This document shows positions 1-32,000 of a DNA stretch of 32,000 nucleotides, piece by piece. The translations under genes and the position numbers were made by a program. The notes under the pieces were generated by a model. It ran no database searches. It was not told the DNA's origin and worked only from the letters and a program-made list of their open reading frames with translations. Source of the DNA: Desulfobulbus propionicus DSM 2032 (lineage in GTDB: Bacteria; Desulfobacterota; Desulfobulbia; Desulfobulbales; Desulfobulbaceae); assembly GCF_000186885.1 (NCBI RefSeq), contig NC_014972.1, forward strand, positions 2,430,001 to 2,462,000, written 5' to 3'. The number at the start of each line of letters is the position of its first letter. The stretch's first letter is position 1.

Positions 1-156
1 AGGGGATGGATTAGTGGTGATGGATCGATTGTTCATTGCGGCGTTGCTCGTTGAAGTGAATGGACGGGAAAAAGTTTGTTGCCAAGATATAAGCATCGAC
101 AGCCATTGTGCAACCGCCAATGGCGTGCACGGGGCGAAGCCGCTGCCGCGACCGGG

Positions 157-987
157 TCATGTTCCCATGCGCCAGTGGATCGAGGACGGGTTGCGGACGG
201 GCAGACGACGGTAGGCGAACTTCGGGTAGCCAACCATCATCGCCCCATGGCACTGGCGTCCTGGCGGCAGCCCCAGGGCTTCGGCCATCGGCGGATAGGC
301 ATTGACCGCGGCATTGAAGTATCCGGCCCAGCAGCCGCCCAGCCCCAGAACGGTTGTCGCCAGTTCCAGATAGGTCAGGGCGATGGTGCAGGTGGTGGCC
401 GCCATGCGGTTGGCCGTTTCCGCATGGGCAACGATCACCGCCGGCGCGCCGCGCAGGATGACATCATGCCCGGCCCGCCAGCGCTCCACGGTGCGATCGA
501 GATGGAGGGCCTTGGCCGCCTCGGGCGTCTCGGCCCGCATCCACTCCATCCAGTCGATGACCATGCCGGCCAGTTTCCGCAACTCCTGCCGATCGCCCAG
601 AACCAGCCAGCCCACGCCCTGGGAATTGATGCCGGAGGGCGCATGGCGGGCGATGTCGATCAGCTTGGCCAGGGTGTCCCGGGGTACCGGCGTGTCCCGG
701 TAGACACGGATCGAGCGGCGGGCACGAAGAAACTGCTCGCCTTGTTCGGACGAGCAGCGCAGTTCTGGCCGCACTGGCGGGCAGACGTCGACCGGCATAT
801 CCCGGTGACTGAAGCTGCCGGTGGGGCAAACCGCGACACAGTGGCCGCAGCGGATGCACAGGTTTGCGGCGTCCATGGCAGGCACTGGCAACGCTCCCGG
901 CGCCCAGTCGATGATCCCCATGGGGCAGACGGCGGCACAGACGCCATCCCGGTTGCAGGTCTGCTGGTTGACGGTGAACAGTTCCAT
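157..987 (-). CDS. Nitroreductase-family protein with N-terminal 2x[4Fe-4S] ferredoxin domain
   Basis: Two CxxCxxCxxxCP-type motifs (CNRDGVCAAVCP, CIRCGHCVAVCP) are followed by a nitroreductase-like body (RRSIRVY, HAPSGINSQ, GGCWAGY). Start set at ATG 987 (MELFTV), preceded by AAAAAGGAGG. The ORF-track start at 1020 has no SD. Confidence 0.85.
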   Translation of the reverse strand: MELFTVNQQTCNRDGVCAAVCPMGIIDWAPGALPVPAMDAANLCIRCGHCVAVCPTGSFSHRDMPVDVCPPVRPELRCSSEQGEQFLRARRSIRVYRDTPVPRDTLAKLIDIARHAPSGINSQGVGWLVLGDRQELRKLAGMVIDWMEWMRAETPEAAKALHLDRTVERWRAGHDVILRGAPAVIVAHAETANRMAATTCTIALTYLELATTVLGLGGCWAGYFNAAVNAYPPMAEALGLPPGRQCHGAMMVGYPKFAYRRLPVRNPSSIHWRMGT

Positions 988-1020
988 CGGGCCTCCTTTT
1001 TGGCTATGGGTTGACAGCAC

Positions 1021-1046
1021 CCCCTGAAAAATGGTCTGTTCAGGGG
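1021..1046. repeat. Perfect 8-bp inverted repeat CCCCTGAA-N10-TTCAGGGG in a divergent intergenic region
   Basis: Read directly. It lies between the divergent nitroreductase (start 987) and lytic transglycosylase (start 1126). Operator or RNA hairpin; function unknown. Confidence 0.5.
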
Positions 1047-1125
1047 CCGAAAAACGACGGCCGCGGGCTGGGCACGGGCCGCGAGATGCACTGTACCTCT
1101 TTTTTTAACGGGCACGAACACCAGC

Positions 1126-2277
1126 GTGGACAAAAAAGCAAAATCCGCCAAAAAAACACCACCGGCGAACACCGAGCAAGCGTCTCCCCCGGATACCGCT
1201 CCGAGCGAAAACCAGCAACCCCCCTCGGCTTCCAAGCCGCCAGTCCAGCGAAAGCCCCGATCCACGGCAAAAAAAGGCACGGGCCGCAAGCGGCGCCGCA
1301 AAAAGCCCGCGCTCCTCACCCGCCATCTGATTGCCCTCACCACCGTGGAAATCGCCTGCCTGACGCTGAGCGCCATGACCGGGATCGTGGTCCTGCTCGG
1401 CCACGCGACGGAACGTTTTTCCGGCACCAGCCTGCTGTCCCACCTTCTGCCCTTCACCACCGGAGTCCTGGCCTTGGTGGTCGCGGCCGCCCTGCTGCTG
1501 ATCGGCTGGCTGCGGCTGCGACGCTGGCTGGGGCAAAAGTGGCTGTTTCTGCCGGCGATTCTGGCCCTGACCATGGTCCTGGTTATTGGCGGCTTTGCCC
1601 TCAAGGGCTCCTTTTTCTTTGCCTTCAGCCAGTTTCGCATCCTGGTCGGCGGCAAGGAGGAAGCCAGCCGGATCACGCTCACCCATCAGGTGTTTGCCGC
1701 CTATCGCCGCCACGACCCCTCCCAGTTGCGGCAGATGATCGAACGGGCCAAACCCTATGGCCCGGACATCGACGCCGCGGCCCAGGCCTTTGGGCTTGAT
1801 CCGGACCTGCTCCATGGCATCGCCGCGACCGAATCATCCTTTCTTCCTCGCGAGAGCAAGGACGGCGGCCAGGGGTTGTTCCAGATCACCCAGGTTCCGG
1901 AAGCGGCCCTGCGCGAAGCGGGCAGCCGGCTTGGGGTCGATCGGCCGGTGATCACCAATCACCGTCACAACGGCTTCATCGCCGCAGCCACCCTCAACCA
2001 CTACCTCGGCCAGATGAACAACGACCTGTTTCTCGGCCTGCTGGCCTATAACATCGGTCCAAAAAACGGCGGGCTGCGCTTCATCATGCAGCAGTACGGG
2101 GCCACCGATTTCATCACCGTGCAGCCCTATCTCCAGCAGCTGCCGCGCGACTACCCCATCCGGGTGCTGTCCCAGGCTCTGGCCTTCCGTCTGTTTCGCA
2201 AGGGGGGAACCCTGCCGGCCTACGAGGAAGGGCTGAACGCGGTGCGCATCCAACACATCGGTATTCCCGGACTCTAG
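1126..2277 (+). CDS. Membrane-anchored lytic transglycosylase (SLT domain)
   Basis: SLT family-1 motifs: AATESSF (catalytic Glu-Ser), GLFQITQ, AYNIGP. The N-terminus has a ~65-aa Lys/Pro-rich basic tail, then three hydrophobic helices. GTG start at 1126 has no obvious SD, so the start is uncertain. Confidence 0.8.
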   Translation: MDKKAKSAKKTPPANTEQASPPDTAPSENQQPPSASKPPVQRKPRSTAKKGTGRKRRRKKPALLTRHLIALTTVEIACLTLSAMTGIVVLLGHATERFSGTSLLSHLLPFTTGVLALVVAAALLLIGWLRLRRWLGQKWLFLPAILALTMVLVIGGFALKGSFFFAFSQFRILVGGKEEASRITLTHQVFAAYRRHDPSQLRQMIERAKPYGPDIDAAAQAFGLDPDLLHGIAATESSFLPRESKDGGQGLFQITQVPEAALREAGSRLGVDRPVITNHRHNGFIAAATLNHYLGQMNNDLFLGLLAYNIGPKNGGLRFIMQQYGATDFITVQPYLQQLPRDYPIRVLSQALAFRLFRKGGTLPAYEEGLNAVRIQHIGIPGL

Positions 2278-2626
2278 CCCCCAACCAGCCGCCCGGTGCC
2301 GCCCCTTCTCCTTTCTGGATGGAGGAAAGATTTCCAAATCAATCCTTACGGGAATATAATATTGACGGAGAATAGACCGATTTGCTATAGCATACCACCA
2401 TTCTCCCGATTGATTTTCCCGCTGATACCGTCCGGTTTCCTCGGCACACCGCCGCGAGGGGATGGAACAGCGTGGGAGAACAAAGGAGGGGTTGCTCCTG
2501 GCGGATAAACGGCAGTGGAAACCGCAAGGTTCCATGTCGCCATGCAAGATGATCGCGTGTTGATCTTTCACGAGCGCCCTGGCCATGGGGCCCGTTGCAT
2601 CCACAACGTATACTGCAGGATTTTCT

Positions 2627-3157
2627 ATGAAAGGAATCTACGCTGGAAGTTACGATCCGCCGACCAACGGCCATCTGTGGATGATTGACCAGGGGGCCCG
2701 TCTGTTCACCAAATTTTATGTGGCGGTCGGCCAGAATTCACAAAAGGAGTACACCTTCTCCCTGGATGAGCGGATGCAGATGCTCAAGGAGATCTGCGGC
2801 CGGTACCGCAACGTGGAGGTGGTCCACTTTGAAAACAAATTCCTGGTCAAATACGCCGAGTCCATCGGTGTTGATTATATCCTGCGCGGCATTCGCAACG
2901 AAAAGGACTACACCTACGAGCGCGGCATGCGGTACGTCAACAGCAACATGAACGACTCCATCCAGACCCTGTTCATGATGTCGCCACGCCATTTGGTGGA
3001 GGTGAGTTCTTCCCTGGTCAAGGGATTGGTGGGTTCGGACGACTGGGAACTGGTGGTGCGCGAATATGTTCCGGATACGGTCTACTACAAGATGCTGAGC
3101 AAATTCGGTCGAATACACCTCCATCACACCCGCCGGCGAATTCTCGAGAAAATCTAG
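2627..3157 (+). CDS. coaD: Phosphopantetheine adenylyltransferase-like nucleotidyltransferase
   Basis: MKGIYAGSYDPPTNGH (the (T/H)xGH motif), ILRGIRNEKDYTYE and VSSSLVK are colinear with CoaD. Start taken at ATG 2627, where the homology begins. The C-terminus is ~15 aa longer than typical CoaD. Confidence 0.8.
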   Translation: MKGIYAGSYDPPTNGHLWMIDQGARLFTKFYVAVGQNSQKEYTFSLDERMQMLKEICGRYRNVEVVHFENKFLVKYAESIGVDYILRGIRNEKDYTYERGMRYVNSNMNDSIQTLFMMSPRHLVEVSSSLVKGLVGSDDWELVVREYVPDTVYYKMLSKFGRIHLHHTRRRILEKI

Positions 3158-3187
3158 GCAACTGGGGCATCGCACGGTCCGCCTTCC

Positions 3188-3212
3188 GGTGGGCCCGTTT
3201 TCCCACCTTTTT
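3188..3212 (+). terminator. Candidate intrinsic terminator after coaD-like gene
   Basis: GGTGGG-cccgtttt-CCCACC (6-bp GC stem, 8-nt loop) followed by TTTTT, 31 nt after the stop codon. Confidence 0.45.
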
Positions 3213-3387
3213 CTTGAGCTTATCCGCCTCTTCATGGCGCCTGCCCCTCACCGGCAACGATCAAATTCGTCTGCCGGCAATCGCCCGCCGCTCCCCGTGT
3301 TGCGAGTATTGTCTCTTGATCCAAGGTACGCCACATCCTCTTGGCCGTCCATGCGCTTTCTGCAGCACCCACCGGGATCCTGTCTGC

Positions 3388-3416
3388 TTGAAGAATGGGC
3401 CGCCGAGGCGTACAAT
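3388..3416 (+). promoter_or_regulatory. Candidate sigma70-type promoter for TerC-family gene
   Basis: TTGAAG, a 17-nt spacer, then TACAAT. It lies ~78 nt upstream of ATG 3494. A GCGGCG-ttgtt-CGCCGC hairpin (3421-3437) sits at the predicted 5' end of the leader. Confidence 0.45.
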
Positions 3417-3493
3417 GGGCGCGGCGTTGTTCGCCGCTGAAGGGGAAAAGATACCTATTTAATTGCATTCGACTCAAAAAGGAAAACAAACGT

Positions 3494-4270
3494 ATGGAAT
3501 GGTTGTGGGATATCAGCATTTGGAGCTCCCTCTTGACACTGACCGTGTTGGAAATTGTGCTCGGCATCGACAACATCGTGTTCATCACCCTGCTGGTGGA
3601 CAAGGTGCCGGCGGGCAAACGCGCCTTTGCCCGCCAATTTGGCCTGCTGGCCGCCATGGGCACCCGCATCCTCCTGCTGATGTCGGTGGCCTGGCTGGCC
3701 AAACTGGTCGCGCCGCTCTTCGAGGTGGCGGGCCATCCTGTTTCCGGCCGTGACCTGGTGCTGCTGCTCGGCGGTCTGTTTCTCATCTACAAGGCGGTGA
3801 TCGAAATCCACGGCAGCCTGGAAGGCGGCGACGAGGCACACGGCCCCAAACACCTGGCCTCGCAGCTGCCGCTGGTCATTGCCCAAATCGCCATCATCGA
3901 CATCGTCTTTTCCCTGGATTCGGTGATCACCGCCGTTGGTTTGGCCGACCATCTCTGGGTGATGATCGCCGCCATTGTCATGGCCATCGGCGTCATGATG
4001 GTGGCCGCCAAACCGATCGGCCAGTTTGTCGCTCAACATCCGACCGTCAAGATGCTGGCCCTGTCCTTCCTGGTCCTGGTGGGCGTGGCCCTGGTGGCCG
4101 AGGGCACCGGTCACGAGATGCCCAAGGGATACCTCTATTTTGCCATGGCCTTTTCCTTCATCGTCGAGATACTCAATCTCCGGCTGCGCAAAAAGGCCGC
4201 GCCGGTCCAGCTGCACCAGGTCTACGACCGGGTTCGCCTCCCGGACACCGAAGCAGGCGGCAACCACTGA
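3494..4270 (+). CDS. TerC-family integral membrane protein
   Basis: N-terminus MEWLWDISIWSSLLTLTVLEIVLGIDNIVFI and a second repeat (IIDIVFSLDSVITAVG) are typical TerC/YkoY/Alx signatures. Multiple TM helices. Start at ATG 3494 with an AGGAAA SD-like element upstream. Confidence 0.85.
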   Translation: MEWLWDISIWSSLLTLTVLEIVLGIDNIVFITLLVDKVPAGKRAFARQFGLLAAMGTRILLLMSVAWLAKLVAPLFEVAGHPVSGRDLVLLLGGLFLIYKAVIEIHGSLEGGDEAHGPKHLASQLPLVIAQIAIIDIVFSLDSVITAVGLADHLWVMIAAIVMAIGVMMVAAKPIGQFVAQHPTVKMLALSFLVLVGVALVAEGTGHEMPKGYLYFAMAFSFIVEILNLRLRKKAAPVQLHQVYDRVRLPDTEAGGNH

Positions 4271-4539
4271 GCTGCGGCAATGTCAGCCGCATGCGGAAGA
4301 CATCGTTGCCGCCGGTCCAGCACCCACCCGTCGGCTGTTCCCGGACCGTACTCGATCCCGTCCCTGTCGGCTCAACAACCGCCAGGAACGGGCCAATCGT
4401 TCTCCCTTCGCCCTGTATCCTTTTGTCCCAGCCCGGCTTTTTTCCTTTCTTGACAAGTTTCCCCCACAGGGATAAGGAAAAGGCCTTCTATCCGTTTTCC
4501 TCAATGCAATAATTTTCCCAGATGCCCCAGGAGCGCCGC

Positions 4540-4998
4540 ATGACAACGGAACAACCTGATTTGGAAAACATCCTTACCGCCTACGGCCGGGAACGGGACA
4601 ACCTCATCCCGCTGCTGCAGGAGGTACAGGACCGTTTTCGGTATCTTTCCCCAGAGGCGGTGCAGGCGGTGGCCGATCACCTCGAACTCTCGGCCAACGA
4701 CGTCTACGGCGTGGCCACCTTTTACGCTCAATTCCGTTTCGTGCCGCCCGGCCTGCACCACATCAAGGTGTGCGAGGGCACGGCCTGCCATGTGCGCGGC
4801 AGCGACCGCATTCTCGAATCCATCAGCCGCGCCACCGGCATCGCCCCTGGCCAGACCAGCAGCAATGGCCAGTTCAGCCTGGAACGGGTGGCCTGTTTCG
4901 GCTCCTGCGCCCTGGCCCCGGTGGTGGTGGTGGACGACAAGGTCTACGGTCGGATGACCGCCGCCAAAACCAACAAGCTCATTGAGGACAAGAAATGA
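4540..4998 (+). CDS. NuoE/HydC/HndA-like thioredoxin-fold [2Fe-2S] subunit
   Basis: CEGTAC (C-x4-C) and CFGSCALAP (C-x3-C) in the canonical order. Start at ATG 4540, preceded by AGGAG. ATGA overlap with the next gene at 4995-4998. Confidence 0.85.
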   Translation: MTTEQPDLENILTAYGRERDNLIPLLQEVQDRFRYLSPEAVQAVADHLELSANDVYGVATFYAQFRFVPPGLHHIKVCEGTACHVRGSDRILESISRATGIAPGQTSSNGQFSLERVACFGSCALAPVVVVDDKVYGRMTAAKTNKLIEDKK

Positions 4999-6848
4999 GT
5001 TTCGCCGCGCGACAACAACAGGCACAAATCGTCTGGCAACGTTTTGAGCAGCCGGACCGGCCCCGCATTCTCATCGGGTCGGCCACCTGCGGCCGCGCCG
5101 CCGGATCGCTGGAAGTCATGGCCGCCTTTGCCGCCGAACTGGCCAAACAGGGATTGACCGAATCCGTGGACGTGGTCGAGGTCGGCTGCCTGGGCATGTG
5201 CTATGCCGAGGTGCTGGTGGAGATCCGTGGCCGCGACGGCAAGCGGGTCCTGTACCAGAGTGTGGAGCCGCGCCATGTCGAGGCCTTGGTCGATGCCCAG
5301 CTGGTGCGGGGCGAGGTCTTTGCGCCGCTGGCCCTGGCGGTGATGAACGACACGGATGAAACCGTTCCTGCCTTCACCGACCTGCCGATGATCCAGCCCC
5401 AGGTGCGGATCGTGCTGCGCAACTGCGGCATCATCGACCCGACCAATATCGACCACTACCTGGCCCAGGGCGGCTACAGCGGCATGGCCCGCGCCTTTTC
5501 TCTGGGGCCGGAACAGGTGATCGAGGAGATGAAGGCGTCCGGCCTGCGCGGTCGCGGCGGGGCCGGTTTCCCCACCGGGGTCAAGTGGGGGTTTGCCCGC
5601 AGCTCGGTGGCGGATCAGAAATACGTGATCTGCAACGCCGACGAGGGCGATCCTGGTGCCTTCATGGACCGGTCGGTGCTGGAAGGCGACCCGCACGCGG
5701 TGCTGGAAGGGTTGCTGATCGCGGGCTATGCCATCGGCGCCACCGTGGGCTATGTCTACTGCCGGGCCGAATATCCGCTGGCCATCGAACGGTTGCAGGA
5801 CGCTATTGCCCAGATGCGCGAGCAGGGGTTCCTGGGCGCGAACATTCTCGGTTCGGGTTTTGATTTCGACATCAAGATCAAGAAGGGGGCCGGCGCCTTT
5901 GTCTGCGGCGAGGAGACCTCGCTGATGCAGTCCATCGAGGGCAAGCGCGGCATGCCGCTCTCCAAGCCGCCCTTTCCGGCGGTGTCCGGCCTGTTCGGCA
6001 AACCGACCAATATCAACAATGTCGAGACGCTGGCGGCGGTATCGGCGATCATGGAGAAGGGCGCGGCCTGGTATGCCGGGTTCGGCACCGAAAAGAGCCG
6101 GGGCACCAAGACCTTTGCCCTGGCCGGCAAGATCACCCGCACCGGCTTGATCGAGGTGCCCATGGGCATCCGCTTGCGCACCATCATCGACGAGGTCGGC
6201 GGCGGCGTGCTCGGCGGCAAGCCCTTCAAGGCGGTGCAGACCGGTGGGCCGTCGGGCGGCTGCATCCCGGCCCAGTTCATCGACCTGGAGGTCGATTACG
6301 AACACCTGGCTTCGGTCGGCTCGATCATGGGCTCGGGCGGCATGATCGTCATCGATGCGGAATCGTGCATGGTCGACATGGCCCGCTACTTCCTCACTTT
6401 CACCGAGAACGAGAGCTGCGGCAAGTGCGTGCCCTGCCGCATGGGCACCCAGCACTTGCTGCGCATTCTCACCGGCATCACCCAAGGCAAGGGGACGTTG
6501 GATCAGTTGGATACGCTGCGCAAGATCGGCGACACCATGAAGAGCGCCTCTCTGTGCGGCTTGGGGCAAACAGCGGCCAACCCGGTGCTGACCACGCTCC
6601 AGTATTTCGAGGAGGAGTACCGGGCCCACATCGAGGACCACAAGTGCCCGGCCGGTGCCTGCCGCGCCCTGATCCGCTTCGACATCGATCCGGCCCGTTG
6701 TACCGGCTGCGGCGCCTGTCTGCGCGCCTGTCCGGTGGCGGCGATCAGCGGCGAGAAGAAACAGCCGCACGCTATCGACCAGCAGCTGTGCATCCAGTGC
6801 GGTTCCTGCCGCCAGGCCTGCAAGTTCGAGGCGGTGCTGGTGGATTAA
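4995..6848 (+). CDS. NuoF/HydB/HndC-like FMN- and NADH-binding subunit with extra Fe-S domains
   Basis: GLRGRGGAGFPTGVKW, CNADEGDPGAFMDR and ESCGKCVPCRMG (N3-type 4Fe-4S). N-terminal thioredoxin-like domain (TCGRAAG...GCLGMCYAE). C-terminal 2x CxxCxxCxxxC(P) ferredoxin motifs. Confidence 0.9.
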   Translation: MSFAARQQQAQIVWQRFEQPDRPRILIGSATCGRAAGSLEVMAAFAAELAKQGLTESVDVVEVGCLGMCYAEVLVEIRGRDGKRVLYQSVEPRHVEALVDAQLVRGEVFAPLALAVMNDTDETVPAFTDLPMIQPQVRIVLRNCGIIDPTNIDHYLAQGGYSGMARAFSLGPEQVIEEMKASGLRGRGGAGFPTGVKWGFARSSVADQKYVICNADEGDPGAFMDRSVLEGDPHAVLEGLLIAGYAIGATVGYVYCRAEYPLAIERLQDAIAQMREQGFLGANILGSGFDFDIKIKKGAGAFVCGEETSLMQSIEGKRGMPLSKPPFPAVSGLFGKPTNINNVETLAAVSAIMEKGAAWYAGFGTEKSRGTKTFALAGKITRTGLIEVPMGIRLRTIIDEVGGGVLGGKPFKAVQTGGPSGGCIPAQFIDLEVDYEHLASVGSIMGSGGMIVIDAESCMVDMARYFLTFTENESCGKCVPCRMGTQHLLRILTGITQGKGTLDQLDTLRKIGDTMKSASLCGLGQTAANPVLTTLQYFEEEYRAHIEDHKCPAGACRALIRFDIDPARCTGCGACLRACPVAAISGEKKQPHAIDQQLCIQCGSCRQACKFEAVLVD

Positions 6849-6899
6849 CGGCCAGGCAAGCGGAGCATTGGAGCCAAGTTTTTTTCATAAGGAGAGTGC

Positions 6900-9404
6900 A
6901 TGGGCAGCATCAGTTTGACCATTGACGGCCGCATGGTCGAGGTCGAGAAAGGGACCACGGTCCTCCAGGCCGCCCGCCAGGCGGGCATCACCATCCCCAC
7001 CATCTGCGACCACAAGGACCTCAACCCTTACGGCGCCTGCCGGATGTGCATCGTCGAGATCGAGGGCGTGCGCGGGTATCCCACCTCCTGCACCACCCCG
7101 GCCACCCCGGGCATGCAGGTGACCACCCAATCGGAGCGGTTGACCGAACTTCGCAATCGCACCCTGGAGTTGATGTTTTCCGGCCATCCCAACAGCTGCC
7201 TGGTCTGTCCCCACCGCGAGGCCTGCGAGCAGTACCGGCCCAAGGCCACCAAGGCAGCCCGCTCCACCCGCTGCGGTTTCTGCGCCAACCGCGACGAATG
7301 CGACCTGCGCGCCATGGCCCTGCGGGCGGGCAGCCGGGAGTTACACCTGCCCACCCTCTATGCGTCCTACAACCTGGAGCGGGACGACCCCTTCATGGAC
7401 CGGGACTACAACCTGTGCGTGCTCTGCGGCCGTTGCTGGCGCATCTGCGAGAAGATCCATGGCCAGCCCGCCATCTCGATCATCAACCGGGGCAAGTGGG
7501 CCCGCATCGGCACCGCCTTTGACACCAGCCACGTCCACTCCGGTTGCACCTTCTGCGGCGCCTGTATCGACATCTGTCCCACCGGCACCCTCACCGACCG
7601 CTTCGCCCGCTGGCACGGCAAGCCCGAGCTGGAAATGCCCTCGACCTGTCTGCTCTGTAGCGAAGGCTGTTCGGTGGTGGCGCAGAGCAAGGAAGGACAA
7701 CTGCTGGCCTACACCATGACCGGATTCAACCGCGAATCCGGCCTCTGTGCCCTGGGGCGCTTCGGCGCGGCCCAGATCGTCAACTCCAACCAGCGACTGA
7801 TTCGGCCCCTGGTGCGGGAGGGCGAGGACCTGATCCCCTATGATTGGGAAGGGGCCATCCAGGCCGCGGCCGACGGCTTGCGCGGCTGCGTGGGGACGAC
7901 TGCGCTGGTGATCAGCGCCACCACCTCGCGCGAGGACCGGTTCCTCTATGCCCAGCTGGCCAGCCATCTGCAGGCTCCGCTGGTGCTCCTCGACGCTGCC
8001 GCCGATGGCGAGGATCCGGCTGTCCAACAGATCGCCCAGGACTTGAAGAACGGCACCCTGCGGGCCATCATCACCAACGGCAACCTCCTGCCCCTGGAGG
8101 CCATCCGGGCCGCTGGCTTTTCGCTGGTGATCGACTGTCTGCCCTCGCCGCTGTCCGAGGCGGCCAGCGTGGTCCTGCCGGCGGCGGTACTCAGCGAGAT
8201 TGAAGGCACCTTCCGCACTGCCGGCGGCGCCATCAAGACCATGGCCGCCTCCAGCCAGGCGCCGGGCCATGCCCTGCCGGAGCGGCAGATTCTCTGTTCG
8301 CTCGGTCAGGCCCTGGGCAGTGGCGAGTTCGATTTCGCCAGTGCCGCCAACGTCACGCCGCTGATCGTCGACGACCCGGCGCCACCGCAGGTCAAAGGCC
8401 ATCCCCGCGATCAGGTCCGCGACCTGCTGCCCCGCTTCCGTGGTCATCTGCTCGCCGACATTGTCCCGGCCCTGGCCGCCTTCGGCCTGCCCGCCACCCC
8501 TGCCGTACCGACCTTGGAGGTGTGCCCAGCCGGAGGTTTCGCCCTGCTGGAGAAACGGGAAATCGTGCCCAATATGCATTTCTTCAAGATCCGGGCGCCC
8601 CAGGTGGCCAAGTTCGCCCTGCCCGGCCAGTTCGTTATCCTCATGGCCAAGGAGACCTCGGAGCGTTCGCCCTTTACCCTGGTGGATTGGGACGCGAGTG
8701 AGGGTTGGATCTCGCTGGTGATTGAGGAGGTCGGCCGTTCCAGCCGTGAACTGGCCTCGCTCAAGGCCGGCGACTGTATCGCCCATGTCAGCGGCCCGCT
8801 GGGGCTGCCGTTGCCCATTGAGAACAAGGGCACGGTGCTGCTTGGCGGTGGCTGCTACGGCATCGGCGCCATCTTCCCCCTGGCCCGGGCCCTGCGTCAG
8901 GCCGGCAACCGGGTGATCTGCGCCATCGAGGCCTCCTCTTCCTATCTGCTCTACCGCCAGGAGGAGCTGCGCACGGTCTGCGACGAGTTGCTCCTGGCCA
9001 CCAAGGACGGCAGCGAAGGTGTGCAGGGTGGCGTTCAGGAGCTGTTGGCCCAGGCGGTCGCGCGCGAGCCGATCAATCAGTTCATCGCCATCGGCTGCAC
9101 CTTCATGATGCGCATGGTCACCGAGATCAGCCGGTCGCTCAATATCCCCACCCTGGTGGCGCTCAACCCGATCATGGTCGACGGCACCGGCATGTGCGGC
9201 GCCTGTCGCGTTTCCGTGGGCGAGAAAACACAGTTTGCCTGCGTGGATGGTCCGATCTTTGATGGCCACAGCGTGGACTGGGATGAGCTGGCCTCGCGGC
9301 GCAGCGCCTATGCCCGCCAGGAGGTGCAGGCCCTGTCGCAGAGTGTGGATCTGAACGCGCTGGTGCTGCCGTCCCAGGGCGGTGGCTGCGGCTGCGGCCG
9401 ATAA
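6900..9404 (+). CDS. Fusion protein: NuoG/HydA-N-like Fe-S module + short molybdopterin-oxidoreductase-like remnant + NfnA (NfnS)-like FAD/NAD(P) reductase domain
   Basis: N-terminal 2Fe-2S (CDHKDLNPYGACRMC). HPNSCLVCPHREAC (H-x3-C-x2-C-x5-C). Two ferredoxin-type clusters (CVLCGRCWRIC, CTFCGACIDICP). MopB-type CLLCSEGC...C. From ~nt 8535 (aa ~545): FFKIRAP...PGQFVIL...RSPFTL...GGGCYGIGAIFP...NPIMVDGTGMCGACRVSVG..FACVDGPIFDG, colinear with NfnA/PyrK-type reductases. AAGGAG SD before ATG 6900. Confidence 0.85.
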   Translation: MGSISLTIDGRMVEVEKGTTVLQAARQAGITIPTICDHKDLNPYGACRMCIVEIEGVRGYPTSCTTPATPGMQVTTQSERLTELRNRTLELMFSGHPNSCLVCPHREACEQYRPKATKAARSTRCGFCANRDECDLRAMALRAGSRELHLPTLYASYNLERDDPFMDRDYNLCVLCGRCWRICEKIHGQPAISIINRGKWARIGTAFDTSHVHSGCTFCGACIDICPTGTLTDRFARWHGKPELEMPSTCLLCSEGCSVVAQSKEGQLLAYTMTGFNRESGLCALGRFGAAQIVNSNQRLIRPLVREGEDLIPYDWEGAIQAAADGLRGCVGTTALVISATTSREDRFLYAQLASHLQAPLVLLDAAADGEDPAVQQIAQDLKNGTLRAIITNGNLLPLEAIRAAGFSLVIDCLPSPLSEAASVVLPAAVLSEIEGTFRTAGGAIKTMAASSQAPGHALPERQILCSLGQALGSGEFDFASAANVTPLIVDDPAPPQVKGHPRDQVRDLLPRFRGHLLADIVPALAAFGLPATPAVPTLEVCPAGGFALLEKREIVPNMHFFKIRAPQVAKFALPGQFVILMAKETSERSPFTLVDWDASEGWISLVIEEVGRSSRELASLKAGDCIAHVSGPLGLPLPIENKGTVLLGGGCYGIGAIFPLARALRQAGNRVICAIEASSSYLLYRQEELRTVCDELLLATKDGSEGVQGGVQELLAQAVAREPINQFIAIGCTFMMRMVTEISRSLNIPTLVALNPIMVDGTGMCGACRVSVGEKTQFACVDGPIFDGHSVDWDELASRRSAYARQEVQALSQSVDLNALVLPSQGGGCGCGR

Positions 9405-9441
9405 TTCGAGTGAATCGAGTGATTTTGCGGAGTATGCAAGC

Positions 9442-10890
9442 ATGACAACCAACGAACCCATGGCCGAGCAAGCAGCAACCCCCAAGAAAGGCAAGGCAAA
9501 GACCCCGCGCCAACCCATGCCCGAGCAGGACCCTCGCCGTCGCCGCTACAACTTCGAGGAGGTGCCCCGCGGCTACAGCGAGGAAACCGCCATGCTCGAG
9601 GCCTCGCGCTGCATCCAGTGCAAGAAGCCAGGCTGCGTCGAAGGCTGTCCGGTCAACATCCACATCCCGGCCTTCATTAAGCTGATTGCCGAAGGAAAAT
9701 TCATCGACGCCCTGCTCAAACTGAAAGAACAGACGGCCCTACCGGCGGTCTGCGGCCGGGTCTGCCCGCAGGAAAGCCAGTGCGAGGCGCGCTGCATCCT
9801 GGGCAAGAAGGGTGAGCCGGTGGCCATCGGCCGCCTGGAACGGTTTGCCGCCGATTACGCCCGCAAGCACGGCGGCGTGCCGGAGCCGGTCAAGGCCGCA
9901 GCCACGGGCAAACGGGTGGCGATTGTCGGCGCCGGGCCGGCCGGGATCACCGTGGCTGGCGAGCTGGCCCGCTGGGGCCACGAGGTGGTGATGTTCGAGG
10001 CCCTGCACCTGGCCGGCGGCGTGCTGATGTACGGCATTCCCCAGTTTCGTTTGCCCAAGGAGATCGTCCAGTTCGAGATCAACAGCCTCAAGCGGCTGGG
10101 CGTCACCATCCACACCGACTACGTGATCGGCAAGTCCGAGACCGTGGGCCAGTTGATGGAGCAGGGCTTTGACGCGGTGTTCATCGCCACCGGCGCCGGT
10201 CTGCCGGTGTTTCTTGGCATTCCCGGCGAGAATGCCATCGGCGTTTTCTCGGCCAACGAGTTTCTCACCCGCGCCAACCTAATGCGGGCCATCGATTTTC
10301 CCCGCTTTGCCACCTCGCCCATCCGCCCCCACCGAGCGGTGACCGTGGGCGGCGGCAACGTGGCCATGGACGCGGCCCGCACCGCCCTGCGGTTAGGTGC
10401 GGAATCGACCATCGTTTACCGCCGTTCCAAGGCGGAGATGCCGGCCCGCGCCGAAGAAGTCCATCATGCCGAGGAGGAGGGCGTGGTCTTCCACCTGCTC
10501 ACCAATCCGGTACGGATCGTCACCGATGCGCGCAACCGGGTGACCGGCGTCGAATGTCTGCGCATGGAACTGGGCGAACCCGATGCCTCGGGCCGGCGGC
10601 GACCGGTGGCGGTCAAGGGCAGTGAATTCATTGTCCCGGCCGACACGGTGATCGTGGCCATCGGCAACCAGCCCAATCCCCTGGTGCCGCAGACCGCGCC
10701 CGAAATCGAGACCTCCAAGCGGGGCACCATCACCGCCGATCCAGTCACCATGATGACCTCCAAGCCCGGCGTCTTTGCCGGCGGCGACATCGTCTCCGGC
10801 GCGGCCACGGTGATCAGCGCCATGGGCCAGGGCAAGACCGCGGCCCTGCACATCCATCGCTACCTCATGGGCGGCGACCCGCCCCGATGA
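9442..10890 (+). CDS. nfnB: NfnB / GltD-like NAD(P)H-dependent oxidoreductase (two [4Fe-4S] + FAD)
   Basis: RCIQCKKPGCVEGCPV...CGRVCPQESQCEARC followed by VAIVGAGPAGITVAGELA, GGVLMYGIPQFRLPK and FAGGD. Start set at ATG 9442, downstream of the preceding stop at 9404; the ORF-track start at 9382 overlaps that gene. Confidence 0.9.
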   Translation: MTTNEPMAEQAATPKKGKAKTPRQPMPEQDPRRRRYNFEEVPRGYSEETAMLEASRCIQCKKPGCVEGCPVNIHIPAFIKLIAEGKFIDALLKLKEQTALPAVCGRVCPQESQCEARCILGKKGEPVAIGRLERFAADYARKHGGVPEPVKAAATGKRVAIVGAGPAGITVAGELARWGHEVVMFEALHLAGGVLMYGIPQFRLPKEIVQFEINSLKRLGVTIHTDYVIGKSETVGQLMEQGFDAVFIATGAGLPVFLGIPGENAIGVFSANEFLTRANLMRAIDFPRFATSPIRPHRAVTVGGGNVAMDAARTALRLGAESTIVYRRSKAEMPARAEEVHHAEEEGVVFHLLTNPVRIVTDARNRVTGVECLRMELGEPDASGRRRPVAVKGSEFIVPADTVIVAIGNQPNPLVPQTAPEIETSKRGTITADPVTMMTSKPGVFAGGDIVSGAATVISAMGQGKTAALHIHRYLMGGDPPR

Positions 10891-10898
10891 ACGGGCAT

Positions 10899-10925
10899 GG
10901 GCGGCATCCAACCAGGCTGCCGCCC
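10899..10925 (+). terminator. Candidate terminator hairpin after nfnB-like gene
   Basis: GGGCGGCA-tccaaccaggc-TGCCGCCC (8-bp perfect stem) begins 9 nt after the stop. The downstream tract GTCGTCCTCTTGTTCG is only moderately T-rich. Confidence 0.35.
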
Positions 10926-10967
10926 GTCGTCCTCTTGTTCGCCCTTCCCTGTAGCAAACCGAAAACG

Positions 10968-10996
10968 TTGACATTGTCAGCGTGGTTGCGTACATT
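10968..10996 (+). promoter_or_regulatory. Candidate sigma70-type promoter for the macro-domain operon
   Basis: TTGACA, a 17-nt spacer, then TACATT. It would give a ~175-nt leader before ATG 11181. Confidence 0.5.
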
Positions 10997-11180
10997 CCGC
11001 TTGTATTCCTGAACAGCGGCCGATCCCATCGCTCCCTGTCGGTGCATTGCACTGTTCACCTTCCGCGTTCGTGTCCGTATGCTCCGACACAGCCGCAACG
11101 ATCGCCCAGCAATCCGCTACCCTGCCGGTGCGCCCGACCAACACCGAGGTTGCCCGAACACTGTCCACAAGGAGATTGCG

Positions 11181-11690
11181 ATGATCCATCTGGTTGAAGC
11201 CGACATCACCACCCTGAAAGTCGATGCCATCGTCAATGCCGCCAACGAAACCCTGCTCGGCGGAGGAGGAGTCGACGGCGCCATCCACCGGGCCGCCGGA
11301 CCGCAACTGCTGGAAGAGTGCCGCGCCATCGGCGGCTGCAAGACCGGCCAGGCGGTGATCACCAAGGGCTACGATCTGCCGGCCAAGCACGTGATTCACA
11401 CCGTGGGGCCGATCTGGCGGGGCGGCAACAACAACGAACCGGCCCTGCTGGCGAGCTGTTACCGCAACTGCCTGGAACTGGCCGTACGGAACAACATCGA
11501 CTCGATCGCCTTTCCAGCCATCAGTTGCGGCGCCTACGGTTTCCCGTTGGATGAGGCGGCCGACATCGCCGTGGACACCATTCAGTCGTTCCTCAACCGC
11601 AACGGCAAGCCGACAGAAGTCTATATCGTCTGCTTCCAGCCCAGGGCAAAATTTGCCTTTGCCGCCGCCATCCGAGGGCTGGAGGAATGA
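11181..11690 (+). CDS. Macro-domain protein (YmdB/O-acetyl-ADP-ribose deacetylase-like)
   Basis: [29 protein letters not shown]...HTVGPIW...[14 protein letters not shown] are canonical macro-domain motifs. AAGGAG lies 6 nt before ATG 11181. Confidence 0.9.
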
Positions 11691-12151
11691 ATTTTTCGTC
11701 CCCCGCGAGCACCGCCGCCATGCCCACGCCGTTTTCCCGCGATCTGTTCACCTACGGCTCGCTGATGTGCGAGGAGATCATGGCCGAGGTGGCCGGTTCT
11801 CGCTTGCCGTCCACCCCGGCAACCCTTGCCGGGTACCGCCGGTTTCTGGTCCAGGATGAGCAATATCCCGGGGTGGTCGTGGACCCGGCCGGGGTGGTGG
11901 CGGGGATGGTCTATCACACCATTTCTCCGGACAACTGGAAGCGGTTGGATCGCTTCGAAGGCGAGATGTACGACCGCCGACCCGTCACCGTGCGGTATGC
12001 GGACGGATGCGAAGCGGTGGTCGACTGTTATCTGTTCCGTCCTGAATTCGCCCACCGGCTGACCGCGACCGAGTGGGATTTCGCCGCCTTCCTCCACGAC
12101 GGCAAGCAGCAGTTTCACCAGCAGTATCGCGGTTTCAAGGCGATTGACTGA
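11687..12151 (+). CDS. Gamma-glutamylcyclotransferase-family protein (GGACT/AIG2-like)
   Basis: LFTYGSLM...LAGYRRF...YPGVV...GMVY...[16 protein letters not shown] matches the AIG2/GGACT pattern (YGSL plus the catalytic-Glu region). ATGA overlap with the macro gene at 11687-11690. Confidence 0.8.
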
Positions 12152-12212
12152 GTTCCCGGCCGTACAAGGCCGTTGCCGGATCGCCCAACCTCCCTCCAGG
12201 CAAGGAGTTGCC

Positions 12213-13907
12213 ATGCGCATAGGAATCGATATCGGTGGCACCCACACCGATGGCGTGCTCATCGACGGCTGCCGGCTGATCGCCGCGGCCAAGGCCCCCA
12301 CCAACCACGACAATCTGCTCGCATCGATCACCCAGGTCCTGCACACGGTCCTTGCCGGCCAGGACCCCGCCCGGGTACGAACCCTCAACTTGAGCACCAC
12401 CTTGACCACCAATGCCATCGTCACCGGCAAGACCGATCCGGTGGGCATGCTGGTGGTCGGTGGCCCGGGAATCGCGGCCAAGCATTACCGCATCGGCGAT
12501 CATTACCACCAGATCTACGGCAGCCTCGACCATCTGGGCACCGAGACATCAAGCCTGGATGAACAGGATCTGGACGAAGCGATCACCGCCTGCCGCGATC
12601 AGGGGGTGAAGTGCTTTGGGGTGGCCTGTAAATTCTCGCCGCGCAATCCGGCCTTTGAAAACCGCATCCGCGAGGAACTGGGCGATCAGGCCGACTTCAT
12701 CACCCTCGGCCATCTGGTTTCGGGCCAGCTCAACTTCGGCCGCCGCATCCACACCGTGTACTACAACTCGGCGGTGTGGCGCACCTTCCGCAGCTTTGCC
12801 GGCGCCCTCAATGCCAGCCTCAAGGGCTTTGCCCTCGACGCCGAGGTCAACATCCTCAAGGCCGATGGCGGCACCATGCCGATCGCCCGCGCTTTGGACG
12901 CGCCGGTGCAGTCGATCTTTTCCGGGCCGGCCGCCTCGGTGATGGGTATCCTGGCCACCTGCCCGGCAACCGAAGATTTGTTGATGCTCGATATCGGCGG
13001 TACCACCTCGGACATCGCCTTGTTTGCCGGTGGCGAACCGCTGCTGGAGCGGGAAGGCATCGCCATCGAGGACCGGCCCACCCTGGTGCGGGCCATTCAT
13101 GTGGAATCGATCGGCATCGGCGGCGATTCGCTGATCCGGGTGGTCGATGGGGTGGTCACAACTGGGCCGGATCGGCTCGGTCCCTGCATGGCCGCCGGCG
13201 GGTCGGCACCCAGCCTGATGGACGCGCTCAACGTCCTCGAACTGGCGGCCTTTGGCGAGGTGGAACGCTCCCGCGAGGGGATACACGCCCTGGCATCGGC
13301 CCATCAACTGGACAGCACTGCCCTGGCCGAGCAGGCGGTGGACGCGGCATTGGCCACCATCGGCGCCAAAATCGACACCCTGGTGCGCATGGTCAATACC
13401 AAGCCGGTTTACACCATCCACGAAATTCTCGAGGATCGGGAGATCAAGCCGCGCAAGCTGATCGTCATCGGCGGACCGGCCGCGGTATTCCAGGAACTGC
13501 TCGCCAAGCGACTGGGCATGGCCGTTGAGGTTCCGCCCCTGCACGGCGTGGCCAACGCGGTCGGCGCGGCCCTGACCCGCACCACCAGCCACCTGGCCCT
13601 GACCGCCAACACCGCCCGCGGGCAGCTGTCGGTGCCGATGCTCGGCATCTTCCGTACCGTCGCTCGCGGTTACAGTCTTCAAGAGGCCACCAGCGAGGCC
13701 AAGAGCCTGTTGCGTGCCGATCTGGACAAGGCGGGCGTGTCCCTGGCCGACGATGACATTCAGATCACCCAGGCGGATGCCTTCAACATGGTGGAAGGCT
13801 CGTACACCGCCGGAAAAAACATCCGGGTAGTGGCCCAGGTGCGGCCCGCGGTGGTGGCCCGGTTGGCCGGCGATTCTGTTCCCGTCCGCCTTGCCGGCCA
13901 GCCCTGA
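12213..13907 (+). CDS. Hydantoinase A / oxoprolinase-family (ASKHA-fold) ATPase, no HyuB partner in window
   Basis: MRIGIDIGGTHTDGVLI, ILKADGGTMP, FSGPAASVMG and LMLDIGGTTSDIAL. AAGGAG before ATG 12213. Confidence 0.8.
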   Translation: MRIGIDIGGTHTDGVLIDGCRLIAAAKAPTNHDNLLASITQVLHTVLAGQDPARVRTLNLSTTLTTNAIVTGKTDPVGMLVVGGPGIAAKHYRIGDHYHQIYGSLDHLGTETSSLDEQDLDEAITACRDQGVKCFGVACKFSPRNPAFENRIREELGDQADFITLGHLVSGQLNFGRRIHTVYYNSAVWRTFRSFAGALNASLKGFALDAEVNILKADGGTMPIARALDAPVQSIFSGPAASVMGILATCPATEDLLMLDIGGTTSDIALFAGGEPLLEREGIAIEDRPTLVRAIHVESIGIGGDSLIRVVDGVVTTGPDRLGPCMAAGGSAPSLMDALNVLELAAFGEVERSREGIHALASAHQLDSTALAEQAVDAALATIGAKIDTLVRMVNTKPVYTIHEILEDREIKPRKLIVIGGPAAVFQELLAKRLGMAVEVPPLHGVANAVGAALTRTTSHLALTANTARGQLSVPMLGIFRTVARGYSLQEATSEAKSLLRADLDKAGVSLADDDIQITQADAFNMVEGSYTAGKNIRVVAQVRPAVVARLAGDSVPVRLAGQP

Positions 13908-13956
13908 CAGCCGCCATGCCCTTCTCTCCGCAACCTTCAGCCCCACAGGTCACCTC

Positions 13957-15273
13957 ATGCTGAAAGCCACCTCATCGCTCGGCGTCATCTTTTTCCCCGC
14001 CTTTGACTGGGCCATCTCCCCCACCCATCCCGAACGGGAGGAGCGCCTCCTCTACACCCAGGACCAGTTCCGTGAGGAAGGCCTCTTTGATATCGAGGGC
14101 ATCGACGAATATCGTCCCCTCTATGCCACCGACCAGGACATCATGCGCGCCCACTTCTGCTTCCCCTCGGTGGAGGCGGTGTGTACCGAGTCGCACCGCA
14201 TCTCCGCCGGCGGCGCCATTCAAGCCGCCCGCCTGGTGCTTGAGGGAGAAACGCGGCGCGCCTTTGCCCTGGTCCGTCCCCCCGGCCACCACGCCATGAA
14301 GGTGGTGCACGGCAACCGGGGGTTCTGCAACATCAACATCGAGGCAGTGATGGTCGAATGGATCCGCGAGCACTACGGCCGCAAACGAATCGCCATCGTC
14401 GACACCGACTGTCACCACGGTGATGGCACCCAGGACGTCTACTGGCACGATCCGGACGTGCTCTTCATTTCCCTGCATCAGGACGGCCGCACCCTCTATC
14501 CTGGCTCCGGTTTCCCCCACGAGAACGGCGGCCCGCGCGCCCTGGGCAAGACGATCAACATCCCCCTGCCGCCGCGCACCTCGGATGCCGGCTACCTCCA
14601 TGCCATCGAAAACGTGGTCCTGCCGATCCTGGCCGATTTCAAGCCCGACTTGGTGATCAACTCCGCCGGCCAGGACAACCACTACTCGGATCCGATCACC
14701 AACATGCAGTTCTCGGCCCAGGGCTATGCCCGGCTCAACGAGCTGCTCAAGCCCGACATCGCCGTGCTCGAAGGCGGCTACTCGATCAAGGGTGCCCTGC
14801 CCTACGTCAACCTTGGCATCTGCCTGGCCATGGCCGGCTGTGACTACTCGGCAGTGCGCGAACCGGATTACAACGCGGCCGCCCTGCGGGAAGATCCGGA
14901 CACCATGGAGTACATCAAAAACAGCTGTCCCCATCTGTTGGACGGCTATTTTCATCCGGCCGAAGGCGATTTCGATAAGCAGGGCGCGTACTTCATCCGT
15001 GAACGCAAAATCTATTACGACACAGACGGCATTCTCGAAAAACAGCGCGAGGAACTCAAAGACTGCGATCACTGCCGGGGCCTGCGGCTGATCAAGACCA
15101 GCTCCAGCCATCTGCTGCCCTGCCTGGGCGTGGAGCTGCCCATCGACTGCTGCCCGGCCTGCGAGCGCGAGGGGTACGAGGCCTTCGAGAAGAGCAGCAC
15201 GAAGGACTATCTGGTGACCCAGCTGCTCGACCAGAAAAACAAGCAGTTCCGCTACCGATCCAGCGGGGACTGA
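13957..15273 (+). CDS. Histone-deacetylase-family (HDAC/APAH/AcuC-like) Zn-dependent deacetylase with C-terminal Cys4 extension
   Basis: RPPGHHA, DTDCHHGDGTQ and EGGYS are HDAC catalytic motifs. The C-terminal ~110 aa carries CDHC...(x23)...CCPAC. Start at ATG 13957 chosen because 13891 overlaps the previous gene; the SD is weak. Confidence 0.88.
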   Translation: MLKATSSLGVIFFPAFDWAISPTHPEREERLLYTQDQFREEGLFDIEGIDEYRPLYATDQDIMRAHFCFPSVEAVCTESHRISAGGAIQAARLVLEGETRRAFALVRPPGHHAMKVVHGNRGFCNINIEAVMVEWIREHYGRKRIAIVDTDCHHGDGTQDVYWHDPDVLFISLHQDGRTLYPGSGFPHENGGPRALGKTINIPLPPRTSDAGYLHAIENVVLPILADFKPDLVINSAGQDNHYSDPITNMQFSAQGYARLNELLKPDIAVLEGGYSIKGALPYVNLGICLAMAGCDYSAVREPDYNAAALREDPDTMEYIKNSCPHLLDGYFHPAEGDFDKQGAYFIRERKIYYDTDGILEKQREELKDCDHCRGLRLIKTSSSHLLPCLGVELPIDCCPACEREGYEAFEKSSTKDYLVTQLLDQKNKQFRYRSSGD

Positions 15274-15278
15274 ACGGA

Positions 15279-15812
15279 ATGCCGCAGGGCACGGACACGG
15301 ACACGGATATTCCCATGGCTGACTCCCTGCTGCGCCGCTTTTTCCTGCCCAAGCCCAACCGGTTTTTTCTCCTCCGTCTGTCGGCGGTCGCCCTGGCGAC
15401 CGTGCTCTTTTTTACCCAGGTGCTGATCCCCCTGCGGATCGAGGGTTACAGCATGGAACCCACCTACCGCAACGGGACCTTCAACCTCTGCTGGCGCTGG
15501 CGCTACCTGCTGAGCGAGCCCCGGCACGGTGATGTGGTGGTGATCCGCTTCGCCGGCCGTCGGGTGATGCTGCTCAAACGGGTGGTGGCCCTGGCCGGCG
15601 ATTCCGTGGCCTTCCGTGAGGGCGTGCTGCTGATCAATGGCCAGCCGGTGACCGAACCCTACGTGCGCATGCGGTCGAACTGGAACCTGGAACCGCGCAC
15701 CGTGGCAGCGGGCAAGGTCTACGTGGTGGGCGACAATCGCGGCGTGCCCATCGAGCGGCACCATTTTGGCCAAGTGGACCAGGAACGGATCATGGGAGGT
15801 GTGCTGTGGTGA
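15279..15812 (+). CDS. S26-family signal peptidase I-like protein (short form)
   Basis: GYSMEPT (Ser box), LLKRVVALAGD (Lys box) and VVGDNRG, with one N-terminal TM helix. The start may be ATG 15279 or ATG 15315. Confidence 0.8.
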   Translation: MPQGTDTDTDIPMADSLLRRFFLPKPNRFFLLRLSAVALATVLFFTQVLIPLRIEGYSMEPTYRNGTFNLCWRWRYLLSEPRHGDVVVIRFAGRRVMLLKRVVALAGDSVAFREGVLLINGQPVTEPYVRMRSNWNLEPRTVAAGKVYVVGDNRGVPIERHHFGQVDQERIMGGVLW

Positions 15813-16303
15813 ACAAAAAAACCATTGTTCTTGGCCTGTTGCTCGTTGTCGCGGCCGTTGTGCTTGTTGTTCGTCTCTGGCCAAGCGACGAGCGGGCCAT
15901 CCGCAAGCAACTGGCCCTGATCGAGGAGGCCGGCTCCAAGGAGGCCTCGGAACAGCCGCTGGAATCCCTGCTCAAGGCCAAACAGCTGGCCGCGCTTTTT
16001 CACGATCCCTGCGAACTGATTGTCGAGGCGGTCACGTATCACGGCCTGTATTCACGCAAGGAGATCATGGATCGCATCAACTTGGTGCGCGCCAATTACC
16101 GGACGGCGCGGGTCAGCCTGCACGACGTGACCATCGCGATTCCCGGGGACAACAACGCGGTGGTCAACTGCACCATACGTCTAAGCGGCGAGGGCAAGGG
16201 GCAGCCGGTGGCCGATGTCCAGGAACTGCGCGCCGAGCTGCGCAAGATCGAAGGCGACTGGCTGTTGACCCACGTCACCCTGATCGAGGTGCTGGAACGG
16301 TAG
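15806..16303 (+). CDS. Membrane-anchored hypothetical protein, possibly NTF2/SnoaL-like fold
   Basis: GTG start overlaps the S26 stop (15810-15812). N-terminal anchor IVLGLLLVVAAVVLVV. The remaining ~140 aa has a pattern reminiscent of DUF4440/NTF2-like proteins, but there is no motif-level proof. Confidence 0.5.
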   Translation: MVNKKTIVLGLLLVVAAVVLVVRLWPSDERAIRKQLALIEEAGSKEASEQPLESLLKAKQLAALFHDPCELIVEAVTYHGLYSRKEIMDRINLVRANYRTARVSLHDVTIAIPGDNNAVVNCTIRLSGEGKGQPVADVQELRAELRKIEGDWLLTHVTLIEVLER

Positions 16304-16308
16304 CCGCC

Positions 16309-17229
16309 TCAACCGCTGACCAGCAGCACCAGGGCCATGGAGGCAAAGGAAAGCAGGGTCGAAAGGACGATCACCGCCGAGGCCAGTTCGGTGTCGGAGT
16401 TGAGCTGCGAGGAGAGAATATAGATCGCGGTCGAGGTGGGCAGGGCAAAAAAGAGCATGCTCACCTGCCACGCCAGGCCGGTAACGCCGAACAGCCACAG
16501 GAAAAACAGTCCCACCAGTGGCAGTGCCAAGAGCTTGCATCCGGCAGCGGCCAGGGCCAGTCCCATGTTGTCGCGAAGATTTCGGCTGGTCAGGCTGCCG
16601 CCGATGGAGAACAGGGCCAGCGGCAGGGTCACCTGGGACATCAGCTTGAGGGTGTTGTCGATCGGGCCGGGAAAAAATCCGACCAGGCGGGAATAGGCAA
16701 TGCCGCCGACACAGGCGAGGATCAGCGGATTGGCCAGCAGGTGTTTGAGGGTGATGAACAAACGTTCGCCGAGCCGGCCGCCATCACCGCCATACCAGAT
16801 AAGAATCGGCACACAGAGCAGATTGATCAGCGGAATGAGCAGGCCGATGAGCACGCCGTACAGCTGGGCTCCAGGCCCGCCAAAGGCGTTGAGAACGACC
16901 GCCATGCCGATGTAGGTGTTGAAGCGGTAGCAGCCCTGATTGAAGGATCCGGCCTGGAACGCGCGCACCGGCCAGTGGCGGATGATCAGCAGGCTGAGGC
17001 CGCATACCGTCACCACCGCCAGGGCCGAGGCCGGCAGGTAGCGCCAGTTGCCATCGAACAGCAGCGGCGCCGAGCCGATCTTCCAGAACAGCATCAGGGG
17101 AAAGAAGACAAAATAGACCAGTTGGTCCGAGGTGCGATGAAAGGCAGTGTCGGTTATGGCGAAGCGTTTCACAATCCAGCCGAAAACGATCAGGGCCAGG
17201 ACCGGAAAAAGGGCGTTGAGCAGGATCAT
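16309..17229 (-). CDS. AEC-family (auxin efflux carrier-type) transporter
   Basis: ~10 predicted TM helices, with N-terminus MILLNALFPVLALIVFGWIVKR typical of the Mem_trans/AEC family. Start set at ATG 17229. Confidence 0.8.
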   Translation of the reverse strand: MILLNALFPVLALIVFGWIVKRFAITDTAFHRTSDQLVYFVFFPLMLFWKIGSAPLLFDGNWRYLPASALAVVTVCGLSLLIIRHWPVRAFQAGSFNQGCYRFNTYIGMAVVLNAFGGPGAQLYGVLIGLLIPLINLLCVPILIWYGGDGGRLGERLFITLKHLLANPLILACVGGIAYSRLVGFFPGPIDNTLKLMSQVTLPLALFSIGGSLTSRNLRDNMGLALAAAGCKLLALPLVGLFFLWLFGVTGLAWQVSMLFFALPTSTAIYILSSQLNSDTELASAVIVLSTLLSFASMALVLLVSG

Positions 17230-17400
17230 GGGTGCGGTGGGGTGCGATGAGGTTGTGGTGGAAACGCTGTGCTCACGGCTGGCATTGTTCCCCATCCGCC
17301 CCTGGCGGGCAATCGGATTTTTCCCACGCCGGCCAGATTGTTTCCTTGCTCCCGCCGCCCCCTGACGCCGCGTTCACGGCCATCGGCCAGCGCGGGACAA

Positions 17401-17874
17401 TCACCGTGGCAGCGGGCCGTCGTCATTGGGCTCGCCGCACCTTCTGCCCATGAACGAGTAGGGTTGAAAGACCTCCAAGACGTTCGGTTCAGGCATGCGG
17501 ATGATGTTGAAGATGTTCGGAGAATACCAGACCCCAGCCCGCCGGCCATCTGGAGCGAGGATGACGCCGCCGTAGTAGTCGCAACCGCCGTATCGTTCGC
17601 CCCGGTACCACTGCAGCCAGCCGTTCAACCGCTGTTCGGACATGTCGATGTGTGCCCAGACCCGGGTCTGGAGGGTGAAGCGGTTGTCGATGGCGATAAT
17701 CGATTCGGGCGCGGTTATGGAACCGAGATAATAATAGCTGTGTTCCGGAAACAGCTGGCCGGCTTCAAACGTCTGCTGCACGGCCCGATCAATCTCCCAT
17801 TTGCCGCCCGGAACAGGGGCGGCACAACCGGTCAGGAGCACGGCGGCCAGCAAACAAAACAATAACCGCATCAT
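17401..17874 (-). CDS. Hypothetical lipoprotein
   Basis: Signal peptide with lipobox (MMRLLFCLLAAVLLTGC). The mature part is Tyr/Trp/Gly-rich, with no family recognised. Confidence 0.65.
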   Translation of the reverse strand: MMRLLFCLLAAVLLTGCAAPVPGGKWEIDRAVQQTFEAGQLFPEHSYYYLGSITAPESIIAIDNRFTLQTRVWAHIDMSEQRLNGWLQWYRGERYGGCDYYGGVILAPDGRRAGVWYSPNIFNIIRMPEPNVLEVFQPYSFMGRRCGEPNDDGPLPR

Positions 17875-17917
17875 GACATGATGGTGCATGCCGTCCTCTC
17901 GTTGCTTGGTCTTGTGC

Positions 17918-18898
17918 ATGAACAGTTCCTCCCTCCATCGTCCCCTGCTTTTCCTCTTCACCCCGTTCCTCCTGCTCCTGCTTTTCGGCCTGCTCGCCGG
18001 TTGCGGCACGTGCAGGCAACAGACCCCGGAAAGGGGGTATCATCACCTGCTCGTCCTCGGCGATCCGCATCTGCCGGGAACCAATCTACCGCAGAAAGAA
18101 AACATTATCGATACAATCAACACCTGGGAGGATGTCGACCTGGTGGTTGCCGTGGGCGATATTTGCGATGTGTACGGCACCGAGGCCGAATACGCGGCGG
18201 CCGGGGCCTTTTTCGCCAGGCTGCGCAAGCCGCTGGTACCCATCGCCGGCAACCACGACTACATCTATGCAACCCCCACAACCGCTTCCGGCGGCTACCT
18301 CACCGGCTCGCCCGCATCCCAACAGGCAAAGCTGCGTATCTTTCGCCAAACCTTCGGCCTGCGGCATCTCTTTTCCAGCAAGACGATCGGTGGCTACCAT
18401 GTCCTGTTTCTTTCCACCGACCATCCGAGTTTTGCCGCCGGCATCTCGGAAAGCCAGCTTGACTGGCTGCGCGGCCAACTCTATCGCCACCGGACCACGC
18501 CGACCATCGTCTTTTTCCATGGACCGCTCAAGGGGACGCAACATGCCTTCAAGCACTACGTCAACCGGCCCCAGGCCATTGCCCAGCCGGCCGAGATCCT
18601 GCACACGATCATCACCGCCAACCCGCAGATTTTCCTCTGGGTCTCCGGCCACACCCATACCCCGCCGACTGAGACGAGCTACGCCGATCCCATCAACCTC
18701 TACGCCAACCAAGTGACCAACATCCACAACATGGACATGAAGCGGGAGACGATCTGGACCAACTCGCTGCTGCTCTATCCGGACCGGGTGGTGGTCAAAA
18801 CCTATCGCCACAACGACGGGGTGTGGCTGGCGGAACTGGAGCGCACCATCCGGCCGCCCCGGCTGCGAACCATGCGGGAGCACGAGGCAAAGCGGTGA
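17918..18898 (+). CDS. Lipoprotein metallophosphoesterase (calcineurin-like)
   Basis: Lipobox LLAGC, then the motifs GDPH, VGDICD, GNHDY, FFHGP and SGHTH. Start at 17918 or 17888; no clear SD for either. Confidence 0.8.
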   Translation: MNSSSLHRPLLFLFTPFLLLLLFGLLAGCGTCRQQTPERGYHHLLVLGDPHLPGTNLPQKENIIDTINTWEDVDLVVAVGDICDVYGTEAEYAAAGAFFARLRKPLVPIAGNHDYIYATPTTASGGYLTGSPASQQAKLRIFRQTFGLRHLFSSKTIGGYHVLFLSTDHPSFAAGISESQLDWLRGQLYRHRTTPTIVFFHGPLKGTQHAFKHYVNRPQAIAQPAEILHTIITANPQIFLWVSGHTHTPPTETSYADPINLYANQVTNIHNMDMKRETIWTNSLLLYPDRVVVKTYRHNDGVWLAELERTIRPPRLRTMREHEAKR

Positions 18899-18914
18899 GC
18901 GCGCGACAGCGACC

Positions 18915-19418
18915 TCACCCCTGGCTGCCGACCGTTTTGTCCATGAACACCAGCTCAACCTTCGGCCCGGCCTGCTGCCGTCGCCGCATCTGGTAACCGA
19001 GCTGGCGGTACAGCCGGATGTTGTCGGTACTGCGGCTGCCGGTGAACAGCTCGAACCGGGCCGCGGAGGTGCATTGGGCCTCGATGGCCCGCATCAGGGC
19101 AGAGCCGATCCCTTGACAGCGGACCTCGGGATGGACGATCAACCGGCCGATGCACCAGATCTCCTGCTCCTGACGGGCACGCACCGAGCCGACCAGCTGG
19201 CCGCTTAGGGTTGCCTTGAGCACCAGGCTGGCGGCGAATTCCCGTTGCAGTTCCTCGAGGGTCTGCACCAGGGGCGGCAGGGCCCAGTCGTCATACAGCT
19301 CGGCCTCGGTCCGGAAGGCAAGCCGCTGCAGGGCAAGAATGGTTGCGCAATCGGCCACGGTGGCCGGTTCGATGACCAGGGAATTGCGACTGACTGAGTG
19401 ATTGTCCGCGTCCATCAT
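18915..19418 (-). CDS. GNAT-family N-acetyltransferase
   Basis: LIVHPEVRCQGIGSALM (the Q/RxxGxG/A acetyl-CoA motif) in a ~165-aa GNAT-sized protein. ATGA overlap with the upstream ATPase stop at 19415-19418. Confidence 0.8.
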   Translation of the reverse strand: MMDADNHSVSRNSLVIEPATVADCATILALQRLAFRTEAELYDDWALPPLVQTLEELQREFAASLVLKATLSGQLVGSVRARQEQEIWCIGRLIVHPEVRCQGIGSALMRAIEAQCTSAARFELFTGSRSTDNIRLYRQLGYQMRRRQQAGPKVELVFMDKTVGSQG

Positions 19419-21313
19419 CGCTCCTCCCGAAAAAAGCCGATACTCGCCGACGAGAGCACCACCAGCACCGAGCCGACGTTGTGGACCACCGCGCCCATGA
19501 TCGGAGTGAGCAAGCCAAAGGCCCCAGCCAGCACGGCAACGAGATTGAACACCAGGCCAAAGGCGAGGTTGAGCTTGATGATCAGCAGCATTCGCCGTCC
19601 CAGGGCGATGAGCAAGGGCAGCTTGCCGATGTCGTCGCCCATGAGGGCAATATCGGCGGTCTCCAGGGCCACTTCGGTGCCCCTGGCGCCCATGGCGATG
19701 CCGGTGTTGGCGATGGCCAGGGCCGGGGCGTCGTTGATGCCGTCGCCAACAAAGATCACCCGGGCGTTGTGCTGTTGCATGTCACGGATAATGGCCAGCT
19801 TGTCGTCGGGTTTCAGGCCGGACCAGCGGCGGGTAACGCCCACCTCCTGGCCGACCAGATCCACCGAGTGCTGATGATCGCCGGAAAGGATACCGATTTC
19901 CCGCAACCCCACCTGCTTGAGCGCGGCCACGGTCCGGCCGGCCCCGCCGCGTACCCGGTCGGAGACGCTGAGCATGCCCAGCGGCTGTTGGTCACGGTAG
20001 ACCAGCAGTGGCGTGGCGCCGCGCTGTTGGATGGCGCTCAGCTGCGGCTGCAGAGCCGCAGGCACGGCGGCCAGCCCGCCGTAGAGAGAGACGCTGCCGA
20101 CCTCGACCAGACGGCCATCGACCCGGCCGCGCACGCCGAGGCCGATCTCGGTGAACAGATCGCGGGCCGCGTCGATGGTGATTTGGGCATAAAGGGCCGC
20201 CTGCATCACGGCCCGGGCCAGGGGGTGGGAGGCGTTGCACTCGACGCTGGCCGCTTGGTGGAGCAGTTCGTCGCGGTCAATGCCCTCGGCCGGGATGATC
20301 GCGTCGACCCGTGGATTGCCTTCGGTGAGGGTGCCGGTCTTGTCAAAGAGGATGGTGTCGGCTAGGGCCACGTTTTCGATGTGCTGGCCGCCTTTGACCA
20401 GGATGCCGGCGCGGGCCGCCCGCCCGATGGCCGCCACCGTGGCCGTGGGCACGGCCAGGATCAGGGCGCAGGGGCAACCGACGATTAGTACCGCCACCGC
20501 CCGGCCGAACTCACCGGTGACGATCCAGGCCAACAGGGCACAGCCCAGGATCAGCGGCGTGAAGAAACGGGCAAAGCGGTCGATGAAGGCGACGGTCTGC
20601 GGCTTGTGGGTTTCGGCCTCGGCAACCAGCTGGATCACCCGGCCCAGGGTGGTATCGGCGCCGACCTTGTCCGCCCGGATCCGGAGCACGCCGTTGTGGT
20701 TGAGGGTGCCAGCAAAGACCGTATCGCCCACCCCTTTCTCCCGGGGCAAGGGTTCACCGGTGACGGCCGATTCGTCGATGGCCGAGCTGCCCTCGATCAC
20801 CTGGCCATCCACCGGCACCTGGTCGCCGGGTTTGACCAGGAGGAGATCGCCCGCGCAGACCGCCTCGATCGGGACCAGCTGTTCCCGCCCCTCCCTGAGC
20901 ACCAGGGCCTTTTTCGGCGCCACCTGGATCAGGGCCTGAATCGAGCGACGCGCCGATTCGGCGGTGGCTTCCTCGATCAGGGCACCCAGTACCATGATGG
21001 TGCTGACCACGGCAGCGGTGAGCAGCTCGCCGTTGAGCAGGCAGGCGATGATGGCCAGGGCCAGTAGCTCGTCGACATTGACCCGCCGTTCCAACAACCC
21101 CCGAACCGCGCCGACGATCACCGGCAGGCCGTTGATGGCCACCGAGGCAAGGATCAACCCCTGACTGATCAAGGTTTGCCGGTGAAATTCAGGCACATAA
21201 CGGCCAAGGAGAAACCCGGCCAAGGCCAGCAGCGCACCGCAGCCCACCTTGATGAAATCTCTGCTCTGCAGCAGTTCCTCGTAGACGCCCAGTTTGGTGA
21301 AACGACCTATCAT
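19415..21313 (-). CDS. P1B-type heavy-metal-translocating ATPase lacking an N-terminal HMA metal-binding domain
   Basis: TGEP, CPCAL (TM6 CPC), DKTGTLT and GDGINDAPAL. No CxxC HMA domain before the first TM helix. AAGGAG before ATG 21313. Metal specificity is not assignable by eye. Confidence 0.9.
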   Translation of the reverse strand: MIGRFTKLGVYEELLQSRDFIKVGCGALLALAGFLLGRYVPEFHRQTLISQGLILASVAINGLPVIVGAVRGLLERRVNVDELLALAIIACLLNGELLTAAVVSTIMVLGALIEEATAESARRSIQALIQVAPKKALVLREGREQLVPIEAVCAGDLLLVKPGDQVPVDGQVIEGSSAIDESAVTGEPLPREKGVGDTVFAGTLNHNGVLRIRADKVGADTTLGRVIQLVAEAETHKPQTVAFIDRFARFFTPLILGCALLAWIVTGEFGRAVAVLIVGCPCALILAVPTATVAAIGRAARAGILVKGGQHIENVALADTILFDKTGTLTEGNPRVDAIIPAEGIDRDELLHQAASVECNASHPLARAVMQAALYAQITIDAARDLFTEIGLGVRGRVDGRLVEVGSVSLYGGLAAVPAALQPQLSAIQQRGATPLLVYRDQQPLGMLSVSDRVRGGAGRTVAALKQVGLREIGILSGDHQHSVDLVGQEVGVTRRWSGLKPDDKLAIIRDMQQHNARVIFVGDGINDAPALAIANTGIAMGARGTEVALETADIALMGDDIGKLPLLIALGRRMLLIIKLNLAFGLVFNLVAVLAGAFGLLTPIMGAVVHNVGSVLVVLSSASIGFFREER

Positions 21314-21375
21314 GTTGCTTGCTCCTTATGTAGCAGTCGGCCGGTCAGCACCGTGCCGGAGAGTGTTTCTTTCGT

Positions 21376-21648
21376 TCAGCGGATCTTGCCCAAGTGGTCC
21401 ATCAACTCGTCGATCAGCTTTTCATCGTGATCAGCGATCGATTTGGCGATGCAGCCGCGCAGGTGGTCGCCGATTACCTGGGTCCAGACCCCGCGCAGGG
21501 CACCGGTCACCGAATTGATCTGGCGCAGCACCTCGATGCAGTCCCGATCCTGCTCCACCATGGCGGCCAGGCCGCGCACCTGCCCTTCGATCCGCCGCAA
21601 CCGCTTGACGATCCGCTCCTTGTCCTGATCCGTTCCGCACAGACTCAT
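21376..21648 (-). CDS. csoR: CsoR/RcnR-family metal-sensing repressor
   Basis: A 90-aa all-helical DUF156 pattern (RLRRIEGQVRGL..M). A Cys in DCIEVL plus H-x3-C in GDHLRGC gives an x-C-H-C (CsoR-type) ligand fingerprint. GGAGGAG SD. Confidence 0.85.
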   Translation of the reverse strand: MSLCGTDQDKERIVKRLRRIEGQVRGLAAMVEQDRDCIEVLRQINSVTGALRGVWTQVIGDHLRGCIAKSIADHDEKLIDELMDHLGKIR

Positions 21649-21685
21649 CGCTCCTCCTTCCTTGCTTTTTCCAACCTCTATAGAC

Positions 21686-21704
21686 TATAGGGGTACACCC
21701 TATA
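21686..21704. promoter_or_regulatory. Candidate CsoR operator (inverted repeat TATAGGG-N5-CCCTATA)
   Basis: 7-bp perfect arms, 38-56 nt upstream of the csoR start, overlapping a TATAGT -10-like hexamer on the minus strand. G/C tracts flanked by AT are typical of CsoR-family operators. Confidence 0.5.
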
Positions 21705-21765
21705 TCAGCTAGACCTGTATAGCTGCCGCAAACAGATCGTGCAAGGCTTTTCTTACGATCCTTTT

Positions 21766-21788
21766 TCGCGAGCATGGCTCGCTCCTAC
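21766..21788 (-). repeat. REP-like palindromic element, copy A
   Basis: Minus-strand read GTAGGAGCGAGCCATGCTCGCGA, with an internal 6-bp stem GCGAGC/GCTCGC. Confidence 0.6.
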
Positions 21789-21814
21789 CCAGCATGGACA
21801 AAATTCCTGGGAGT

Positions 21815-21837
21815 GTAGGAGCAGGCCATGCCTGCGA
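21815..21837 (+). repeat. REP-like palindromic element, copy B (inverted relative to copy A)
   Basis: GTAGGAGCAGGCCATGCCTGCGA. 19 of 23 positions are identical to copy A. The 4 differences form two compensatory pairs that preserve the stem (GCAGGC/GCCTGC). Confidence 0.6.
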
Positions 21838-21871
21838 TATGAATCTGGAGAGCATCCCACCATCGCCAGGT

Positions 21872-22146
21872 TCAGCCCTCCAGGGAGGCGATAAAATCGG
21901 CCGCATCATCAAGCAGCGCCGCGAACACCATTTCCAGGGCGCTGTCGAACAACTGCTGATCATGCGCTTCGCTGAGACTGTTGCCTCGATGGCCAGCGAA
22001 CCGTGGATGGTGCGGATGCGGTTGATGCGTCGCAGCGTTCTGGCCTGGTCGGCAAGCATGGTCAACCGTCCAATGGCTTCGCTGATCGCGGCGACCCGGT
22101 TCAAAATCTCCGGGGTGATGGTGTAGGGCGGCTGGTAGTCAGTCAT
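21872..22146 (-). pseudogene. Fic-family protein, N-terminal fragment only (frameshifted and truncated)
   Basis: MTDYQPPYTITPEILNRVAAISEAIGRL...LRRINRIRTIHGSLAIE matches Fic N-terminal regions. The expected continuation GNSLSEA is in another frame. No HxFx(D/E)GNGR Fic motif follows. Confidence 0.55.
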
Positions 22147-23178
22147 TGCCCCCTCCAGTTCGCGCTCGATCTGCTCGATGGTCGGTAGGCTGGTCTGTAA
22201 AGGTTCGGGTAGCGATTCCAGCAGCTTGTATTCGGCGATCCCCATGGGCTGGGTCTTGTCGCCCAAGGCATATTCGGCCACTACCTTGTTCTTGCTCTTG
22301 CACAGCAGCAGGCCGATGCTGGGGTTATCCTGTTCGGCCTTCACTTGACGGTCCACAGCGGTGAGATAGAAACCCAACTGCCCAAGATGTTCCGGTTTGA
22401 ACTTGTCTGCTTTGAGTTCAATCACCACATAGCAGCGCAGTTTGAGGTGGTAAAAGAGCAGGTCGATGAAAAAATCATCGCCACCGACTTCCAGATGCAC
22501 TTGCCGCCCGACAAGGGCAAATCCCGCACCCAGTTCCAGCAAGAATTGGGTGATGTGCCTGACCAGTGCCGATTCAATTGCGCGCTCGTCCGGCCTCTTT
22601 GCCCACATCGAGAAAATCGAACAGGTAGGGGTCTTTGAGCGATTCCCGAGCCAGATCACTGCCCCGTGCGGGCAACCGTTCGGCGAAGTTGGTCACGGCC
22701 TTGCCGGTGCGTTCGAGCAGTCGGGTTTCGATGTGAATATTCAGCACATTGCGACCAGCTTGTGTTCAATGGCGGCCCGGGCATAGGCAAGGCGTTGTTC
22801 CGGTTGCTTCAGCCGGGTCAGCAGCACCAGGTTATGCCCCCAGGGTAATTGTCCAACAGCCTGTTGGACAATTTGCTCTTCCGGCCAGGCCTCGGTAAAG
22901 GCACGCATATACATGAGCTTAGCACGGGAAAAGCCTTTCATGTCGGGAAAGGCGGTGCGCAGATCATGGGCCAGCCGGTCAATGACCTTGGCGCCCCAGC
23001 CCTGCTCGGCTTGCCGGATCAGAATATCACGGCCGATCTGCCAGTAAAGCGTTACCAGTTCGCGGTTGACCGCCAGAGTTGCCCGTTGCTGGGCGGTATG
23101 GATGCGGTTTTTCAGTTCCGCCAGCCAGTTGGCGTAGCCTTCAGGTGGGTGGATCAGGGAGACGGGCTTGTCGTTCAT
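22147..23178 (-). pseudogene. DUF1016 (YhcG-like PD-(D/E)XK nuclease) gene disrupted by frameshifts
   Basis: The N-terminal 145 aa (22741-23178) and the C-terminal nuclease core (ERAIESALV...GFALVGRQVHLEVGGDDFFIDLLFYH..LRCYVVIELK) lie in different frames. The connecting segment (NVLNIHIETRLLERTGKAVTNF...DPYLFDFLDVGKEA) is in a third frame. Shifts are near 22745 and 22590. Confidence 0.7.
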
Positions 23179-23185
23179 GCCGCCC

Positions 23186-23446
23186 TCATAGGTACTTTTT
23201 CATCACCGCCTCTTTGCGGACGGTTGCGGCATCGATGATGACCTGGGCCTCGGCAATTTGTTTTTCCAAGGCTTCGACCTTGGCGACGAATTGCTTTTGC
23301 TCGACCAGGGACGGAACCGGTTCCTTGATGTTTTTCATCACGGTGGCGTTGATATTGGATTGGCCGATGGATTTGATGTAGACGGATTTATGTTTGGTAA
23401 AGCCCAGCACTTCAAGCAGGGCGGAAAAATTGTCTTGGGTGCTCAT
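23186..23446 (-). pseudogene. Remnant with HsdS-like (type I R-M specificity subunit) conserved C-terminal region
   Basis: An 86-aa ORF. GQSNINATVMKNIKEPVPSLVEQKQFVAKVEALEKQI resembles the conserved end of an HsdS target-recognition half. It is too short for a functional S subunit. The segment is AT-richer than its surroundings. Confidence 0.5.
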
Positions 23447-23639
23447 CCCTGCACTCCCCCTTTGCCGCTATCGGGCGCTTTCATTTTCTGGTCGATCTCC
23501 TCCCGGTCAAACCGCCACGGGTGCCGATCTTGGCGGCCGAGATTGCGCCACGCCGGGCGATGCCGTAAAGAGTGGTCCGGCTCATCGTGACGGAGCCCGT
23601 CAGTCCCTCAATGGCCGGCCATGTATCGACAGGGTCCAT
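23443..23639 (-). pseudogene. Excisionase/MerR-type HTH (HTH_17-like) gene with a 1-nt frameshift
   Basis: MDPVDTW..TMSRTTLYGIARRGAISAAKIGTR is followed, in the +1 frame, by WRFDREEIDQK, the classic C-terminus of this family. The restored frame ends in a TGA that overlaps ATG 23446 of the next ORF. Confidence 0.55.
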
Positions 23640-23850
23640 GCGCTCATTATTTGGAAAAGGTTGGTGATACGAAATTGATTGAGGGAGATACCACCTGCTC
23701 GGCATAAAGGGCAAATGCAAAGTTGCAGGTTCGGGGAATGGGGAATTGTTCCTGCCCTCCCGGCAGGTTACGCGGGCAAGAAAATCAGAACTTTCCTTTG
23801 CCGGCAGGAGGCGTCTGTCGCACAACACGCCGGCAACAGGGTGGGTTCCC

Positions 23851-24486
23851 CTACCCTTTCCTGGCGGTGAGGAGAAAGACGGTGAAGCGGGAGGGTCGCC
23901 CGGAGGCATCGGGTTTGATGATTTCCGTGGCGGTTTCGACGCTGAGCTCATTAAAGCCGGTCTGGGCAGCGGAGAGGCTCAGCGCGGCACGATCAAAGCC
24001 GAAATGGAAGACGCCGGTGTTGTCGTCGCCATGGAAGCGGCCGCCCTCGCTGTCGAGATCGGCCACGGCCAGGGTGCCGCCGGGAGCAAGGACGTCATGC
24101 CACTGGCGCAACAAGGTATCGACCTCCCGGATGTGATGCAGCGTCATGCTGCTGACCACCAGGTCATACCTGCCGGTCAGGCGTTCGCCCTGGTCGAGAT
24201 CGCACAGCAGGGTGCGGACATTGGCGAGCTGGAGACGGTTGATTTTATCCTCCAGCACGGCCAGCATGCCCGCCGAGCTGTCGACGCCGGTGATGGAGCG
24301 AACCAGCGGCTGCAGCTGCAGCGTAAGCAGGCCAGTGCCGCAACCGAAATCGAGCGCCTCCATGGTCGGGGTGAGGGCCACCCGCTGGACCATGGCTTCG
24401 GCCACCTCTGTGGCCAGCTTGACCCGCTGCGGCTTTTCATCCCACAGGGCTGCTTCCTTGTCAAAATCGCGCTTCTCACTTGTCAT
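23851..24486 (-). CDS. Class I SAM-dependent methyltransferase
   Basis: ALDFGCGTGLLT (motif I), DLVVSSMTLHH and LAPGGTLAVAD. Start at ATG 24486, preceded by GGAGA. Confidence 0.8.
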   Translation of the reverse strand: MTSEKRDFDKEAALWDEKPQRVKLATEVAEAMVQRVALTPTMEALDFGCGTGLLTLQLQPLVRSITGVDSSAGMLAVLEDKINRLQLANVRTLLCDLDQGERLTGRYDLVVSSMTLHHIREVDTLLRQWHDVLAPGGTLAVADLDSEGGRFHGDDNTGVFHFGFDRAALSLSAAQTGFNELSVETATEIIKPDASGRPSRFTVFLLTARKG

Positions 24487-24643
24487 GGTTGTCTCCATCA
24501 TCGGCTGCATTGCGTCAAAGCACGGGGACGGGCCAAAGGGATGCCCCACGGGAATGCCCCTCTGCGGGCAACCACACCCCATGCCTAACCGTCCTGTTTA
24601 GCACGAGCGAAACCGGTGGACAAGGGGTACGCGTTGCTTTTGT

Positions 24644-25228
24644 TCACCGACCGTTCGGAGCACCTTGTTCTTCTGTGAACAACCGATAGGTCCGGTGGCC
24701 ATCGTCGTCCCCGGTCCGGGCGGCAATCCACAACAGCACCACCATGACCACGCACCAGCTCACGCCAATCTGCACCAGACAACGGAGCATGTCCGGGCCG
24801 AACGCAGCCGCACCCAATCGTACCCCAGCCCCGTAGGCCAAGGCTCCGGATACACCACCAAGCACGGCAGCCAGCAGATACCGTCCGGCAAGCCAGGCCA
24901 GCGCATAGTGCAGCGTCATGGCGAACTGCAGCCACAGCACCAGGATCCAGGGCGGCGGCACGGCCGGATGCAGGCTGCCGATGGGAAAGAACAGCACGCC
25001 GGTGCCGATATGAAGGCTATCAACCAGCAGGCCGAGCAGCCCGCTTGCACCCAGCAGCAGCGCTTCGCGGCCGGGTTGCCGAACCAGGGCCAGATGCGCC
25101 AGCACCAAGGCACTTCCGGCCAGGGTGGCTGGCCAGGGAAAGCCGGCGGCGGCACCCAGGACGCACACCATCCAGCCGCCCTGGAACAGAGCGAAGTTGA
25201 TCAGCTTGGTCCAGGCCTGGCCGCTCAC
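24644..25228 (-). CDS. DUF2878-like integral membrane protein
   Basis: About 5 TM helices. N-terminus KLINFALFQGGWMVCVLG resembles DUF2878 proteins, which co-occur with CFA-synthase-like genes. GTG start at 25228 forms a GTGA overlap with the upstream stop. Confidence 0.6.
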   Translation of the reverse strand: MSGQAWTKLINFALFQGGWMVCVLGAAAGFPWPATLAGSALVLAHLALVRQPGREALLLGASGLLGLLVDSLHIGTGVLFFPIGSLHPAVPPPWILVLWLQFAMTLHYALAWLAGRYLLAAVLGGVSGALAYGAGVRLGAAAFGPDMLRCLVQIGVSWCVVMVVLLWIAARTGDDDGHRTYRLFTEEQGAPNGR

Positions 25229-27204
25229 CTGCTGCCCGGCTCCGGCGCTGCCTCGCCCATGCGGGAGAGCACCAGATGATAGTTGCGCACCAACCGGGTG
25301 CGGAAACCCGCCTCGCAGTAGCTGAAATAGTACTCCCATTGGCGCAGGAACCGTTCGTCAAAGCCAAGATCCAACACCCGCTGCCGCTGGGCACGCAGGG
25401 CCTCCCGCCACAGTTCCAGGGTGCGGACATAGTGGAGGCCGATATCCTCCAGGCTGGTGATGTTGAACCGGGTGGTGCGGGCCATGGCCTCGACCAGGGC
25501 ACCCAACGAGGGCAGATGGCCGCCGGGAAAGATGTGCTTGCGGATCCAGTCCGAACCCAGGCGGTAGGAACGGTATTTCTGGTCGGGCATGGTGATCGCC
25601 TGCAGCACAACCCGTCCGCCGGGCAGAAGCAGACGATCGAGTTCAGCGAAATAGCGGGGCAGATGCCGGTGGCCCACGGCCTCGATCATCTCGATGGAGA
25701 CAATGGCGCTGAACTGTCCCTGCACATGGCGATAATCGGTCAGCTGCACCTCGATCCGGTCGTCCAGGCCCTCTTCACGCACCCGCCGGCTGACCCAGTC
25801 GTACTGTTCACGGGAGACGGTGATGGCCAGCAGATGGCAGCCGGTGGCGCGTACCGCCTCCAGGGCAAAACCGCCCCAGCCGCAGCCGATTTCCAACACC
25901 CGATCGTCCGGGCCGATCCCGGCCAGTTCCAGCACCCGGCGGATCTTGTGGTGCTGCGCCTGTTCCAGGCTGTCGTGTTCGTCCACAAACAGACCGCTGG
26001 AATAACACATGGTCGGATCGAGGAACAGGGCGTAGAGTTCGTTGCCAAGGTCATAATGGGCACTGATGTTGCGCCGGCTGCCGGCCGGGGTGTTGTCCCG
26101 CCGGAGATGAAGAAGGAAATTCACCGCCCGTCCGGCCAGGGCCGGCCACAAGCGCCGGTCATTGACCGCCTCTTCCCGCAGGCAGAGCAGAGTCAGCAGG
26201 GCCGCCAGATCCGGACTGTCCCAGTCACCCTCCACATAGGATTCACCAAAGCCGATGTCCGCGGCGAGCATGGCCCGCTGAAAAAAGCGGTGGCGATGGA
26301 CGGTCATCGCCACCTGCGGCGTGCCCTCCAAGGTGCCAAAGACATGCTGCTGACCGTCCGGGGTGGTCAGGGTCATCTGGCCGTGATCGAGCTGGGCAAA
26401 AAAACGGGTCATCACCCGTTTCCCTAGCCGTTCCAGCAGCGAGGGCGGCACGGGGCGAATGGTCAAGGGCGAGCAGGGATCGGGTTTGGCAAAGACCGGC
26501 AATCGCTTCTGCAGATACAGGCGGGCTGCCTGCCAGAGAATGCGGGGAAAGGTCATGCCTGCCCGCAGCGGATGGAGCAGCACGGTGCGGGCCATGATCT
26601 GGGACGTCAGGGGGCTGGCGGTTCCGGTGAACGAGGCCCGCAGGGCCAACTGGTCGTCAAGAAAATAGCTGATCTCAAGCGACAGGCTGTCCCCCGGTTC
26701 GGAGAGGCGGAACTGGTAGCGTCCCCGGCGCGGGAAAAACGGAGAGACGTGAAAGGCCTTGTCGGCCTGAAAGGATTGACCGTCCTCCTCGGGTGTGAGC
26801 AGGTAGAGATGGGTTTCGCCAAAGGTGTTGTTGACCTGGGCGAGCACGGCAAAGAGCCTGTTGGTCGCATCGTAACAGTAGAAGAAGTTGACCGGGTTGA
26901 ACACGTACAGAAACTGGCGCAGCGCGGTGACCAGGACGATGCGGCCGGGGATCTGGTCCATGCCGTTGTCGCGCAGGGCCCGCCGCACCTTGTCGACCAG
27001 GGGCGACTCACCCGGATACAGGTAGTCGCGATCAAAGAGGGCCAACGGCCGCGGTCGGTTATGACCAAACCAGCTGGACTGCTGCTCCAACCGGTCGAGC
27101 TCGTCCAGATCCAGGGCGTACAGATGGAGGAGATAGGCAAAACTGTGTTCGACCGCATGGGTGCGGGCGTGGCGCAGTTGCCCGGTATAGAGTGTGGAGT
27201 TCAC
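25225..27204 (-). CDS. Fusion: DUF1365 domain + cyclopropane-fatty-acyl-phospholipid-synthase-like SAM methyltransferase
   Basis: N-terminal ~240 aa: LYTGQLRHAR...F.Y.L.LYALDLDEL...FNPVNFFYCYD...FHVSPF (DUF1365). C-terminal ~400 aa: NISAHYDLGNELY, VLEIGCGWGGFA, SIEMIEAVGH, IFPGG.LPS and WEYYFSYCEAGF (CFA-synthase family). GTG start forms a GTGA overlap at 27201-27204. Confidence 0.85.
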   Translation of the reverse strand: MNSTLYTGQLRHARTHAVEHSFAYLLHLYALDLDELDRLEQQSSWFGHNRPRPLALFDRDYLYPGESPLVDKVRRALRDNGMDQIPGRIVLVTALRQFLYVFNPVNFFYCYDATNRLFAVLAQVNNTFGETHLYLLTPEEDGQSFQADKAFHVSPFFPRRGRYQFRLSEPGDSLSLEISYFLDDQLALRASFTGTASPLTSQIMARTVLLHPLRAGMTFPRILWQAARLYLQKRLPVFAKPDPCSPLTIRPVPPSLLERLGKRVMTRFFAQLDHGQMTLTTPDGQQHVFGTLEGTPQVAMTVHRHRFFQRAMLAADIGFGESYVEGDWDSPDLAALLTLLCLREEAVNDRRLWPALAGRAVNFLLHLRRDNTPAGSRRNISAHYDLGNELYALFLDPTMCYSSGLFVDEHDSLEQAQHHKIRRVLELAGIGPDDRVLEIGCGWGGFALEAVRATGCHLLAITVSREQYDWVSRRVREEGLDDRIEVQLTDYRHVQGQFSAIVSIEMIEAVGHRHLPRYFAELDRLLLPGGRVVLQAITMPDQKYRSYRLGSDWIRKHIFPGGHLPSLGALVEAMARTTRFNITSLEDIGLHYVRTLELWREALRAQRQRVLDLGFDERFLRQWEYYFSYCEAGFRTRLVRNYHLVLSRMGEAAPEPGSR

Positions 27205-29291
27205 CGTGTTGCCTCCAGGTGGGCCACCGCCTGATGACTGGAGCGGACCGCGTCCTCATGGAACCCCCAGCCAAAGTAGCTGCCGCAAAACCAGGTCTGG
27301 CGCACGCCGTTGAGCGACGGCAGGCCTGGCTGGGTGGCCATGGAACCGGTGGTGTAGGTGGGATGATGGTAGACCATGGTGGCTACCACCTGACGCGGGT
27401 CGTAGCCCTCTGGCCGGTTGAGGGTGACCAGGTAGTGGTTGCGGGTGGTGAGCCCCTGGAGGATGTTCATCGAATAGGTCACGTAGACGCCCTGTTCCGG
27501 ACCGGCCTCCCGCCGGAAATTCCAGCAGGCCCAGGCGCGGGACAGCGGCGGCAGCACGGACAGGTCGGTGTGGAGCACCGTGGTGTTGGCCTCGTACTGC
27601 CAGGCTCCGAGCAGGCGGGCCTCCTCCGCGGTTGGATCGGCCAGCAACCGCAGGGCCTGGTCGGCGTGGGTGGCGATCACCACCCGGTCAAACCGTTCCT
27701 GATGCTGATCGGCGAACTCCAGAAGCACGCCCTCCTCGGTGCGGCGGATCCGCTCGATGGCGCTGTTGAGGCGGATGGTGCCGGTGAACCGGTCGGCAAA
27801 GGCCTTGACATACCTGTGGCTGCCCCCGCAGACGGTGCGCCAGCGCGGCCGGTTGTGGAGGGAGAGCAGACCGTGATTGCTGAAGAAACGCAGAAACGGC
27901 CGGGCCGGGAAGGCCGTGACCTGACCGGCGGGTGTCGACCAGATGGCCGCTGCCATGGGCTTGAGGTAGTTGTCCACCATGAAAGGCATGAAGCGGTGGC
28001 GGCGGACATAGTCCTCCAGGGTGCCGAGGTCGTTCTCATCGGTCAGGTCGGCGCTGGCCTGGCGGCAGAATCGTCCGATTTCGAGCAGAAAGCGGTAGAA
28101 TTGCGGCCGCAGCAGATTGGCGCGCTGGGCAAAGAGGCCGTTGAAGGTATTGCCGGCGTAGATGAGATCGGTCTGGCGGCAATACAGCCCAAAAGACATC
28201 TCGGTTTCGCGGGAGGCCACCCCTAGTTCGTCGAGGAAGGCGATGAACATGGGATAGGTGGCCTCATTGAAGACGATGAAACCGGTGTCCACCGGGGTGC
28301 CGGCGTCCGGACCGTCGGCGATGACCACCGTGTGGGTATGACCGCCCAAGCGTTCGGCCTGTTCAAACAGGGTGACCCGATAGTTCTTCTGCAGCCGATG
28401 GGCGGCGACAATGCCCGCCACTCCGGCGCCGATCACCGCTATCTGCTGTCCCTTCACCGCGCTGCCGTGCTCCATTAGTCCTCCATAGGTGTGGTTGGTG
28501 GGTTTGTTGGGATGTTCCGGCCGTGGCAACCAGGGGAAAAAGGCGTTGGTCCTGGCCTTGTAGGCCGCAAACTCGGGGTTGCCGCTGTATTTGGCCTCCA
28601 GCATGGGAATACCGGAAACCTTGAGCAGGAGAAAGCAGATGGTCAGCGGGCTGATCAGGCCGTACCAGCCGGCCGGTGCGCCCAGGCCGATGAGAAAGAT
28701 CCCCCACCAGAGCACGGCCTCACCGAAATAGTTGGGATGGCGGGTGTAGCGCCACAACCCGTGCTGGATGATCCGGCCCCGGTTGGCGGGATCGGCCTTG
28801 AACCGGGTCAGCTGCCAGTCGCCAACCGCCTCGAACCCAAACCCGATCGCGAACAGCGCAAGCCCCAGTCCGTCGGTCCAGGCAAACGCTGTGCCCGGAT
28901 TGCTGATCGTCAGCAGCACCGGCGTGGCAATCACCACCACCACCATGCCCTGAAGTAGGTAGATCTGCAGAAAGCTGCGCCAGATCAGAGTGCGGCCCCA
29001 CTGTTCGCGAAAGGAGCGGTAGCGAAAATCCTCGCCCCGCCCCCGGTGGCGCAGGGCGATATGCAGGCCCAGACGCAGTCCCCACAGGGTAAGCAGGACC
29101 AACAGCAGCAGCGGCCGGAAATGGAGCGGCGGGGGAACGACTGTCAGCCAGGCTCCCCAGCCGGCCAGAATAAAGGCCGGGCCGTAGGCAATATCGATCA
29201 GGCTGTTATCCTTGACCAACAAACCCACCCCATACATGCAGCACATGCCGCCCAGCACCAGCAGGGTTGCCGTCAAAAACGGTCCGTCCAT
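27201..29291 (-). CDS. Fusion: DUF1295 (steroid-5-alpha-reductase/ICMT-like membrane domain) + NAD(P)/FAD-dependent amine-oxidase-like oxidoreductase
   Basis: N-terminal ~255 aa membrane domain with GLWRYTRHPNYFGE (DUF1295). From aa ~281, IAVIGAGVAGIVAAHRL...LFEQAERLGGHTHT (Rossmann FAD fold) and an amine-oxidase-like body. The junction is at about nt 28440-28520. Confidence 0.85.
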   Translation of the reverse strand: MDGPFLTATLLVLGGMCCMYGVGLLVKDNSLIDIAYGPAFILAGWGAWLTVVPPPLHFRPLLLLVLLTLWGLRLGLHIALRHRGRGEDFRYRSFREQWGRTLIWRSFLQIYLLQGMVVVVIATPVLLTISNPGTAFAWTDGLGLALFAIGFGFEAVGDWQLTRFKADPANRGRIIQHGLWRYTRHPNYFGEAVLWWGIFLIGLGAPAGWYGLISPLTICFLLLKVSGIPMLEAKYSGNPEFAAYKARTNAFFPWLPRPEHPNKPTNHTYGGLMEHGSAVKGQQIAVIGAGVAGIVAAHRLQKNYRVTLFEQAERLGGHTHTVVIADGPDAGTPVDTGFIVFNEATYPMFIAFLDELGVASRETEMSFGLYCRQTDLIYAGNTFNGLFAQRANLLRPQFYRFLLEIGRFCRQASADLTDENDLGTLEDYVRRHRFMPFMVDNYLKPMAAAIWSTPAGQVTAFPARPFLRFFSNHGLLSLHNRPRWRTVCGGSHRYVKAFADRFTGTIRLNSAIERIRRTEEGVLLEFADQHQERFDRVVIATHADQALRLLADPTAEEARLLGAWQYEANTTVLHTDLSVLPPLSRAWACWNFRREAGPEQGVYVTYSMNILQGLTTRNHYLVTLNRPEGYDPRQVVATMVYHHPTYTTGSMATQPGLPSLNGVRQTWFCGSYFGWGFHEDAVRSSHQAVAHLEATR

Positions 29292-29321
29292 GTGCAGGTC
29301 TCCGTTGGTAGCGAAGCTGTT

Positions 29322-29732
29322 CTATGTCGCCAGCCGCAGGCCGATCAGGTAGGCCGCGCCGCTGACCAGGGTGCAGAGGATCGTGCCCCAGGCCATGTCG
29401 ACCACGGTGACCAGCAGCGGCCAGTCGCGCAGAGTGGCCAGGTTGGTCAGATCGTAGGTGCCGTAGGTAAAAAAACCAAAGAGCGCGCCCAGTAGGCAGG
29501 CCTTGGCCAGGGAATGGGCTTCAAGTGCGGGACGAACCGCAAAAAAGAGGATACCGGCGATGTAAAAGCCGTAAAAGAGCAAGGCGGCCGGCCAGTTGAC
29601 CTGCGGGCTGAGCAGCGCATGGAGCTGCTGTTTGTAGAAATTTCTTGCCACCACGCCGAGCCAGAGCATGTCGATGGCAAAGAACACGGGGACGGTCAAC
29701 AGGTACAGCTTCAACCACAGTGAGCCGTTCAT
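29322..29732 (-). CDS. DUF2177-like small membrane protein
   Basis: FAIDMLWLGVVARNFYKQQL and TYDLTNLATLRDWP are characteristic of DUF2177. Four TM helices. Start at ATG 29732 with a GGAGAG SD. Confidence 0.7.
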   Translation of the reverse strand: MNGSLWLKLYLLTVPVFFAIDMLWLGVVARNFYKQQLHALLSPQVNWPAALLFYGFYIAGILFFAVRPALEAHSLAKACLLGALFGFFTYGTYDLTNLATLRDWPLLVTVVDMAWGTILCTLVSGAAYLIGLRLAT

Positions 29733-29882
29733 AGGCGTACTCTCCAGTGCATGAAGATCTGATGTCGCGTTCAGGTAGACCGTGATCAAGCAAGGGGAGC
29801 TCTACACCCCTGCCACTCCATCTTGGCTAACGTTGGGGAAAAAAATAAGACGACCTCCGCAAAAAACAAGCAATCGGCAACG

Positions 29883-30371
29883 CTACCGCAAGGATTTTTC
29901 TTGAAAGTTTGTTGGGCCGCCGTCCATGCCCAGCACCCGCACCTCCTGAAAGTGGCTGACCACGATATAGCGGCTGACGGTGATTGCAATCACGGCGGTG
30001 CTCGGCTCATCGGCAAAACCACCCAACTCCGGGTGCCGCTTGCGCAAGAGCTGCAACAACTCCTCCCTGGCAGCCCCCTGCGCTTCGGCGGCGGTACCGA
30101 GCGCGGTCACGGCCACACCCCGGGCAAGATCGACTGGCTGATTGCTCCGATTGTCGATGAGCAGCGCGACCTGCGGGCGCGACTCGATGTTGCGGAACTT
30201 CTGGGTGGCGCGGCTGGTCAGGAAAATCAGGCGGCCGAGATCGGGAGTGACGGCAAAGGCGACCAGGCTGGTATAGGGGCCGGAGCCGCTGTCGGTGGCG
30301 ACGACCGCCAGCCGCTGCTGGCCAAACAGGGTGATCAGCTGGCTGTTGATGGGGACTGGATCAATATCCAT
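29883..30371 (-). CDS. Pyridoxamine-5'-phosphate-oxidase-like (FMN-binding split-barrel) family protein
   Basis: A 162-aa protein. LAVVATDSGSGPYTSLVAF...LIFLTSRATQKFRNIESRPQVALLID fits the PNPOx-like split-barrel pattern. Assignment is by overall pattern only. Confidence 0.6.
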   Translation of the reverse strand: MDIDPVPINSQLITLFGQQRLAVVATDSGSGPYTSLVAFAVTPDLGRLIFLTSRATQKFRNIESRPQVALLIDNRSNQPVDLARGVAVTALGTAAEAQGAAREELLQLLRKRHPELGGFADEPSTAVIAITVSRYIVVSHFQEVRVLGMDGGPTNFQEKSLR

Positions 30372-30400
30372 TCATTTCTCCATTTTTTTTTAAAGCGACC

Positions 30401-30428
30401 TTGCGCACAATCAAACAATAACTATTAT
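30401..30428 (+). promoter_or_regulatory. Candidate sigma70-type promoter for the 68-aa gene
   Basis: TTGCGC, a 16-nt spacer, then TATTAT, in an AT-rich divergent intergenic region ~44 nt upstream of ATG 30472. Confidence 0.45.
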
Positions 30429-30471
30429 CAAAAAATAGCAAACCTTTCACTTCAACCTGAGGAGAACGACC

Positions 30472-30678
30472 ATGGCTGATGAGAACAAAGAGTATCAACA
30501 GATGAGCAGCTCCGGTGGCGGTTATGAATCAATGGTTTGGATCCGGGACAAGGATGGCAAAGAATATGCTTGCTACCTCAAGGACATCAAAAACATTAAA
30601 CGCAAGGAGGATTTGAGCGAGGACGAAAAGGCCAAATGCCTGGACGTCAGCCAGATTGTCGGTACGGAACGCTGGTAA
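30472..30678 (+). CDS. Small hypothetical protein (68 aa), charged, two Cys
   Basis: Strong SD (GAGGAG, 7 nt before the ATG), its own promoter-like element and a strong terminator downstream. The coding region is visibly AT-richer than neighbouring genes. No family recognised. Confidence 0.6.
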   Translation: MADENKEYQQMSSSGGGYESMVWIRDKDGKEYACYLKDIKNIKRKEDLSEDEKAKCLDVSQIVGTERW

Positions 30679-30703
30679 CCGTTCATCCTCCTGTGAGTTA
30701 TAT

Positions 30704-30735
30704 GGCCTGTCCGCTCAGCGGGCAGGCCTTTTTTT
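30704..30735 (+). terminator. Rho-independent terminator (hairpin shared with the 3' end of the convergent gene)
   Basis: GGCCTGTCCGC-tca-GCGGGCAGGCC (11-bp stem with one G-U pair) followed by TTTTTTT. It begins 26 nt after the stop of the 68-aa gene and abuts the TAA stop (30734-30736) of the minus-strand gene. Confidence 0.8.
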
Positions 30736-31315
30736 ATCCCCGGCGCATCGGCCTGCGCTCCGGCACCGGCAGGCGGGGGATGGCGCCTCGATTCCAGGCC
30801 TCGGATACATACAGCTGGCAGTAACAGGCGCCGAACTCGGCAACATCGGGTTGCCGGTAGACACAGGGACAGATGATATCCGCATCCTGCTCGCGCTTTC
30901 CCGTGGCCAGCCGGCAAGGGCAGGACATGTAGCCGTAGCGGTCACGATTGATCAGCAGGCCGCGCAGCAGATCAAAGGTGCGTTCCCGGTCGTTGTTGAA
31001 CCAATACCCCTTTGCCTCCTGTGTTGTTTTCAGGCGGTCATAGAGCTCATCGACCTCGGTGCGGATGCCGATGGCCTCCTTGATCTCCTGCACCTGGAAG
31101 CCGACAATCACCTGCTCGCCAACCACGGTGGTGGGAAACGAACATTGGGGATTGATCGCCTGCAACTCGGCCACCAGGGCCTCGCGCTCCGCATCCGCCA
31201 GCAGGTCGGCCTCGACGTAGTCATGGGCCACGCCAAGATCGTCCAGCATCTTCTTGATGGCCTGACAGTAGGCACAGGTTGACAATCCGTAAAGTTTGAC
31301 GGTTTTCGCTGTCAT
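30734..31315 (-). CDS. Fusion: glutaredoxin-like domain + ferredoxin:thioredoxin-reductase catalytic-subunit-like (FTRc) domain
   Basis: N-terminus KLYGLSTCAYCQAIKKML (CxxC, Grx/NrdH-like fold). C-terminus SCPCRLATGKREQDADIICPCVYRQPDVAEFGACYCQLY (a CPC...CPC...CxC pattern like FTRc). Start at ATG 31315, preceded by GGGAGGA. Confidence 0.8.
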   Translation of the reverse strand: MTAKTVKLYGLSTCAYCQAIKKMLDDLGVAHDYVEADLLADAEREALVAELQAINPQCSFPTTVVGEQVIVGFQVQEIKEAIGIRTEVDELYDRLKTTQEAKGYWFNNDRERTFDLLRGLLINRDRYGYMSCPCRLATGKREQDADIICPCVYRQPDVAEFGACYCQLYVSEAWNRGAIPRLPVPERRPMRRG

Positions 31316-31409
31316 GTCGATCGATGATTCCTCCCAAAGGGTGTTTCCTTGTTCAAGCCAGCCACGCTGTGCATCGCTGCTCGGTATGGGGCCGCCACAT
31401 TCAGTCCGT

Positions 31410-31994
31410 CTACTGTTCACGGGCGTAGACCAGTACCGGTTCCGCCTCCACCCGCTCGATCCCCAGGGTAAAGGCCCTGCATCGGTAGCGCCCGCCGGCG
31501 AGCCGGGAGAGATCGAGCCCCTCGATGATCAGAATATCCTGTTCCAGCAAGTGGATATGGGTCGGATGTCCGGGTTGCGCCCGTTCGATGCCCGGCTGAT
31601 CAATGCCGACAAACCGCAGCGGGCGACTGGCCAACCAAGCGGCCGCCTCGGCGTTCACCGCCGGAAACAGGGGATCGAACGCGGCCAGCGGCTGTTCCAG
31701 GGTACGGAAAAACACGGCCTCGATCCCCTCGAGGGGCAGATCATGCACCTCGGCCAGAGTGATTGCCGCAGGCGGCTGCGGGCACAGGTCGACCACCAGG
31801 GCCGTGAATTCGTCCGGAAAGCGCCGATAATCGCTGGAACACTTGCCGCCGGCAATGGCGTGGAGCGGATAGTCGACATGGGTGCCGGTGTGCAGGGGCA
31901 GGTGCAGGGTGGATTCGTGCATGCCGTGGCGGCTGAAATCACGGGTGGTCTCGATGCTCGGCCGCTTGTCGGGCGCATTCTTGTAGACCATCAT
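31410..31994 (-). CDS. Cyclase-family protein (kynurenine formamidase-like fold)
   Basis: The HTGTHVDYPLH motif (HxGTHxDxPxH) and a 194-aa size. The start codon is within 7 nt of the window edge, so an upstream start cannot be excluded. Confidence 0.75.
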   Translation of the reverse strand: MMVYKNAPDKRPSIETTRDFSRHGMHESTLHLPLHTGTHVDYPLHAIAGGKCSSDYRRFPDEFTALVVDLCPQPPAAITLAEVHDLPLEGIEAVFFRTLEQPLAAFDPLFPAVNAEAAAWLASRPLRFVGIDQPGIERAQPGHPTHIHLLEQDILIIEGLDLSRLAGGRYRCRAFTLGIERVEAEPVLVYAREQ

Positions 31995-32000
31995 CTGTTC

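Follow-up and report, generated by a model that had tools for sequence, protein, structure and literature searches.

The window (the whole 32,000-nt stretch of Desulfobulbus propionicus DSM 2032 DNA that we analyzed) contains four adjacent genes whose products are related to subunits of electron-bifurcating enzymes. Gene 3 (6900-9404) encodes two modules separated by a linker. The genes and associated features, numbered from the first nucleotide of the window, are:

4271-4539, + strand: upstream intergenic region; probable promoter and 5' UTR (inference only)
4540-4998, + strand: gene 1, NuoE/HydC/BfuC-type thioredoxin-like [2Fe-2S] subunit, 152 aa (PF01257, NF005722)
4995-6848, + strand: gene 2, NuoF/HydB/BfuB-type FMN/NAD(H) subunit, 617 aa (Pfam and NCBIfam matches, motifs)
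6900-8390, + strand: gene 3 N-terminal part, residues 1-497, NuoG/HydA-N/BfuA-like Fe-S module (HMM, alignment, Foldseek)
7272-7301, + strand: extra cysteine triad, C125-x2-C128-x5-C134, within gene 3 (invariant in the family)
8391-8537, + strand: linker between the gene 3 modules, residues 498-546 (alignment conservation)
8538-9404, + strand: gene 3 C-terminal part, residues 547-834, NfnS (NfnA)/PyrK-like FAD and [2Fe-2S] domain (NF004862, structure matches)
9442-10890, + strand: gene 4, NfnL (NfnB)/GltD-like FAD/NADP(H) subunit with two [4Fe-4S] clusters, 482 aa (TIGR01316, motifs)
10893-10932, + strand: GC-rich hairpin, then UCCUCUUGUU, directly 3' of the gene 4 stop; probable operon terminator

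Genes 1 and 2 overlap by the ATGA at 4995-4998. Gaps of 51 nt (gene 2 to gene 3, containing AAGGAG) and 37 nt (gene 3 to gene 4, containing GGAG) separate the remaining genes. A first-pass annotation, made from the sequence alone, had described four genes with this overlap and these gaps, and a check of the open reading frames and junctions showed that the description held exactly. Gene 1 has an alternative in-frame ATG at 4522, upstream of 4540. The start at 4540 is favored: AGGAG is located 8 nt 5' of this ATG, and gene callers choose it.

The four genes are likely to form an operon, with co-transcription inferred. A sequence scan found no promoter-like site within the operon, and terminator-like matches there were no more frequent than in shuffled sequences. 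The hairpin 3' of gene 4 has a predicted folding energy of -28.9 kcal/mol (z=-3.9); none of 200 shuffles folded as well. It was not called by a simple terminator scan. A TTGACA-17-TACATT site is located downstream from this hairpin. The lack of internal promoter-like sites, together with the strong hairpin and this site downstream, fits a four-gene operon. Upstream from gene 1 there is a TTGACA at 4450-4455 without a good -10 hexamer, and a promoter scan reported no consensus promoter in 4271-4539.

HMM searches supported the domains of all four gene products well past chance level, and the NuoE, NuoF, NuoG::NfnA and NfnB assignments made in the first-pass annotation all held. The gene 1 product matched PF01257 (E=1e-51) and the NuoE equivalog NF005722 (148 bits; cutoff 141) and has the cysteine pattern Cx4C...Cx3C. 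The gene 2 product matched Complex1_51K (E=4e-47), NADH_4Fe-4S (E=3e-32) and C-terminal Fer4 domains. Its N-terminal domain is thioredoxin-like and has only three cysteines (C32, C65, C69). The NuoF [4Fe-4S] motif, a Cys/His/CPAGAC site, and a C-terminal ferredoxin domain with two [4Fe-4S] sites are also present. Its best solved relatives are the bifurcating BfuB/HydB/StnB subunits (761-634 bits), compared to at most 431 bits for the non-bifurcating NuoF/FdsB, and its motifs DEGDPGAFMDR, GAGAFVCGEE and C...H...CPAGAC agree with those of the bifurcating set (Schut 2022, Suppl. Figs 9-10). Gene 2 has the residues and cluster sites by which bifurcating BfuB is told apart from plain NuoF.

The gene 3 product matched Fer2_4, NADH-G_4Fe-4S_3, Fer4_Nqo3, DHODB_Fe-S_bind and, weakly, a truncated Molybdopterin domain. 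Foldseek matches to its N-terminal module were NuoG, FdsA and NiFe-BfuA. This module contains five sets of cluster ligands: A1 (C36, C47, C50, C64), A2 (H96, C100, C103, C109), A3 and A4 (C173/176/179/183 and C216/219/222/226), and A5 (C250, C253, C257, C283). All were invariant among 52 aligned homologues. A truncated molybdopterin-like scaffold follows A5, without a Molydop_binding domain. The linker contains a conserved segment, PR...RFRGH..AD..PAL.AFGLP, and was modeled by AF2 with moderate confidence.

The extra cysteine triad is a tandem duplicate of the CxxCx5C motif, located on an insert of ~25 aa after A2. All NfnS-linked NuoG-like subunits examined carry it, as do 144 of the 150 closest representatives of 50%-identity clusters. 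It was missing from Rhodobacter FdsA and NiFe-BfuA, the solved homologues aligned residue by residue, and their single CxxCx5C aligns to both copies in gene 3. It is possible that the triad provides ligands for an additional Fe-S cluster. Cluster binding is inferred, and no fourth ligand was identified; the cysteines in the C-terminal tail are not conserved. The AF2 model of the gene 3 product has poor confidence over residues 100-240.

The first-pass annotation had proposed that gene 3 ends in a complete NfnA domain, and a C-terminus that did not score as NfnA/PyrK-like was set beforehand as a refuting point. The assignment held: residues 548-814 matched NF004862 (NfnS/PyrK-like) with 324 bits (cutoff 220), and the domain matched Pyrococcus furiosus NfnS (5jca_S; 247 bits, and TM 0.91 by Foldseek) and Thermotoga maritima NfnA (223 bits). 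It retains ERxPxT and the [2Fe-2S] ligands D761, C766, C769 and C781. "Complete" was an overstatement; the domain is present and both of its FNR-type NAD(P)H motifs are altered, with C652 (8853-8855) in GGC652YG, C733 (9096-9098) in GC733TFMM, and also E677. Every Bfu-linked NfnS has these changes (GGGxG to GGC[Y/F]G, GP to GC, and an E/D substitution). The signature was not found in 49 stand-alone NfnS, and in a rough NJ tree the Bfu-linked NfnS formed a single clade apart from the stand-alone proteins. P. furiosus NfnII/Xfn also lacks the corresponding glycine (GAYTG in place of GGGVG) and is reported to be without NAD-dependent activity (PMC6405883). Neither these altered motifs nor the extra triad of the partner NuoG-like subunit had been described in the first-pass annotation.

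The gene 4 product matched Fer4_20 (E=5e-43), Pyr_redox_2 (E=2e-37) and TIGR01316 (579 bits; cutoff 472). It is nearer to Thermotoga NfnB (4ylf_B; 528 bits) and P. furiosus NfnL (485 bits) than to the GltD domains of Stn/NfnABC (Thermococcus sibiricus Nfn-Bfu NfnA, 365 bits; StnC, 285 bits). Its motifs, RCx2Cx4Cx3CPV, GRVCPQExQCx3C, the FRLP arginine and YRR, are those given in PMC6405883. We found no family-specific substitutions in Bfu-linked NfnL relative to stand-alone NfnL.

The first-pass annotation called for a survey of how widely the gene order and the fusion are conserved. More than 120 clusters (at 90% identity) contain full-length BfuA-NfnS fusions; identities range from 54 to 100%, and the sources are Desulfobulbaceae, Desulfonatronum, Phycisphaerales and Omnitrophica. 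The order NuoE-NuoF-NuoG(::)NfnS-NfnL, with NuoG and NfnS fused or encoded by adjacent separate genes, was found in at least nine phyla (Desulfobacterota, Verrucomicrobiota, Planctomycetota, Hydrogenedentota, Nitrospirota, Aminicenantes, Elusimicrobiota, Bacteroidota and Bacillota), which include many non-sulfur organisms. In the fission variants, the BfuA and NfnS genes stay adjacent across phyla. Downstream from unfused, triad-bearing BfuA, the next gene encoded NfnS in four of five context look-ups, and the two of these NfnS that were translated (L086, L087) carry the Bfu-linked signature. In the fifth, the next gene encoded a plain FNR-type flavoprotein. At locus L088, the triad co-occurs with an FNR-fold partner although NfnL is absent. 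The conserved fusion, the adjacency of the fission variants, and the lineage-specific changes in both partners support a link between the Bfu and NfnSL modules. They also support the earlier claim that an NfnSL pair is wired through a NuoG-like chain to NuoEF; the wiring itself remains an inference.

These results bear on the notion that the locus encodes two independent enzymes, a BfuABC-like NADH:ferredoxin module with an unknown partner and an ordinary NfnSL, adjacent by chance, or else one complex whose third substrate is not NADP(H). In the latter case, a disulfide or polysulfide, for example, might be reduced at the C652/C733 pair beside the NfnS flavin, reminiscent of the old "sulfide dehydrogenase" activity of NfnSL homologues. 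Sulfide dehydrogenase was the first activity assayed in these homologues and is a frequent annotation for them; two cysteines are located at the nucleotide site of the NfnS flavin; and one NfnS-NfnL pair with the Bfu-type signature (L032) has no Bfu genes within 8 kb. Arguing against these possibilities are the covalent fusion here and in the >120 clusters, the adjacency across phyla, the co-occurrence of signatures in both partners, the intact NADP(H) motifs in NfnL, and the many non-sulfur organisms in the distribution. Even taken jointly, we consider them very unlikely.

On balance, we favor, by a modest margin, the interpretation that the four gene products assemble into a single soluble Fe-S complex with several flavins, belonging to the Bfu (HydABC-like) family. 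Complex formation, substrates, and the NfnS-BfuA wiring are all inferred, and there are no biochemical, structural or expression data for any member. In this model, BfuC and BfuB (genes 1 and 2) would be the conserved NAD(H)/ferredoxin bifurcating core, joined by the BfuA-like Fe-S wire to a third-substrate module, the complete NfnS-NfnL pair, with NADP(H) used at the NfnL FAD. The NfnS flavin would no longer use its own NAD(H) site and would exchange electrons with the BfuA chain through the extra-triad region beside cluster A2, so that NAD(H) would be handled only at the BfuB FMN. Because NfnL keeps every feature of a bifurcating L-FAD, two bifurcation-competent centers (BfuB FMN and NfnL L-FAD) would be coupled in series. 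Given this combination of core, wire and module, the complex would most likely be a ferredoxin- and NAD(H)-coupled NADP(H) oxidoreductase of the transhydrogenase class. The first-pass annotation had named the same two flavins as candidates, and bifurcation features are indeed present in both; that both actually bifurcate is possible and is inferred, and the wiring and stoichiometry are likewise unresolved.

Up to three pyridine-nucleotide sites had also been proposed. This was an overstatement: only the BfuB FMN and NfnL FAD sites are secure, because every Bfu-linked NfnS has alterations in both of its FNR-type NAD(P)H motifs. These alterations, together with the extra triad in the partner subunits, make a third site doubtful. 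We infer that connection of the NfnS flavin to the NuoG-like chain is more likely than a third nucleotide site; no inter-cofactor distance supports the contact. Several points count against our interpretation. E677, located where beta-2 ends, would fit an NAD(H) site kept in altered form. In addition, by our own arithmetic (E' ~ -380/-280/-500 mV), NfnS-to-BfuA wiring with both centers bifurcating gives 6 Fd(red) + NADH -> 4 NADPH, which is exergonic only towards NADPH and apparently wasteful.

It is possible, though less likely, that the wiring is instead Stn-like, with the distal [4Fe-4S] cluster of NfnL feeding BfuA (A5, on the truncated molybdopterin-like platform, would be one entry point) and NfnS keeping a modified NAD(H) site. 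The L-FAD would bifurcate NADPH and the low-potential electron would be bifurcated again at BfuBC, for a net 4 NADPH -> 3 NADH + 2 Fd(red), with the capacity to push an acceptor far below -500 mV. This is in essence the three-site picture. Consistent with it, the two GltD-type clusters in Stn/NfnABC provide the connection to the NuoG-like chain (PMC10482914), neither A5 nor its scaffold varies within the family, and Schut et al. proposed two serial bifurcating modules in Bam-Bfu. E677 also fits; beta-2 ending in an acidic residue is a classic feature of NAD specificity. Against it, all members have changes in both FNR-type motifs of NfnS (GxGxxP and GP), BfuA is fused to NfnS and not to NfnL, the triad accompanies an FNR-fold partner even without NfnL (L088), and NfnL has no family-specific change marking a new docking surface.

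A third arrangement, which we regard as unlikely, is a two-exit NADPH dehydrogenase in which both exits from the L-FAD (NfnS and the NfnL clusters) converge on BfuA and only BfuBC bifurcates. The net reaction would be that of ordinary Nfn/Stn: 2 NADPH + NAD+ + 2 Fd(ox) -> 2 NADP+ + NADH + 2 Fd(red). On BfuA, both A5 and the extra triad close to A2 are candidates for docking, the arrangement matches the unifying view that BfuA merely feeds electrons of the third substrate to BfuBC, and by our arithmetic it is the best-balanced option thermodynamically. However, it would short-circuit a flavin that keeps every bifurcation feature. Further, in two Bacteroidales loci (L028, L030) a canonical nfnSL adjoins the Bfu-linked cluster, and the two enzymes would be redundant; this argues against the hybrid as a simple duplicate of the Nfn reaction, and it also counts against our favored interpretation.

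The combination of a Bfu core with a complete NfnS-NfnL pair is widespread in anaerobes and apparently undescribed. We found no published description of it in the literature searched, in keeping with the first-pass claim that it is biochemically uncharacterized. Schut et al. 2022 (PMC9304861), in their classification of Bfu enzymes, have no NfnSL-linked type (Suppl. Table 1) and leave 17 BfuB clades unassigned.

Among known systems, the best sequence match for the N-terminal 350 residues of gene 3, including A1-A5, is FdsABG of Rhodobacter capsulatus (6TG9; 192 bits), an NAD+-dependent formate dehydrogenase that likewise has NuoE/NuoF-like partners. By contrast, this enzyme does not bifurcate (the extra clusters are missing from FdsB), its Mo-pterin catalytic domain is full-length, and it has neither the triad nor NfnSL. 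NiFe-Bfu HydABCSL (7T2R) has the closest solved BfuB (761 bits) and a BfuA that passes on electrons from separate subunits, although with a single CxxCx5C motif. Bam-Bfu, with HdrA as a second bifurcating module, is a precedent, by proposal only, for two such modules in one complex. The third module of the hybrid, NfnSL, is in none of the Bfu types listed in that table.

The hybrid shares with NfnSL (T. maritima 4YLF, P. furiosus NfnI 5JCA) both subunits, FAD, the [2Fe-2S] site (Asp and three Cys), the two [4Fe-4S] motifs, the N5 arginine and the NADP-binding YRR motif. It differs in that NfnS is fused or adjacent to BfuA, co-encoded with BfuBC, and altered in its NAD(P)H motifs. P. furiosus NfnII/Xfn (5VJ7) is an NfnSL paralogue that also has a divergent nucleotide-binding domain in its small subunit and is reported to need an unknown partner or acceptor; unlike the hybrid, it is stand-alone, keeps the GP motif, and has no Bfu partner or Cys pair. 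In the Stn/NfnABC (Nfn-Bfu) structures compared (Sporomusa ovata StnABC 8OH5, Caldicellulosiruptor NfnABC 9BOV, T. sibiricus NfnABC 9N5U), the BfuBC-type core (gene 2 versus StnB, 736 bits; Csac NfnB, 730; Tsi NfnB, 723), the NuoG-like Fe-S wire, and a GltD/NfnL-fold FAD/NADP(H) module with two [4Fe-4S] clusters are common to both. Stn has no NfnA homologue, and Nfn no HydBC homologue (Kumar et al. 2023; PMC10482914), so the contrast drawn earlier with stand-alone NfnAB and NfnA-less Stn/NfnABC held. The NuoG-like polypeptide of Stn carries the GltD domain as an insertion. In the hybrid, NfnL forms a subunit of its own and is closer to true NfnB (528 versus 285-365 bits), and the NfnS domain is fused to a BfuA with the extra triad. 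If our interpretation is correct, the hybrid would add a third architecture to those of NfnSL and Stn/NfnABC.

Four adjacent genes on the + strand (g1 to g4) have the layout of an operon. This is inferred from sequence alone, and co-transcription is likewise inferred. The open reading frames were read as follows.

4540-4998, + strand: g1, NuoE/BfuC
4995-6848, + strand: g2, NuoF/BfuB
6900-9404, + strand: g3, NuoG-like (BfuA-like) module fused to NfnS
9442-10890, + strand: g4, NfnL

The start of g2 overlaps the stop of g1 (ATGA, 4995-4998). The 51-nt gap between g2 and g3 contains AAGGAG ahead of the ATG at 6900, and the 37-nt gap between g3 and g4 contains GGAG ahead of the ATG at 9442. That is, the four same-strand reading frames, the overlap and both gaps were exactly as claimed in the first-pass annotation. 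There is an alternative in-frame ATG for g1 upstream at 4522; AGGAG lies 8 nt 5' of 4540, and 4540 is the start of g1 in independent gene calls on identical contigs. A promoter scan found no internal promoter-like site in the four-gene block, terminator-like matches inside the block were not commoner than in shuffled sequence in a terminator scan, and an Rfam scan found no RNA family. A strong hairpin 3' of the g4 stop (10893-10932), a probable terminator, was spotted by eye and borne out by folding (-28.9 kcal/mol, z=-3.9), and a TTGACA-17-TACATT site is located between this hairpin and the next gene.

The neighboring genes (P-type ATPases, nitroreductase, SLT, TerC, Macro, hydantoinase and a CFA-synthase cluster) are unrelated in function to the operon and gave no hint of what it does. 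Upstream is a nitroreductase fused to a 2x[4Fe-4S] ferredoxin domain (157-1020, - strand), and two P-type ATPase genes flank the region (1-36 and 19415-21313, both - strand); we found no link of either to the operon. A YhcG/DUF1016 PD-(D/E)XK nuclease is apparently split (21709-23178, - strand) into a DUF1016_N part of 145 aa and a YhcG_C part of 316 aa with 81 nt between them. GC content is lower (0.57-0.59) over 21-24 kb, around these ORFs, and it is possible that they are a disrupted gene or a mobile-element remnant. A lipid-modification-type gene cluster (24644-29789, - strand) encodes a DUF2878 protein, a DUF1365::cyclopropane-fatty-acid-synthase fusion (659 aa), a DUF1295::amine-oxidase-like flavoprotein fusion (696 aa) and a DUF2177 protein.

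We found that g1, g2 and the first half of g3 have the sequence features of the core of the Bfu (HydABC-like) bifurcating family. g1 is a NuoE/HydC-type [2Fe-2S] protein (PF01257, E=1e-51) with the Cx4C...Cx3C cysteines. By sequence, g2 belongs with the bifurcating (BfuB/HydB) homologues of NuoF. According to Schut et al. 2022, certain BfuB residues and sites separate bifurcating from non-bifurcating homologues. The residues DEGDPGAFMDR / GAGAFVCGEE (their Suppl. Fig. 10) are matched in g2 by VICNADEGDPGAFMDRS and KKGAGAFVCGEETSLM. Using their Suppl. Fig. 9 as the reference alignment, the Cys/His site that follows the NuoF [4Fe-4S] motif is kept (ESCMVD...CGKCVPC...AHIEDHKCPAGACRAL, with CPAGAC; 3 Cys + 1 His), and the C-terminal 2x[4Fe-4S] domain is present (CTGCGACLRACP...CIQCGSCRQAC). 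g2 aligned over its full length with 7t2r_B and other solved bifurcating subunits. Its bit scores were 761 with NiFe-BfuB, 736 with StnB, 730 with Csac NfnB, 723 with Tsi NfnB and 710-634 with HydB. In contrast, scores with the non-bifurcating FdsB/NuoF were at most 431. A BfuC [2Fe-2S] subunit and a BfuA with at least cluster-ligand sets A1 and A2, two further core criteria, are also present, and g3 has invariant ligands in both sets. Apart from one site in g2, described next, the window has the sequence-level core features of Bfu; that it tightly couples reduction of ferredoxin and NAD+ by a third substrate is only inferred.

One site in g2 departs from the reference. The N-terminal thioredoxin-like domain (residues 1-135; 4995-5400) has only three cysteines (C32, C65 and C69), and the first of the four in the corresponding NiFe-BfuB domain aligns to a Gly. 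It is possible that the N-terminal [2Fe-2S] cluster is absent, is otherwise ligated, or is replaced by a metal ion. Structures of Stn/NfnABC reportedly have Zn in place of a cluster at one BfuB site, so variation is known.

The other two parts of the operon are those of an Nfn enzyme. The product of g3 (834 aa) has two halves, a BfuA-like half (1-~500) and an NfnS half (547-834). The NfnS half is a genuine NfnS (NfnA) domain: it scored 324 bits with NF004862 (cutoff 220), 247 bits with P. furiosus NfnS and 223 bits with T. maritima NfnA, and its AF2 model superposed with 5jca_S (TM 0.91). The FAD motif ERxPxT is met (SERSPFT) and invariant, as are the Asp and three Cys ligands of the [2Fe-2S] cluster (VDGTGMCGACR...FAC). 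g4 encodes NfnL (NfnB), scoring 579 bits with TIGR01316 (cutoff 472), 528 with T. maritima NfnB and 485 with P. furiosus NfnL, compared to 365 with T. sibiricus Nfn-Bfu NfnA and 285 with StnC. The criteria for NfnL (PMC6405883) are RCx2Cx4Cx3CPV, GRVCPQExQCx3C, an arginine at FAD N5 and the NADP-phosphate arginines (YRR). These are met in g4 by SRCIQCKKPGCVEGCPV, GRVCPQESQCEARC, YGIPQFRLPK (the FRLP arginine) and VYRRSKAEMPAR. The first-pass identities of NuoE, NuoF, NuoG::NfnA and NfnB therefore held by both HMM and structure-relative scores, including the NfnA/PyrK-like C-terminus of g3.

Two features that had not been reported in that annotation were found, one in each half of g3. The first is in the nucleotide-binding part of NfnS. 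The FNR-type NAD(H) motifs GGGxGxA/P and xGPxxMM are not met in the window, which has GGC652YGIG and GC733TFMM. In Bfu-linked NfnS the glycine loop GGGxG is GGC(Y/F)G (C652 in the window) and xGPxxMM is xGCxxMM (C733). In contrast, stand-alone NfnS (n=49) had G and P at those positions in 98% of cases each. Column comparison gave four clade-specific NfnS positions, two of them within the NAD(P)H-binding motifs of the FNR superfamily. We take the altered motifs to be the nucleotide-binding motifs; the roles of the residues come from general knowledge of the FNR family. The residue at the end of beta-2 is also changed, from G/A to E/D (E677); this was read from the alignment and is not among the four column-comparison positions. 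The signature holds in every Bfu-linked NfnS, fused or unfused, bacterial or archaeal, and in a rough NJ tree the Bfu-linked NfnS form one clade apart from the 49 stand-alone NfnS. P. furiosus NfnII/Xfn also lacks the matching glycine (GAYTG), and reviews state that Xfn lacks NAD-dependent activity. NfnL was not cleanly separated in its own rough NJ tree, and we therefore do not claim that it was co-inherited. Column comparison found no clade-specific NfnL residues that would mark a new docking surface at the thresholds used.

The second feature is an extra cysteine triad in the NuoG-like half of g3. This half is NuoG/HydA-N/BfuA-like: all five of its cluster-ligand sets (A1-A5) are complete, and its molybdopterin-like scaffold is truncated and lacks the dinucleotide-binding domain. 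It contains two tandem copies of CxxCx5C: H96, C100, C103 and C109 make up copy 1, and C125, C128 and C134, after an insert of ~25 residues, make up copy 2. The duplication was present in every NuoG-like partner of a Bfu-type NfnS. NiFe-BfuA has only one such motif, which can be aligned with either copy in g3, the Pfam NADH-G model matches twice in a long-form homologue, and Rhodobacter FdsA has no cysteines in the stretch matching the extra triad. We considered the cysteine in the NfnS tail (GCGCG in the window) as a fourth ligand of the triad and rejected it, since long and unfused forms do not conserve this cysteine and stand-alone NfnS can have it too.

With the N-terminal 245 residues of g3 as query, we took the 150 closest representatives of 50%-identity clusters: 144 had the duplicated motif and 8 had the NfnS fusion. 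Among unfused BfuA representatives, the next gene was NfnS in four of five context look-ups. Two of these four NfnS genes were translated (loci L086 and L087; L-numbers are loci retrieved from other genomes) and both carry the Bfu-type signature. A complete NfnL is downstream in L085 and L086; in the other two, the contig stops in the gene next to BfuA or shortly beyond it. In the fifth look-up (L088), a plain FNR-type flavoprotein follows BfuA. Based on these look-ups and the co-occurrence, we infer that the extra triad travels with an FNR-fold flavoprotein partner. The fifth locus (L088:3504-9830) encodes a BfuA-like protein of 947 aa in which CxxCx5C is duplicated. Its neighbors are NuoE, a NuoF without the C-terminal ferredoxin domain, and the flavoprotein (TGVAP, CGHP); NfnL is absent. 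As inferred from its sequence, it is likely a simpler, probably non-bifurcating relative.

The architecture was conserved. The NuoG::NfnS fusion was found in more than 120 full-length 90%-identity clusters (54-100% identity), annotated only as 'sulfide/dihydroorotate dehydrogenase-like FAD/NAD-binding protein'. Carriers include the isolates Desulfogranum japonicum and several Desulfonatronum, and MAGs of Desulfobulbaceae, Phycisphaerales and Omnitrophica; the window is ~80-90% identical to Desulfobulbus/Desulfobulbaceae MAG loci. We scanned one genome per species and followed this with tblastn searches using the proteins of g1 to g4. Desulfobacterota, Opitutales, Hydrogenedentota, Planctomycetota and Nitrospirales had the order NuoE-NuoF-(NuoG::NfnS)-NfnL. 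A version with a full-length NuoG/FdhA-like protein (~780-870 aa) was found in Aminicenantes, Bacteroidales, Eubacteriales, Desulfocapsaceae, Elusimicrobiota and Methanothrix. There, in the loci whose ORFs were checked, NfnS is a separate gene beside NuoG, often with an overlap of a few bases. In Phycisphaerales, nfnS is separate from a short NuoG-like gene (539 aa). That the two are fused in some lineages and neighbors in others is a classic sign that their products work together.

Several loci had variations on this arrangement. In two Bacteroidales loci (L028:13574-15865 and L030:9866-12163, both - strand), a canonical nfnS-nfnL pair (GGGVG, GP) is on the opposite strand directly downstream of the Bfu-linked cluster, which argues that the hybrid is not merely a redundant Nfn. 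In L010 (4790-7909), and likewise in L009 and L012 (together two Phycisphaerales-type Planctomycetota loci and one from Hydrogenedentota), the 2x[4Fe-4S] C-terminus of BfuB is swapped for a GltD-like module (Fer4_20 + Pyr_redox_2; 1039 aa), and the usual NfnS and NfnL are present besides. These complexes would have two GltD-type flavins and no obvious BfuB ferredoxin site, as inferred from their sequences, and in this sense the family explores still more complex multi-flavin designs. Methanothrix loci (L019:5618-11274, from a M. harundinacea MAG; also L038 and L079) have NuoE-NuoF-full-length NuoG-NfnS-like genes, with GGCFG + GC in the NfnS-like gene and the duplicated Cys motif in the NuoG-like gene. 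An 'F420-Bfu' predicted for Methanosaetaceae by Schut et al. 2022 is possibly the same cluster; that its FAD domain is NfnS-like is tentative. In L084 (122-8049), pyruvate:ferredoxin oxidoreductase-type genes (TPP_enzyme_C/POR, Fer4) are directly 5' of a NuoE-NuoF-NuoG-NfnS cluster whose next gene is cut, and it is possible that some 'Por-Bfu' clusters also hold NfnS and NfnL. L086 (1525-3634; GCA_000405845.1) has, ahead of NuoE-NuoF-NuoG-NfnS-NfnL, genes for a HydA-like protein (Fe_hyd_lg_C + FeS, 432 aa) and for a DRTGG/HATPase protein; this pair resembles sensory-hydrogenase regulatory modules.

Based on the modular logic of the Bfu family, we infer that NfnSL is the third-substrate module. 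On balance we favor, by a modest margin, the view that the complex is of the Fd/NAD(H)/NADP(H) oxidoreductase class, beside NfnSL and Stn/NfnABC; both complex formation and substrates are inferred. The more secure inferences concern the BfuBC core, the BfuA wire and NfnL. The core would use NAD(H) at the FMN and ferredoxin at the C-terminal clusters, BfuA would be the Fe-S wire within the proposed complex, and NfnL would use NADP(H) at a flavin that keeps all bifurcation-linked features. Less secure is the inference that NfnSL contacts BfuA, probably through the NfnS flavin. We suggest this contact because it is NfnS that is fused to BfuA, because the nucleotide pocket of NfnS has been remodelled and now contains two cysteines, and because BfuA has acquired a candidate cluster site, which would adjoin the side-branch cluster A2. 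The 'high-potential' branch of NfnSL would then be joined to the 'third-substrate' branch of Bfu, and there would be two pyridine-nucleotide sites, not three. The first-pass annotation had predicted up to three; with the NAD(P)H motifs of NfnS altered, the third is doubtful. Its interpretation of the hybrid is otherwise supported.

We compared three ways of wiring the complex by our own arithmetic, with physiological potentials as given by Schut et al. If the NfnS branch is wired and both centers bifurcate, the reaction would be 6 Fd(red) + NADH -> 4 NADPH, exergonic only towards NADPH. It is also possible that the NfnL clusters are wired, as in Stn, giving 4 NADPH -> 3 NADH + 2 Fd(red) and, in principle, acceptors near -680 mV. 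In a third case, both exits would converge on BfuA and give the ordinary 2:1:2 reaction. The AF2 model of g3 has low confidence over the Fe-S region (residues 100-240) and is unreliable there; the three cases are not decided.

A bolder reading is that two bifurcation-competent centers, the L-FAD of NfnL and the BfuBC FMN/Fe-S 'flavobicluster', are electrically coupled in series in one soluble complex. A new Fe-S site, formed where the extra triad (C125/C128/C134) meets the remodelled NfnS pocket (C652, C733), would carry the coupling. We think this is more likely wrong than right. If true, the enzyme would be a 'geared' transhydrogenase. Its Fd:NADH:NADPH would be 6:1:4 or 2:3:4, according to the NfnSL branch that feeds or is fed by BfuA, compared to 2:1:2 for Nfn and Stn, and it could hold NADPH or an acceptor at potentials out of reach for either enzyme alone. 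The family is a test case for two bifurcating centers in series, for an FNR fold rewired from a nucleotide to an Fe-S chain, and for stoichiometric 'gears' in Nfn. There is also a practical consequence. Surveys that score nfnAB matches as canonical Nfn pool at least two different enzymes, and the GGC(Y/F)G + GC signature is a simple marker that separates Bfu-linked from canonical NfnS.

The field treats NuoF-type and NfnB-type bifurcation as independent inventions and mutually exclusive solutions to redox balancing. Buckel and Thauer describe the two as independently evolved groups, and Kumar et al. (PMC10482914) note that Stn has no NfnA homologue and Nfn no HydBC homologue. None of the four Nfn architectures of Liang et al. 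(PMC6405883) has a NuoG fusion, and none of the twelve Bfu activities listed by Schut et al. 2022 has NfnSL; 17 clades remained unassigned. We found no description and no characterised representative of a NuoG::NfnS fusion or a Bfu+NfnSL cluster in the searchable full-text literature, which excludes subscription-only papers. This agrees with the first-pass view that the architecture is uncharacterised, and is absence of evidence. It is possible that the hybrid corresponds to some of the BfuB clades without a function, or to the 'third, so far unknown' transhydrogenase of Kremp et al.

The operon family unites both types of bifurcation in one conserved, widespread gene set, carried by sulfate reducers, Planctomycetota, Bacteroidota, Aminicenantes, Methanothrix and others. 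Its parts are familiar and the modularity of Bfu is known; the conserved union, with matched signatures in both partners, was unexpected and is testable. The closest characterised systems are Stn/NfnABC and NfnSL. Stn/NfnABC (Nfn-Bfu, Type 1 Bfu) shares the core, with the GltD domain incorporated into BfuA and NfnS missing. The window does not fit that definition: g3 lacks a GltD domain, g4 is a GltD-like protein of its own, and NfnS is present. NfnSL, with both of its subunits in common with the window, is a stand-alone heterodimer or NfnS-NfnL fusion without HydBC/NuoEF, whereas NfnS in the window is fused to a NuoG-like module and encoded together with NuoE and NuoF. The window fails this stand-alone organization and also the NAD-binding motifs of NfnSL. 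Because it meets the sequence-level Bfu-core features and neither of these two definitions, we place it within the Bfu family, as a variant.

Follow-up and report, generated by a model that had tools for sequence, protein, structure and literature searches.

A conserved HyuA-like/HDAC-like gene pair within a composite operon of a Desulfobulbus lineage

EpmA is the EF-P lysine β-lysyl ligase, and GGACT-fold enzymes release 5-oxoproline from gamma-glutamyl amines. In enzymes of the HyuA/HyuB family the work is divided: the alpha subunit phosphorylates the substrate, and ring opening takes place at an Asp-His-Asp-His zinc site of the HyuB subunit (PMC8453981). In the AcuABC system of Bacilli, the nucleotide-sensing AcuB is reported as the partner of the HDAC-like AcuC (PMC13121692). 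No paper describing a HyuA-like/HDAC-like pair was found in the literature. An earlier note on this DNA did not recognise the six-gene combination as a described system.

That note reported six same-strand genes with short gaps and two overlaps, a layout borne out by the ORFs of the window, the whole 32-kb stretch of Desulfobulbus DNA analysed (Table 1). The macro and GGACT genes share an ATGA overlap (11687-11690) and the S26 and NTF2-like genes a GTG...TGA overlap (15806-15812); the remaining gaps are 61 nt (GGACT to HyuA-like), 49 nt (HyuA-like to HDAC-like) and 5 nt (HDAC-like to S26). A convergent transporter gene ends 5 nt past the last gene. The GC content of the cluster is about that of its flanks, and no mobile-element genes were found beside it in the window. 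Pfam and NCBIfam matches agreed with the domain families named earlier, only weakly for the NTF2-like protein, and no HyuB gene was found over the full 32 kb, in line with the reported lack of this usual partner.

Table 1. Features of the cluster, numbered from the first nucleotide of the window
Feature	Position	Strand	Basis
Sigma-70-like promoter candidate, TTGACA-17 nt-TACATT	10968..10996	+	10/12 consensus matches
Conserved leader block, TTGCACTnTTCaCCTaCCGC ... TATGCTaCAAT	11046..11091	+	alignments with L004, L009, L036, L084
macro	11181-11690	+	ORF and domain search
GGACT/AIG2-like	11687-12151	+	ORF and domain search
HyuA-like ASKHA ATPase (core gene 1)	12213-13907	+	ORF and domain search
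HDAC-like zinc amidohydrolase (core gene 2)	13957-15273	+	ORF and domain search
C-terminal beta-rich domain of the HDAC-like protein (predicted)	14959..15273	+	AF2 secondary structure and invariant cysteines
S26 peptidase	15279-15812	+	ORF and domain search
NTF2-like, membrane-anchored	15806-16303	+	ORF; domain call weak

The promoter candidate lies in a 290-nt gap 5' of macro. The single promoter-like element proposed earlier is present, and it is kept in two relatives (TTGACT...TACACT in L009, TTGATC...TACAGT in L036), but the scan as a whole was not above chance (2 sites versus 1.1 +/- 1.2 expected). The leader block, situated between this candidate and the macro start, had no match in Rfam; inside it, relatives contain an extended -10-like sequence, TGCTACAAT, the window version of which is TGCTCCGAC. 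Terminator-like matches were at chance level (8 versus 5.5 +/- 2.9 expected); coding sequence contains each of the four + strand hits. Macro and the S26 and NTF2-like genes are predicted to be co-transcribed with the HyuA-like/HDAC-like pair.

Two of the six genes are linked far beyond this genome. Among HyuA orthologues with room downstream, an HDAC-like gene followed in 47 of 47 genome loci, and HyuA was directly upstream in 58 of the 65 metagenome loci anchored on the HDAC-like gene. Stop and start overlap in 20 of 107 loci, and the remaining gaps are mostly shorter than 60 nt. The pair was found in Desulfobulbales, Desulfobacterales, Syntrophobacterales, Spirochaetota, Caldanaerobacter, Ca. 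Vecturithrix and Acholeplasmataceae; the named carriers are all anaerobes or come from anoxic habitats. It is vertically conserved within clades and recurs amid unrelated flanks, namely in Caldanaerobacter, Ca. Vecturithrix, Desulfobacula, Desulforhabdus, Spirochaetota, Leptospirales and Acholeplasmataceae, and its housekeeping neighbours include EpmA, RlmN, HisIG, QueA and Pcm. No HyuB gene was seen near the pair among the genes called or annotated in related loci whose neighbours were examined. An adjacent HyuA gene is absent from a monophyletic HDAC-like subclade (L110, L111, L113, L115, L139 and L146) and from L103, and two other genes separate the partners in L083; these exceptions count against the joint function that we prefer below.

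The other four genes were added in particular lineages only. The 36 Desulfobulbales loci comprise 13 with both macro and GGACT, 13 with GGACT only, 7 with macro only and 3 with neither. GGACT is immediately upstream of the pair in 26 of them, in two families and in no other group, and macro is upstream in 20, all in the Desulfobulbus-type part of the clade; neither accompanied the pair outside Desulfobulbales, in roughly 100 loci. The recurrence of GGACT makes a local functional link to it plausible. The S26 gene follows the pair only in L001, L006, L048 and L084, and the NTF2-like gene occurs only in these four and in L024. The complete order is confined to the window and the Desulfobulbus relatives L001 and L084; it is nearly complete in L048 and in L006, where an 800-aa ORF separates macro from the remaining genes. 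The neighbourhood comparison suggested in the earlier note thus linked the HyuA-like and HDAC-like genes across several phyla, but the six-gene order, although shared with L001 and L084, is incomplete elsewhere and not general. In conclusion, the conserved unit is a two-gene HyuA-like/HDAC-like cassette, not a six-gene system. This module is ancient, and the cluster is a composite operon of one Desulfobulbus lineage assembled around it; macro, S26 and NTF2-like are later additions outside the conserved machine, the last two being recent.

The HyuA-like product (564 aa; about 560 across the family) contains Hydant_A_N and Hydantoinase_A domains. Its ATP-binding motifs DIGGTHTD and DIGGTT are intact, and the phosphate-binding motifs are invariant among homologues. 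Canonical HyuA subunits are about 130 aa longer, and identity to HyuA subunits of solved structure is only 17-21%. With the AF2 model of the protein (pLDDT 90.7), the best Foldseek matches were N-methylhydantoinase, acetone carboxylase beta, acetophenone carboxylase alpha and caprolactamase CapA; a weak similarity to MutL (PF13941) and to acyl-CoA dehydratase activators was also detected.

The HDAC-like product is 438 aa long (about 437 across the family; Hist_deacetyl E = 3e-65), and its start, MLKATSS, agrees with homologue N-termini. Alignment to HDAC6 gave a complete catalytic set (H111, H112, D149, D151, H153, D240 and Y275), invariant in the family alignment, and the protein is predicted to be a class IIb/HDAH-like HDAC-fold zinc amidohydrolase. 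Its identity across phyla is 55-93%, unusually high over nearly the full length. The AF2 model (pLDDT 88.5) was closest in Foldseek to Kdac1, HDAH, PA3774 and PrpH, at about 30% identity. The N-terminal segment is invariant, yet of low confidence in this monomer model, which would fit a partner interface. In the C-terminal domain, a CxxC...CxxC motif with invariant cysteines C370, C373, C399 and C402 (about nt 15064-15162) probably forms a family-specific zinc ribbon. A scan of the whole representative library returned only 96 matches, nearly all of them short and resembling fragments of the same HDAC-like family.

Among the accessory products, the macro protein (169 aa; PF01661 E = 2e-51) probably starts at the ATG at 11181, 6-7 nt past AGGAG, within a long ORF that extends from 11079. 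It scored 229.7 bits against the NCBIfam O-acetyl-ADP-ribose deacetylase model NF001664 (cut-off 200) and is thus a putative YmdB-type O-acetyl-ADP-ribose deacetylase. The GGACT protein (154 aa; PF06094 E = 9e-20) has the YGSL and catalytic EG(E) motifs. Among solved structures, the nearest are 2jqv and 2g0q, plant AIG2-like proteins without an assigned substrate, which counts against the reading that we prefer below. The S26 protein (177 aa; Peptidase_S26; TIGR02227 92.8 bits, cut-off 47), with an N-terminal transmembrane segment and the Ser (GYSMEPT) and Lys (LLKRVV) dyad motifs, appears to be a small signal peptidase I-like enzyme. The last product (165 aa) is membrane-anchored and weakly called: DUF4440 and SnoaL_4 did not reach their cut-offs, and E was 0.04 for the top PDB hit.

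We tentatively favour the reading that the pair encodes an ATP-dependent amidohydrolase or lactamase complex, in which an HDAC-fold enzyme replaces the HyuB zinc subunit; we infer complex formation, the coupling of ATP to hydrolysis and the substrate. The two proteins would form one complex in the manner of HyuA/HyuB enzymes such as 5-oxoprolinase, caprolactamase and N-methylhydantoinase. The ASKHA subunit would spend ATP on activating, probably by phosphorylation, an amide or lactam that is hard to hydrolyse, and the HDAC-fold zinc subunit would cleave the activated compound. Speaking for this are the tight linkage of the two genes, the HyuA-type motifs and model matches of the ATPase, the invariant catalytic set and high conservation of its partner, the lack of HyuB in the window and in the related loci examined, and the position of GGACT in Desulfobulbales. 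In Desulfobulbales, a GGACT/AIG2-like cyclotransferase would have been recruited just 5' of the pair; given this position and the 5-oxoproline release of GGACT-fold enzymes, the simplest local pathway would convert a gamma-glutamyl-amine to the amine and 5-oxoproline, or a related lactam, the ring of which the pair would open at the expense of ATP. Since GGACT is missing from all loci outside Desulfobulbales, 5-oxoproline cannot be taken as the general substrate.

A different chemistry is suggested by 24 loci in which EpmA (TIGR00462, 318 and 304 bits versus a cut-off of 287) is next on the same strand, immediately after the HDAC-like gene in 23 and with a gene between in one; the two often overlap by 4 nt or lie 3 nt apart, and Desulfobacula phenolica is among the carriers. 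The pair might participate in EF-P modification, an idea that we consider rather doubtful: the substrate of the HDAC-like enzyme would be an N-epsilon-acylated lysine, e.g. Lys34 of EF-P, with the ATPase as its energy-coupling partner. The acyl group removed might be a wrong or a protecting one, or the enzyme might serve in maturing or recycling the beta-lysyl modification; free lysine or beta-lysine derivatives that EpmA uses or produces would be alternative substrates. Hydrolysis of N-epsilon-acyl-lysine is the classical activity of HDAC-fold enzymes, conservation as high as that of the HDAC-like protein would suit a conserved macromolecular substrate, and the recurrent neighbours RlmN and QueA are likewise translation-related. 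The EpmA-linked loci form a deep Desulfobacterales-type clade (EpmA 48-58% identical to the reference used), and in L129, which belongs to the clade independently, epmB-like, efp and epmA genes lie 1.6 kb away. However, the linkage amounts to about a single ancient event plus L129, and unrelated housekeeping genes can share compact operons. None of efp, epmA and epmB is present in the 32-kb window, nor are they beside the pair in Desulfobulbales, Spirochaetota, Caldanaerobacter or Vecturithrix, and a 2026 review on EF-P modification does not mention such enzymes. The EpmA linkage in Desulfobacterales points to lysine or EF-P chemistry, and to that extent counts against the reading that we prefer.

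Because HDAC-fold cleavage of ordinary amides needs no ATP, the ATPase may play another role. The HDAC-like protein could be an ordinary acetyl-lysine or acetyl-polyamine deacetylase, and the HyuA-like protein an ATP-dependent regulator, an energy-charge sensor or a metal or cofactor reactivase, on the pattern of AcuB with AcuC or of ASKHA reactivases of the MutL/EutA type. The canonical catalytic machinery, the bacterial lysine and small-molecule deacylases as nearest structures, the weak MutL and dehydratase-activator similarity, the subclade devoid of adjacent HyuA and the anaerobic carriers, which suit an oxygen-sensitive metal centre requiring maintenance, agree with this; it is nevertheless unlikely, as the best sequence and structure matches of the ATPase are catalytic HyuA-type subunits rather than reactivases, and the linkage is far tighter and the conservation far higher than is usual for regulators. 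The earlier note put forward an integrated six-gene 'eraser' or salvage module acting on modified lysines or polyamines; such a module would take off ADP-ribosyl or O-acetyl-ADP-ribose, gamma-glutamyl and acetyl groups, with recycling of 5-oxoproline. The dense packing behind one promoter candidate and the 13 of 36 Desulfobulbales loci with macro, GGACT and the pair (GGACT alone 13, macro alone 7) speak for it, and the activity of both the GGACT and HDAC families on N-acyl amines and the removal by YmdB-type macro proteins of a by-product of sirtuin deacetylation give it a coherent chemical theme, but it is improbable: it failed the neighbourhood test, in which only the pair was conserved. The complete arrangement was found in three loci, macro and GGACT vary independently and are both absent from all loci outside Desulfobulbales, the S26 and NTF2-like genes encode envelope proteins of the nearest relatives only, and macro is split off in L006. 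Macro domains reverse toxin ADP-ribosylation in some systems, and the earlier note had also considered a counter-measure to ADP-ribosylating or acylating toxins. This, like anti-phage defence, is very hard to believe and received no support: five of the six proteins had no PADLOC match, the sole hit being marginal (E = 4e-4) and covering the transmembrane segment of the NTF2-like protein; the pair lies amid housekeeping genes and is inherited vertically within clades, and the cluster shows neither a deviating GC content nor adjacent mobile-element genes.

Compared with known systems, the HDAC-like protein resembles the HDAH/class IIb deacylases (Bordetella/Alcaligenes HDAH, P. aeruginosa PA3774, A. 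baumannii Kdac1, PrpH and DmhA), with which acetylpolyamine amidohydrolases and HDAC6 CD2 are also grouped, in its fold, His-His dyad, Asp-His-Asp zinc ligands and catalytic Tyr, at about 30% identity. Unlike them, it carries a unique C-terminal domain, the putative four-cysteine zinc ribbon, its conservation across phyla is far higher, and its gene is usually paired with that of an ATPase (except in the subclade and L103); a 2024 survey of bacterial deacylases is silent on any hydantoinase partner. AcuABC is likewise reported to place an HDAC-fold deacetylase gene beside that of an adenine-nucleotide-binding protein (PMC13121692), whereas AcuB is a CBS/ACT-type sensor rather than an ASKHA ATPase, AcuC is class I-like and has no zinc ribbon, and no acetyltransferase/AcsA context surrounds the window pair.

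The likeness to EF-P beta-lysylation (EpmA, EpmB, EpmC) lies in the EpmA gene directly following the pair in a large Desulfobacterales-type clade and in the one locus where epmB-like, efp and epmA are adjacent to each other; neither protein of the pair is a homologue of an Epm enzyme, and the link is one of gene neighbourhood only. As in the gamma-glutamyl cycle, where GGCT/GGACT precedes 5-oxoprolinase, a GGACT-fold gene is immediately 5' of an oxoprolinase-family ATPase gene in Desulfobulbales, but its product is AIG2-like, the downstream enzyme has no HyuB and the association is limited to one order. The placement of GGACT may be comparable to BtrG-type logic, in which a gamma-glutamyl protecting group is removed. 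The ATP-dependent amidohydrolase/lactamase that we tentatively propose differs from the HyuA/HyuB enzymes (OplAH, CapAB, N-methylhydantoinase and the acetone and acetophenone carboxylases) in its shorter and divergent ATPase and in having, instead of Hydantoinase_B, a partner of the unrelated arginase/deacetylase fold. It shares with them two adjacent genes, a Hydant_A_N plus Hydantoinase_A ASKHA subunit with the same ATP-binding motifs and a metal-dependent hydrolase partner with Asp/His ligands, and they are the best sequence and fold matches of the HyuA-like ATPase.

The notable object in this region is a strictly linked cassette formed by the HyuA-like ASKHA ATPase gene and the HDAC-like zinc amidohydrolase gene (hereafter the pair), which is found in several phyla of anaerobes and is both smaller and wider-spread than the integrated six-gene 'eraser', salvage or counter-toxin module proposed in an earlier note. 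Conservation was followed in 79 genome loci for which the HyuA-like protein served as anchor and in 80 metagenome loci for which the HDAC-like protein did (designated L001, L084, etc.), with additional individual look-ups in cultured organisms, and all window proteins were mapped to these loci with tblastn. Gene order was not conserved widely for the six genes, and held strictly for the pair: the HDAC-like gene directly followed the HyuA orthologue in all 47 loci with room downstream, and the HyuA-like gene was directly upstream in 58 of the 65 HDAC-anchored loci with room upstream. Stop and start codons of the pair overlapped in 20 of 107 loci and the gap was mostly shorter than 60 nt; no fusion of the two proteins was present among 360 listed homologues. 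Identity to the window copy was 55-93% for the HDAC-like and 36-82% for the HyuA-like protein, and the genes flanking the pair were entirely different from lineage to lineage. Named carriers are all anaerobes or come from anoxic habitats: Desulfobulbales, Desulfocapsaceae, Desulfobacula, Desulforhabdus, a Desulfovibrionaceae MAG, Spirochaetota, Leptospirales, Caldanaerobacter subterraneus, Ca. Vecturithrix and an Acholeplasmataceae MAG. In L083 (4443-9311, on a 6.5-Mb contig), genes for an APH-type kinase and an alpha/beta-hydrolase are inserted between the two genes.

Six of the seven HDAC-anchored loci devoid of the upstream ATPase gene (L110, L111, L113, L115, L139, L146) form one monophyletic subclade, in which the zinc ribbon described below is retained and the gene adjoins housekeeping genes, after kdsB-carA or HD-tmk (L110 7416-11761); L113 is from a human gut metagenome. 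The seventh, L103, lies elsewhere in the tree, next to genes of no assigned function. Evidently, the HDAC-like deacetylase can occur with no ATPase gene beside its own.

The layout of the window cluster was as the earlier note had it: reading of the ORFs recovered six tightly packed genes on the + strand. An ATGA overlap joins the first two and a GTG/TGA overlap the last two, and the gaps between are 61, 49 and 5 nt. For five of the six proteins the family assignment scored above curated cut-offs (Pfam, NCBIfam), and the NTF2-like one stayed under them (DUF4440/SnoaL, 22.8 bits vs 25.2 and 17.3 vs 24; best PDB match E = 0.04). With 229.7 bits, the macro protein clears the cut-off of 200 set for NF001664, the equivalog model of YmdB-type O-acetyl-ADP-ribose deacetylases, and the S26 peptidase passes TIGR02227 (92.8 bits vs 47) with the dyad motifs GYSMEPT (Ser) and LLKRVV (Lys). 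The GGACT protein matches the Pfam GGACT domain (71.9 bits vs 22.8); its motifs FTYGSLM and DRFEGEMY were read in the translation and aligned to the AIG2-like structure 2jqv, the Glu of the latter motif being presumably catalytic. GGACT-fold enzymes release 5-oxoproline from gamma-glutamyl amines; this protein is AIG2-like, which calls for caution about 5-oxoproline. The best named homologues place the window in Desulfobulbus.

Locations of the six clustered genes and of the pair joined to EpmA (window positions unless a locus is named)
Feature	Location	Strand	Basis
Macro	11181-11690	+	translation and profile search
GGACT/AIG2-like	11687-12151	+	translation and profile search
HyuA-like	12213-13907	+	translation and profile search
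HDAC-like	13957-15273	+	translation and profile search
S26 peptidase	15279-15812	+	translation and profile search
N-terminally anchored, weakly NTF2-like protein	15806-16303	+	profile scores below cut-offs
Pair + EpmA	L164 7001-10914	same strand	
Pair + EpmA	L150 8279-12222	same strand	
Pair + EpmA	L160 8276-12247	same strand	
Pair + EpmA	~20 further loci	same strand	

The promoter-like element that had been placed ahead of these genes was recovered as TTGACA-17-TACATT at 10968-10996, and two relatives retain it in part, which is its sole additional support; taken overall, the promoter scan was at chance level, as was the terminator scan, and both were left out as evidence for operon boundaries. 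The leader ahead of the macro gene is about 185 nt long and carries a block at 11046-11091, TTGCACTnTTCaCCTaCCGC ... TATGCTaCAAT, which the window has in common with L004, L009, L036 and L084. In these relatives the block holds an extended -10-like sequence, TGCTACAAT, which in the window has decayed to TGCTCCGAC. The block may serve as an alternative promoter or an operator, or belong to a novel leader RNA; no Rfam match was obtained at the gathering threshold over the whole window or at E <= 1 over 10850-11250.

The complete six-gene order was limited to the window, L001 and L084, and the earlier interpretation is supported in part. Among 36 Desulfobulbales loci with sufficient upstream sequence, 13 had macro and GGACT genes, 13 GGACT only, seven macro only and three neither, and in the loci examined neither gene accompanied the pair in any lineage outside the Desulfobulbales. 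S26 and NTF2 genes followed the pair only in L001, L006, L048 and L084 besides the window; L024 has the NTF2-like gene alone, without S26. Because the accessory genes are lineage-specific and the pair is conserved, the operon is best described as a two-gene core with layered recent additions; GGACT is plausibly a local partner of the pair, and the remaining accessory genes are lineage-specific additions.

Elsewhere in the window, four genes on the + strand directly upstream (4522-10890) encode NuoE-like [2Fe-2S], NuoF-like FMN/Fe-S, 834-aa Fe-S/FAD fusion and GltD/NfnB-like proteins, and resemble a module for an electron-bifurcating NAD(P)H:ferredoxin oxidoreductase. The last two of the four keep synteny with the cluster in L001, L004 and L024, and lie downstream of the pair in L023. 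A three-gene run on the - strand (24644-29291; DUF2878, a 659-aa DUF1365-cyclopropane-fatty-acid-synthase fusion and a 696-aa DUF1295-amine-oxidase fusion) looks like a lipid-modification cluster, for which the fused forms are unusual. The segment 21000-24000, with a GC content of 0.57-0.59 vs ~0.63-0.68 in its flanks, holds a gene for a YhcG-type PDDEXK nuclease (21709-22659) and several small ORFs, and may be a foreign insert.

The HyuA-like protein contains both hydantoinase-A domains, PF05378 (Hydant_A_N, 2e-29) and PF01968 (Hydantoinase_A, 9e-37). Its ATP-/phosphate-binding motifs DIGGTHTD (residues 6-13) and DIGGTT (260-265), such motifs being defined as DxGGTxTD and DxGGT (PMC8453981), are invariant across the HyuA-like homologues. 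The AlphaFold2 (AF2) model of the single protein (pLDDT 90.7) matched 9h03, 5svc_B, 5l9w_b and 6yra_A with a Foldseek probability of 1.00, and its high-coverage matches were all catalytic subunits of HyuA type, from N-methylhydantoinase, acetone carboxylase (beta), acetophenone carboxylase (alpha and gamma) and caprolactamase (CapA).

The HDAC-like protein matches PF00850 with 220.9 bits (cut-off 27.9), which denotes an arginase/deacetylase fold. The motifs RPPGHHA, DTDCHHGDG, SAGQD and EGGY align to HDAC6 CD2 and are invariant in 37 homologues; His-His dyad, Asp-His-Asp zinc ligands and catalytic Tyr are thereby all conserved. The protein is classed as a class IIb/HDAH-like zinc deacylase. 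Its AF2 model (pLDDT 88.5) gave target-normalised TM-scores of 0.71-0.81 to 8szu, 1zz0 and 5g0x, the structural matches being Kdac1, HDAH, PA3774 and PrpH at ~30% identity; judged by sequence and model together, the protein genuinely belongs to the HDAC fold family, within a distinct subfamily. The segment DWAISPTHPE (residues 15-24; window 13999-14028) is invariant across phyla and, alone in the monomer model, has a pLDDT below 50. Such a combination would suit a segment that orders against a partner, and residues 15-24 are a candidate partner- or substrate-binding element.

Clustering of neighbours revealed, in 24 loci, a same-strand gene of ~305 aa that resembles class II aminoacyl-tRNA synthetases and lies downstream of the HDAC-like gene, immediately after it in 23. 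Two copies scanned against NCBIfam both pass the EpmA/GenX equivalog; EpmA/GenX is the (R)-beta-lysine ligase of EF-P Lys34. Spacing is often a 4-nt overlap, as between the HDAC-like and EpmA genes of L150, or a 3-nt gap, as in Desulfobacula phenolica (order HyuA, HDAC, EpmA). The EpmA-linked loci constitute a deep Desulfobacterales-type clade of the HDAC tree, their EpmA proteins being just 48-58% identical to the reference copy, and a nested sublineage that includes Desulforhabdus has RlmN-HisI-HisG in place of EpmA. An independent association of the pair with EF-P modification genes is seen in another clade, where L129 (381-7617) carries epmB-like (KamA-family radical SAM), efp and epmA genes convergent to the pair and starting 1.6 kb away. 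The window contains no efp, epmA or epmB. QueA lies shortly downstream of the pair in three loci and ~8 kb off in a fourth. A conserved third partner outside the Desulfobulbales was sought and rejected: flanks are heterogeneous in Spirochaetota, Caldanaerobacter, Vecturithrix and other loci (Fe-ADH, polysaccharide deacetylase and NeuB, GDSL lipase, GGDEF, sensor kinases, CMD), and the only recurrent neighbours there are EpmA and, inside the one sublineage, RlmN-HisI-HisG. In a Spirochaetes MAG (L052, 6634-12437), genes for a NeuB-family sugar synthase, a 192-aa protein and a polysaccharide-deacetylase-like protein lie ahead of the pair in the same orientation, the last overlapping the HyuA start; this single case hints at amino-sugar chemistry.

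In HyuA/HyuB enzymes, the lactim form of the substrate is phosphorylated by the ASKHA subunit at the expense of ATP, and the ring is opened by HyuB at an Asp-His-Asp-His zinc site to which a tunnel leads; the ATP is required since hydrolysis has an unfavourable equilibrium (PMC8453981). The pair retains the ATPase half, whose gene is linked to that of another kind of zinc amidohydrolase. Most simply, an HDAC-fold subunit would have displaced HyuB by non-orthologous replacement, and the product would be an ATP-dependent amidohydrolase or lactamase; we favour this reading tentatively, at somewhat less than even chances. In Desulfobulbales, a GGACT-fold enzyme would have been recruited immediately upstream, which suggests as local substrate 5-oxoproline, or a related lactam, freed from a gamma-glutamyl amine; this step, the part of the earlier interpretation that is kept, is held with less confidence than the model itself. 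Both call for caution, since GGACT is absent elsewhere and is AIG2-like, and since the linkage to EpmA speaks for chemistry on lysine or EF-P.

That linkage would be accommodated by an EF-P-related N-epsilon-acyl-lysine hydrolase, a doubtful reading that has the EpmA-linked clade and L129 on its side and the window, which lacks efp, epmA and epmB, on the other. Also unlikely is a broader proposal, in which the pair would be an unrecognised two-subunit, ATP-driven class of amidohydrolase with an HDAC-fold zinc enzyme in the place of HyuB, a core housekeeping function in many anaerobes, acting in Desulfobacterales with EpmA on EF-P beta-lysyl-lysine or on lysine-derived precursors or by-products; if true, a universal modification of a translation factor would gain a new, energy-dependent step of editing or maturation. 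That the ATPase regulates or reactivates an ordinary deacetylase is quite improbable; the HyuA-less subclade and the strict adjacency found elsewhere both bear on it. The chances of an integrated six-gene eraser are similarly poor, its full gene order being confined to the window, L001 and L084. A defence system is very improbable, as the PADLOC-DB 2.0 scan of all six proteins gave it no support, with no matches for five proteins and one marginal 2TM match (E = 4e-4) in a transmembrane segment.

Few hydrolases have been studied as much as HDAC-fold enzymes, and to our knowledge none of these acts with an ATPase subunit; likewise, we know of HyuA-type ATPases only with HyuB-type partners. Full-text literature searches (hydantoinase with histone deacetylase, AcuC, EpmA or tengcongensis) returned no description of the pairing, which is absent from both a 2024 survey of bacterial classical deacylases and a 2026 review of EF-P modification. 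A conserved HyuA/HDAC hybrid would mean that the activate-then-hydrolyse scheme of oxoprolinases was rebuilt around another kind of zinc hydrolase, and would give a function to thousands of genes annotated 'hydantoinase/oxoprolinase family protein', 'histone deacetylase' or 'AcuC-like' in sulfate reducers, spirochaetes and thermophilic Firmicutes. EpmC is an oxygen-dependent hydroxylase that anaerobes cannot use, and the EpmA operon link is a testable lead on how they complete or police EF-P modification. Only two of the six cluster genes form a conserved system, joined to GGACT/macro in Desulfobulbus and to EpmA in Desulfobacterales.

Compared with the classical deacylases HDAH, Kdac1, PA3774 and PrpH, the HDAC-like protein has at its C-terminus an extra beta-rich domain, whose CxxC...CxxC zinc ribbon is invariant. 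A search of 1.8 billion representative proteins with this domain yielded only 96 matches, all subfamily members or apparent fragments of them and nearly all short, and so lent no support to other architectures for the domain. Among known 5-oxoprolinases, the cluster has only the HyuA-like half, with no HyuA-HyuB fusion or pair (OplAH), and no PxpA/PxpB/PxpC-type domain occurs in the cluster or the window. The missing HyuB had been noticed earlier and was confirmed by annotating every sizeable ORF of the 32-kb window, none of which encodes a Hydantoinase_B protein; a HyuB gene may still lie elsewhere in the genome. As the search for this defining subunit came up empty, the pair falls outside the HyuA/HyuB enzymes in their strict sense. 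It shares with them the ASKHA subunit domains and motifs, in a protein ~130 aa shorter than the matched HyuA-type subunits, and differs from them in its adjacent partner, which is HDAC-like in 47 of 47 related loci.
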